The notes: a model not told the origin generated them from the sequence alone. A stretch of 64,000 nt of DNA from Prorocentrum cordatum (GCA_963575745.1 CAUYUJ010000193.1:1-64000), one strand, 5' to 3'; positions 1-64,000 are shown, counted from the stretch's first letter. Numbers and translations are program-made.

Positions 1-83
<83 letters not shown>

Positions 84-129
84 AATGTTGTTGTTGTTGC
101 TGTTGTTGTTGTTGTTGTTGTTGTTGTTG
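1..129. repeat. (GTT)n microsatellite; second tract at 887-968
   Basis: Directly visible, near-perfect TTG repeats. Confidence 0.98.
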
Positions 130-884
130 AACATTATTAATTCTAAAGAATAATTATTGTTGGGCCCCCTGGTGCACGCCCCCCCCCCCGCGCCTAGGCC
201 GCAGCCACATTTTCATCATTTTCGTGAGGAAGTCTCAGGTAAAACGATGTCATCCAGATCCGGTTGTTTTGTTGACGCCCGCTTTCCCTTGCAAAAAACA
301 TTATAAAATGAAATTTCTTGTTCTAACATATCCAAACTTCAAGAATCCCTTGCAAAAAATAAGGTAAAGTGGACATTTGCGCGCGCAAGACGAAATCCTT
401 CCAAAACCTTAGTTTTCGTAGCGATTTTAACATAAAAACATAAAAAAAATGGTTTTTCAAAAAAATGTCAAAATTTCATCCCGCGCGCTCTTGCGGATTC
501 GTAGGAAACCCAACACTTTTTAAACATTTCTGTCAAACGGGCTTTTGCGAGCAACTTTTTCGAACTTCTGCAACAACGGTTGCGCACCTGCCAGGGCCAT
601 CATCCCTGTCAAATAATACCAAGCGGGACACATTCTTTTTTTCTTCGCGCGCGCACGCCGTCGTCGTCGGCCGCGGGGCCCTGAATAGTAGCCACGGTCG
701 TCCGCATGCCACGAAGTGAAGTGTCCGAACGTCATAGGGCGGGAAGCTGGGTGTGGGTGGTGGCGAAGAGTCGTTTGGAAATGTGGTAGAGCTTGAACCG
801 GCCCCCCCACAAAGTGGGGGTATTGGCGGGCGTCGTATGAAAACCCTGGCACTGGTGAGAACGGAGTGTCCCAACGTGCTAGTA

Positions 885-962
<78 letters not shown>

Positions 963-1781
963 ATTGTTGTGTTTGTTCGGTGTTTGTGTTTCCAATATAA
1001 ATTTCGGGGGCAGCACACACATCTGGAGCATCGAAAAAGGTACGGAAAGCCTGGTGACGAAGACCGACCGCAGTTCCTGTGCATTTTGAATGGGACTCGC
1101 TGTCGGTGTCGCCGCGGATGTTGTCCCTAATGAGACAGGAAGGCGCCTGCCTAGCAGCGGCTGCTGTCGATTTTGGACTGCACTCGCTGTTGGGCGTTGT
1201 ACCCATTCTTTCCGTACCCAGTTCGAGCGTCCAAGGCAAACATCGGGAGGGAGGCTCGAATCCGATTCGAGGGCCGCGTTTCACGCGCCGATCGACATGA
1301 AAAGCTTGCGTTTGATGCCGAGGCGGGTTGTAGGAGCCTGTTCATTTGACGTCGTCCAATCCCGATCTAGAATCAATCAACAAGATTCGGACGATGACAT
1401 GGGAGGTGGGCAGGGGGCAACGACAGAGCAGGGCTCGAGGCCTCGAGACTCGAAGTTCGTTGTGCGAGGCTCTCGGCGCGTGCGCCCCGCCGAGAGCTTT
1501 CCAGGAATGCCCGACTCGTCCCGAACGGCCGCCAGGGAGCCGAGCTGGGATCCGAAAGCCGGGGGGGCAGCCTCAGGGCATGGACTGCTTGAGGCGGGGA
1601 AGCATGGGCCCCCCATCGCCCATGCCTCGCCAGTCGGGCCCGGGGTGCCCCGGCCCCGGCCAGGAACGTGGATGTTCGCCATCGGGGGCCTATTGCCGAT
1701 CTACCGGCGATGTGTTGCCGATTCCAGGACATTTCCTCCCCCCCACTAGCCAGCCCCATACTCTATCGTTCTCCTTCAGAG

Positions 1782-1952
1782 GTGGATGCGGCTGGGGACC
1801 GAGGTGAAAGGCAAAGGATCGAGGACCCTGGGCATGCGTGCCCCCTTGTTTGTCAGAACTTCTACTCGGTGTTGTACACATTTGCTGCGATGATATTCAT
1901 CGCCTTTCGCAGGCTATTGCTGTTCTCGCCCGCATATCGTGGTTGAGTTGAG
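1782..1952 (+). CDS. Two candidate micro-exons (1782-1810, 1913-1952) of an unidentified host gene
   Basis: AG|G acceptors, a GC donor at 1811 and a GA donor at 1953 (non-canonical donors are known in dinoflagellates). Spliced reading WMRLGTEVKGYCCSRPHIVVELR is open. No homology recognised. Confidence 0.3.
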
Positions 1953-2117
1953 GAGGGAGAGGGGGGAGAAGGAGAATGAAGAGTCCTTGCCGCCTCTGCC
2001 ACCGCTCCTCCTGCTCCTCCATCTCGTGACTGCAGCCATGCTTGTCCCGCCCCCCAGCGGTCGCGGAGCCTCTGGCGTTGCGGTCGGTTCTAAGCAAAAC
2101 TGCGGTTTTCAGCGCAA

Positions 2118-3560
2118 CTGCGATCTGCGAAACCGTCGCCACTTTCGAGTGCTGCTGGTGGGTCCTGCGGAGTGAGGCACCGCGCGGATCTGAGCGGGAC
2201 CTCGCCGTCCCTAGGGGGCTGTGATCTGAGGGCTGCTGGTGGTTCCTGCGGAATGAGGCACCGCGCGGATCTGAGCGGGACCTCGCCGTCCCTGGGTGGC
2301 TGCGATCTGCGAAACTGTCGCCACTTTCGAGGGCTGCTGGTGGGTCCTGCGGAGTGAGGCACCGCGCGGATCTGAGCGGGACCTCGCCGTCCCTGGGTGG
2401 CTGCGATCTGCGAAACTGTCGCCACTTTCGAGGGCTGCTGGTGGGTCCAGCGGAGTGAGGCACCGCGCGGATCTGAGCGGGACCTCGCCGTCCCTGGGTG
2501 GCTGCGATCTGCGAAACTGTCGCCACTTTCGAGGGCTGCTGGTGGGTCCTGCGGAGTGAGGCACCGCGCAAGTGTGAGCGGGACCTTGCCGTCCCTGAGG
2601 GGCTGCGATCTGCGAAACTGTCGCCAGTTTGGAGGGCTGCTGGTGGGTCCTGCGGAGTGAGGCACCGCGCAAGTGTGAGCGGGACCTTGTCGTCCCTGAA
2701 GGGCTGGGATCTGCGAAACTGTCGCCACTTTGGAGGGCTGCTGGATGGGTCCAGCGGAGTGGAGGCACCGCGCGATCTGACGGGACCTCGCCGTCCCTGG
2801 GGGGCTGCGATCTGCGAAACTGTCGCCTCTTTCGAGGGCTGCTGGTGGGTCCAGCGGAGTGAGGCACCGCGCAGACCTGAGCGGGACCTCGTCGTCCCTG
2901 GGGGGCTGCGATCTGCGAAACTGTCGCCACGTTCGAGGGCTGCTGGTGGGTCCAGCGGAGTGAGGCACCCGCGTAGATCTGAGCGGGACCTCGCCGTCCC
3001 TGGGGGGCTACACTCTGCGAAACTGTCGCCACTTTCGAGTGCTGCTGGTGGGTCCTGCGGAGTGAGGCACCGCGCAGATCTGAGCGGGATCTCGCCGTCC
3101 CTGGGGGGCTGCGATCTGCGAAACCGTCGCAACTTTCGAGGTCTGCTTGAGGGGCCAGCATAGCGATCTGCGGAACTGTCGCCACTTTCGAAGGTTGCTG
3201 GCGGGTCTAGCGGAGTGAGGCACTGCGCAGATCTGAGCGGGACCTCGCCGTCCTTGGGGGGCTGCGATCTGCGACATTGTCGCCACTTTCGAGGGCTGCT
3301 GGTGGGTCCAGCGGAGTGAGGCACCGCGCGGATCTGAGCGGGACCTCGCCGTCCCTGGGGGCCTGCGACCTGCGAAACTGTCGCGACTTTCGAGGGCTGC
3401 TGGTGGGTCCTGCGGAGTGAGGCACCGCGCGGATCTGAGCGGGACCTCGCCGTCCCTGGGGGGCTGCGATCTGCGAAACGGTCGCCGCTTTCGAGGGCTG
3501 CTGGCGGGTTCAGCGGAGCGAGGCACCAGGCAGATCTGAGCGAGGCATCGCAATCCTTGG
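2118..3560. repeat. 101-bp tandem satellite, ~14 copies
   Basis: Unit ctgcgatctgcgaaactgtcgccactttcgagggctgctggtgggtcc...gtccctgggtgg starts at 2300, 2401, 2502, 2603, 2704, 2805, 2906 and onward. Confidence 0.97.
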
Positions 3561-3699
3561 GGGGCCGCGAGCCTCACGACTGCCGCTCGCAGAAGCATGT
3601 GCGCCCATGTCACGTCATCACCTCCGTATAACGTCTCCCAAGCTACTCGTGCCCCGCACTGCGCAGGGGTTGGGTACGTCGCCGGGGTGATTCACATTC

Positions 3700-3930
3700 G
3701 GACTCGCTCACAGTCAGAGTCCACAGTCGCAGTCAGTCACACTCAGACGCACTCGTGCTCAGACTCACTCTCGCTCAGACTCAACACCCAGGCTCACTCA
3801 TAGTCATACTACTCATGCTCAGATGCACTCAGGCTCAGATGCGCCCACGCTCAGAGTATCTTCTCTGGTCAGACTCCTAGGCATTCAGAGTCACTTAGAT
3901 TCAGAGTCACTCGCAGTCAGATTTACTCGC
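3700..3930. repeat. Degenerate (ACTCAG)n low-complexity tract
   Basis: Recurrent actcag/agtcac hexamers. Confidence 0.7.
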
Positions 3931-3984
3931 ACAAACCACCCACGCGGAGGCTCGCCTTGCGCTCAACTTGTGAGGACCCCTCTA

Positions 3985-4425
3985 GCGAGGCGTTGGTCTG
4001 TGCCGCCAGGGGAGGGACACTCCCCCGTTCGCGCCAAGAATGTGGGGATGTCTCAGGCGGTTTGCTTGTTTTGTGGCTTAGACTTGCCTCCTTTCAGAGC
4101 AGGTCGTGAGGACGTCTCGAGCGAGGCGCTTGTTTTCAGCACTCCAAGGGTGAGCCGCCAGGGGTAGTCCCGTTCGCGGCAAGATTTCTCGTGGCTTGAA
4201 CTTCTTTGCTTTCATAGCAGATCGTGCGGATATCTCGAGCGAGGCGCTGGTTTCAGCACCCCAGCGGGGATCCGCCCGGGGTGGGGATACTCCCCCGTTC
4301 GCGGCGCCTGTTTGGTGGCTTGGACTTCTCTGCTGTCAGATCAGATTTTGAGGATGTCTTGAGCGAAACGTTGGTTTCAGCATTCCAAGGGGGATCCGCC
4401 AATGTCGGGGACACTCCCCCGTTCG
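3985..4425 (+). repeat. Dispersed tandem-unit repeat family; related copies at ~58740-58960 (+) and ~61690-62060 (-)
   Basis: Shared motifs tctcgagcgaggcgct...ttcagca and ccgccagggg...actcccccgttcgcgccaaga. The reverse complement is seen at 61810-62050. Confidence 0.7.
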
Positions 4426-4887
4426 CAAAGCAACGCAACGCAAAGCAATGCAAATCAACGCAAAACAGTGCAAAGCAATGCACAGCATTGTAAAGCAATG
4501 TAATGCGGTGCAATTCAATGCAGAGCAATGACATTCAATGCAACGCAACGCAAAGCAACGCATAACAATGCAAAGCAATGCGAAGCATTGCAGAGTAACG
4601 CAAAGCTCTGTAATGCGATGCAAAGCGATGCGACGCACTGCAAAGCTTGGCAACGGAACGCAAAGCAATGCAGAGCAATGCAGAACAATGCAGAGCAATT
4701 CGGAGCAACGCAGAGCAACGCAGAGCAATGCAGAGCAATGCAGAGCAATGCAAACCAATGCAAAGCAATTCGACGCGATTGCAATGTAGTTCGATTGCAT
4801 TGCAATGCAACGCGACCGCAATTCAAGGCCAGTGCAAATGTGCAAAGCAATGCGACGCGATTGCAATGCAATGCGATTGCAATGCAA
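4426..4887. repeat. Degenerate pentamer repeat (GCAAT/GCAAA/GCAGA)n; similar opposite-strand tracts at ~40200-40400 and ~41340-41580
   Basis: 5-bp periodicity visible by eye. Confidence 0.85.
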
Positions 4888-5639
4888 GGGGCGGCGACGA
4901 ACGGCGGCCACGGGCGGAGACGGTGAGAACGAGCGCGGCGACCGACTCCCAAGCGCAGAAGCAGCGGCGGCGGACGGCGGCGACGGGCGGCGACGGCGAC
5001 AACAGCCAGCCGGACCGACACCCAGGCCCAGTTCCTCCTAGACCAAGCACGGACCTGTAAGTCTAAACACTTTCCTTGTTGTTTTTCCCTTGAGCTCGGC
5101 CTCCGTGGGCCATTTTCGGGGTCCAGGGCTTTCAAGCATGGATCTGGGACGAAACATGACCTTTGAGAAAGGGGTCGGGACTTCTCTGTGAGACCTTCCG
5201 ATGGTGGGCTGAGGCAGATGGGCGCGCCGCGCTGCCGATGCATCGGCGATGCGGCGTGGCCCAGAGCCCCTTCTTCTGCATCCTGTCGTCGCCGATGCGT
5301 CGCCAGTGTGTCGGCGAGGCGGCGCGATCCTCCGACCCCATCTGTTCCAGCGCTAACTTGTCCGATGCCTCTTCTCTGCCCCCTCCTGAGGAGGTCAGTA
5401 AGCCCAGTGTGTCAGGCGGTTCAATCCACACCCCTAGAATGCAAGCTCTGGCCGACCGAATTCAGGCACGATAGCAGGCCCGAATGGCAGGAGCCGCCGC
5501 CGACAGCGGCAAAACAAGATATTAACACGGTTAGGCCTCTTGAGCGCTACCTGTGGAGGCCTCCAGGGCTTCCTTCGCCATCGGAGGAGCGGGTCCAGAG
5601 GGAGGCTCGGACCGCGGAGGGCGCCGAGGATGCCGACGA

Positions 5640-6342
5640 GGATGCCGAGGAGCAGGAGGAGGAGGAGGAGGAGGAGGATGAGGAGGAGCAGGAGGGGGAG
5701 GAGGAGGAGGAGGAGGAGGAGGAGGAGGAGGAGGAGGAGGAGAGAAGGGAGGAGGAGGAGGAGGTGAGGCGGGGGGAGGGGGAATGGGGACTGGAACCAC
5801 GACGCGGCGGATAACGAAATGATAGGATGTGATGATAATGACTGAATAGAGATGGCTGATGATTATGATGATGATATGAATGAATGATGAGAATGATGAT
5901 GATTTAGGAGGAGGAGGAGGTGAGGAGGAGGGAGGAGGAGGTAGGATGATGAGAGGAGGAGGCTGAGGATGAGGAGGAGGATGAAGGATGATGATGATGA
6001 TGCTGATGATTGATAGATGCTGCTGCTCTGTGATGATGATGATGAATGATGATGATGCTGCTGAATGATGCGGATGATGATGATGAATTATGAATGATGA
6101 TGATCTGAATGATGATGATGATGATGATGATGAAGATGATGATTATGGGTTAATCTGATTATGATGTGATAGGATGTGATTGATGATGAGATGAATGGAG
6201 ATGATGATGATGATGGATGAATGATGAGGATGAATGATGATGATGATGATGATGAAGATGGGATGGTGATGGTGAGGTGGATGGTGATGATGAGATGATT
6301 ATTGTGATGCATATGAATGATGATATGATGATGCAATGATGA

Positions 6343-6373
<31 letters not shown>

Positions 6374-6760
6374 GGATGATGTAGGATGATGAGGATGATG
6401 CTGGATGATGATATGATGGATGATGATGTAGGATGAGGAGGAGGGAGGGAAGGAGGAGGAGGAGGAGGGAGGAGGGGGAGCAGGACGAGGAGGGGGCGGG
6501 GGGCAGGTAGGAGCAGGAGGAAAGGAGAGGAGAGGCGGAGGTAGGTGAGGAGGCGGAGGGGGAGGAGGCGGAGGGGGCGGAGAGGCAGGGGAGGAGCGGT
6601 GAGGCGGAGGAGGAGGCGAGGAGGCGGAGGCGGAGGCGGAGAGGGGTAGGAGAGGGGAGGAGGAGGCGGAGGAGGGAGGAGTAGGAGGATAGGAGGAGGA
6701 GGAGCAGGAGGGATGGAGGAGGCGGAGGAGGAGGAGGAGGAGGAGGAGGAGAAGGAGGAG
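5640..6760. repeat. Compound (GGA)n/(GAT)n microsatellite
   Basis: Directly visible. Confidence 0.95.
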
Positions 6761-7199
6761 GGGGCTTTCGCCTCTTTTCTCCAGGAGTTTTCTTCTGTGG
6801 CCGGGGGGGGGGGAGCGGGGAGGACGAACGACGAGCGAACGAACGAGCGACGACGAAAATACAGAGGTCCGAGCTCCAGAACACAGCTGTGCTCTAGACA
6901 CCAAAAAAGGTCAGGGGACGGTTTTCGAGCATTCTTGGAGTAATTTTGTATAATATTTTTGGAGTATTTTTGATTTTTCGCTCCGAAATCCGCCTGTAGG
7001 GGGACATGCCCGACCGGCCTCGGAAGAAAGTAGCGAGCACTCATCCAAATCCGTCTGTCAATGCCCCCCAGTGATCAATGTTTGCGGTGGGTTGGATGAG
7101 TTGCACTTCGACCGCAGTCTTCCCCGGCGCGTGCCATCTTTGAGTTTTGCGGGGCGGGGCCTGCTCAGGCCTGCCTGGGAGCCCCCCTGTCAGGAGAGC

Positions 7200-7336
7200 C
7201 TCCTTCCCCTCCCCCTCCCCCTCCCCCTCCTCCTCCCTCCTCCTCCCTCCTCCTCCTCCTCCTCCTCCTCCTCCTCCTTCTCCTCCTCCTCCTCCCCCTC
7301 CTCCTCCTCCTCCTCCTCCCCCTCCTCCTCCTCCTC
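7200..7336. repeat. (CCT)n polypyrimidine tract, 5' flank of the LINE
   Basis: Pure C/T tract abutting the SL copy. Confidence 0.95.
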
Positions 7337-7373
7337 TCCGTAGCCATTTTGGCTCAAGCCATTTTGGCTCAAG
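7337..7373 (+). other. Genomic DinoSL (TCCGTAGCCATTTTGGCTCAAG, 7337-7358) plus tandem 15-nt SL relic (CCATTTTGGCTCAAG, 7359-7373)
   Basis: Exact match to the known dinoflagellate spliced leader DCCGTAGCCATTTTGGCTCAAG. The relic starts right after the internal AG of the SL, the usual form of SL relics. Confidence 0.97.
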
Positions 7374-7528
7374 AGCTATGCACACTGGGGGCTCCGCGCC
7401 TCCGTGCCAAAACGGGATCGCTCTGTTTCCCGAGCGTGGCAAGGCTCGCTTGCGGCCTGGCAGTCTTTCTTCACTGCAGTCACGGCCTCCCTGCACAGAG
7501 GCCCGTGGCCCAGAGTCCCGCGCGCGCC

Positions 7529-8578
7529 ATGGCTCCTCGTCGGGTTGCTGCTGATGAACCTTGGATATGCAAGTCGTGTGTCCACTCAGTCACTGGCAAG
7601 CCGTGGTTCAATGCGGGAGGGACGTTGTACTGCAAGCAGTGTCAACTCCACAAGTCGGTGGTGTTCAAAGAGTACAAGCGAGGCAAAACCCCCAGCGTCC
7701 ATGCTGCGGGAGCCAAGGGCCCTAGCTCAGTCGACAAAGGCCTCGCGGCTCGTTGTGCACAGCTCGAAGAACAAATCAAGCGGCTCACCTCGGAGAAGGC
7801 CGAGCCCACGCCACCGCCACCATGGGCGCAATCACAGCCTGACGGTGCGGAAGACAAGCGCAAGCGCATCAAGGAACTGGACGGCATCATCCGCGTGCTC
7901 TCGCCTGATAAGGACGCGACGGTGCTGGCCACTTTCAAGAAGGAGAAGGAGACCTTGGAGCGGGAGTTGTTCGACGGGCGCCCGATCGAGGACCAAGCTC
8001 GGTCGTTGGCGGCCAAGCTCCAGCATGCGAGGTCCCAGGAGTCCAGCGTGCGCAAGTCGGTCGAAGAGCAGAGGGCCAAGATCCAGGAGCTGCAGGGGCA
8101 CTTGGACAAGGCTGAGGCAAAGCTCGTGGAGGCTTCCGCCGAGGTGGTCAGGCTCGAAGAGGAGACGCGCAAGGCCATGTCCCAGGCGCGCCCGCCCGAG
8201 CAGCAGCGGCCGCCCACGCTCCATGAGATGCTGCCTGGGTTCGCCGTGTCGGTGGAGCAGCTGGGGCGCGTCGCCAGCACTCTGGGCTTGGGGCCTGATC
8301 TTACTGCTGGGCTGCAAGCGATGGCGGAGACGGTCACCAAGTTGCAGCAGGCGCCGCAGGCAAAGCCACCTCCGCCTCAGACTGCAGAACCACCTGCACA
8401 AGAGCCTGATCAAGCCGAACCTCCCGACATTGAGATGGAAGAGGCAGACATGCGGGCGACGCTCAACGCGGCAGGAATCCCCACGGACGAAAGTGTCTCT
8501 GCCGAGGCGGTCACGGAAAGGTTCAAGCGGTTCCAGACGACGTACATCGAGGCGTGCAAGCGGGCTCGCAAACAATAG
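7529..8578 (+). CDS. LINE ORF1 protein: N-terminal RanBP2-like Zn finger plus long coiled coil
   Basis: ATG at 7529 (GCCATGG). WICKSC...N-x6-CKQC motif, then heptad-like E/K/Q/L-rich region. Lies upstream of ORF2; TAG at 8576-8578. Confidence 0.8.
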   Translation: MAPRRVAADEPWICKSCVHSVTGKPWFNAGGTLYCKQCQLHKSVVFKEYKRGKTPSVHAAGAKGPSSVDKGLAARCAQLEEQIKRLTSEKAEPTPPPPWAQSQPDGAEDKRKRIKELDGIIRVLSPDKDATVLATFKKEKETLERELFDGRPIEDQARSLAAKLQHARSQESSVRKSVEEQRAKIQELQGHLDKAEAKLVEASAEVVRLEEETRKAMSQARPPEQQRPPTLHEMLPGFAVSVEQLGRVASTLGLGPDLTAGLQAMAETVTKLQQAPQAKPPPPQTAEPPAQEPDQAEPPDIEMEEADMRATLNAAGIPTDESVSAEAVTERFKRFQTTYIEACKRARKQ

Positions 8579-9261
8579 CTTCGTCAGCTTTGGGCTTGGT
8601 ATCTTACTCAGTTCAGCGGCAATGACGGCAAGCAATGACGGGTCCCTTCGAAGCGGGGTATCAGCTTCATCTGCGACTTCTCCGAGGACTACGACGTCGG
8701 CGGCGTGTGCTACACCGTGGGCAAGCGCCTCTGGGGAAGATTCTGATGTTATTGGCACGCGTTGGCTACCCTCAGGGAGGCTCAATCGGCTTGCCGAGCA
8801 GAGGCCTGGGGCGGAACCCCGTGCACCGTGCACGTCACAGAGTGCGGCGTCTTCCGCGGCATCGGTAAGTGTCTCTTGGGATGAGAATGCTATTGGCACG
8901 AGTTGGCTACCCTCAGCACCGCTCACTCGGCTTGCCGAGTAGAGCGCTGAGGTGGAACCCCGTGCATCGCGTACCTCGCAGAGTGCGGCTTCTGCTTCAC
9001 AGATGGGGTGTGCTTCTTCGGCGTTCTCGGCTCCAGGAGGTGCGCATTGCTCACCGTCCGTCGTCGGCGGGCAAGCAGCATTGAGGACAACTGAGGGCGG
9101 AGAGTACCGACCGTGGGAGGCCCCTGGCCCCCACGGCACGCACCACTCACCCTCTTCGCCTCGCTGCGAGCCTGCTGCGACATTGGGCGGCAGAGGGTGC
9201 CGACCTACTGGAGCCATGGTGGGATCAAACATGGACGGGGAGTGCGACCCGTTCGAGTTTC

Positions 9262-12200
9262 TTGATGCCGATAGGGAAGCCGACGACCTTGTTCCCACTA
9301 TTTGCCCGAACCCCTTCGGAAATACGTAAGTCAGAACGCGATGAAGCTGCAGGCGCAGCTTCGTCATTTCCCTCTGCCCCCGCTGATGAACATTTGGATC
9401 TCGGGCACGGTGGCGTGAGCGTCGGGTCTGATATATCTAAGACGGGTGAGTTGGAGGGCAAATCTTCTCCACCTGCCATCGCAGGCACAATCATGTCGGT
9501 GAATGCGAGCTCGTTCGGCCCGCTGTTCGACTTTCTGGCCGTGGTGAAGGCCAAGATCATTTGCGCGCAGGAGACGAGGATCGTGGAGTCACGCCTCGGG
9601 GAGTTCCAGCACCGCGCCAAGGACCTCGGCTTCCACGGCATGTGGGCACCAGCCTTGGCGACCAACGCCAAGGGCCCGCAGGCCAACCACTGTGGGGTTG
9701 CAATCCTGGTGCCCACGAATGTGATGATCACGAAGCCTCCAGACGGCGACCCCATTATTTATCCAGGCAGAGTGGTGGCCAGCTTTGTCAATTGGGGAGT
9801 CCCTGGTGGAGTGATTGTGGTCAGTGCATACTTGGTGACAAGCACCGGTCTGACCGGTGAGAATCTTTCCATACTGTGGGCCATCGCTCAGAGAGTCGCT
9901 TTCTGGAATGCTGCGGGCTTTGACTGGATCTTAGCTGGTGACTGGAATTCTGATATAGCAGCTCTGAATGCGAGGGGGTGGATTGAGTCTCTGGCTGGGT
10001 TTCCTTACACTCCACCGTCGGCCACGTGCTGCAAGGAGGACGGCAACTCGAAGATTGACTACTTCATTGCGTGTGCAAATTTGTCGTCACGGCTCGGGAC
10101 AGCAGTGGTGGTGGACACGTACGGCACCATACCCCCTCCGCACTACCCAGTAAGCATTGATCTCCTGGGCAGCGATAGGCCAGCATGGTGTCTTGTGCCA
10201 GACGAGCCGAGGGCATTCCCAGTTACTCCTCCATGTGGGTGCGCGAGGTTCCCGTACCCGTGGGATGTTGTTGATCATATTTTCTTGGAAGTGAAGGAGG
10301 TTTCAGATCTTGCCCGAGTTTGGGACACTGTGCTTGATGGTGTCGATTTTGAGCTGGCTGGGCGCTATGACAAGGTTGACAACGATGCGATTTCTTTCGT
10401 CGGGCGTTCGGGCCCTCCACGTTTCAAGTGGAAGCTGTTGGCTTGGGAACCTCCGCGCCGTCGTACTTATCGCGAGCCAAAGGTCTATGCGTGGGCGACG
10501 GTCAAAAGATGGTGTCAGCATCTCAGGTCGGAGCGTGATCGACTGGGCAGGTTCTGTCAACGGTTACAGTTGGCTTCGGTGGTCTGCCAGCTTACGCCCC
10601 TGCAGTACACCAAGGTGCTGCAGGCTTTCTACGAGGTGGACCAGTACTGCCGTAGGATCGTCCGCGACAAGAAGACCTGCCACCACTTGGACCAGGACAC
10701 CGTCGACTTTCTGCTGCGAGGCTTGGGCATGATCGGCGACGCCGACTTCGACTCAGGTTTGGACAACATCATTCTGAAGGCCGACGCGGTGTTGAAGGCA
10801 GCGAGGTCGGACTCGGAGCAGGCCTGGCGAGGCTGGGCCAAGCAGGCGTTCCTGGGAGGGGCCAGTCAGGCCCACGCTGCCTCCAAGGTGCGCGGCAAGC
10901 AGGAGCAGCTCAACTTTGACGTGGACGCCCAGCCGTACCTGCTGGCAAACCACACCCTCGACGTGTGGGAGGGCGTCTGGCGACGCCATGACTTGTCGCC
11001 CCCAGAGCTGCCGCCAGGCCATGAGAGCTGGCCTGCTCTGCCCGGGCTCGACCACCACCAAGTGCGGGCTGCCATTCGCAAGTTTTCGACGCGTGCGGCA
11101 GCTGGGCCGAGCCATATTTCACCTAGATGCCTGGACGCTCTGTCGGACCAGGCGCTCGAGCGCATCGCCAAGATGTTTTTGCTTTTCGAGCAGTAGCTGT
11201 CCTGGCCTCCTGAGCGGGTCTACAGTGAAATGGTTCGCTTACCTAAACCAGATGGGGACACACGCTTGATTGTGTTATCTCATGCGCTGGTTCGCATTTG
11301 GGGCAAGCTCAGGAGACCAGTCTCGGCAGCGTGGCAGGCTGGCTACCAGTGCGACCAGATGTGGGGCACGAGAGCGGGCCACACGTCCACAGATTCGGCT
11401 TTCGATCATAATATTCAGCAGGAGGTGGCGGAGTTGTTGGGGGAACATACATGTACAATCTTATTAGATATGAGCAAATGTTATGATATGGTTGACCCAC
11501 ATGCGCTGCTCCGAGAAGGCCAGGCTCTTGGGTTTCCACTGCGTCTTCTTTGGCTCCTCATTCAGAGCTACCAGCAGCCCCGTCGAATAAGGGCCTTTGG
11601 GAGCGTTTCTCGAGCTTTTCGGTCCTTCCAGGGGATCCTGGCAGGGTGTACCCACGCCACATATGTCCTGTACCTGCTCACCTATAGGTCGGTGCAGAGG
11701 GTCTCGAAGGTCTCCCCCACGGTGACCCCGAGGACGCTCATGGACGATGTAGGGCTCGAGCGTACCTCCCAGGACCCCAAGGAGGCCAAGTACCTTGCGC
11801 TTGCAGCGAAGGGTTTCATCCAGGACTCCAAGGGCCTCGGCATGATCTTGAAGGCGTCGAAATCTGGGGCTGTTGCTGGTTCTCGGAAGTTCTGGAAGGG
11901 GGTGCAGCACCACATGGGCTCCATGAAGATCCCGTACAAGGGCCACATGAGGAACCTAGGTCACGAGCTCACGGGGCCCAAGGTTGTTCGGGGTATGGAA
12001 AAGAAGCGCCTCGAACAGCTTAGAGAGAGGAAGGCGAGGTTTTCCATGCTGAAGTCTGCGGTCGGCAAGGTCTCGACGGCTTTGTGGCGCACAGGCGCCC
12101 TTCCATCAGTGGCGCACGGTGCGGCAGTTGCTGGCGTAAGCGACGTTGCACTTCGAGAGCTGCGCCTTTTCGCGGCCGTCTTGAACGGCGCGCCAGGCAG

Positions 12201-14265
12201 ATTTAACACGGGTGTGGCCGCCTACTTGATCAGCCACAAGAGCGAATTCTACGATCCTATCTACCACGCCACAATAGCCATAGTAATTAAATTTGCGGAG
12301 TGGGTCTGGGACGGTAGAATACCCGACGGTCGTCTACATCGGGCTTGGGAGGCTCTTCGAGATAAGATCGGCACGCTGTCCTGGGCTAACACTCGGGGCC
12401 CGATCGGGGCCTGCTGGTTGACGTTACGACGCATTGGTTGGAACTTAGTATCTAGTCATATGGTGGCTGATGATCTAGGCATTGTTTTCGACTTGCGTGT
12501 TATGTGCCCTGCCGACCTGAAGGTTTTCCCCACCCAGGGGATCCAGCGTTGGCAGGACGAGCGGCTGCTCAAGCATTTTTATACAGCTGAGCCTGACGAG
12601 CAGATATGGCACCGAGGCTTACGCAACTCGGTGACGAGTATCAAGTGTGTTCGTGGACTTGGGGCCCTCCAAGCGCACTGGTCAGGGGACCTCCCCATAC
12701 CTCAGCTCCAAGATGCCCGTCAAAAGATCCCAATCAGGCCGTGTGCAGCTTGTGGGGCCCAGTCTCAGGGTATTTGGGGCCACGTGCTTTACGATTGCCC
12801 CGAGCTGCTCACGCAGCGCCAGGACTTCTTGGACATCTCAGAGTACTTGGAGGCAACCAGAGGCATGCTCTTGAAGGGGGGCGAGTGGTATGAGGGGCGT
12901 CTGGCTTGGGAGTCCAACTACCTGGTCTTTGGGGCCCCCGCTCCTCCTGCGGGTATCCCTGGGCTCGACACAATAAATTCGGAAGTTCTCCTGTGGGGCG
13001 ACACCGATGGGCCTTGGGGCCCCAAGAGCTATACCGACGGTTCGGGCTTCGCCTCCAGTGTTCCAGAGACTAGGCGGTGCGGGTACTCATGCATCCAGCT
13101 GGACCCCAAGACCCTGCTGCCAGTCCGTGCAGTCAACGGACCGCTGCCCTTCTTTGTGCAGACCGTTGGCCGTGCTGAGAGATATGCTATCAAAATGGGT
13201 GTGGAATTTCATCCTGATCATGAGCTGTTCGTGTCTGACCTCCTGGGGCTGGTTACTGAGGGCAAGTCTTGGGATCAATCCCTTCAGCGCGGCCGAGGCA
13301 AGCACGCCAGGATATGGCGCGAAATTTTTCAGGTTGCTCGGCGTCGAGTGCTCGCGTACCCAATCCGTTTCGAGTGGACTCCTGCACACCGTGACCCCGA
13401 CAGTGTGCTGGATAATCCTGATGAGTTGGAGAACTGGCTCGGCAATGCCTGGGCTGATTACTTCGCCAAGGCAGGTGCGGCGCACCACGTGATCGCCAAC
13501 GCGATCTCGGAGTCGCTCACAGAGGCTTTGAAAATCCATAAGGCCACGCTGCAGTTTGTGTCGTGGGCATGTATACGCGTCATTGTCTCGGAGAGTTGGG
13601 GCCGAGGTCCTCCGCCGCCCGTTCAGGATCCAGAGGCTCGTGAGGTTCTGGGTCAGCCAGTGTTGTTCGGCCGTGATTCAGATCATGATCTATGGTGGTG
13701 CAGGAGACTCAAGGAGCATAGGTGCAGGAGATGTGGGAGATCGGCTCGCTCGGACTCGACTTTAGCTTGGCTTAGGACAGGTTCGGGAAGGAAATGTGAG
13801 CCCTCTAGCCTCCAGAGCCTGGCCTGTGCGGAATGGTTTAAGAATTCGGGGGAGGTCTGGGTCAAAGCGTCGGACCCCCGTATTGCCCCGTCCCAAGTGC
13901 TCGTCGCGGACTTTTTGGGTGAGGGGCCTCGCGAGGCCTCGGAGGGACCCCTTCCTGGGCCCGTGGACCCTCCCCAGCAGCCTGAGAGCGGCGAGGCTTC
14001 AAACAGTTCAGGGTCGACCGAGCTCATAGCCGAGTTTGCGGCTCTGGGTCACGATGTCTTCTGTGTGAATTCGGTCTACTGTTGCCGTACGTGTGCTGGC
14101 ACGACGACCCTCGAGACGTCTCGGAGCGTTCGGAAGCTCCGTCGTCCTTGTGCTGGGCTCTCAGAGAATCCGAGCACGAGGGCCAACCAGCTGGGGTTGA
14201 TCGATAGGATCTTCCACGGCCGCCAAGGGCGCTCCAAGCGCCCCGAGGGCAAAGCGCAGACGTAA
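9262..14265 (+). pseudogene. LINE ORF2 (APE endonuclease - RT - CCHC - RNase H - Cys/His motifs) with one in-frame TAG at 11194-11196
   Basis: APE: IMSVN, AQETR, GVAILV, SAY, AGDWN, KIDYF, PPHYPV (~9487-10160). RT: LPKPDGDTRLI, LLDMSKCYD (11461), GILAGC, LMDD (11737-11748). C-x2-C-x9-H-x4-C at 12742-12798. RNase H: YTDGS (13030), QTVGRAE, VSD, WTPAH, GNAWADYFAK (13441). ORFs 9262-11196 and 11230-14265 are in the same frame. Confidence 0.93.
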
Positions 14266-14429
14266 CTCGTCTTGCCTCCCCTGGGAGCGGTTTCGCGGCG
14301 TCGGTTTTCCCTGGCCCTCGCCCGCCCTCTCAGTACATAATATTTCCGCCGCTTCGCGGCCCCTCAGGGTTCTCATTTGTTCCTGAGGCGTGTTCGACTC
14401 GGACGCGCTCTCAGCGGCCCTCACCCTCA

Positions 14430-14650
14430 CCTCCTCCTCCTCCTCCTCCTCCTCCTGCTCCTCCTCCTCCTGCTCCTCCTCCTCCCCCTCCTCTCCTCCT
14501 CCTCCTCCTCCTTCAAAAAAACTCCTCCTCTCCTCCTCACCCCTCACCTCCTCCTCCTCCTCCCCCCCATCCTCCTCTCCCCTCACTCCTCCTCCTCGCG
14601 CCTCCTCCTCCTCCTCCTCCTCCTCCCTCCTCCTCCTCCTCCTCCTCCTC
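14430..14650. repeat. (CCT)n tract, 3' tail or flank of the LINE
   Basis: Directly follows the 3' UTR, on the same strand as the 5' flank tract. Confidence 0.95.
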
Positions 14651-15161
14651 ATTGTTTCCCTCTACCGTAGGAGAGTCAGCTACGAGAGCTGATCCGCGGA
14701 CCCCCCTCCCCTTGCCATCCCCCCAATACCGTCGGACCGGAGCTGCTCTTCTTGGCATCGCTCGGACTTGCGCATTTTGTTGTGGCGAGGACTACTGTAG
14801 ACTCGCTCGCGCTCAGAGTCACCCGCGCTCAGTCCCTCGTGCTCATTTCAATCGTCTTCGTTCGTGTGGTGTATCCTGCCGCACATGTCGGCACACCCTT
14901 CAGACGTTCGTGGCCCCACAGGGAACGCCGCCGAAGAATCTATCAAGAGTTGCGGTCATGTGGTTGGGTCTTTCGCCAGGCTCGTTTTTTGGCGAGGACC
15001 ATCGAGGACCCTCTCGGGCAATCCTGCGAGAAAAGGCGCGCGGGAAGCCGAGAGATGCACGGGGAGCCTTGCCGCGAAGGTGGCGGCTCACGGGTCCTCG
15101 GCGCTTTCTTGGCCGCCTTCGGCCCCCCGGGCCCCATGCCAGCTCCTTTTCCCCCAAATTG

Positions 15162-15497
15162 GGGGGCCACATGCGAACCCTACCCCTACCCCCCACGATT
15201 TCTGAGGGGGAGGGTGGGGTTCACTTCGTTCGGGAGCTCCCCAGCGAAGTGAACCCCACCTCCTCCTCCTCCTCCTCCTCCTCCTCTCCCTCCTCCTCCT
15301 CCTGCCCTCCTCCTCCTCACCCCTCCTCCTCCTCCTCCCCCTCCTCCTCCTCCTCCTCCTCCTTCTCCTCCTCCTCCTCCTCCTCCTCCTCCCATCCTCC
15401 TCCTCCTCCTCTCCTCCTCCTCCTCCTCCTCCTCCTCCTCCTCCTCCTCCCCCTCCGAAATCGTGGGGGGTAGGGGCAGGGCTCGCAGGTGGCCCCC
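15162..15497. mobile_element. Palindromic MITE family B copy, right arm interrupted by ~190 bp of (CCT)n
   Basis: gggggccacatgcgaaccctaccc...gggagctcccc...gcaggtggccccc; homologous to 42797-42946. Confidence 0.85.
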
Positions 15498-17580
15498 TGC
15501 AAAGTGCCCCCCCTCGCGTCGCGGCCACAAGGACACGGCGGATGGTTTTTTTGGCCGGCTTCCGTCCTTGGGGACTCCTTCACTGGGCCCCGGGGCCGGT
15601 CACCATAACGATCCCTCGGGGGCTCCCAAACGGGGTGGTGACCACACCGTGTGGTGAGTCGGTGGGGATTCGGGGTCACCGCACGGTTTTGGGACTTGGG
15701 TCGTTCTCCGAGGATGTCTCGGGCGACTGGAGCCTCCAGGGTCCCAAGGCCGTGTGGTGACGGACCGTGCGGTGAGGTCTCTGCGGATTTCGAGGTCACC
15801 GCCAGGTCTGTCACCACACGGTTTTGGGACACCCAAATCCCACAGGATGCACAGCCGGCCCCCTCGAAAGGGTCGAGAATGACGGAAGCAGGCCTTGCGC
15901 TCTCCTTACCCAGAGATCCGCTGTCTGGACTTGTTTCAATGCGGGGTCCACCACAGTGGAGACCCATGCCAAGAAGCACCCTGCTTGCCTCCAGGGTGCC
16001 CTGGGTTTCTCGGGTTGCCCTTGGTCTTGCTACGGGAAGCGTGACAATCCCACACCAAACATCCATGGACGTCCAGGGTCTCAGGTTGGGTTTCTTGTGG
16101 ACGGTTTTGCGGTCGGGCCCCTACCATAACACTTCCCGACCCCTTCCCTGGGGCCGCTTTTTGAGTCCTTCCCTTCCCGTCCCCCACGGGCCCGACGGAG
16201 GCCCCTCTGGGCCGACACAGCGGCCCAGAGCCTCCCGTCGTCGCTCTTTTACCAGGACGCGAGGATGTCAGGGCTACGTCGGGCGTGTCCCTCTACAGGA
16301 GGGACATCCAGAAATAGCCAAGAAACAGTCGGGGTACGATCGCTCGACTCCTGTCCCTGGGAGGAGGAGGAGGGGAGGAGGGAGGAAAAGGGAGTAGGAT
16401 GGGAGGAGAGGGGAGGAGGGAGGAAAGGAGGGAGGAGGAGGAGAGAGGAGGAGGGATGAGGATGAGGAGGGAGGACGAGGAGGGGGAGGAGAGGAGGAGG
16501 AGGAGGGTACCCTCTTTGGCTGTTTTCTGCACATTTCTTTGGTTTTTCCTCCACACGCCCTGCAGTGGCACACGGCACGACCTGCACGTGTCGGGGCCTT
16601 CCCCGCCCGCCGGAAGGTCACCGGCCTGGACACACATCCCTTGTCCTGTGCTGGCCCGAGGCTCGGTCACATGCCACTCTTGTCAGTATGTGCAGGCCTC
16701 CTGGGTCTGAGGCTGGCTCCTCCTCCTCCTCTCCCCCTCCTCCTCCTCCTCCTCCTCCCCTCTCCTCCTCCTCCTCCTCCTCCTCCTCCTCCTCCTCCTC
16801 CTCCTCCTCCTCCTCCTCCCTCCCCTCCCCCTCCCTCCTCCCCCCTCCTCCTCCTCCTCCTCCTCCTCCTCCTCCTCCTCCTCCTCCTCGTCACGAGGCC
16901 ACTCTTCGGGACTCCTTTCTATTTTTTCTGAGGGCGGAGATCCCTGAGATTGTTGTCACCGCCTGTGGGCGTGTCAAGCTTAGGGATAGGCATTAAGCTC
17001 GAGGCTGGTCAAGAAGGCCCCTGCTCCTCCTCCTTCTCCGCCACCTCCTCCTCCTTCCCCCCCCCCCCCCCCCCCCTTTCCCCTCCTCCTCCTCCTCCCC
17101 CTCCCTCCTCCCCCCCCCCTCATCCTCCCCCTCCTCCTCCTCCTCGTTCCTCCTCCTCCTCCTCCCCTCCTCCTCCTCTCCTCCTCCTCCTCCTCCTTCC
17201 TCCTCCTCCTCCTCCTCCTCCTCCTCCTCCTCCTCCTCCTCCCCCTCCCTCCCTCCTCTCTCCTCCTGCTCCTCCTCCTCCCCCTCCCTCCTCCCCCTCC
17301 TCCTCCTCCTCCTCCTCCTCCTCCTCCTCCTCCTCCTCCTCCTCCTCCTCCTCCTTGCTGCCTTCGCCGCGTCCTCGAGTGTTCGAGCGCAGGACTCTCC
17401 CAGATCACCAGGTGTGTGTGTGTTTTTCCGGATTCTACATGGCAGACGCTCTACGAGAGCGCGTGAAAGCCGCAAACTGAAAGCCGTGCGCGTCCCGCTC
17501 GGCTTTCAGCGGAAGAGGTTCGCCCTCGCCCCGCAGATCAAAACACATGTCTTATGAGGTCTGTAGGTTCTCATGCTATA

Positions 17581-17740
17581 CACCTCAGGCGATGGTTAAG
17601 CAAACCCAAGTTTTCGGCCTGAGTCTCGATTATTCTTAATGTTTCCATGCACATCCTAAGATTTCGATGGAAATTCTGGGCTTCTACTCAAGTTCTGAGA
17701 CTATGAATTTCTTAACCCATGATTTCTTAAGCATTTCGCA
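17581..17740 (+). mobile_element. MITE family A copy with truncated right TIR
   Basis: Homologous to 23665-23828 and 54068-54232; preceded by TA. Confidence 0.85.
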
Positions 17741-18174
17741 TGCTATAGCACGGTTATGCTGGCTGGTGTAGACATATATAGTTTCTACATGCTAGATGCT
17801 AGATGCTAGATGTTGCGGGTGTTAGAGATGTAAAAGGTAGATGAGTTTACATGCCAGATGCTATAGCATAACTCCGATCGGCTCTCATCTTATCACATGG
17901 CCATGCTCTTCTTCTAAGACCCAGCAGACCCCGGGAGGCCCCGGCGAGCCCCGGCGCGGCCGCCGGAGAGCAGGCCGAGGGCGCGCGCGGCGCGGCGGCC
18001 GGCGGTGCGGCGGCGCGGCCGCGCGAGCGGGGGCGCGGCGCGGAGGCCGAGGACGGGCGGCTCCAATCAGGAGGGGCACAATGAGTCGTCCACTCCCAGG
18101 GAAAATATGGGAAGATATGGCAAGTGGGTGGGGGAAGACAAGAGCCCAGAGAATATCGGAATATGTGTGTGTGT

Positions 18175-18223
<49 letters not shown>

Positions 18224-18270
18224 AGGGCCCCTTCATCAGAGAGGGGGTCCCGAGGTCGGCATCGTTGGGG

Positions 18271-18459
18271 GAACAAGAAGTGGCACAAACATAAAAACTC
18301 GGAGGTCCGCGCGGATTTCTCGGATCGGCGCTGGACCCCCTCCCTGGCGCGCGGAGCGCGGCAGGGGCGGCGCTGGAGGCGCCGCCGGGGGGGTTGGAGC
18401 GCGGATCCGAGAAGTCCGCGCGGACCTCCGAGTTTTTATGTTTATGCCACTTTTTGTTC
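18271..18459. mobile_element. TIR element family F (~55-bp inverted ends); relatives at ~54250-54420, ~60555-60730, partial at ~57330-57430
   Basis: gtggcacaaacataaaaactcggaggtccgcgcggatttctcggatc versus gatccgagaagtccgcgcggacctccgagtttttatgtttatgccac. Confidence 0.8.
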
Positions 18460-18871
18460 TCCTAATCGTTGAGCCGAAGCCCATCCCCATCCTCATGCAG
18501 ACCCCCCGCAGCCTTGCGCCCCAGTTGGGGACACACACACACACCTCGGAGCCCGAAGGGAACGGCCCACACCCCCATCTCGGGGGGGCAGTCGATGGGG
18601 GCTTAGGGATGGGAAGAGAGCCATGGGTGGATTTTCGCTGTTTGAGGCACCTCGTCCTCAGGACCCCATCCCGCAGGATCCCCCCCCTCTTTGACCTGCC
18701 GCGAGGAGAGGCGCGGCTCGGCCGAAGGAGCTGCGCCGGCGGGTGCTCCCGCAGCGGAAGCGCAGGGGTCGCCGTCCGCGCGCGGCCGCGGCGGCGGCGA
18801 AGCCGCCGCGGCGGGGCAGGTGAGTCCTCCTGCCGAGACGCAGTCGTACGACTCAGGTCAGCGAGCGAAGA

Positions 18872-19022
18872 ACGGTATAAGATAAACTTTTTCGCTGTCG
18901 GGGGCGCCTGTCCCTGGGCGGCTGGAAAGTTTATACCCCTACGGTGCCACCGTAAGGGCATAAACGTTCCAGCCGCCCAGGGACAAGCGCCCCCGACAGC
19001 GAAAAAGTTTATCTTATACCGT
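18872..19022. repeat. 151-bp near-perfect palindrome, centre 18947
   Basis: acggtataagataaactttttcgctgtcgggggcgc...acggtg-c-caccgt...gcgcccccgacagcgaaaaagtttatcttataccgt. Confidence 0.93.
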
Positions 19023-19063
19023 CCTTCCCCCGTTAATCAGGGCTCGTCGACACAGAGGTCCAG

Positions 19064-22000
19064 GCTGACCTTTGCTGTGCTGGCAGGGGGGCAGCGTCGC
19101 CACGAGCGCATGGTGTGGTCGAGACGCGGGCGCACCACATGGATCTTGGTGTGGAGGCCCAGGCCAGCAGCGGTGTCGCTGACGGGGAGGTTGCATCTGC
19201 TCTGCCTGGCACTCCTGAAACGGCACAGAGCTGCAAGATGGGACCCAGCTTGCAGGCCGAGGTGAGCCATGGCGGTGCTCAACGAGCAGCAGCTCTGGCC
19301 CCTGCAGGTGCTCCTGCAGAGACGCGGGAACACGGGCTCGGAGAGGGGGCCCAGGCCAGCCGTGCTCCTGACGGTCCCACAGCTGCACTGGCACTGCTGG
19401 GCGCTCCTGGAGGGGCACGGGTGTACGGGTTCGACGAGGAGGCGCAGGCCAGGCGTGGTCTCGATGGCGCCCCGGCTGCATCGGCACCGCTGGGCGCTCC
19501 CGCAGAGGCACGGGCGTGCCACCTCGGCACCGACGCAGAGGCCCTGACTGGCTCTGACCTTGCCGATGGAGCAGCAGCAGCGGCCACGGCGGACGCCTCT
19601 GCGCAGCAGCAGGCGCGCGACGCGAACCTCCGCGCAGAGGCCAGGGCCTGCCGCGGCCGCGCTGGTGCTGCTGCCGCACCGGCACCGGCCGCCGCCCCCC
19701 TGCCGGCGGAGGCCTGCGAGGCCGGGCTCGGCGCGGAGGCCCAGAGGCGCAGTGGCTGCGCTGCTCCAGCTGGTTCGTCTGCAGAGGCGCTGCCAGCCGC
19801 GCTGATGCTGGCGGCTGCTCCCGCAGAGACGCAGGCGTATGGCAGCAGCGAGGAGGCCCCGGCAGGCCACGGTTACGACGATGAGGCAGACCTGTCTGCT
19901 CGGACCGGCGTTCCCGCCGAGACGCAGGCGTATGGGCTAGAGTTCGGTCTGGCGGCTCAGGCTGACGGACAAGCTGCATCGGGCCCAGCGGGCGTCTCTG
20001 CACAGATGCAGGCGTGCGAGGTCGGGCCTGGGTTGGAGGCTGAGGCAAGCCAAGACATCACTCGCACAGCAGCTGCTTCGGACCTCCAGGTCGCCCCTGC
20101 AGAGACGCAAGCGTATGAACTGGCGCTGGATGCAGAGGCCCAGTTTAGCCCTCGCCTCGTCGATGGAGCAGCCGCGGCGGCCACGGCAGACGCCTCTGCG
20201 CAGCAGCAGGCGCGCGACGCGGAGCTCGCTGCGGAGGCCCAGAGGCGCAGTGGCTGCGCTGACGAGGCAGCTGCACCGCCTCCAGCTGGTTCGTCTGCAG
20301 AGCGCTGCTGCCAGCCGCGCTGATGCTGGCGGCTGCTCCCGCCAGAGACGCAGGCGTATGGGCAGCAAGCGAGGAGGCCCAGGCAGGCCACGGCCACGAC
20401 GATGAGTCAGATCTGTCTGCTCTGACCGGCGTTCCCGCCGGCCAAGACGTCAGGCGTATGGGCTAGAGTTCGTTCTGGCGGCTGAGATGAGACAAGCTGC
20501 ATCGGCCCAGCGGGCGTCCTCCTGCACAGATGCAGCGTTGCGAGGAGCCTGGGTTGAGGCTGAGGCAAGCTATGTATCACTCGCACAGCAGGCTGCTTCG
20601 GACCTCCAGGTCGCCCCTGCGAGACTCAAGCGTATGAACAGTCGCTGGATGCAGAGGCACCGGTTTGCCCACGCCTCGTCGATGGAGCAGACCGCGGCTT
20701 CCACGGCAACGCCAGCCTCTTCGCATAAAGCAGCGCGCGACGCGAGCTCGCTGTGGAGGCCCAGAGGCGCAGTGGCTGCGCTGACGAGGCAGCTGCACCG
20801 CCTCCAGCTGGTTCGTCTGCAGAGGCGCTGCCAGCCGCGCTGATGCTGGCGGCTGCTCCCGCAGAGACGCAGGCGTATGGCAGCAGCGAGGAGGCCCAGG
20901 CAGGCCACGGTTACGACGATGAGGTAGACCTGTCTGCTCGGACCGGCGTTCCCGCCGAGACGCAGGCGTATGGGCTAGAGTTCGGTCTGGCGGCTGAGGA
21001 TGATGGACAAGCTGCATCGGGCCCAGCGGGCGTCTCTGCACAGATGCAGGCGTGCGAGGTCGGGCCTGGGTTGGAGGCTGAGGCAAGCCAAGACATCACT
21101 CGCACAGCAGCTGCTTCGGACCTCCAGGTCGCCCCTGCAGAGACGCAAGCGTACGAACTGGCGCTGGATGCAGAGGCCCAGGTTAGCCTTCGCCTCGTCG
21201 CTGGAGCAGCCGCGGCGGCCACGGCAGACGCCTCTGCGCAGCAGCAGGCGCGCGACGCGGAGCTCGCTGCGGAGGCCCAGAGGCGCAGTGGCTGTGCTGA
21301 CGAGGCAGCTGCACCGCCTCCAGCTGGTTCGTCTGCAGAGGCGCTGCCAGCCGCGCTGATGCTGGCGGCTGCTCCCGCAGAGACGCAGGCGTATGGCAGC
21401 AGCGAGGAGGCCCAGGCAGGCCACGGTTACGACGATGAGGCAGACCTGTCTGCTCGGACCGGCGTTCCCGCCGAGACGCAGGCGTATGGGCTAGGGTTCG
21501 GTCTGGCGGCTGAGGATGACGGACAAGCTGCATCGGGCCCAGCGGGCGTCTCTGCACAGATGCAGGCGTGCGAGGTCGGGCCTGGGTTGGAGGCTGAGGC
21601 AAGCCAAGACATCACTCGCACAGCAGCTGCTGCGGACCTCCAGGTCGCCCCTGCAGAGACGCAAGCGTATGAACTGGCGCTGGATGCAGAGGCCCAGGTT
21701 AGCCCTCGCCTCGTCGACGGAGCAGCCGCGGCGGCCACGGCAGACGCCTCTGCGCAGCAGCAGGCGCGCGACGCGGAGCTCGCTGCGGAGGCCCAGAGGC
21801 GCAGTGGCTGTGCTGACGAGGCAGCTGCACCGCCTCCAGCTGGTTCGTCTGCAGAGGCGCTGCCAGCCGCGCTGATGCTGGCGGCTGCTCCCGCAGAGAC
21901 GCAGGCGTATGGCAGCAGCGAGGAGGCCCAGGCAGGCCACGGCCACGACGATGAGGCAGACCTGTCTGCTCGGACTGGCGTTCCCGCCGAGACGCAGGCG

Positions 22001-22561
22001 TATGGGCTAGAGTTCGGTCTGGCGGCTCAGGCTGACGGACAAGCTGCATCGGGCCCAGCGGGCGTCTCTGCACAGATGCAGGCGTGCGAGGTGAGGCCTG
22101 GGTTGGAGGCTGAGGCAAGCTATGGTATCACTCGCACAGCAGCTGCTTCGGACCTTCAGGTCGCCCCTGCAGAGACGCAAGCGTACGAACTGGCGCTGGA
22201 TGCAGAGGCCCAGTTTAGCCCTTGCCTCGTCGATGGAGCAGCCGCGGCGGCCACGGCAGACGCCTCTGCGCAGCAGCAGGCGCGCGACGCGGAGCTCGCT
22301 GCGGAGGCCCAGAGGCGCAGTGGCTGTGCTGACGAGGCAGCTGCACCGCCTCCAGCTGGTTCGTCTGCAGAGGCGCTGCCAGCCGCGCTGATGCTGGCGG
22401 CTCCTCCCGCAGAGACGCAGGCGTATGGCAGCAGCGAGGAGGCCCAGGCAGGCCACGGTTACGACGATGAGGCAGACCTGTCTGCTCGGACCGGCGTTCC
22501 CGCCGAGACGCAGGCGTATGGGCTAGAGTTCGGTCTGGCGTCAACAGACGACTCAGGATGA
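19064..22561 (+). CDS. Large exon of an Ala/Glu-rich protein built from 516-bp (172-aa) tandem repeats with ETQAY motifs; one copy (~20300-20755) is frameshifted
   Basis: Unit length is a multiple of 3 (about 20756, 21272, 21788, 22304). The frame is open in 19115-20323 and 20753-22561. The non-repeat 5' part has the same composition. Exon boundaries are uncertain. Confidence 0.65.
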
Positions 22562-23256
22562 AAAACTGGTCCCGGGGAAGGGGAATGGGTCGAATCCTCC
22601 GGAGGTCCATGCTGTGACAGAATCATGGCGTCGCGGGTCTGGGTTGTCCTTGTCCTGATCTCCTGATCTCCCCCAGTCTCCGACGCTCGGCGGTACGTCG
22701 TCCGGCCTTGTCGGCTCGACGTGGTCGGCGTAGATGGGAGAGGTTTTGGGAAAGATGGTAGGAGGAGGAGGAGGAGGAGGATTAGGGAGGAGGATGAGGA
22801 GAGGAAGGAGGAGGCAGAGGAGGAGGAGGTAGAGAGGAGTAGGAGGGAGGAGGAGTAGGAGGAGGGATGAGGAGGAAAGGAGGAGGAGGATGAGGAGGAT
22901 GAGGAGGAGGGCATCGAGTTTGAGGATCTGAGGTTTTGGGACGATCGGAACGAGCAGGGCCATCGCACGGTCCGGCGGCTCGGCTGCGGACAGCTCCTTC
23001 TCCTCCTCCTCCTCCTCCTCCTCCTTCGCTAGCACCACCTCCTCCTTTTCTGAGCTCCTGCCTCCTCTTCCCTCCTCCTCATACCTGCTTCTTGCTCCTC
23101 CTCCCTCCTCATCTTCCTCCCTCCCCCTCCTCCTCCCTCCTCCACCTCCTCCTCCTCCTCCGCCTCCCCCCCCTCCTCCTCAGCCGTCCTTCCTGGGGGC
23201 GCCTTGGACCAGGGGCACTTCTAGCAACACCCGACTCGCTGTCCCTCCCTCGTCAG

Positions 23257-23376
23257 GGGGGCGCAGCGCGGGCAGCGGGCGCGCCTCGCCTGGAGGAGCG
23301 GAGGCGGGCCGAGGCGGCCGCGAGGGCGTCCATCGCCACGCAGGCCTACGGCTCCGAGAGCGAGTCCGAGGCCGAG
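23257..23376 (+). CDS. Candidate 120-bp exon of the same gene (GGAARAAGAPRLEERRRAEAAARASIATQAYGSESESEAE)
   Basis: CAG|G acceptor, AG|GC donor, and the shared TQAYG motif. Confidence 0.55.
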
Positions 23377-23432
23377 GCTCATCGGCGTCACCCCACCATG
23401 CTAGTACTGTGTGTGTGCGCCCGCGCGCGCGC

Positions 23433-23490
<58 letters not shown>

Positions 23491-23664
23491 CTGTGTGTGT
23501 GTGTGTGACTGTGTGTGTGACTGTGTGTGTGACTGTGTGTGTGAGTGTGTCGCCCATCGAGGGGCGACGCGCTCGCCGAGAAATCTTAGTTATAGCATGG
23601 CGGGCGCTTCCTGGCCATACCGCTCGGGAAACGATACGATACGATACGATACAATCTGCTTGTA

Positions 23665-23828
23665 CACCTTGGGCGATGCTTAAGAAAACCCAAGTTTTCG
23701 GCCAGAGTCTCGATTATTCTTAACTTTTCAATGTAAATCCCAAGATTTTGATAGAAGTTCTGGGTTTTATTCAAGTTCTGAGACTATGAATTTCTTAACC
23801 CATGATTTCTTAAGCATTTCGCAGGGTG
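23665..23828 (+). mobile_element. MITE family A (164 bp, ~23-bp imperfect TIR CACC...GGTG, TA TSD; Tc1/mariner-type)
   Basis: TA|caccttgggcgatgcttaagaaa ... tttcttaagcatttcgcagggtg|TA; empty-site paralog at ~36925-37103. Confidence 0.9.
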
Positions 23829-26800
23829 TACTGCATGTTCGGGTCGGACGCATTCCTCCAAACACACATCGTGATAGTGTGTCCTTGTGCGTCCCCGCTC
23901 CGGTCGGCGGTGACATCCGAACCCTGCCCTCGCCGACCAGCGGTCCAGGCGACCCGATGGTCCGCGGGGGCTGGGCTCGGAGTGCGTCGGCCCCGTCGCG
24001 AGATGCGAACCCCACCCCCGCCTCCCAATCCCTTCAGGAGGGTCGATGTTTGGCGAGGGGCACGGCTCGGATGTCGCCACCTGTCAGGGGGGCGCAGCGC
24101 GCGCAGCGGGCGCGCTCCGCCGGCAGGAGTGGGGGCGGGCCCGCGGCGGCGGCGGTGGCCATGGGGCGGCTGACTCGCCGCCCGCGGGCGCGGCCACGGA
24201 GGAGTGGCCGCGCGCTCGGGCTCCAGATCGTGCGGCCCCCCGCGTGCTCGCGGCGTGCGGTGGTGGCAGCGTGCGGATCGTCCTCCTCCTGCTGAGCTGC
24301 CTCTCTCGTCGTCGCCGTCGTCGTCCTCCTCCCTCCTCCCGCCTCCCACTCCTCCTCCTCCTCCTCCTCCTCTTCCTCCTCCTCCTCCTCCTCCCCTCCT
24401 CCTCCCTTCCTCAACCCCTCTCCTCCCTCTCCTCCCTCTCTTCTCTCTCCTCCGTCTACTCCCTCTTCTCCTCCTCTCTCCTCTCTCCCCCCTCCTCCAC
24501 CTCCCTCCTCCCTCCTCCCTCATCCTACGCCCTCCCACCTCCACCCCACCTCCTCCTCCTCCCTCCCTCCGTTAATCCTAATTCCCGTCCCCTCCCCCCC
24601 TCCTCCTCCTCCAACTCTCCTCCTCCTCCTCCTCCACCTCCTCTTCTCCTCCTCGCCCCCCTCCTCCTCCTCCTTCCTCCCTCCTGCTTCCTGGCCCCCT
24701 TCCCTTTCCTGCCTTCTGGCCTGTCAGGGGTATTTTTTTTGGGGGGGGGCGGGGGATCGGCTCGGGGGGGAGCGTATCGACCCCCACAATCGCCCACTGA
24801 TCGCCGATCGGGGCCCGGAGCGCCCGCACCTCCCGGCAGCGGGCGCTCTCGCTGTGGGGGGCCCCTCGCCCAGCTGTCGGCGATGTGCAGCCGACTGTCA
24901 GGCCCGAGGTCTCCCCCTCTGAGCCGGCCCCTGCCCACTCCGAAGGTCTCTCCATAAGCGTGGGGGGGGTGGATCGCGTGGGGGGGTGGGGAAACCGCGG
25001 TCCTTCGGGGGGCGTGGGGGGGTTGGGGAGCGAGAGGGGGCGGGTTTGGGGCGCGTGGGGGGGCGGGCAGGGGGCGTCGGACAGGTTGGCACGGGTGTGT
25101 GTGTGTGCTTCTTGAAGGATCTGGAGCAACGTCCCCCCCGTGTCTCCTTCGTGGGCGTCAGTGGGCGACGCGCAAAAGGGGTCGTCTCCGCCGACGTTGC
25201 CGCGTCAGCCGCCCGCGCAAGGCCGCGCGTGCGCGCCCTCGTCTCCACTGTAGCGTGCCGCGCCGGCGGCCCGCGTAAGCCACCGCGTAAGGTCGCTACG
25301 TCCAGTCGCGTAAGGCCAGTCTTTGGTAGTCGCTCACTGGGTGCGTGCGCGCCCCGCCCTCGCGAGCCGCGTCGGGCTGTCGTCGGGCGGCGCCAGCCGA
25401 GCCGCGCGGGTGGCTGCGCGTTTGTCGATGCCCGCCGCCCCGATCGAGCACGCAGGCGGCAGGCAGGGGCCAGCAGTGGCTGGGGGGGGGGTCAATGATG
25501 CAGTACTTCGGTTTGGATCCGTGAGTGGATCAGTCCAAGATGTTAATGTTGAGGCTGTGATGCCTCGTTTGATTTTTGAGCCGGCTACGATGCCCGGTGT
25601 GTGGCCTGGGGCCGGGGCTGTGGCCCGCCAGTCTTGGGGGAGGTCAGGTAGGGCTCCGCGGAGGCCACGGTCAGACGATCCGAGGAGACGAGTTGGGGTT
25701 CCTTCTATAGAGCTCCTAGAGAGATCGCGCCGCATGGACGATGCATCGGCGATATGGCTAGAGGTGGAGCCCGGTTTTCTCCACGCTGATGGCACTCGCC
25801 GACGTCGCAGGTGCATCGCCGACCCACCGGCGATGTATCGCCGATGCGGCGCGATCCTCCGACCACATCTACTCGGACCTCATCTTGGAGATCATCGCTG
25901 TCTGGGCTCTTTACGTGACAGCTGCTACTCTGCTCGCCGCCGCATTTCAGGTCGTCTGCGGCATTTCTCGCCGTTTCGAACTCGATCCAACAACCGTGGC
26001 GTTTTTATATGGAGAGGCCGTCTCCCCAGACCGCATCTGGCGGGATACATTCGGCATCCTACGATTCTGAAGGCAACCATTCTGTTCGGCAGAGCCTTCG
26101 ACCTGGCCAGATCGCACCTGTGCGTTGCTCAGGCCACACTGGGGCCTCTTTCGTCGACAAGGGTCTGTGCTGCGCCCACAGTCACCGACCCACTGTGCGC
26201 TAGCCGTCGCGTAAGAGACGTCTGGCAGATAGTGCCCCGTAGTTCAGGCTCTGCGTCATCATACGGTATTTCGCCGGTGCAGCTTTGGTGCGCTGAGGGC
26301 CGCTTCCGGGCGCGCTTTTGCCTGGATTGTGCGAATACCCTTTAGTAAACGCTGGCCAGCACCCCCAGTTTCGCATGTTGTTGCAACGCAGATTCAGTTC
26401 CTCGCTTAGTGACCCCGCGTGGCGAACTTCACCGAAATGCTGTGAGGATTATTCTTCTGTGCATTGAACATACGTATTTGCGCCGTTCTCAGTGTAAGTC
26501 GCGTGAAACTGTTTCTATTATCACTCGACAATGCATATGGGGTTCGTGGACAGCGCCAGCAACTATGCTTTGGTTCTCAGGTCCCAGCATGACATACCAA
26601 AGCCATACAACGGTCTGGAGTCTGGAGCGACATCTGACCTTCCCAAAGGTCAGCCAGTGAGCCCATAGCGGCTTCCTCCTTGGCTTCTCCTTGACGCAAT
26701 CCATTTCTGAATATCTATCGCCCCATACAGCCAAGACTCTGCGATAAGGACCGTTTTTCATCGGTGATCAAGGAATCCCTGACCATCATAACAGAAAGAG

Positions 26801-26859
26801 CGTGCTCTGCCGCTGCTGGCAGACAACTGGGGGGGTCACTGGGGGTTTCCAACCCGTCC

Positions 26860-28010
26860 CCCTCCCCTCTCGAAAACCGAGGGGGGTCACTGGGGGTTCC
26901 AACCCCCCCCCAGCCCATCATGAAAGGGGGGGGGGGGTCACTACCGGTTCGAACCCCCCCCCCTCCTCGCCGCCGGCAAACGAGTCATTCTCCTCCCATA
27001 CTCCGGATGGGGGATTGGTGGGGACAGTGGTTGGGACGGTGGTGGGGATGGTGGTGGGGAGTGGGGACAGTGGGACAGTGGCGGGGACAGTGGGAAGAGT
27101 GGGACCGTAGTGGGGACTGGTGGGGACAGCGCGACAGTAGTGGCGGCACTGGTGGGGACAGTGGGGACAGTGGTGGGAAGAGTGTGGACAGTGGGACACT
27201 GGTGGCGACAGTGGGGACTGGGGACAGTGGGACAGTGGTGGGGACGGTGGTGGTGGGGACAGTGGTGAGGGGACTGGGACAGTGCTGGTGGGGACAGTGG
27301 TGGGACAATGGGACAGTGGTACATTTGGGAGAGTGGTGGGGACAGTGGGGACAGTGGGGACTGGGACAGTGGTGGGGACTGGGGACAGTGGGACAGCACT
27401 GGGACAGTGGTGGGGACAGTGGTGGGAACAGTGGGGACAGTGGGACAGTGGTGGGGACAGTGGTGGGGACAGTGGGGACAGTGGGACAGAGATGGGAACA
27501 GTGGTGACTGTGGGGAGAGTGGGACCGTGGTGGGGACAGAGGTGGGGACAGTGGGATAGTGCGACAGTGGTGGGGGCACTGGTGGGGACAGTGGTGACAG
27601 TGGTGGGAACAGTGGGGACAGTGGGACAGTGGTGGGTACTGTGGGGACAGTGGGACTGTGGTGGGGACGGTGGTGGTGGGGACACTGGTGAGGGTACAGT
27701 GGAACAGTGGTGGGGACGGTGGTGGTGTGGACAGTGGTGATGGGGACAGTGGGACAGTAGTGGGGAGAGCGGTGGGAACAGTGGGGGCAGTGTGACAGTG
27801 GTGGGGTCAGTGAGGATAGTGGGACAGTGGTCGGGACGGTGGTGGTGGGGACAGTGGTGAGGGCGGTGGTGAGGACGGTGGTGGGGACCCGGGAGTCGTT
27901 TGTCGGCGGCGACGGGGGGGGTTCGAGTCGGTAGTGACCCCCTCGGTTTTCCGCAGGAGGGGGGGGGTTCGAATCGATAGTGACCCCTCTTGGTTTTCGG
28001 AGGGAGGGGG
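26860..28010. mobile_element. Foldback-like element: inverted ends enclosing a ~900-bp (GGGGACAGT/GGT) minisatellite
   Basis: Left ggtcactaccggttcgaacccccc...cgccgccggcaaacga and right tcgtttgtcggcggcg...gggggttcgagtcggtagtgacc. Confidence 0.7.
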
Positions 28011-28122
28011 GGGTTTGGGGGGGGGGCTGCCGGGGGAGGGGGCGGGGACTGGTTCGAGCAGGGGGGGGGTTCGGGGGGAGGAAGAAGGGGGGAATTTTCA
28101 ACAGCAAAGCGGCGGTGGATCA

Positions 28123-28173
<51 letters not shown>

Positions 28174-28643
28174 CACGATGAAGACGTAGCCTCACTGAGA
28201 TCCGCGTCTATGCATGAGGGATACTAGATCTGGGCAGTTTGATTCGAAACATCAGCAGACAAGGACCCTATCCCTAATGTCCTTGGCCCTCCTGACTCTG
28301 GCCCCCTCCCGAGGGGTTGGGGGTCCCTGTGTTGCTAAGCAGCTTGGGGCTCAAGAGTCGCTCTCAGGCCGTTCGTCAGATCTAGGTCGGGGAGCCTACT
28401 CGTGGCCTCGGCGCGCCGTGGGGACATCCCCGCCGTTCCCGATCCGGCATGTTATGTGGCGGCACGACGTGCCAAAGATCCGATATGGCAGCTCGAGCAC
28501 GGCGCGCCGATGATCCGACCGCGCACCATCTGCAGCCCGTCCGCTGCCCCCCCCCCCCCCTCAAAGTGGCATGCACCTCGCGCGCCCGACATGCCCCGAG
28601 GCCCCGAGGTCGGCCGCGCCAGGCGCGCACGGCATGATGTTAA

Positions 28644-28779
28644 GTCGGGCGTGTCCCTCTACAGATATTCAGAAGTTGTCAAGAGCTAGCCCGGGAACGA
28701 TTTTTCGATGACCTTTGATCGTTTTTCGAGTGATTTTTTCTCCTCCCAGATTTGCCGCCTGCAGGAGGACATGCCCGAC
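28644..28779. mobile_element. MITE family E (~22-bp TIR GTCGGGCRTGTCCCTCTACAG); other copies 56196-56331, 59452-59790, 62752-62900; orphan ends 6990-7014 and 16278-16299
   Basis: gtcgggcgtgtccctctacag ... ctgcaggaggacatgcccgac with an AT-richer core, repeated four times in the window. Confidence 0.85.
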
Positions 28780-29020
28780 CTGAGCACGATGGTCAAGGTG
28801 GCAGGCGGACCTCGAAGAAGAAAAAGCGCCACAAGCACAAACCTTTGGGCGCTCCGCGCGGCTCCCCTGGACCTGCACTGGGCCTCCCCAGGGCGGCGCC
28901 TCGAGCGCTGCCCCCCCGGCGCGCCCCCGCCGCGGATCCAAGCAGTCCGCGGCGGAGCGCCGACCGGCTTCTGTCTGTGCCCTTCTTCTTCTGGGGCCGC
29001 CGTGGATGCACCCCTGCGTT

Positions 29021-29241
29021 CGATGCTCGTTTCGGGGACCTTCCTGGAGCCCACCTGACGGATCTGTTCGACCCCAGTTCGACTCTCAAGTTCGACTCAA
29101 GTTCGACTCAAGTTCGACTCAGGTTCGACTCAGGTTCGACTCAGGTTCGACTCAGGGTCGACCCAAATCGACTGGCGTTCGACGCAGCTTCGACGCACGA
29201 GTGGAGCGAGTGGCTCCAGGAAGGTCCCCAGAACGAGCATC
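29021..29241. mobile_element. TIR element (~30-bp IR) enclosing an 11-bp tandem repeat (GTTCGACTCAR), ~7 copies
   Basis: gatgctcgtttcggggaccttcctggagcc versus ggctccaggaaggtccccagaacgagcatc. Confidence 0.75.
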
Positions 29242-30165
29242 CAACTTGCAAGCTTGAGGCCGCTCCGGTCTTGCCTGCCCGTTCTGCTGCCCCTGCTTCC
29301 GTGCGACGCCGCTTCCCAGGACGGGATCCGGTCGTGCTCGCTCGGCGTGGGCCTCTGGGCCTTGCTTCGCCCCGCGCGGCGAAGGACCGCCGGAGCGGGC
29401 CGTGTCATCGGAGCCCCTAGTCACCGAGCGCGTTCCACGACTCGCGAAGTGCCCAGTCGCAAGCGTCAGGAGAAAGATACGTCTTTTCCCTGATCAGAGT
29501 GCATCGCAGATCCCCCCACTTGCGAGTGGTGACTTCGCGAGCAGTGGAACGCGCTTGTCCACTTGGAGCCCTCCTCCTCCTCCTCCTCCTCCTCCTCCTC
29601 CTCCTCCTCCTCCTCCTCCTCCTCCACTTGGAGACTTCGAGGATTTTGCAGGAACCGACCTCTGAGTGCTCCTCGAGCGCCTCGCGGAGCCGCCCCCCTG
29701 CCTCCCCCCCCCCTCCCTGCCCCCGCCCCTGCCCCTCCCTCCGCTCTCTCTTCCTCCTCCTCCTCCTCCCCCCTTCCCCCCTTCCCCTGTTCCTCTTCCC
29801 GACCTCCTCCCCACCTCGCTTTCTCCTCGCATTCTCACCCCTGAATGCTCCCTCCTCCCTCGCCCTTCCTCCCTCTTCCTCTCTCCCTGGCCTCTCCCCC
29901 CCCCCCTGCCTGCTCCCCCCCTTCCCCCCCCCCCCCCTCCCTCCCTCTGACATCCTGCACCCCGAAACGCCGAGGCTGCACGACGAGGCAGAATTCGATG
30001 GGGAGACTCCTGGCCGCTCGGCCGAGCTGGCCGCCTTGCTGGAGGCCTCCGAGCCGCGTCGTCGTCGTCAACGTCGTTGTTCGCGGCGTTGTCGACGTTG
30101 GCGTCGTCGTCGTCGTCGTCGCCGTCGTCTTCGCCGTGGTCTTCGTCCTCGCCGGTATCGTCGTA

Positions 30166-30233
<68 letters not shown>

Positions 30234-30834
30234 GTTGTTCGAGGTATTGGTTATGATGGTGGTCGCCTGTCGTCCTCGTCCCTCTCCTTCTCCTCCCCTG
30301 TCCGCCTCCTCTGGCCCTTGCCGCTGCGGTCCACGCGGTGACGGAATGCACAGGCCGCGCCATTTGGCGCGGGGTCAGTGCCAGGATGGTGCGGCAGGCG
30401 GCTTCCCCCCCCCACCCCCGGGCCGGCAGTGGTGTGGCAACGCAGGGCTCGAGCTGAACGGTGTGTTGGCGATCTCGTAGGCCGTTTTCGTTCTGATTTC
30501 GTTTTGCAGCACGGAGGAACGCGAAGACAGCATGGACACGAAAAGCACTGTTTAGCTCGAGCCCTACAGTGATGTGGCAAAGGGCTCCCCCCGAGGGCCC
30601 CTCCCGACGGCCAGCACCCCAGGCACCCCAACGTCATGCTGTGTCTTGCGACGTGTGCCCCTGGAGGCTTAGTCTACTTCCTGGGGCCCGTTTCTCATCC
30701 CGGGTCGCCTGTGGCCGTCCAGGGCCAGGTCGTTGCCCCCGGAGGCCGAAAGAGAACCAAAGTTCGCCCGCCGTTTTTGTCCCAACCACCCTGTGGGATT
30801 GGGTCCTCGTTTTGAGGAGACAGCGCCCCGCGAG

Positions 30835-30927
30835 CTCCTCCTTCCTCCTCTCCTCCTCCTCCTCTCCCTCCTCCTCCTCCTTCTCCTCCTCCTCCTTTCC
30901 CTCCTCCCTTCTTCCTCCTCCTCGTCG

Positions 30928-30959
<32 letters not shown>

Positions 30960-30979
30960 ATCATAATCATTATCATCAT

Positions 30980-31041
<62 letters not shown>

Positions 31042-31480
31042 GCATCATCATCAGCATCATCATCATCATCACCATCATCACCATCATCTTCGCATCATCA
31101 CCATCATCATCATCATCGCCGTCACCATCACCATAATCGTCACCATCATCATAATCATCATCACCATCATCAGGATCATCATCATCATCATCATCACTTC
31201 TTATTGCTATTATTATTGTTATTATTCTTATATTTTTTAGCAGCTTCATTACTATTACTATTATTATTCTTATTGTCACTATTATTATTAGTATTATTAT
31301 TCTTATTTTTATTTACAATTATTATGAATTGTCTTATTATTATTATTATTATTCTTCTTCTTATTATTATTATTGCTATTATTATTATTATTATTATTAC
31401 TATTATTATTGTCATCATCACTATTATTATTTTTATTATTATTATCATTATCTTACTATGAATTTTATATTTATTATTAC

Positions 31481-31525
<45 letters not shown>

Positions 31526-31526
31526 C
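30835..31526. repeat. Compound (CCT)/(CGT)/(CAT)/(TAT) microsatellite; similar tracts at 33148-33535 and 62075-62520
   Basis: Directly visible. Confidence 0.95.
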
Positions 31527-31624
31527 CGTAAGGGTTTCGTCCCCTGCCGCCAGCCCCTTCTCTCGGGGAGTGGGCCATGGAGGAGCGAAATCATGAGGTC
31601 TGGGCGCCGCCGTGAAGCAGTGTC

Positions 31625-32905
31625 GGGACCTGTTTGTTTTTCGACCCTGACCCTACGGATCTGCGTCAGGGGTGCCACCGAATTTCAGAAATGTGGCGAA
31701 TCCCGTGTGTTTTTGGACTCTGACCCTACGGATCTGCATGAGGGGTGCAGCCGAACTGCAGAAATGTGGCAAATCCTTGTGTTTTTGGTTCCTGACCCTG
31801 CCGATCTGCGTGAGGGGTGCCGCCGGATGTCAGAAATATGGCACATCCCTTGTGTTTTTGGACCCTGACCCTACGGATCTGCGTCAGGGGTGCCACCGAA
31901 TTTCAGAAATGTGTCGAATCCCGTGTGTTCTTGGACTCTGATCCTACGAATCTGCATGAGGGGTGCAGCCAAATTTCAGAAATGTAGCAAATCCTTTGTG
32001 TTTTTGGTTCCTGACCCTGCCGATCTGCGTGAGGGGTGCCACCGAATCTTAGAATTGTGACAAATCCCTTGTGTTTTTGGACCCTGACCCTGCCGATCTG
32101 CGTGAGGGGTGCCACCGAATTTCAGAAATGTAGCAAATCCCGTGTGTTCTTGGACTCTGACCCTACGGATTTGCATGAGTGGTGCCGCCGAATGTCAGAA
32201 ATGTAGCAAATCCTTTGTGTTTTTGGTTCCTGACCCTGCCGATCTGCGTGAAATTTTAAAAATGTGGCACATCCTTTGTGTTTTTGGACCCTGACCCCGC
32301 TGATTTGCGTGAGGGGTGTCACCGAATTTCAGAAATGTGGCACATCCCTTGTGTTTTTGGACCCTGACCCCGCCGATTTGCATGAGAGGTGCCACCGAAT
32401 TTTCGAAATGTGGCAAATCCCTTGTGTTTTTGGACCCTGACCCCCCCGATCTGTTTGAGGGGTGTTACCGAATTTTCAGAAATGTGGCAAATCCTTCATG
32501 CTTGTGCACCCTGACCCCGCCGATCTGCGTGAGTGGTGCCGTCGAATTTCAAAAATGTGGCAGATCCCTTGTGTTTTTGTACCCTGACCCCGCCGATCTG
32601 TTTGAGGGGCGTTACCGAATTTTCAGAAATGTGGCAAATCCTTTATGCTTGTGCACCCTGACCCCGCCGATCTGCGTGAGTGGTGTCGTCGAATTTCAAA
32701 AATGTGGCAGATCCCTTGTGTTTTTGGACCCTGACTCCGCCGATTTACATGAGAGGTGCCACCGAATTTTCGAAATGTGGCAAATCCCTTGTGTTTTTGG
32801 ACCCTGGCCCCGCCGATTTGCGTGAAGGGTGCCACCGAATTTCAGAAATGTGGCACATCCCTTGTGTTTTTGGACCCTGACCCCGCCGATCTGCGTGAGG
32901 GGTGT
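31625..32905. repeat. 73-bp tandem satellite, ~17 copies, with higher-order structure
   Basis: gaccctgaccctgccgatctgcgtgaggggtgccaccgaatttcagaaatgtggcaaatcccttgtgtttttg at 31861, 31934, 32007, 32080 and onward. Confidence 0.96.
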
Positions 32906-33268
32906 AAATTCTTACCCACCCCAGCAATTCAGACAATACGTTTTGGGCGTTGTGAAAATGCCTGTTTTGGGCCTCTCCCCTCGCGCGGTCCATCAACAAG
33001 GAACAGTAAGCAGCAAGAAGTCAATAAGGAACAGTAAGCAGCAAGAAGCAGAACTGTAACAGTGGGAACTGGAAGCTGCAACTTATACAGGAAACTGCGA
33101 ACCTTAGCCCTACAACCTGGTGGCCTTACAACGGGGCCAGCGGATGATTATTCTTCTTATTTTTATTTTTATTTGTATTTGTATTTGTATTATTTGAATT
33201 ATCATAAGCATCACCATCATCATCAGCATCATCAGCATCATCATTCTAATCATCATCATCGTAATCAA

Positions 33269-33350
<82 letters not shown>

Positions 33351-33544
33351 GTCATCATCCTCATCATGCACATCATCATCATAATCATCATCATCATCAT
33401 TCTTATTATTATTAGTCTTATTATTTTTTACTACTATTATTATTATTATCATTATTATTATTATCATTATCATTATTATTATTATTATCATCATCATCAT
33501 CGTCAACATCATCGCCGCCATCATTACTATCATCGCCACGTGTG

Positions 33545-34640
33545 GCTGCGCACCCCTTACACGGTTCGTGGCCCCACAGCGAGGCCCACCGAAGGTCTTA
33601 GTGGCACCGTTCGCATGCGTCCCCCCATCCAATTCGGCACCCTCACACGGTTCGGGGCCCCAGAGGGAGCTCCAGCGAAGGGCCCAGTGGCACCGTTCGC
33701 ATGCGTCCCCCCACCAATTTCGGCACACCCCTCTCACGATTCAGGGCCCCAGAGGGAGCTCCACCGAAGGTCCCAGTGGCACCGTTCGCATGCGCCCCCG
33801 CTCATTTCGGCACACCACTCTCACGACTCGGGGCCCCAGAGGCAGCTTCACCTAAGGTCCCAGTGGTACCGTTCGCATGCGCCCCCCCGCTCCTTTCGGC
33901 ATTCCCCCCACAAATTTCGTGGCCCCATAGGGAGCTTCACCGAAGGTCCCAGTGGCACCGTTCGCATGCGCCCCCCCCGCTCATTTCGGCACACCCGGGG
34001 CCCCAGAGGGAGCTTCACCTAAGGTCCCAGTGGCACCGTTCGCATGCGCCCCCCCCGCTCCTTTCGGCATTCCCCCCACAAATTTCGTGGCCCCATAGGG
34101 AGCCTCACCGAAGGTCCCAGTGGCACCGTTCGCATGCGCCCCCCCGCTCATGTCGGCATTCCCGCCACACGTTTCGTGGCCCCATAGGGAGCTTCACCGC
34201 AGGTCTCAGTGGCACCGTTCGCATGCGTCCCCCCATCTATTTCGGTACACCCCTCATGCGTTTCTTGGCCCATAGGGAGATCCACCGAAGGTCCCAGTGG
34301 CACCGTTCGCATGCGTCCCCCATCTATTTCGGCACACCCCTCACACGGTTCATAGGGAATTCCGCCGAAGGCCCCAGTGGCGGTGTCCACATGCGTTTCC
34401 CCCCCAGCCATGTCAGCACACCCCTCACACGTTTCGTGGCACCATAGGGAGCTCCACCGAAGGCCCAAGCGAAACCGTTCGCATGCGTCTCCCCCAGTCG
34501 TCACGGCACACCTCTTACATGGTTACTCGCCCCAGAGGAAGCTCACCGAAGGCCGCAGTGGCCATGGTCGCATGCGGCCGCCCCACCCAGTTCGGCACAC
34601 CCCTCATGTGTTTCCCAGGGGGAGCTCAACCGAAGGCAAT
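33545..34640 (+). repeat. ~88-bp tandem repeat; same family at 44395-44890 (+), 56850-57050 (-) and 59010-59165 (-)
   Basis: ggccccayagggagctccaccgaaggtcccagtggcaccgttcgcatgcg...ttcggcacacccctcacacg. Confidence 0.9.
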
Positions 34641-35178
34641 ATTCACAACGACAGTACCTGCAACTGCTTCTGGTTGGGCCCTTCGCCGTGATAATTTTTC
34701 ACGACGCTCCAGGGGCCGGTAGCCCCTCCAAGAGGGGCTGCTCAGGGAGAGCTCCTCCAAGGCCCCGTCCCCCGCCTTCTGAGCGGGCCTTTCCCGTCTC
34801 TGCGCCCTCTCGCGCACCCTACCCCTGCGGCTCCACTCGACGCCCGGGTGTCGGACACCCCCGCTGGGGTCCACCTGGCTGCAGACGTCCTTCGAGTTCT
34901 GAAGCCCAGCTGGCGTTTCAGCAACCTGGCCTGCAGGGGTAGGTCTCCCGTGCCGTTGCCCACCGTCGCCCCGTCCCTCCCCAGCGCGCGCCGCTCGGGA
35001 GGCGCACGCGTGCCCGGGAGCGCCCCCGGAGCGCGATACGGCTGGCGCGAGCGCCGCCCCCGCGGGCGAGGCTGGCGCCGCGGCCGCGCGCGCGGCCGCC
35101 GCGCGCGGGGCGCGCGGCCGCGGCCGGAGCGGTTCGTCGGGCCGCGCGCCAGGCGAGCCCGCCCGCGACGCTGCCTCC

Positions 35179-36408
35179 GTGGCGGGCGGCGGCCTCGGTG
35201 GCGGCGCGGCTGCCCGCTCCCGCTCGGGGAGCTCCGCGGCGACCCTGGACTACGACCGCGAGGGGAGCGTGGCCTGGGGGGAGGGCGCAGGCCCGCTCGC
35301 GGGGCCGCGCTGGGCGCTGCCTCCCCCTGCCGCGCTGGCAGCCGGAGGGGACGACGGCGGCCCAGGCAGCCCAGCGGACACGGAGGCCTACAGCTGCGGC
35401 GGGAGCGCGGCGGGGAGCCCGGTCTCGAGGAGGAGGAGTCCGCCGACGGCGATAAGTCCGACGCAGCCGTGCCAGAGTGGGTCTGCTGCTGCGCTGGACC
35501 AAGAGTGCCGCACAGCCGTCGGCGCTCGCGGGGTGGCCGCCGCAGCTCCGACAGCGCTGCCACCTGCCACATCCAGTTTGAGACGCTCGAGGTCCAGGCC
35601 GCGCCTGGGCGCGGAGCAAGCCCATGGCTGGTGGCGGGCGGCCGCCGCCGCTGCCGGCCCTCCCGCCCAGCGCGCTGGGAGCCCTGCCGGGCTGGGCGTT
35701 CCGCGCCCGGGCGAGGCGCCAGGTGGCGCGCTGCAGGAGGACCCGGCGGGCACCAGCGGGCAGGCGGACTGCCAGGGCGCCGCCTCCACGACCGCAGCTG
35801 CTGCCGCGGCGACTCCGCCCGCGGCCAACCTGGAGGGCCCTGCCTCCCCAGAGGCCGCGGCGCCACCGACGGCAGGCCAGGTCCGCCGCGGCGCGCGCGC
35901 GGCGGGGGCCGCCGTCGCGGCCGCGCCCTCGGGCGGCAGGGCCGGCCTGGGCGCGGGGGCCGCCTCGGAGGCTGCGAGTGCGGCCGACGGCGACAGCCAG
36001 CGCAGTGCCGCCTCCACCGCCGCAGGGGCCAGTGGCAGGGCTCGCCGGCGCCAGCTGCGCGCGCCCGCCAGGGAGCCTGCCCCGCTGCCGCCCGCGCCGA
36101 AGACGGGGACCGTGTACTGCCTCGGGAACGTGCCGCGTGGCGCGGTGGCGCGGCGGGCCTCGCTGGCCACGCCGAAGGCCCCACGCCTCAGCGGGCTGCT
36201 CCGACGGCGCCGCCTCTCGCAGGCCGCGCCCCCGGGCGCGTCGGACTTCGACGACGCCTGCCAGGCCCTCTTCGTGGGGGGCGCCGGCGCCCCCAAGGCT
36301 GCGCCGGCCGCGGCCCTCTCCCTGAAGGAGCTGCTCGCGGCGAAGGCCGAGGAGCGGAGGCCTGGGGATTGGAGCCAGCACCAGTGTTGGCGGTGTGCTC
36401 CCGCCGAG
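35179..36408 (+). CDS. Probable exon of an Ala/Ser/Pro-rich protein, ending LSLKELLAAKAEERRPGDWSQHQCWRCAPAE
   Basis: Long open frame in non-repetitive, very GC-rich sequence. ATLDY and DTEAY motifs resemble ETQAY. Boundaries uncertain; it probably starts further upstream. Confidence 0.5.
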
Positions 36409-37720
36409 AGACGGTGATCCCGATCTCGGAGATGTGGTACTATTCGGGCTTTCAGTCGGGCGAAGAGAACTATGCACATGCACCAGTCCTGGCCAGGCCC
36501 ATCCTTGGCCCCAGCCAGGATCGGTGCATATGCCTTCCTGGCCAAGGCAGGAGGGCGTATGCACCGATCTTGGGCTCAGGATGGACCTGGCCAAAATCGG
36601 TGTATGTGCATGGTTCTTTTTCCTCTATCTTAGGTGGCCGAAGCATTACCACCAGCGCCGAAGGCCAGGGTCGTCTTCTTTGGTGGAGGCACGCCCCTGT
36701 GTTGGTGGTGGTGCCCACCTTCAAGCCCTGGGAAACACAAAGCACAACACACACCAACAGATGCTGATCTTCGTGCGAAAAAAGGGGGGGGGGCACTGCA
36801 TGATAGAGGGGAAGAGGCAATCCAGGATTTTTGGAAAGCACCTAGGACATCTTGGAACTTGCGTCGATTCATTTGTGTCTTCATGGCCACTTTGGCTCGG
36901 CGTCGCCCCAAAATACTAATACTATGTGTGCGTCGCCCCCCCAAGGGCGACGCGCGCATCGAGAAGTTGTATACGACATGCGGCGTGGCGGGCGCTTTCT
37001 GGCCACACCGCTCGGGATACTACAAGAGGGGTATACTACATGCTCGGGTCGGACGCGCGCCTCCAAGGAGGACATGCAGTACTAGCATGTCTCTGTGCGT
37101 CCCAGCTGAGAGTCGGGCCGGACGAAAGAGGGGGATTGGGAAAGGGGGGGTCACGAAATTTGCTGCATGCAGCTGGTTTCGGCCTCACCGAGGGGCCCAT
37201 TCCTCGATGCACGGCCGCCTCCGACGCCGGGAGGCGTCGGGAACATCAGCTACGTGAGCCGACTCTCACCCCCCCCCCCTTTGCTATCCCCCCCTTTCTC
37301 AGGAGGAAAAGAAACACACAGACACAATTAATCCTCGATTCCCCAGAAAACATGGGAAATTATGGGAAGTGGGGGGGGAAGACAAAAACCCAGAAAACCT
37401 GGGAAAACATGGCGCATCTTTTTAGTTGTGTGTACTTCTTCGTGTGTCCTGGGGCCCTTTCACTTTCGCCCGACCCGAGAGAGGAGGAGAGCCCCGTGGC
37501 CGCTGGCGCCGCGCCGGCCGTGGCGGCCGTGCCCTCCGCGCCGGCGCCGAGCGCGCCGGGCGCGCCGGCGCCCTCGGCGCCGTGGCCCGCGGCGCCGCGG
37601 CGGGAGCTGCGGGCGGAGGGCGCGCTGGGGCGCCGCGGCGCGGCGATCGCGGCGCGCCTGGCGCACGGCAGTGAGGCGCCCGGGGTTTCCGCACGCCTCG
37701 GGGGCCCCCGGGCTCGACTA

Positions 37721-38169
37721 CGCGTAAGAGTGACCTTTCGCTGGAGTGACCTTTGGTCAGGGGGTTAACTCGGGTCAGGGATAACTCGGGTCAGGGGTAA
37801 CTCGGGTCAGGGATAACTCGGGTCAGGGATAGCTCGGGTTCGTTTTTCGGGAATCCGAACCCGAGTTACCCCGGACCCGAGTTACCCCGGATATTTCGGG
37901 CGTCCAGAGCCCCGAATCATCAGGGATCACTCGGGGCAGGGTTAACTCGGGTTCGTTTTCCGGGAACCCAAACCCGAGTTACCTCGGACCCGAGTTACCC
38001 CGGATAACTCGGGCGTCCAATTTGGTGCGGGCCCATTGGGGTCCCCCGATCGCCGAGCGCGATGCGATAGTACCGTCTTGCGCGCTCGTGTTTGGCCCCC
38101 CCCCCCCCCCGCGGCCCCCCGAGGAGCCGCGCACCAAAGGTCACTCTTACCCAGGGTCACTCTTGCGTG
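37721..38169. mobile_element. MITE family D (~40-bp TIR) carrying a 263-bp insert (37758-38020); uninterrupted copy at 55739-55907
   Basis: cgcgtaagagtgacctttcgctggagtgacctttggt versus accaaaggtcactcttacccagggtcactcttgcgtg. Confidence 0.8.
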
Positions 38170-39946
38170 TGGCCGACGAACGGGATGGTGACCACCGTGT
38201 GGCGAGTCAGTGGGGATTCGGGATTGCCGCACGGTCTTTCGGGACGGCCGACATGGGCACGGAAAGAATGGGTACAGAGACCGAGAGCAGTTCTTGTTCA
38301 TTTTGGACAGGATTCGCCGTCGGCGTCGCCACGGATTGTGTCCATTTGAGACAGAAGGCCGCCTGCAAAACAGCGGCTGCTGTTGGTTCGGGACAACATT
38401 TGCTGTTGGGCATTCTGCCCACTGTTTTGCCCATTTCGGCGTCCAAAGTTTTGGGGCTCGGGTCGTTCTCCGACGACGCCTCAGGCGACTGGGGCATCAG
38501 AGGTCCCAAGACCGTGCGTTGACGGACCGTGCGGTGAGGTCTTGGGGGACTTCGAGGTCACCGCACGGCCTGTCACCGCACCGTTCAGGGACTCGAAGAT
38601 CCCCAGGCTCGGCGGCGAAGTCCGAACCCAGTGGTCGGGGAAACGTAAGCCTCGAGTGCGCCAGAACTCGGGCCTGCCGACGCTCTGCGACGAGCGAGTC
38701 CCGGATCTCGGCCCTCCCGTTCTCGTGGGATGCCTGCAGAGGGAGCTCGCGTCACATCTCAGACTGGGTCCGGTCATCTCCATGATGGCCCGGTAACTCG
38801 ACCACAAGAGACCTTCCACAAGACACCCTACCCTGGAACCCCAGGACGCACATCGATGTTCGGGAAGTATGGGAACGGCACGTGCTCCATAGCAACACCA
38901 TCGAAACCCGAGAGACCCAGGGCACCTGGGAGGCAGGCAGGTGCCAACCCGAGCCCCCCGAGCCCGAGTCTGACGTCTCCCCGGATGGCCTCCGAGCTTT
39001 GATGGGCTCGGAGGAGTGCGCCGCGTCGCCGGCGCGTCGCCGGTGCGGTTTCGCTGCGGAGCCCCCGAGGTTCTCTCCGCGCCGGCGTCGCCGATGCACC
39101 GCCCATCATCGGCGGGGTGCCCCAGGTGCGCTCCCCAGGCTCGGCGGCAGAGTCCGAACCTCCTCCTCCTCCTCCTCCTCCTCCTCCTCCTCCTCCTCCT
39201 CCTCCTCCTCCTCCCTCCTCCTCCTCCTCCTCCTCCTCCTCCTCCTCCTCCTCCTCCTCCTCCTCCTCCTCCTCCTCCTCCTCCTCCCTCCTCCTCCTCC
39301 TCCTCCTCCTCCTCCTCCTCCTCCTCCCTCCTCCTCCTCCTCCTCCTCCTCCTTCCTCCTCCTCCTCCTCCTCCTCCTCCTCCTCCTCCTCCTCCTCCTC
39401 CTCCTCCTCCTCCTCCAGGCTCGGCGGCAGAAGCCGAGCCCTGCCCTCGTGGATCAGCGATGCAGGCAGCTCGGATGGGCGGCCCGGGCAGGGTTGGGAG
39501 TTCGTCGCACACGCTGCGAGGTCCGAGTCCTACCCCCGCCTGGTTTGGTTGGTGGGGGTAGTCGATTCAGGAAAGTCGAGAGTCGATGGTTGGAGAGTCA
39601 GGAGAGTCGATGGTTGGAGAGAGTCAGGAGAGTCGATCAGGAGCGTCCACCCCTGCCCCCATCGATTCAGGAGAGTCGATGGCTGGTTTCGGAGAGCCCA
39701 CCCCTGCCCCCATCGATTCAGGAGGGTCGATGGTTGGTGGGGACAGGGTTCGATGTCGCCACCTGGGGGTCCGCTGTCTCAGATCCCCTCGCGGCGCGAA
39801 AAGATCACGGCGGCTAGCTTTTCGCCATTTTCGGCCCCTGGGGGTCCCTGCTGGGCCTCGGGGCCGTCAGCAGCACGATCGAGGATGAGAAGCCGGCCCT
39901 GGGGGAACGGTTCCAGACCTCCTTTTGGGTTCAAAGTTGCAGTGCC

Positions 39947-40094
39947 GTTTTTAATACATGCTCCGCGTGCGGATCATGTATTAAACATGCAGGGACTTAG
40001 TACTAAAAACAACGAGGAGTTCATGCATAAAGGTATTCATAAACTAAACATGTATAACAATGCTATATTTTTAAACATCCCATGTATTAAAAAC
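39947..40094. mobile_element. AT-rich 148-bp segment with a perfect 14-bp terminal inverted repeat
   Basis: gtttttaatacatg ... catgtattaaaaac; only one copy in the window. Confidence 0.55.
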
Positions 40095-40689
40095 TATCCT
40101 GTATGAACACATCACGATGTCGGGCGTCTGGGTTTCTCTCTCGCGGCGACTTCGTCCCTCCTCGAGGCCTTGGGGTGTGATCCAGTCTGCGTCACGTTAT
40201 ACGTTGTGCTCTCCCATGCCGTGCTGCGGCCACGCGATGCGGTGCGACGCCGTGCTATGCCACCCAGTGTATTGCAGTGCGATGTGCTGGTTTGTTCTGC
40301 TGTGGCGTGTGCTGCTGTTCTATGTGATGCCGTGCTGTCCAAAACAATTCTCCTCCATGCTGCGTTATGCTGTGACAGCCGCGCATTACAATACACTATC
40401 ATGTCATTTCAGTAGGCGTGATGCTGGGGCTGAGTTCTTTCCCAGAAAAGGGCTGGTTCGCTAGTTTGCATGAGACGCGCGGTACCCGCCGTTCGTCAGG
40501 GAATCTTTTCGCCATCAGGCCACGTTATCAGGCCTACTGACGTCATCCAGAAGTTGCGCGAAGCTTTTTATCGCGGAGACGCGATGACATGATATCATCG
40601 ATTGGCCCTCGGCCCAACCCGCCAATTTGCCTGGGTTGTGCGTTAGAGGTTTATCTGATGAATCTTGGGATTTATTGGGATGCCCCTCG

Positions 40690-41180
40690 GATGCCCTGTA
40701 GGAGGCCTCTTGGGGGCCTCTTGGGAGTCCCTTGCCCGGGGGCCTCTGGGGGGCTCTTTGGAGCATGTTGGGAATCATGGGGGTCCGTCTGGGCATTCTT
40801 GGAGGGAAAAGCTCCCGACGCCTCTTCGCTTGTCCCCTCTAAGGGCGGTCTCTCCGGCAGTCTGGTAGGCTACTTCGTCTGTTTAGGGGCCCTCGTGGGC
40901 CGTCTTGTGGTCCCTTGGCGGCCTACTGGGCCGTCTTGGGGTGATCTTCTCTCGGGCCGTCTTGGAGTGTTGGAAGCGCGAAAAGGAGAGAAAGCCCACA
41001 TCCTTACAAAGTCAACCAGGTACAAATGATTTTAGTCTCTTGGGGCCCTCACCTTTGAGCCCTCTTGGAGGTCTCTTCGGTTTTCTGGAGGCCCTCTTGG
41101 GCTGTCTCGGAGCGTTTTTGAGCAGTCTCAGAGCCTCTTGGACTGTCCTGTGGCCCTCTTGGGAACCACTTGGGCCGTTC
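40690..41180. repeat. Degenerate 10-11 bp repeat (GGGCCTCTTGG-like); also 50270-51400, 54590-54705, and (GGGGCCTCCT)n at 60940-61660
   Basis: Visible ~10-bp periodicity. Confidence 0.8.
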
Positions 41181-42650
41181 AGAAAAAGTCTCACAGCACA
41201 CCTCAGCTGTCACTCGGAACATCCCTGGAAATCCCTGAGTTGGGGATTTGAGCTCATGATAGAGCATCATTTTTTTTGATATTGAGGGATCGACGGGACC
41301 TGAGGACGCTCGACTCAGTGCGTATCGGCATGGCTGTGGATAGGTTATGCTATGCCCTGTGCAATGCCATGCAATGCTAAGCTAAGCCATGTTATGGCAT
41401 TGCACTCTATGTCATCGTGTGCTATGCAATGCTGTGAAATATCAGGTCGTGTTATTCCATGTGCTGCTTCGTGGTGCCATGCTATGCGATGCGTTGCGTC
41501 AGAGTGTTTGCCATAGCATTGTGTTGTATCTCATTGCGTATCTATGCCTGCATTACAGCACGCACACTTAGGTTGCGTTGTGGTCTTTTGACTTCGTTCA
41601 CCGCTATCGTTGTGAAGTTAGCCACGCTCATTTCTCCTGTTCGGTGGTAGCGTTTGTGGTCCAGTTTACTTATGCTCTTACAGGTTTTCCGCATGCCCGT
41701 TCGAATGCACCCCCTCTGTCAGAGCTGGAGGTCAACTTTACGTGTATTTACCCTGGATTCACCTCCCATTGGTTCAACATTCTCAAATCCCACTTGGATT
41801 CACCTCCCCCCCTCAGGAGATTTGGCGGTCCACTTTGCTTGTATTGCTCCTGTCTTGACGATGCTTACCTATGGTACTTATGTGACTTATGTTACTCACC
41901 CTGTCTTGACGATGTTTCACCTCCCCCCTTCAGTATTTTCATGTTACTTATGCTACTATTGGGTTTTTCTGAACAGATATGGATCTGCCAGGAGTCAAAT
42001 GTAGATGTCATATAGTACCTCTCGGAATGTGGTGCGTGGGAATTTGAACATGCAAGTGTATTGAAACACATGTGTTTCATGCTGCAATCATCTGAATGAT
42101 TCAACACAACATAAGTGTTCATTTGCGCATGCACGCTGCACATCGCCCTCTGGCCTAGCAAGCCCCTCAGCCTCGCCCACTGACTATCACCCCCTCCCCC
42201 CCCTTTCGGAGTCGAGGATCAGCTTGGGCTCCCATTTCCAAGGGTGGGCTTTGGAAGCAAACTCCCTCCTTCTCCCTTCGTGGCGCTGGGATCCCTGTAT
42301 GCATTTTCGCTTTCCTGCGTTGCCACACGACGAGTAGAACAGAACCGTATTTTCGGGTGGGCGGTGTTCAGAGGTTTCCACGCCTTCCGGGAGCTTTCGT
42401 GGCTTTCACTGAGCCCCCAGGATCTCCTAAAGACTTCCAGGGGCCTCCAGGGAGCCTCCTGTCGCCCTGGTGGCTTGCAGAGCTCCGGGGGCCTCCCAGG
42501 ACCTCCAAGCAGGGCCCCCCAACGACCTCAGAGAGCCTCCAACCGGAGGCATCCCTTGAGGAAGGGATGCAGGAGGATAGTGCGGGGTCTCCCGCTGGCG
42601 CCGCCAACCTTCGTCAGCGATTTGCTTTCCCGCGGACCTCCAGGGGGAGC

Positions 42651-42670
42651 TCCGTAGCCACTGGCTCAAG
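42651..42670 (+). other. Degenerate DinoSL relic (TCCGTAGCCACTGGCTCAAG)
   Basis: The first 10 and last 9 nt match the SL exactly; the T-run is altered and shortened. Confidence 0.75.
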
Positions 42671-42796
42671 CGACGTCTTGTTCTGCTGGCGTGCTTGCTC
42701 GGGCGAGCTCTGTGGAACGTTCGCGCCGATACTGCCCAAAGGCTGCACCTGAAGGCACCACGAGAGTTCTTTCCGCGGCACGCGTGTGCACAGCTA

Positions 42797-42946
42797 GGGG
42801 GCCACCTGCGAACCCTGCCCCTGCCCCCCACGATTTCTCAGGGGGAGGGTGGGGCTCACTTCGTTCGGGAGCTCCCGAACGAAGTGAACCCCACCCTCCC
42901 CCTCAGAAATCGTGAGGGGTAGGGGTAGGGTTCGCATGTGGCCCCC
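42797..42946. mobile_element. Palindromic MITE family B, intact 150-bp copy flanked by TA; third copy at 52796-53033
   Basis: TA|gggggccacctgcgaacc...gggag^ctccc...ggttcgcatgtggccccc|TA; symmetric about 42871/42872. Confidence 0.9.
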
Positions 42947-42947
42947 T

Positions 42948-43792
42948 ATGAGTGTGCACCTGCTGCTCCTCCCGTCGCACCCCTGCCGTGCCCGCCTGGG
43001 GCCTGGCCGCGAAGGCCCACCACGACCCGGAGCAGGGAGCAAGGAAGCAGTGGGCGGCCGTCACGAGCCGCTTCGGCGATGAGCGCCCACACACACACAT
43101 ACAACAACAGAAAACAAAACAGACAAACAGACAAACACATAAGAAACAAAAACAAGCAGAAAAACAAACAGACACACACACACAGTTTCCTCCTCCTCCG
43201 AATAGCACTGGTGCGGCTCGGCGCGGCATCGGCCTGCGGCATCGAGGGGTGCCGACGGCACTCCACGGACCACGGGAGCTGCCGGCGCACCTTCTGGGGG
43301 GCAGGCAGCCACGCGCTGCGAGCGGCCGTGGAAGGGTCTCCCTCCGGGCCTCTTCCGGTGGGCACTTTTTTGTTCGTCTGTCTGTGTTTGTTTTTGTTTT
43401 TGTGTGTGACACATACGACAACAAAAACAAACAGGATGAGGAGGAGGAGGAGGAGGAGGAGAAGGAGGAGGAGGAGAAGGAGGAGGAGGAGGAGGAGGAG
43501 GAGGAGGATACGGAGTAGGGTGCAGAGGAGGCGGCGGAGGAGGGGGAGGAGGAGGAGGGGGAGGAAGAGGAGGAGGGGGAGGAGGGGGAGGAGGAGGAGG
43601 AGTAGGAGGAGGAGGAGGAGGACACTGTGTGTGTGTGTGTGTGTGTGTGTGGGCGCTCATCGCCCCGAAGCGGCTCTTGACGGCCGCCCGCTGCTTCCTC
43701 GCTCCTTGCTCTGGGTCGTGGCGGGCCTTCGCAGCCGGGCCCAGGCGGGCACGGCAGGGGTGCGACTGCAGGAGCAGCAGGTGCACACTCAT
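42948..43792. mobile_element. Foldback element with ~150-bp inverted arms
   Basis: atgagtgtgcacctgctgctcct...gatgagcgcccacacac versus gtgtgtgggcgctcatc...aggagcagcaggtgcacactcat. Confidence 0.85.
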
Positions 43793-45317
43793 CCAAAAGA
43801 TGTCAAATGGCATCAGGGCTGCGACGACGTCCTCTTGGAGTTGGCCAGTGCGGCTCTGTTTTGGCCTCGCGTTTTCTTTCCCTCGGGCTTTGCGCGATAG
43901 TCAGATCATAATCACTGTGCCTCTGGGCTCTTCCTCCCTCCTCTCCACTTTCTTTCCCCTCTCCTTCTCGTCCTAATCCTCTGCCGGCGGCAGCTGTGAT
44001 GCGGCTCAGAAGCGTTAGCTCTGGTTTGTCAGTCGCTTGCGACACACGCTTCTTGAAGAGTGCAGGAGAAAGGGGTGCGGCTTGGACGCAGTAATGTTGG
44101 CCTGTCATGCGTGCGAAGCGCGCTTCATGAACTATGATTCCTCCTTGATGTCCTTGCCCTTCTAATTGCCCCCGTTCCTCGCCCTTTCCTGGCCCCTCTT
44201 CATTGTTTCCCAACCATCCTGTGGTGTTGGGTCCTCGTTTTGAAGCGAGGGTCCCCGCGACTGCGCCTCCTCCTCTCCTCTCCTCCTCCTCCTCCTCCTC
44301 CTCCTCCTCCTCCTCCTCCTCCTCCTCCTCCTCCTCCTCCTCCTCCTCCCTCCTCCCTCCTCCCTCCTCCCCTCCTCCCGTGACCCCCCTCACTTTGGCA
44401 CACCCCTCACACGTTTCGTTGTCCCATAGGGAGCTTCATCGAAGGCCCAAATGCCAGCGCTCGCATGCGCCTGCGGCACCCATTTTTGTAACCCCTCATA
44501 CGTTTCGTGGCTTCATGAGGAGCTCCACCGAAGGCCCAGATGCCAGCGTTCGCATGCGCCCACTTCGCCCATTGGGGCACAGGCCTCACACGTTTCGTGG
44601 CCCCATGAACCACTGAAGGTCCAGATGCCAGCGTTCGCATGCGGCCACCGCACCAATTTTGGCACGTCTCTCACACGGTGCGTGGCCCTATGTGAGCTCC
44701 ACTGAAGGCACACATGCCACCGCTCGCATGCGCCCACCTCGCCCATTTTGGCACACCCCTCACATGTTTCGTGGCCCCATACATAGGGAGCTCCACCGAC
44801 GGCCCAAATTCCAGCGCTCGCACGCGCCCACCGTACTAATTTTGGCATGCGCCTCACACGTTTCGTGGCCCCATGAAAAGCTCAACCGAATGCGGTGCAT
44901 ACAACGACGGTACCAACAACTGCATCTAGTTTCATTTAGACAAGACCAGAGCCCAGTCAGCTTTGTTTAGCTTTCTTTTTTGTTGCCCTGCAGGCTGTTT
45001 GCAGGCTGCCCGTGTGATTTTTTGCAACAAGCGCGACGCCCTCTCAGGTGGCTGGTCGTGCCCAAACATGTTGCCAGCACGGGGCTGGTCATGCCGACGC
45101 ATCGTGCCGCCTGAAGAACCTTAAGCGAGGGCTCTCGTGTGCCCTTCTCCCGCGTGGGGTCACAACGGCAAAGGACGATCAGGGGAAGCGTCAACAGCGT
45201 GGGGCGCAGTGTGCAGCCTCGAGGAGGGCAGTCGAGGGAAATGATGGGAGCGCCTGCGCCCAGAAGGGGGCCAAAACACGCCGAAGGGGGACAAACAGAG
45301 CACAGGCTTCCTCTCAG

Positions 45318-47390
45318 GTGCGCCCCGCCCTGGCGCGCTCGGATGGCGCAGCCCCTGCCGCAGCGGCCGCAGAGCGCCCGCAGAGGAGGCTGACGCTCGG
45401 GCGCCGGGCCTCCTTGAGAGCCCCACGCCGCCAGACCTCGAGCAGGCGCCCGCGGTCCGAATCGCCGCCCTCGCCGCCCTGGCTGCGCGGCGGCCTGGGG
45501 CCGCTCGCCGCCGCCGCGGACCCCGAGGCGGCGGCGGGTGCACACCTGCCGCCGGCCGCGGAGGCGCTCCGCGCCGCCTCCGAGGGCTCCCTGCCGCAGG
45601 CCGGCGCTCGAGCTGCCTCGCCTCCGCGGGCCAACTGGTGGGACCCGCCGCAGGCCTCGCCGGCGCGCCGCTCGGCCTCCGAGCAGTCCTCGCCGGGCCG
45701 CCCGCCAGCGGCTGCGCAGCCGCGTTGGCTTCGCGGGCCTTCGCCCGCGCCTGGCGCCGCTGCCTCACCGGGGGCCCTGCAGGGCGCCAGCACCTTGCCG
45801 GGCCCCGCCGCCAGCGAGCGCAGCGGCCGGCGGCGCTCGGTGGCCGACTGGGCCAGGACGGCGGCGGGTGCATTTTTCGGCTCGTCGCGTGTGGCTTCCT
45901 CGCCCGCCGCCCGCTCACAGCGCGCGTCGCCGGACAACCGCCGCGGGAGCCCAGCGGCCAGGTCCCTGCGCAGGAGCCTCTTTGGCGCGGGTGCGGCGTG
46001 CTCGCCGCCCGCCGCGCGGGCCGCCGACGTCAGCGGGGTGGCCGACCCAGGGCGCAGCTGGTGGGACTCGCTGCTGACCTGCCCGGCGCCGGGCGCCAGC
46101 CCAAGCAGGGGCCAGGGCTCACCTGGGGGGCCAGTTGCTGGCGAGACCAGCGGTCTCGCCCCGCGTGGGGACTGTCTTCTGAGGCGCTCCCCGCACCGCT
46201 GCCTGGAGTCCGCTGGAGAGTCGCCGCGCCCGCCAGCACGGTGGTGGGATTCGCCACAGCCCGCGCCGTCAGTGCCCCCTGCTGCTTTTAAAGAGCCCTC
46301 GCCAGAGAACCTGCTTGTGGATGCCCAAAGAAATTCGCCCTCGCTGGCCAACTGGTGGGACGCGCCCCCAGCTGCGCCAGCGTCCCGCGTCGCCGATCAA
46401 CCCTCGCTGGCCCGCCCACTGGCATCTGCCGAGGGAGTTTCACCTCCAGGGGCCAAGTCATGGTGGGACCCGCACCCCTCTCCGCAAGCGCCCTGCACTG
46501 GGTCAGAGCGGTCTTGTCCCAGCCGACCGCCAGCGCTCGCCCGAGGCGCCTCACTCCCGCGGGCGCAGTGGTGGGATCCGCCCTCCGCCGCGCCAGACCT
46601 CCGCGCTGCCTCCGGGGAGGCCTCGCCACGCCGCCCACCTGCGAGTGCCCGTGGTGCCTCGCCCCCGCCCGATCCGGCGCTGCGTGACGCCTCCGAGCAC
46701 TGCTCGGTGGATCGCTCGTCGGCGAGCGCCCGAGGGGCCTCGCTTCCACCTGCCAGCCAGTGGGACCTGCCCCAGGCCGCGCCCGCGCCCCGTGCCGCCT
46801 CCGAGCAGACCTCGCCAGGCCGCCTGCCAGCAGGCCCCCGAGGCGCCCCGAGCTCGCAGGCGCAGTGGTGGAACCCGCCTCTGGCCGCGGAGGCGCACCA
46901 CGCCGCCTCCGAGCGCAACCCGCCATGCTGTCCGCAGGCTGGCGCTCGAGCTGCCTCGCCTCCGCGGGCCGGCTGGTGGGACCCGCCGCAGGCCTCGCCG
47001 GCGCACCGCGCCGTCTCCGAGGCGCTCTCTCCGGGCCGATCGCCTGCGGGCTCCCGAGGCGCCTCGCCCCGGCCCGCTGCGCCTGCTCCCCGCGCCTCCG
47101 CAGGGCAGCCCTCGGCGGCCCGCTGGCCGCCGAGCTCCCGAGGCGCCTCGCCGCCGCGGGTCGAGTCGTCCGCCGCCGCCGCCGCCGAGCCGCGGCGTCC
47201 CGCCGCTGCCGGGCGGGCCTCGCCGCGGGCCGAGCGGTGGGCCTCGGCGGCCTCGCCGGAGGTGCGGGCCGCCTCGGAGCAGGCCCGGCTGGGCCGCGGA
47301 GGGTTCGCGGGCGCCTGCGGGGCCTCGCCCCCGCCGCCCACGGATACCCAGGACGGCTCGCCGCCGAGCCCGGGATCGGCAGGCGCCAGG
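45318..47390 (+). CDS. Probable ~2-kb exon of a Pro/Ser/Ala/Arg-rich protein with repeated RxASP...WWD motifs
   Basis: CAG|G acceptor at 45317/45318 is in frame. Seven WWD plus WD and WWN variants are conserved at protein level while the DNA diverges. The poly-Asp continuation is microsatellite. Confidence 0.65.
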
Positions 47391-47430
47391 GCCAGGGGGG
47401 GTCGAAGCGGCCAGGGGGAGGATCAAGGGA

Positions 47431-47503
<73 letters not shown>

Positions 47504-47530
47504 GGATGAGGATGAGGATGAGGATGACGA

Positions 47531-47562
<32 letters not shown>

Positions 47563-47566
47563 ATGG

Positions 47567-47618
<52 letters not shown>

Positions 47619-47625
47619 GATGGTG

Positions 47626-47657
<32 letters not shown>

Positions 47658-47966
47658 GATGACGATGGTGATGATGATGATGAGGATGAGGATGATGAGG
47701 CTGATGCTGCTGATGATCATAACGACGATGACGATGATGATGATGCTGGTGACGCTGCTGATTATGCTGATGATGATGAAGATGCTGATAGTGATGATAA
47801 TGCTGCTGCTGCTGATGCTGCTGCAAATGATGATGATGATGCTGGTGATGATGATGCTGCTGGTGATGATGCTGGTGGTGATGATGATAATGATGATGCT
47901 GATGATGATGACGATGATGCTGGTGATGACTGTACTGCTCCTGATGATGATGATGATGATGATGAT

Positions 47967-47997
<31 letters not shown>

Positions 47998-48255
47998 ATG
48001 ATCATGCTGGTGATGATGATGCTGATGGTAATGATGATGCTGGTGGTGATGCTGCTGCTGCTGATGATGATAAGGCTGATGCTGATGCTGATGCTGATGA
48101 TGATGACGATGAGGATAAGGATGAGGATACTGCTGGTGATGCTGCTGCTGCTGATGCTGATGATGATGATGATGGTGATTCTGACGATGATGATGATGCT
48201 GATGATGATGCTGGTGATGATGCTGCTGCTGATGATGATGATAACTATGATAATA

Positions 48256-48303
<48 letters not shown>

Positions 48304-48548
48304 CTGATGATGCTGATGATGATGATGTTGATGATGCTGACCATGCTTTTGATGATTGGGATGATGCTGCCGATGATGACGACGAAGACGATGATGATGA
48401 TGCTGGTGATGATGATGACGACGTTGACGATCATGATGATGATGATGTTGATGATGATGATGAGGATGATGAGGATGATGATGATGATGATGATGATGCT
48501 ATTGATGATGATGATGATGCTGGTGATGATGATCATGCTGATGATGGC

Positions 48549-48588
<40 letters not shown>

Positions 48589-49053
48589 GTGGTGTTGATG
48601 CTGCTGCTGATGATGCTGCTGATGCTGATGATGATGATGATGCAACTGATGATGACGATGATGATGATGATGATGATGACGATGATGATTATGATGATGA
48701 TGCTGGTGATGCTGCTGCTGATGATGATACTGATGATGATGACGATAGCGATGATGATGGTGATCATTATTAGGATGCTGCTGATGATGTTGATGGTGAT
48801 GATTCAGACGACGATGATGCTTGTGATGCTGATGCTGCTGATGATGATGATGATGCTGATGATGATGATGACGATCATTCTGATGATGATGGTGCTGATG
48901 ATGATGATCATGATGATGGTGATGACGATTCTGATGACGCTGATGACGATGATGAGGATGATGCTGATGCTGGTGAAGATGATGCTGCTGCTGATGATGA
49001 TGATGCTGATGATAATGCTGACAATGATGATACTAATGATGATGATGATGATT

Positions 49054-49086
<33 letters not shown>

Positions 49087-49275
49087 CCTGTTGGTTCTGG
49101 TGCTGATAATGATGATGATGATGACCATGATGATGATAATGAGGATGATGATGATCATGATGCTGATGATGCTGATGCTGATGACGCTGATCCTCATGCT
49201 AATAATGTTGATGCTGCTGATGCTGATGCTGATGCTGATGATGATGAGGATGATGCGGCTGGCGATGATGATGAT

Positions 49276-49306
<31 letters not shown>

Positions 49307-49782
49307 CTGGTGACGATGCTGCTGCTGATGCTGATGCTGCCGATGATGAGGATGATGATGCTGGTGATGTTGGTGCTGCTGCTGATGGTGATGATGATGA
49401 TGATGAGGACGATGCGGCTGGTGATGATGATGCTGCTGCTGATGATGATGACGATGCTGGTCATGATGATGCTGCTGCTGCTGATGATGATGATGACCAT
49501 GATGATGATGATGATGCTGGTGATGCTGCTGCTGATGATGATGATGATGGTGATGCTGCCGATGATGATGATGATGATGATGATGATAATAATGATGAGT
49601 ATCATGATGATTATGAGGGTGATGAGGGTTATGCTAATGATGATGCTGGTGATGATGCTGATGATGATGATGAGGATGAGGATGAGGATGAGGGTGAGGA
49701 TACTGCTGGTGATGCTGCTGCTGCTGATGCTGATGATGATGATGATGATGATGATGGGATGGTGATGATAATGATAATGATA

Positions 49783-49839
<57 letters not shown>

Positions 49840-49880
49840 TTGATGATGATGATGATGTTGATGATGATGATGATCATGAT

Positions 49881-49945
<65 letters not shown>

Positions 49946-49970
49946 GGTGGTGGTGGTGGCGGTGGTGAGA

Positions 49971-50004
<34 letters not shown>

Positions 50005-50051
50005 GGTGGCGGCGGTGGTTGTGGTGGTGGTGGTGGTGGTTGTGGTGGTGG

Positions 50052-50102
<51 letters not shown>

Positions 50103-50140
50103 GGAGGAGGAGGAGGAGGAGGAGGAGGAGGAGGAGGAGA
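47431..50140. repeat. ~2.7-kb imperfect (GAT)n/(GCT)/(GGT) microsatellite; another, with a long perfect (GAT)n run, at 51950-52555
   Basis: Directly visible. Confidence 0.97.
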
Positions 50141-51997
50141 CTCTTTTCCATCATGCTCGATGGCGCCAGGCGGGCCCCGCGTGCTTCCAGCCAGCTGACC
50201 ACTGCACCTCAGGCCGCGGGAGACCCCCTGGAGGGCCGCCGCGCGCACTGGAGGGGGGGTGTGGGGAGCCTCTAGGGGCCCTCTGGGCCTCCGGTCCCCT
50301 CTTGGGGCCCTCGGGGCCGTCCGTGGGCTTTTGGGGTGCGAGCTTTGTTGGGGGCCTCATGGGCGATCTTGGGGCGATCTCTGCGGCCTCTTGGGCCGGC
50401 CTGGGCCGTCGTGGGCCCGAACAGGCGATGCGCCCAAAAACGTGGAAAAACGTAAGGCACATGATCGTTTTTGGCCTCCTCAGGGTTCTGTTGGGGCCCT
50501 GTTTGGCCCTGTCAGAGCCCTCTTGGGCCGTCCTAAGGCCTTGCCGTCCTGGGGTGTCTTGGAGGGCTTTGGCCGTCTTGGAGCTTTCCGTGAGGCCTCT
50601 CGGGGCCCTCTTGGGAGCCATTTGGGGCCCACTTGGGGCTCTCTTGGGAGGCCCTCTGGGGCAGTCTGGGTGCCCTCTTGGGGCGCCTTAGGGCCCTCTT
50701 GGGGGCCTTTTGGGTGATCTTGGGACGTTCTTTGGGGCCTCTCTTGGGCCGTCCTGGCCGTCGGAAACAGGTAATGCACATGATTGTTTTTGGCCTCCTC
50801 AGTGTCTGCCCTCTTGGGGCCCTCTTGGGCCGTCCTGGGGCCCTTTTGGGCGGTCTTGGAGCGCTTTGGCCGTGTTGGAGTTTTCCTTGGGGCAGGCCTT
50901 TTCGTGCCCTCTTGGGGGCCACTTAGGACCCACTTGGAGCTCTCTTGGGAGCCTCTAGGGGCCCTCTGGGCCCCTTGGGGCCTCTTGGACCGTCTTCGGA
51001 CTCTCTTTGGGTGCTTGGGGGCCCGCTTGGGAGCCTCTTGGGCCGTCTTGGGACGCTTTTTCAGGCTCTTGGGTCGTCCTGGGCTGTCAGAAGCCTGAAA
51101 AAGGCGAGAATCCGAAACACCTAGAACAACCAACCTAAGGACAATCAAACTTATTTGGCCTCCTCAGGCTCTTTCGGTGGTCCTCTGAAGGGCCTCTGGG
51201 ACCATTTTGAGGTCCTCTGGGACCGTTATAAGGCCGTCGTACGGCATCTGGGAACGGTCTTGGGCGGTCTTGCTTCTTCTAGAATGCTCTTGGGCCGCCT
51301 TGGAGCCATCTTGGACCTCTCTAGGGGGTATCTTGGGGTATCTGAGGCCGTCTTTGGCGCCTTTTTGGCTGTTTGGGGCCAGCCGCGCGTGTTCACACTG
51401 GTTTGCGCCCCCTACGCCCCTCCCCTGGACCCCTCCCTAGAGGGCTTCGCCCCAACTCAACGTCATCACTCGCACCCCGCTCTTTCCGTCAGCATCCACA
51501 CCGTCGGGACCACCCAATCCACCACTGGAAATGACTGAATCGGCCGCTCCACCCCAACTACTGGAAATACTGGACTGGAGATAAATACCCATTCTAGAAG
51601 TAGTGTGACCTATTTCCAAGCTGCTCGGCTCGACACAAGTCTTGCCCGCCGACCCACCAAACACGCTGGAAGTATCGGAAGCAGGATCCACCCAACGCGC
51701 GCGAACGGAGGCTTCGACCACCTGCCTTGAGGGTGCTCCGCTCGAACCCGCAGTCTCGTCCCAAGGTGGGGGACGGGGTGCAGAGACGGGCCACCCCCCA
51801 GAAAAAGGAGGCTCCGCATGGTTCGGATGCCGCGGAGGCGTCGACCACCACCCTGAAGGCAGCTCCGTTGGGACCGAGGTTGGAGGCTTCGGACATCCCC
51901 CCGAAGGGGGCTCCGTCCTCGCCTGCCTCACCCGCGACTGCGCAGGGCAGGAGGAGGAGGAGGAGGAGGAGGAGGAGGATGAGGAGGTGGAAGAGGG

Positions 51998-52052
<55 letters not shown>

Positions 52053-52060
52053 GGTGGTGG

Positions 52061-52096
<36 letters not shown>

Positions 52097-52117
52097 GGAT
52101 GATGATGATGATGGTGG

Positions 52118-52483
<366 letters not shown>

Positions 52484-54067
52484 GATGATGAGAGGAGGAG
52501 GAGGAGGAGGAGGAGGAGGAGGCGGAGGAGGAGGAGGCGGAGGAGGAGGAGGAGGGTGGAAGAGGAGGGCGCCACCTGGGCTCCGCCGCCGCACGCAGGC
52601 CGCTGGGGTGCGCCGCTGGCTGTTCTGCCGCACTTCGCGGGCGCGGGGCGCTCTCGGACGCCGAGCCGCGGCGCAGCGGGGGTCGCGGCGGCGCCGTGGC
52701 CGCGCTCGGGCGCGGCCGAGTCGCCCTGGGGTGCCGGCGCGGGCTCGCCGCCGAGGTCGGCTGCGCGAGAGATTCTCAGATTGGAGTCGGCTGTCGGGGG
52801 CCACATGCGATCCCTACTCCTGCCCCCCACGATTTCTGAGGGGGAGGGTGGGGCTCACTTCGTTCGGGAGCTCCCGAGCGAAGTGAACCCCACCTCCCCT
52901 CCTCCTCCTCCTCCTCCTCCTCCTCCTCCTCCTCCTCCTCCTCCTCCTCCTCCTCCTCCCTCCCTCCTCCTCCTCCCCCTCCCTCCCCCTCAGAAATCGT
53001 GGGGGGTAGGGGTAGGGCTCGCATGTGGCCCCCTGGGCTGGGGGTCTGCGGTGGCCCGGTCTCGGCCAGCAGGGAGGGCGTGCAGGTCGAGGTTTTGCAG
53101 GTTCGGGGAGGGCTTTCTGCCCCTGTCCGCCTCCGGGGGCCGTGTTCGGGGCCCAGGACAGTCAAAATTGGATCTTTGGGTGAACAGTTGGGGGCGACAC
53201 GCCATGTGGGTTCCTAACATCCCAGAGCGAGTTAAGCGTGAAAACACATAGCTTCTTAACGCCTCAGAACGGGGCAAGCGTGAAAGCACATGGGTTCCGG
53301 ACGCCTCTAAGCGGGACAAGCGTGTAAAGTTTTGGGCTCCCAACGCCCCGGGACGGACCCCGGGAGGGGTCTGGGGGGACCGACTTTGAACGGGAGGGCC
53401 GACATGGGTACGGAAAGGACAGTAACGAAAACCCGCAGCAGGCCCTGTACGTCTGAACAGCCCTCGCTGTCGGTGTCGCCGCGGCCGTCATCCGCGTGAT
53501 CCGCTCGAGGCAGAAAGTCGCTTGCCCAACAGCGGCCCCTGTCGGTTTTGGACAACATGTGCTGTTGGGCATCGTAATTACCTACGGTAGGTTTGCGTCG
53601 TGTCGACCAGCGGCGACCCCAGCGCGGGCGTTCAAGGTTGAACGCCGCCGGCGACCCAGAATCGATCGATGTTGAACGATCGGACGTTGCGGCAGCGGCC
53701 GATCGTTCAAGGTTGAACGATCCTCGCGGCGTCAGGGACCAACGCCCAGGTCGACACGGCACGAACCTGCCGTACATTGTTCCGTACCCACTTTGGGCGT
53801 TCAAATGAGACCCTGAGGTCTGCGACTCTGCGACTGTTTGCGAACCTTACCCCTACAGGCTCCATCGACGCTGGGCTATAGGATGGTGTTCCCCTGGCTG
53901 CAGACATCCTCCAAATTCTGAACCCCAGCCAGTTTGGCAGAAATCCGGCCTGCAGGGGAGGGGGTTCACATGTGGTCGCCCGGCGACGCTACGTTTGTTT
54001 TTTGTTGTTGTCTTGCTCAATATCAGAAGTTTGTGTTCTTTTTGTCTTGTTGTTTGGTCCCCTCATA

Positions 54068-54232
54068 CACCTTAGGCGATGCTTAAGAAAACGTAAGTTT
54101 TCGGCCATAGTCTCGATTATTCTTAACGTCTCAATGTAAATCTTAAGATTTTAATGGAAATGTTGGGTTTTTATTCAAGTTCTGAGACTATGAATTTCTT
54201 AACCCATGATTTCTTAAGCATTTCGCAGGGTG
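54068..54232 (+). mobile_element. MITE family A copy (165 bp, TA TSD)
   Basis: TA|caccttaggcgatgcttaagaaa ... tttcttaagcatttcgcagggtg|TA. Confidence 0.9.
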
Positions 54233-56085
54233 TAGAGCAACAACAACTGCATAAGCATATCTTCTCGGAGATCCGCACGGACTTCCTGGACCGGCGCTGG
54301 GCCCCCCCCTGGCGGCGCCTCCAGCGCCGCCCCCGGTGTGCTCCAGGGGGGCCCAGAGCCGATCCAAGAAGTCCGCGCGGACCCCCGCGACGTTCGGTCT
54401 GCGCAGTTCTTGTTCCTCTGCTTCAGGAGGGGAACAAAAAACACAGACACAACTAATCGTCGATCCCCAGGAAAATATGGGAAGATATGGGAAGCGGGGG
54501 GGAAGACAAAAAACCCAGAACATATGGGAAAATGTGGGGAATCTTTCTATTTGTGTGTACTTATTTAATCGCTTCGCTCATGCCGCCGGCCCTGGAGCCC
54601 TCTTTAGGGCCTCTTGGGGGCCTCTTGGGGACCTCTTGGGAGTCTCTTGGGGCTCCTTGGCGGCGTTTTGGAGGCCCCCAGGGCCTCTTGGGGGGCTCTT
54701 GGGGGTAGTCGATTGCGGCTCCCCCCTCGGAGGCCACGATCCTCGTGAGGGGTGTCGAAAAATACCCTCCCCTGGAGTGGTCTGGTGGCTTCTCCCGGGC
54801 TTCTCTCGGGACCTTGCCGGGGTACTTTTCGTCCGGGGGCCCCCAGGGGCCGCTCCGCGCGCGCGAACTAGAAATATTGTTAACAAGTTACCGGAGATCT
54901 TAGCACGCCTCTGGCCCGTTGGGCCGGCGAATTTGTGTGTCCTGGGGCCCCTTCACTGTTGCCCCATCCCTCGGGGGCAGTGGTCGGGCGGGGGGGGATC
55001 GGCGCCGGGAGGGCCGCATCGACCCCCGGGCGCCCACGGATCGCCCTCCGGGGGGCCCCATCGCCGACCCGTCGGCGGTGCATCGCCGATTCCAGCTCGA
55101 TGCTTCCCCCCCTGCGCCTGTCTCCCCCCCCCCCCCCCGAACGTTGCCCCTCACCCCTCACCCCCCTCACCCTCGCCCTCCATGCCGCCGACCCATCGGC
55201 GGTGCATCGCCGTTTCCAGCTCGATGTTTCCCCCTGCGCTTCCCCCCCCCCCCGAGCGCCCCCCCCCCCCGAGCGTTGCCCCTCACCCACTCACCCCCGC
55301 CCTCCATGCCCCCGATGTCGGCGCCGACTCGGGAGCCCAAAGGGCACCAACAGGAACGGGCCCAGGATGGCAACAGCCATCCCCCCTGGGGGCGGGTCCT
55401 CCTCCTCCTCCTCTCTCCTCCTCCTCCTCCTCCTCTTCCTTCTTCTCCTCCCTCTCCTCCTCCCTCCTCCTCCTCCTCCTCCTCCTCCTCCTCCTCCTCC
55501 TCCTCCTCCTCCTCCTCCTCCTCCTCCTCCTCCTCCTCCTCCTCCTCCTCCTCCTCCTCCTCCCTCCTCCTCCTCCTCCTCCTCCTCCTCCTCCTCCTCC
55601 TCCTCCTCCTCCTCCTCCTCCCCCCTCTCCTCCCTCCTCCTCCTCCCCCTCCTCCTCCTCCTCCTCCTCCTCCTCCTCCTCCTCCTCCTCCTCCTCCCAC
55701 CACATCGCCGGACGCCTGGGGAGTGGCCCTGTCGACCAGACGTAAGAGCGACCTTTCGCCAGAGTGACCTTTGGTGCGGGCCCACTGGGGCCCCCTGATG
55801 ACTGCATGCGATACGATAGTTGCGCCTTGCGCATTAGCTCTGCCCCCCCGCGGCTCCCCGAAAGCCGCGCACCAAAGGTTACTCTTGCCTAGGGTCACTC
55901 TTGCGTGTAGCCGTCGCCAGAGTGAGCTCCCATGCGGGCTCGCAGGGGGCCCTCAGCATCTGCTTCTCGCGCTCGGCTTTCCCTGCGATCCGACGCTGCG
56001 CGAACGTCAGCCCCGCGAAATCCACGGCTGGATCCTTAAACCCAATCTTTCTGCGGCACTTTTCGAGCCGGATCGATCAGTGAGG

Positions 56086-56183
56086 GCCTTGGGGCCCGAA
56101 GCTTGGCGAAAGCGCCCAGCGTGAAAAGATGCAGCGCCTGGATCTCGCCGAGATCTGGGCGTCTCTAGAGCAGCGTGCTGGAG
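56086..56183 (+). CDS. Candidate short exon (GPKLGESAQREKMQRLDLAEIWASLEQRAG)
   Basis: Protein-like open frame in unique sequence between MITEs. No homology recognised. Confidence 0.3.
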
Positions 56184-58535
56184 GGCTACTATGAAGTCGG
56201 GCCTGTCCCTCTACAGGAGGAAATTCAAGGATAGTTAAAACATAGTCCGGGGACGTTTTTTCGAGTATTTTTGATAGTTTTGACTGTCTCGTGGCTATCT
56301 TCATATCCGCCTGCAGGGGGACACGCCCGACCCGAGGCCACTCCTGCCCAGGGCCGTCCCCAGACGTCCGACGAGCTGCTCGTTGCAATCCGCGGCCCCA
56401 AAGGCCCCGACCTCTTTCGCTCCTCCTCCTCCTCCTCCTCCTCCTCCTCCTCCTCCTCCGCCTCCGCCTCCTCCTCCTCCGCCTCCGCCTCCTCCTGCTC
56501 CTCCTCCTTCTCCTCCTGCTCCTCCTCCTCCTCCTCCTGCTCCTTCTCCTGCTCCTCCTCCTGCGCAGATGCTTTTTTGTCGTCCTGGATCCAGTCTTGA
56601 GGACCCCGGGGCCCCGCTGCGGGCCCAGGGGCCCGAGCTCTGGGGAAAAGCCCGGCAGGACCGCCGACGAACGTGTTCCAGGCGCAGGACTCCCCCTCCC
56701 ACTCCCCCCCCCCCCTCCCCCCCTTCTCCTCCTCTCCTTCCCCCTCCTCCTCCTCCTCTTTCTCCTCCTCCTCCTCATTCTCCTCCCACTCCCCCTCCCC
56801 CTCCCTCTCCCCCGCCTCCTCCTCCTTCCCCACCCCCTCCTCCATCTCCCTATGGGGCCACGAAAAGTGTGTGTGTGTGTGTGCCGACATGGGCGGGGGA
56901 ACCCATGCGCGCTCGCCCACTGGGGCCTTCGGCGGAGCTCCCTGTGGGGCCACGGAGCGTGTGGGGTGTGTGCCGACTCGGGTGCAGGTGCGCCATGCGA
57001 GAGCAGCCATTGGGGCCTTCGGTGGAGCTCCCTGTGGGCCCACGAAAAGTGAGAGGGGCAGGGGCAGGGATGGGAGGAGGGAGAGGGGGATGAGGAGAGG
57101 AGAGGACGCGGGGCGATGCTTATTCAGATCGAGGGCCCAACACCACTAGGCCTCCAAAATTGGGTCCAGGCAGATGAGGTCGATGGATCGCGCCGCATAG
57201 CCGATGCATTGACGACGCGGCTCGATGTGGAGCCTGATCTTCCATACGCCGATGGCGCCGAGGCATCGCCAATGCATTGACGATGTGGCGCGATCCCCCG
57301 ACCCCATCAGCTCGGATCCATCGAAAAAGAAAACACGCCATAAACATAGATTTTTGGCGCTCCGGGCGGATTTCTTGGATCCGCGCTGGGCCCTCCCAGC
57401 GGCACCAGGAAATCCGCGCGGAGCGCTATGCCGCCTTCTCTTCTTCGCATCCCATCTGGTCGGAGACCCGTGCCACTCTTCCTCCTCCTCCTGCTCCTCC
57501 TCCTGCTCCTCCTCCTCCTCCTCCTGCTCCCCCTCCCCCTCCCCCTCCTCCTCCTCCTCCTCCTCCTCCTCCTCTCCTCCTCCTCCCTCCTCCTCCTCCT
57601 CCTCCTCCTCCTCCTCCCTCCTCCCCCTCCTCCTCCTCCTCCTCCTCCTCCTCCTCCTCCTCCTCCTCCTCCTCCTCTCCTCCTCCTCCTCCTCCTCCTC
57701 CTCCTCCTCCTCCTCCTCCTCCCCTCCTCCTCCTCCTCCTCCTCTCCTCTCCTCCCTCCCCCTCCCCCTCCCCCTCCTCCTCCTCCTCCTCCTCCTCCTC
57801 CTCCTCCTCCTCCTCTCCTCCTCCTCCTCCTCCTCCTCCTCCTCCTCCTCCTCCTCCTCCTCCCTCCTCCTCCCTCCTCCCCTCCTCCTCCTCCTCCTCC
57901 TCCTCCCCTCTCCTCCTCCTCCTCCTCCTCCTCCTCCTCCTCCTCCTCCTCCTCCTCCTCCTCCTCCTCCTCCTGCTCCTCCTCCTCGGCCGCGGGGCGC
58001 CCCGCTCGCGCGGCGAGAAACACACGTGCCGCTCGATTGCGTGCCGCCCGCGAGGGCCGCCCGCTGCGGGGCCGCGCCGTGGCGGGCCGCCGCCGCGGCC
58101 GCTGGCGACGAGGTTCACCAGCCTGGAACATATCCCTATCCCTATGCTGTCGTGCTGTCGGCGAACGGACATGGATTCGGGCGCGTGGATTGGCGACGGG
58201 CCCCGCTTCCATGCGGAATCCCAGAGGAGGAAAGGGTACCCATAGCTGCACCCTCTCCCCGTTGTCCTCTGCCTGGGCCTTCTCGGAGGCCCTCGCCGCC
58301 ACCGCCGGATTCGCCTCGAGAGCCTGGCCAGAACGCACCCTGGGAGAGGCCTGGGGAGTAGCGGTATCGGTGCCTCCTGGCTCCCCCAGAATATTACCAG
58401 CCTGGAACATATCCCTATCCCTATGCTGGACATCTCCTCATCACGATGCCAATCTCAGGGACTCCCCTATCTTTTGCGGGCGACTCCCCAAGACTGTCAT
58501 TGCCTTGTGGCGTGCCATTCTCAGGGATAGGGATA

Positions 58536-58723
58536 CTCCAGATCTCGTAATAAAAGGGAGGGGGTCTGGACCCTCCAAGACCAGCCATTTCAGACCCCCC
58601 CCCCGTGGGAGAACCCTCCAGATCGTCGTCCCCAGACCCCCCCAGGCCCTCCGAGATAGCCTGGAAGAGCTCCCTCCCCCCCCCGAAATGAGACCCCCCC
58701 TCCCTTTATTACGAAATCTGGAG
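58536..58723. mobile_element. MITE family C (~28-bp TIR CTCCAGATYTCGTAATAA.., TA TSD); second copy 59483-59662
   Basis: TA|ctccagatctcgtaataaaagggaggggg ... ccccctccctttattacgaaatctggag|TA. Confidence 0.9.
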
Positions 58724-61700
58724 TAGTTTGTGAGGGTGATCCCGGCGAGGCGCTGGCTTCAGCACTCCCAGGAGGGAGCCGCCAGGGTGGGGACACTCCA
58801 GGTGTCGCGCCCACACTGTGGGACTGCCTCGGGCGGTTTGCCGTTCTGGGTGCTCCACATCCTTGGTTCTCGAAGCAGATTGGGAGGAGGTCTGCGGCGA
58901 GGCGCTGGTTTTTGTATTGCTGATGGGGGAGCCGCCAGGGGTGGGATCACTCCAGGATTCGTACCCAGATCATGGGGGCGTCTCAGGTGGTTTGGAGCCC
59001 CCAAGCCTTTATGGGGCCACAACGTGTGAGGGCTGTGCCGAAATGGTGACAGGAAACGTGTGAGGGGTGTGCCAAAATCGGGCGGCGCCGCCATGCGGAC
59101 TGCGCCACTGGGACCTCAGGTGGAGCTCCCTGTGGGGCCGCGAAACGTGTGAGGGCTGTGCACAGATAGGGCGGCTAATGGGAGTACGTTCGAGGCCGGC
59201 GAGGAGGAGGAGGAGGAGGAGGAGGAGGAGGAGGAGGAGGAGGAGGAGGAGGAGGAGGAGGAGGAGGAGGAGGAGGAGGAGGAGGAGGAGGAGGAGGACG
59301 TTCGAGGCCGGCAAGAGGTGCGGGGCAGCGCCGCGGGCGCGGGGCGGCGCCCGCCCGCGAGGACGCGGCTGACGCGGAAGCAGGGCGAGCCGCCGGGCGG
59401 CCCGCCGGAGGGCGCGGGGCGGCGGTCGCCCGGGCCGGGGGCAGGGCGTGGGTCGGGCGTGCCCCTCCACAGGAAGGGGGTACTCCAGGTTTCGTAATAA
59501 GAGGGAGGGGGTCTCGACCCTCCCCGACGAGAAGTTTTAGACCCCCCCCCGTGGGAGAACCCTCCAAAACATCGTCCCCAGACCCCCCCAGGCCCTCCAA
59601 GATAGCCTGGAAGAGACCCCCCCCGAGATGAGACCCCCCTCCCTTTATTACGAAATCTGGAGTATCCAAGAATAGGTTGCGAAGTAGTCCAGGGAGGGTT
59701 TCTGGACTATCTCTTGGACTATTTTGTGGCATGTTTTCGGGTATTTTTCATGCTTCCTCCAGAATCCGCCTGTGGGAGGACATGCCCGGCCCAAGGCAAG
59801 TCTCAGATGAGTTTGGTAGCAAGTCATGGGGGCCTGGTGTGCCCTCTTAATTCGGTCTTCAGCGTCGGCTAGCGTCGATTCGCGTCTGGGAATCGATGAG
59901 ATGACGCCGATTTAGCGTCGGCTAGCGTCGATTAGCGTCGATTTAGCTCCGATTTAGCGTCGACTAGCGTCGATTCGGAAGAGCCGACTAGATGGTATGG
60001 GAGGCTCCCATGAGTTGCCACCGCAGAGGATGTCGCTGCCTTTGCCTCGTTTTCTCCTTTGGTGGGCATCCTGGGCGGCCCGGGCATCCTGGGCGGCCCG
60101 CGTCGCCACCGCTGGATTCGCCTCGGAATTCTGGTCAGAACGCACTCCAGGAGATGTCCAGGGAGTAGAGGTATAGGTACCTTTGGTTCCCCCCAAATCG
60201 CCAGCAGGCCTCGACCTCAGCGGTGTTCTGGCGATTTCGTGGGCCGTGTGCGTTTTGGCTTCGTTTTGACGCCAGGGCGGAGCAGGACATACGGAGGGAA
60301 GAGGAGGACACATCGAAAACGAACCACTTTTTTTAGGCCGAGTCCTGCTTGCTAGGCCGCCCAAGTGGGGTCCGAGCAGATGGAGTCGGCTGATCGCGCC
60401 GCATCGCCGAGGCATCGGCGTTGCGGCTCGACGTGGTGCCCGATTTTCCTCGCCCCGACGACGTCGCCGGTGCATCGCCGATGCATCGCCGATGCATCGG
60501 TGATGCATCAGGGATGTGGTGCGATCCTCCGACCCCATCAAATCTAGAGGAACAACAAAATCGTCGTAAACAGAAACTTTCGGCGCTCCGCGAGGATTTC
60601 TTGAATCTGCGCTGGGCCGCACGTTGAGCGCGCCTGGGGCGGCGCCGGAGGCGCCGCAAGGGGGACCCAGCGCAGATCCAAGAAATCCGCGCGGAGCGCC
60701 GAAAGGTTATGTTTATGCCGTTATTTCTTCTTCGATACTCGGGTCTCATCGCAAAATTACTCACTGCCTGGAGCTCCCCATATGTGCATCTATTAGCACG
60801 GACCTGTCCGCCGTGAGTGACTAGGCGCAAGAGCTTTCGAATAGAAGCGGGCTTGAGTATTGACGGTCTGGCAGTGAATCTGACTGTGAATGAGTTGGAG
60901 TGTGAATGAGTCTCAGTAGTATTAGTGCGTCTCTGCGCATGGGGCCTCTTGAAGCCTCCTGGGGCTTCCTGGGGTCTCCTGGAGCCTCCTGGGGCCTCCT
61001 GTGGCCTCTTGTGGCTTCCTGTGGCATCCTGAGGACTCCTGGGGCCTCGCGTGGCCTCCTGGGGCCTCCAGGAGCCTCCTGGATCCTCCCGGGGCCTCCT
61101 GGGGAGGATTCGTGCCCAGGAGAGGCCCAATCTATAGGAACAGACGTAAAACACTTCGGATTGAAGCCACAGGAGAGGGGCAATCTATAGGAACACGCGT
61201 AAAACACCAAGGGTTCGCGCCCCAGGGGAGACCCAATCTATAGGAACCTATGTAAAACACTGAGGAGTGGATACGCACTGATACGACTGATACGTAAACA
61301 CAAGGGATTCGCACTCCACAGGAGGCCCAAACTATATAAACATACGTAAAACGCTCGGGATTGCAGCCACTCCTTCGGCCTTCTGAGGTCTCCTGCTCCT
61401 GGGGCCTCGTGGGGGCTCCTGGGGCCTTGCGGGACCTTCTTGTGCCTCCTGGCGTTTCCTGTGGCCTCCTGTGGCCTCCTCTCGGGCCTCCTGGTGCTTC
61501 CTGGTGCTTTTTAGAGCTTCTTGGGGCCTCCTGGAGCCTCCTGTGGCCTCCTGGGGCCTCATGTGACCTCCTGTGGCCTCCTCGTGCCTCCTGGGACCTC
61601 ATGTGGCCTCCCGGGGCCTCCTGAAGCCTGCTGGAGCTTCCTGTGGCCTCCTGAGGATCCACGCCCACGAGTCTGGCCAGCAAAACAAGCAGATCGTCCG

Positions 61701-62078
61701 AGACATCCTCGCAATCTGGGCCACCAGGGGTGCGATAACCAGCGCCTCGCTCGAGACCTCCTGCAAATCTGCTTCGAAAGCGGATGATGTTGGGGGCACA
61801 GACAGTAACGCCGCTCGAGACGTCCTCGCCATCTTGGCGCGAACGGAGGAGTGAGACGCCCCCTGGCGGCTCCCCCTTGGGGCCGCCTCGCTCGAGATGT
61901 CCTCAAAGTCTGCTCCGACAGCGGAGGGTGTTGGGGGCACCCGCAGGCAAGCCGCTCGAGACATCCCCGCCGTTGTGGCGCGAACGGGGGAGTGCGATAC
62001 CCCCTGGCGGCTCCCCCCTGGGGGTGCTGACCCGCGCCTCGCTCGAGACATCCTCAGAATCTGCTCTGCCACTATCAG

Positions 62079-62131
<53 letters not shown>

Positions 62132-62282
62132 GCAGCATCAGCATCAGCATCAGCATCAGCATCAGCATCAGCATCAGCATCAGCATCAGCATCAGCAGCA
62201 GCATCATCATCGTCGTCGTCGTCGTCATCGTCGTTGTCATCATCATTCTCACCATCACCGTCACCATCACCATATCTATCAC

Positions 62283-62388
<106 letters not shown>

Positions 62389-62395
62389 TTCGCCG

Positions 62396-62461
<66 letters not shown>

Positions 62462-64000
62462 ACATTGTCATCATCATCGCCACCACCGTCATCATCACCA
62501 TCGTCATCATCGTCATCACCCGAGTAATGGAGTTAGGAAAAGGTGGAGGGGGGTCGGGCGTGAGGGTGTCCTTCTGGCGCGGTGAAAGTAATAACAAGAA
62601 CCCCATCTTAGGATATGGGGGATCAAAAAAGAGAAGCACGGCTTGAGCATGAACTTTCGGAGGTCCGCTCCGACCTCTGGGATCGGCCCTCCTTCCCTTC
62701 CTGGCCGCGGGCGCTGCCGCCTCGTCGGCCGCCGATGGAGTCGAGCCTCGAGTCGGGCATGTCCCTCTACAGGAAGAATATTCGAGAATAGTAAAAAGAT
62801 AGCCTGGTGAGGTTTCTTCTTGATTTTTCGACTATCGTATAATTTGCTGACAACTTTGAAGTTCTCTTCCAGCATTCGCCTGTAGGAGGACATGCCCGAC
62901 CTCAGTTGAGCCGTTCCCCTCATTTCGGTTCTCTGGTGCAGCGCTGATCTGCGCTTGCCTAGCATGGGCCTTTTTCGGGGAGGGACAACGGCATAAACGT
63001 AAAACTTTCGGGGCTCAGCGCGAATCTATCGGACCAGCGTTGGGCTAACTCGCGGCGCCTCTGGCTCCCCGTCGCCGCCCCGTCGCCGCCCCGTCGCCGC
63101 CTCGTCGCCGCCTGTCGTCTGGGCCTGTCTGTCGGTCGCCGCGCTTGTTGCCGCCGTCGCCGCCCCGTCGCCGCCCAGTCACCGCCCAGTCGCCACCCCG
63201 TCGCCGCCTCGTCGCCGCCCGTCTTCTGGACCGGTCTGTCGGTCGCCGCGCTTGTTGCCGCCGTCGCCGCCATTCCGGCGCTTGACAAGGATTGCGCAAC
63301 ATATATTCCCTTCATTCAGATAATTTGAATCCACCACCTTCCCAAGGTCGGACTTGTCGTTTCCCTCTGGGGATGTGCAATTTTGTCATGATTACGCTCC
63401 ATCTCTCGGTGGATTTTAATGATTTCATACAACCACAACCAAACTGGTATCGACAACCCCCTTCATCTTCGTCAAAGAATACTATGTGCGCACGTTCGGT
63501 TAGCAACAATCATCAGTTTTTCATCAATCCTTTGCGACAAGCGGGGCAAAGTCCACACGCGTGCGGCTTTGCGCGCGCATGCTGGAAATCTTCAAACAAA
63601 TTGTGTTTTCGTAAAGGTTTGAATCTATAGTTTCCCGAATGCATGAAAGCGAACGATGGTTTCGCAACCGTTTTGTTTTTTCAAGAAAGTCTGCGCGCGC
63701 GCACTTGCGACTTTTTTGCAAACCACAGGGTGAACTTACTAGTATTTTGCATCACATGCGACCAAGAGGGCTTTTCCTTCTGCTGCGCGCATGTCGAAAT
63801 CATTCGAACGACCTTGCGCGCGTGCTGGGGAGGCACGGTACTTTTCAAATCATTCCACGTGTCCCAGTCGCGCGCGTCGGCCGCGCGCGCATTTCGAAAT
63901 CCTCCCAAGCCTTCGTCGCCGACACGTGGGCAGCATCACCGTCATCAGATTGACCAGCATCGGCGCCGTCATTGGATCTGCCGTCGTCATCGTTACCGTC

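What the first reader, a model, noticed from the sequence alone, without database searches (positions are those of the whole stretch)
7200..14650. LINE whose 5' end is a trans-spliced leader plus relic, embedded in a (CCT)n tract: candidate SL-recycling retrotransposon
Seen: the element starts at nt 1 of a perfect 22-nt DinoSL followed by a perfect 15-nt relic. It has a ~135-nt pure C/T tract upstream and (CCT)n downstream. Established: DinoSL is added to mRNAs by trans-splicing; genomic SL plus relics mark retroposed mRNAs re-spliced at the SL-internal AG; other LINEs insert into SL RNA genes (CRE/SLACS, NeSL) or microsatellites (Waldo, Kibi, Koshi). Inference: this copy was reverse-transcribed right to the 5' end of an SL-capped RNA, after at least two splice/retroposition cycles. 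Each insertion brings its own AG acceptors (7342-43, 7357-58, 7372-73), and sense insertion behind (CCT)n supplies a polypyrimidine tract. The element could therefore be cut out of host read-through transcripts by trans-splicing, regenerating an exact 5' end without its own promoter. I cannot tell from here whether this family is already described.
Basis: partly seen in the sequence, partly recalled or inferred. Interest (0 to 1): 0.9.

Follow-up and report, generated by a model that had tools for sequence, protein, structure and literature searches.

The report
Spliced-leader-capped LINE with (CCT)n tail
A young, almost intact jumping gene (LINE) in a dinoflagellate genome begins exactly with the spliced-leader tag that these algae add to messenger RNAs and ends in a CCT repeat, so it was copied from a processed RNA, which hints at how such elements, and perhaps the many retro-copied genes of dinoflagellates, spread.

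Summary
A perfect 22-nt DinoSL (7337-7358) and a perfect 15-nt relic (7359-7373) head a 7.1-kb non-LTR retrotransposon. It has ORF1, then ORF2 with an APE endonuclease and a reverse transcriptase, and it lies between a pure C/T tract and a (CCT)n tract. The nearest named proteins are from Prorocentrum cordatum.

This copy is young but dead: a TAG replaces a conserved Leu just before the RT. The family is multi-copy. Several contigs of a DNA run align across the relic/body border, but the tool masked the SL junction itself.

An unrelated LINE in an environmental contig (L076) also starts with SL-derived units and ends in A16. LINE RNAs therefore appear to be trans-spliced and copied to their 5' end.

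(CCT)n is best read as the family's own 3' tail and landing site, because the three purest (CCT)n tracts in the window carry 10-17-nt target-site duplications. Promoter-less "SL recycling" stays an untested inference: no RNA data were available. The polypyrimidine argument is weakened because SL-tagged retro-copies elsewhere abut microsatellites of many motifs (8-11 of 32 loci against under 1% background).

Verdict: a new variant of a known kind. Interest 0.6.

The parts
7199..7336 (+). Upstream pure C/T, (CCT)n-like tract that abuts the first base of the SL
   Evidence: Only C and T in 138 nt. TRF period 3, 45 copies, 85% matches.
7337..7358 (+). Complete 22-nt DinoSL (T + CCGTAGCCATTTTGGCTCAAG); this is the element's 5' end
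   Evidence: 0 mismatches, 0 expected in 100 shuffles. It is the only SL in the 64-kb window.
7359..7373 (+). 15-nt SL relic (the SL minus its first 7 nt, that is, cut after the internal AG)
   Evidence: Perfect copy. TRF sees a 15-nt unit x2.1 at 100%.
7374..7528 (+). 5' UTR; 7436-7480 varies between subfamilies
   Evidence: Loose ends behind 7435 in 9 X1, 3 X2 and 1 X4 contigs, and before 7481 in 1 X1 contig. 1-nt indel variants at 7374-7384.
7529..8578 (+). ORF1, 349 aa: N-terminal CxxC...CxxC finger plus a long coiled-coil-like region
   Evidence: Translation. 98% identical to P0003, which a source names as a P. cordatum protein and UniRef as 'GATA-type domain-containing'. 42-44% identical to P0004 and P0005.
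8746..8993 (+). Internal 107-nt tandem duplication in the ORF1-ORF2 spacer
   Evidence: Self-BLAST 8746-8852 against 8887-8993, 83%.
9493..14265 (+). ORF2 (frame open from 9085; in-frame ATGs at 9265 and 9493), interrupted by one TAG
   Evidence: Homologues P0007, P0010, P0012 and P0013 align continuously across the stop.
9502..10086 (+). APE-type endonuclease domain
   Evidence: Pfam PF03372, E 3.9e-6, 27.2 bits against a cut-off of 24.5, residues 140-334 of the 9085 frame.
11194..11196 (+). TAG nonsense codon just before the RT
   Evidence: Sequence cag TAG ctg. The aligned residue is Leu in 4 of 5 homologues that span it and Gly in the fifth.
11242..11877 (+). Reverse transcriptase domain (LMDDVG at 11737-11754)
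   Evidence: Pfam PF00078, E 4.5e-7, 30.2 bits against a cut-off of 29.6. Motif located.
12742..12798 (+). CCHC-like knuckle after the RT (Cx2Cx10Hx4C)
   Evidence: Read from the translation. C516, C519, H529 and C534 of the RT half are invariant or nearly so in alignment A1. No Pfam hit.
13030..13470 (+). Possible RNase H-like domain (TDGSG ... AERYA ... SD ... AHRD ... GNAWAD)
   Evidence: Motif resemblance recalled from knowledge only. Pfam finds nothing even at E<=1 and the AlphaFold model is poor.
14266..14431 (+). 3' UTR ending in CCTCACCCTCACC
   Evidence: Conserved in relatives: contigs of X1-X4 cover 14277-14373.
14432..14514 (+). (CCT)n run directly after the 3' UTR; read as the element's own 3' tail
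   Evidence: The tail reading rests on the TSD-flanked (CCT)n-only insertions listed below.
14515..14521 (+). A7 inside the repeat tract; possibly a poly(A) remnant, unexplained
14522..14650 (+). Further (CCT)n with a second copy of the 3'-terminal motif (CCTCACCCCTCACC at 14535-14548); either the old target tract or a nested, extremely truncated copy
   Evidence: CTCACCTCCTCC occurs 4 times in the window against 0.02 expected.
39136..39439 (+). (CCT)~86 insertion flanked by a 17-nt perfect direct repeat CCAGGCTCGGCGGCAGA (21 of 23 when extended)
29558..29635 (+). (CCT)~18, 100% pure, flanked by (T)CCACTTGGAG on both sides
59184..59313 (-). (CCT)~32 on the minus strand, 100% pure, flanked by a 15-nt perfect direct repeat (ACGTTCGAGGCCGGC as read on the + strand)

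Best explanation
This is a young, full-length copy of an APE-endonuclease/reverse-transcriptase LINE family of a Prorocentrum cordatum-like dinoflagellate. One nonsense mutation has killed this copy. Its template RNA had been processed like any dinoflagellate mRNA: the 22-nt DinoSL was trans-spliced onto it, and reverse transcription ran to the very 5' end, so the new DNA copy begins with the SL (shown by the sequence). The relic shows that an ancestor copy which already began with an SL was transcribed from upstream, trans-spliced at the SL-internal AG and copied again (standard inference). The family ends in a (CCT)n tail. A (CCU)n RNA tail would pair with (AGG)-like DNA at the nick, so the family lands in C/T-rich patches, preferentially in existing (CCT)n, in sense orientation, and leaves tail-only (CCT)n insertions with 10-23-nt target-site duplications elsewhere (inferred from the window). 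Because each copy carries AG acceptors in its SL and relic, a transcript entering from outside can be trans-spliced back to a defined, capped 5' end. Use of the AG at 7357-58 would regenerate exactly SL + one relic (inferred, untested). My odds: about 0.85 that it is a retro-copy of an SL-capped LINE RNA, about 0.6 for (CCT)n as tail and target, and about 0.35 that trans-splicing of read-through RNA stands in for a promoter.
For: The exact SL plus relic sit at the 5' end and there is no other SL in the window. LINE anatomy: ORF1, APE and RT, with no terminal repeats in a self-BLAST. The copy is young: ORF1 is intact and ORF2 runs 1726 codons with a single stop, which replaces a Leu conserved in 4 of 5 homologues. 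The family is multi-copy. In X1, 497 contig pieces were laid on the element: 84 at >=99% identity, 165 at 95-99%, 166 at 90-95% and 82 below 90%. All 30 bins were covered, and there were 76, 70 and 29 pieces in three metagenome runs. At 7374-7384, directly after the relic, at least 5 X1 contigs, 2 X2 contigs and 1 X4 contig show 1-nt indel variants. An aligner reports such variants only if the contig also matches to the left, that is, in relic/SL sequence. No multi-contig loose end was listed at the relic/body border. Independent case: L076 encodes Exo_endo_phos_2 plus RVT_1. It starts with AGCCATTTTGGCTCAAG, then a perfect relic, then a decayed relic, and ends in A16 followed by 135 nt of flank. 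Its ORF2 shows no BLASTP similarity to this element. Tail and target: the three purest (CCT)n tracts of the window have abutting, non-repeat direct repeats of 17, 10-11 and 15 nt. Repeats of >=10 nt arose in only 23 of 2000 random flank pairs. No other microsatellite motif among 85 cores showed such a duplication (my reading of the list). Each of these targets starts at a short C/T-rich patch. Passages of Song et al. 2017 (PMC5585692) report 'RNA-dependent DNA replication' enriched among DinoSL-tagged genes, which fits SL-tagged retroelements being common.
Against: There is no RNA evidence of any kind. The 7336/7337 junction and the tail were masked by the read-laying tool, so neither the junction nor other copies' flanks were seen. 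X1 may be the sample from which the window was assembled, so it is not independent support. Only one copy's flanks are known, and a sense C/T tract around one random insertion has a chance of about 4%. No target-site duplication can be defined for this copy. There is only one relic. If every cycle used the SL-internal AG, relics should pile up, so either downstream AGs are used or the leader is now simply inherited. No gene was recognised upstream that could supply read-through. A pyrimidine tract is not an established requirement of dinoflagellate trans-splicing (PMC2488372 passages). The A7 lying 84 nt into the tail and the repeated 3'-terminal motif are not explained by the simple tail model. 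Among 70 SL+relic loci with a testable ORF, only 1 was a LINE.
Confidence: 0.65

Rival explanations
1. The SL and relic are fossils of one or two old events that became a fixed part of the family's 5' UTR. Today the element is transcribed from its own start, either from an internal promoter or from the TTT(T/G) motif inside the SL-derived sequence, as Song et al. 2017 proposed for retrogenes. Trans-splicing of read-through RNA plays no part in its cycle.
For: There is only one relic despite a diverged, multi-copy family. A published hypothesis holds that DinoSL relicts carry the core promoter motif (PMC5585692 abstract and passages). In trypanosomatids, another SL-trans-splicing lineage, LINEs use an internal promoter (Pr77) and give unspliced transcripts (abstracts in the listings).
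Against: A transcript started at or inside the SL-derived DNA could not contain the complete 22-nt SL from base 1, yet the copy has it. L076 shows a gradient from perfect outer units to a decayed inner relic, as expected from repeated addition. Trans-splicing is reported as general for dinoflagellate nuclear mRNAs (passages seen).
Confidence: 0.22
2. The (CCT)n on both sides is coincidence or passive accumulation in repeat-rich, gene-poor DNA. The element has no preference for it, and the (CCT)n after the 3' UTR is only the old microsatellite.
For: C/T tracts cover 5.3% and A/G tracts 1.6% of the window. The window is packed with simple repeats (155 TRF rows listed). No Pfam family was found in the 14 other long ORFs of the window that were scanned. 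The Grandi & An 2013 review notes passive accumulation for Drosophila Waldo-A/B (PMC3812793 passage).
Against: The repeat starts exactly at the end of the 3' UTR and stops exactly at base 1 of the SL. TSD-flanked (CCT)n-only insertions show that (CCT)n is being inserted by a LINE-like process in this genome. The 3'-terminal motif recurs inside the downstream tract.
Confidence: 0.12
3. The SL and relic belong to an older retro-copied host gene, and the LINE, whose true 5' end would be 7374, inserted into that gene's 5' UTR.
Against: No remainder of a host gene follows the LINE's 3' end, only (CCT)n. Several family contigs in three runs align across 7374 into the relic.
Confidence: 0.04
4. It is an SLACS/CRE/NeSL-type insertion into an SL RNA gene, or an assembly chimera with cDNA.
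Against: The SL is followed by a relic, not by an SL-RNA intron. No SL array or other SL lies in the window and there is no Rfam hit in 6800-15000. The endonuclease is APE-type. The SL is embedded 7.3 kb inside a 64-kb stretch with ordinary flanks, and DNA-run contigs cover the leader/body border.
Confidence: 0.02

Closest known systems
DinoSL-tagged retro-copies ('retrogenes') of dinoflagellates (Slamovits & Keeling 2008, recalled and cited in the papers read; Song et al. 2017, PMC5585692, abstract and passages)
   Same: A genomic DinoSL lies at the 5' end, followed by a relic truncated at the SL-internal AG. This is read as repeated rounds of trans-splicing and retroposition. Song et al. found reverse-transcription genes enriched among SL-tagged genes and proposed that the SL relict helps the copy to be expressed.
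   Different: Here the retro-copied RNA is that of the retroelement itself: an autonomous-type LINE with ORF1, APE and RT. The SL marks the element's own replication cycle, not an off-target copy of a host mRNA. The papers read treat RT genes as one more retrogene class and call the copying enzyme unknown, favouring Ty1/copia (PMC6050394 passage). No clear poly(A) lies at the 3' end; a (CCT)n tail is there instead.
Microsatellite-specific APE-type LINEs: Waldo (ACAY)n, Mino (AC)n, Kibi (TC)n, Koshi (TTC)n, Dong (TAA)n (Kojima & Fujiwara 2003/2004 as summarised in Grandi & An 2013, PMC3812793 passage)
   Same: An APE-type LINE lies inside a microsatellite of one motif in fixed orientation, and the repeat continues from its 3' end.
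   Different: The motif is (CCT)n. Specificity is shown for one full copy only. Tail-only insertions at non-repeat sites with target-site duplications suggest a tail-driven preference rather than strict site specificity. Clade membership was not tested. None of those elements carries a spliced leader.
SL-RNA-gene-specific LINEs
   Same: A LINE whose 5' end is physically joined to spliced-leader sequence and which could profit from the host's SL system for expression.
   Different: Those elements insert into SL RNA genes at a fixed position, use a restriction-like endonuclease and borrow the SL gene's promoter. Here the SL was added to the RNA by trans-splicing, no SL gene is present, and the endonuclease is APE-type.
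L1Tc/ingi LINEs of trypanosomatids with the Pr77 internal promoter (PMC1874656 and PMC8190864, abstracts in search listings only)
   Same: LINEs living in a genome where mRNAs are made by SL trans-splicing of long transcripts.
   Different: Pr77 drives the element's own transcription and gives unspliced transcripts. The element here shows the opposite solution: its RNA was trans-spliced.
SymbioLINE elements of Symbiodiniaceae (de Mendoza et al. 2018, PMC5890265, passages)
   Same: Dinoflagellate LINEs with Exo_endo_phos and RVT_1 (RNase H there too), conserved UTRs, target-site duplications and no poly(A) tail.
   Different: Their ORF1 encodes a DNA methyltransferase, whereas here it is a zinc-finger/coiled-coil protein. 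The passages read mention neither an SL at the 5' end nor a microsatellite tail. Sequence relatedness was not tested.

Membership tests
APE-type non-LTR retrotransposon (LINE) | Apurinic/apyrimidinic-like endonuclease N-terminal to the RT in ORF2 | tested here: met
   PF03372, 27.2 bits (cut-off 24.5), residues 140-334 of the 9085 frame.
APE-type non-LTR retrotransposon (LINE) | Reverse transcriptase domain | tested here: met
   PF00078, 30.2 bits (cut-off 29.6). MDD motif at 11737-11754. Homologues carry PF00078 and PF03372.
APE-type non-LTR retrotransposon (LINE) | No long terminal or inverted repeats | tested here: met
   Self-BLAST of 7337-14430 against the window finds only an internal 107-nt duplication.
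APE-type non-LTR retrotransposon (LINE) | Target-site duplication flanking the copy | tested here: inconclusive
   Both flanks are (CCT)n. No shared word of 8 nt or more lies outside the tracts.
APE-type non-LTR retrotransposon (LINE) | Assignment to a named clade by RT phylogeny | not testable with these tools
   No reference LINE set was on hand. PDB sequence and profile searches gave no hit and the model has pLDDT 50.7.
Microsatellite-specific LINEs (Waldo/Mino/Kibi/Koshi/Dong type) | Most copies inserted in one microsatellite motif in one orientation | tested here: inconclusive
   One copy was seen with both flanks. Flanks of other copies were masked. Tail-only (CCT)n insertions at non-repeat sites argue against strict specificity.
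Microsatellite-specific LINEs (Waldo/Mino/Kibi/Koshi/Dong type) | 3' end continuous with the target repeat | tested here: met
   The 3' UTR ends at 14431 and (CCT)n follows at once.
SL-RNA-gene-specific LINEs (SLACS/CRE/NeSL) | Insertion at a fixed site inside an SL RNA gene | tested here: not met
   A complete SL is followed by a relic, not by an intron. There is no other SL in the window and no Rfam hit.
SL-RNA-gene-specific LINEs (SLACS/CRE/NeSL) | Restriction-enzyme-like endonuclease C-terminal to the RT (recalled) | tested here: not met
   An APE domain lies N-terminal to the RT.
DinoSL-tagged retro-copy | DNA-encoded DinoSL at the 5' end of the copied unit | tested here: met
   22 of 22 at 7337-7358.
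DinoSL-tagged retro-copy | Relic(s) beginning after the SL-internal AG | tested here: met
   CCATTTTGGCTCAAG at 7359-7373.
DinoSL-tagged retro-copy | Poly(A) remnant at the 3' end | tested here: inconclusive
   There is only an A7, 84 nt into the repeat tail. L076 by contrast ends in A16.
SymbioLINE (de Mendoza 2018) | DNMT encoded in ORF1 | tested here: not met
   ORF1 has no DNMT hit in Pfam, only a weak coiled-coil match.
SymbioLINE (de Mendoza 2018) | RNase H domain after the RT | tested here: inconclusive
   Only a motif resemblance at 13030-13470. No Pfam hit at E<=1.

The most novel reading that the evidence does not exclude
Dinoflagellates harbour LINEs with microsatellite tails that have given up promoters. 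Their RNAs are cut out of any passing transcript by SL trans-splicing at acceptors that each copy carries in its own SL-derived leader. These same elements would be the long-sought engine of dinoflagellate gene retroposition and a major source of the genomes' microsatellites. That would explain why SL-tagged retro-copies of ordinary genes so often sit directly behind a simple repeat.
Probability: 0.25. Interest if true: 0.85.

Novelty: new variant of a known kind. Interest (0 to 1): 0.6.

Why it matters
LINEs everywhere face a 5'-end problem: a copy must bring its own promoter or die. In an organism that puts the same capped leader on its mRNAs by trans-splicing, a LINE could dispense with a promoter and still regain an exact, translatable 5' end. 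This element is a concrete, nearly intact candidate for testing that idea.

It also bears on an open question stated in the dinoflagellate literature: which retroelement makes the thousands of SL-tagged retrogenes? Passages of Song et al. 2017 and 2018 call it unknown and favour Ty1/copia. A LINE family that carries the same SL signature as the retrogenes points to LINEs instead. So does the finding that SL-tagged retro-copies in environmental dinoflagellate DNA abut microsatellites far more often than chance.

Finally, TSD-flanked pure (CCT)n tracts suggest that retrotransposition seeds at least this class of microsatellite in a very repeat-rich genome.

Tried and rejected
- Own genome: none is held, so no census of copies was possible.
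- Earlier findings of the scan: nothing relevant.
- RNA evidence: no RNA holder listed among the sequencing runs.
- Read laying: 7300-7347 and 14415-14460 were masked as repeats, so the SL junction, relic-number variants and tails of other copies were not seen.
- Metagenome scan with ORF1: 174 pattern matches, none confirmed.
- Protein search with the translated leader plus ORF1, hoping for gene calls that read through the SL: 3 relatives, all starting at the ATG.
- The same search with the first 128 residues only: 18 candidates, none significant.
- Viral contigs scanned for the SL+relic pattern: 0.
- Prokaryote genome contigs: 2 contaminant contigs, neither a LINE nor abutting a repeat.
- tblastn of this element's proteins and 15 relatives against all 121 loci: no further LINE.
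- PDB sequence and profile searches with ORF2: no hit.
- AlphaFold model of the RT half: mean pLDDT 50.7, too poor for a fold search, so none was run.
- Pfam on the putative RNase H and CCHC parts: nothing.
- Rfam on 6800-15000: nothing.
- TSD search for this copy: nothing beyond 7-mers.
- Pfam on 14 other long ORFs of the window: no family, so no upstream host gene was identified.
- Considered and rejected: SL RNA gene insertion, a LINE inserted into a host retrogene, and a cDNA chimera (see the rival explanations).
- Literature: no paper describing a LINE that begins with a DinoSL, or linking dinoflagellate retrogenes to microsatellites, was found in searches. Supplementary tables of Song 2017 and of the genome papers were not opened and may list such genes.

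Full report
**What is there.**
The sequence at 7337-7358 is TCCGTAGCCATTTTGGCTCAAG, a complete DinoSL. It is followed at 7359-7373 by CCATTTTGGCTCAAG, the SL without its first seven bases. No such match arose in 100 shuffles, and the window holds no other SL. The 138 bases before it (7199-7336) contain only C and T.

Behind the leader come the following parts:
- a 155-nt 5' UTR;
- ORF1 (7529-8578, 349 aa, with a CxxC...CxxC finger and a long helical region);
- a spacer of about 0.9 kb with an internal 107-nt duplication;
- an ORF2 frame open from 9085 to 14265, with Pfam Exo_endo_phos and RVT_1, both just above their gathering scores;
- a conserved CCHC-like knuckle after the RT;
- a stretch with RNase-H-like motifs that Pfam does not confirm;
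- a 3' UTR that ends at 14431, with (CCT)n following at once.

There are no terminal repeats. It is an APE-type LINE of about 7.1 kb plus tail.

**Whose it is and how old.**
ORF1 is 98% identical to a protein that a source names as from Prorocentrum cordatum. ORF2 has relatives at 24-56% identity, one of them also named from that species. The window's G+C content is 60.8%.

ORF2 has one in-frame TAG (11194-11196), just before the RT. In the five homologues that span it, the aligned residue is Leu in four and Gly in one. This copy therefore carries a nonsense mutation and cannot make RT. One lesion in 1726 codons, an intact ORF1 and a perfect leader all mark it as young.

**The family.**
- Contigs of one DNA run (X1, which may be the source of the window) gave 497 pieces on the element: 84 at >=99% identity, 165 at 95-99%, 166 at 90-95% and 82 below 90%. 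All 30 bins were covered.
- Three metagenome runs gave 76, 70 and 29 more-diverged pieces.
- The tool masked 7300-7347 and 14415-14460, so the SL junction and the tails of other copies were not seen.
- Directly behind the relic, at 7374-7384, at least five X1 contigs, two X2 contigs and one X4 contig show 1-nt indel variants. Such variants are reported only if the contig also aligns to the left, that is, in SL-derived sequence.
- No multi-contig loose end was listed at the relic/body border.
- By contrast, 7436-7480 differs between subfamilies: there are loose ends at 7435 in 9, 3 and 1 contigs.

I take this as indirect evidence that the SL-derived leader is shared by family members. No RNA run was listed, so expression is unknown.

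**An independent case.**
I scanned the metagenome contigs for the 23-nt SL/relic+relic junction.
- Of these, 70 loci had at least 600 nt and an ORF of at least 100 aa downstream. Pfam found ordinary host genes in many of them and a LINE in one, L076 (Exo_endo_phos_2 + RVT_1).
- A looser re-scan of 21 long ORFs without a hit and tblastn with all LINE proteins in hand added none.
- L076 starts with AGCCATTTTGGCTCAAG, then a perfect relic, then a decayed relic. It has ORF1 and ORF2 in one frame separated by a stop, and it ends in A16 followed by 135 nt of other sequence.
- Its ORF2 has no BLASTP similarity to the element here.

Two unrelated LINE lineages thus carry SL-derived 5' ends. The gradient of decay in L076 fits repeated addition of leaders.

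**The (CCT)n question.**
C/T tracts cover 5.3% of the window's + strand and A/G tracts 1.6%. One copy in a sense C/T tract is therefore about a 4% event by chance: suggestive, no more.

The window itself gives better evidence. The three purest (CCT)n tracts are each flanked by abutting direct repeats of ordinary sequence:
- 39159-39416: 17 nt, or 21 of 23 when extended;
- 29570-29625: 10-11 nt;
- 59201-59298, on the minus strand: 15 nt.

Repeats of 10 nt or more arose in 23 of 2000 random flank pairs, and those were not constrained to abut the tract. No other microsatellite motif among 85 cores showed such a duplication (by my inspection; all other flagged rows were repeat-within-repeat matches).

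These are insertions of (CCT)n with target-site duplications, as expected from extremely 5'-truncated, tail-only copies of a LINE whose RNA ends in (CCU)n. Each target begins at a short C/T-rich patch.

The element here is the only LINE in the window and ends in exactly such a tail. Its last 13 nt of 3' UTR recur, with one extra C, 115 nt further on inside the tract.

I therefore read (CCT)n as the family's tail and preferred landing site. Sense orientation then follows from tail-target pairing. Not explained are the A7 lying 84 nt into the tail and the lack of a definable duplication for this copy.

**How it most likely works.**
- Shown: the template RNA carried a full SL and was copied to its first base, and an ancestor had already been through one such round.
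- Inferred: a copy is transcribed from outside. The AGs it carries (7342-43, 7357-58, 7372-73) accept a new SL. Use of the second AG regenerates exactly the present structure, use of the first adds a relic, and use of the third removes one. The capped RNA is translated and copied back at a C/T-rich nick.
- The main rival: the leader is now merely inherited and the element starts its own RNA, perhaps from the TTT(T/G) motif that Song et al. 2017 proposed as a portable promoter in SL relicts. A start at or inside the SL-derived DNA could not, however, reproduce the SL from base 1.

**A by-product that changes the context.**
Among the 121 loci:
- 56 had the SL cut by the contig end;
- 31 had no full SL as their first unit;
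- 2 had fewer than 24 nt upstream;
- 32 could be scored.

In 8 of these 32 the 24 nt before the SL are a simple repeat at a periodicity of at least 0.9, and in 11 of 32 at 0.8 or more. The background in the same loci's upstream flanks is 0.44% and 0.72% (binomial p about 1e-12). The motifs include (AT)n, (GT)n, (ATC)n, (ACA)n, (ACAT)n, (GACA)n and (CCACA)n. L025, left out of the count because of an indel in its SL, abuts (CCT)n. Retro-copies of dinoflagellate mRNAs in general therefore tend to sit directly behind microsatellites. This fits insertion by microsatellite-seeking LINEs and does not fit a special role for pyrimidines.

Caveats: the contigs are short, their 3' ends were not seen, and the mix of DNA and RNA assemblies is unknown to me.

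**Comparison with what is known.**
- SL relics as marks of retroposition are textbook for dinoflagellates.
- Song et al. 2017 even found 'RNA-dependent DNA replication' enriched among SL-tagged genes. They read it as a sign of activity and left the copying enzyme open. The 2018 review favours Ty1/copia.
- De Mendoza et al. 2018 describe Symbiodinium LINEs with the same enzymatic domains, target-site duplications and no poly(A), but the passages read mention no SL.
- Microsatellite-specific APE LINEs are known from animals.
- SL-gene-specific LINEs differ in endonuclease and target. The defining features of that group are not met here.
- Trypanosomatid LINEs use an internal promoter and stay unspliced (listings).
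- I found no paper that describes a LINE beginning with a DinoSL or that links retrogenes to microsatellites. Supplements were not opened.

**Verdict.**
The promoter-less recycling idea is plausible but untested. The (CCT)n link is real but is better explained as a tail and target relation. I rate it a new variant of known kinds (SL-tagged retro-copy plus microsatellite-tailed LINE), with interest 0.6.

Noticed in passing
L001, L015, L019, L025, L027, L047, L072, L081, L084, L093, L099, L116 (5' flank of the SL): In environmental dinoflagellate contigs the DNA-encoded DinoSL of retro-copies very often abuts a microsatellite of varied motif: 8 of 32 scorable loci at periodicity >=0.9 and 11 of 32 at >=0.8, against 0.44% and 0.72% background. 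No paper linking retrogenes and microsatellites was found.
   Followed up: partly
window 39136-39439, 29558-29635, 59184-59313: The three purest (CCT)n tracts are flanked by abutting direct repeats of 17, 10-11 and 15 nt. They look like tail-only retro-insertions with target-site duplications.
   Followed up: yes
L076 1-4889 (minus strand): A LINE of about 4.7 kb from an environmental contig, with an SL-derived leader (truncated SL, perfect relic, decayed relic). ORF1 and ORF2 lie in one frame separated by a single stop. It ends in A16 and has flanks on both sides. It is unrelated to the window's LINE by BLASTP.
   Followed up: partly
window 14515-14548: An A7 run lies 84 nt into the (CCT)n tail. 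It is followed by CTCCTCCTCTCCT and a second copy of the element's last 13-14 nt of 3' UTR. This may be a poly(A) remnant plus a nested or template-switched truncated copy.
   Followed up: partly
window 15162-15497, 52796-53035, 42797-42946: A palindromic repeat family of about 100 bp. Two copies have a (CCT)n tract at the centre of the palindrome; the third has none.
   Followed up: no
window 30780-30833 and 44208-44260: Two 83%-alike 54-nt stretches, each followed directly by a (CCT)n tract. They may be 3' ends of another (CCT)n-tailed repeat.
   Followed up: no
window 47431-50102 and 51998-52491: Very long trinucleotide arrays: (ATG)~889 over 2.7 kb and (TGA)165 at 98% purity. TRF listed 155 rows for the window overall.
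   Followed up: no
L017 1409-3091 (-) and L007 1-3918 (-): LINE-like ORFs (Exo_endo_phos in L017; RVT_3/RNase_H with a DnaJ domain in L007) lie on the opposite strand, head-to-head with an SL+relic retro-copy.
   Followed up: no
L120, L121: Contigs filed under bacterial MAG records (Hyphomicrobiales, Flavobacteriaceae) carry DinoSL+relic sequence, so they are probably dinoflagellate contamination of the bins.
   Followed up: no
window 8560-9085 against P0003: The 98%-identical ORF1 relative P0003 has a different, longer C-terminus (412 aa) that matches translations of the spacer further downstream. That other copy therefore differs by a deletion or frameshift in the ORF1-ORF2 spacer.
   Followed up: no
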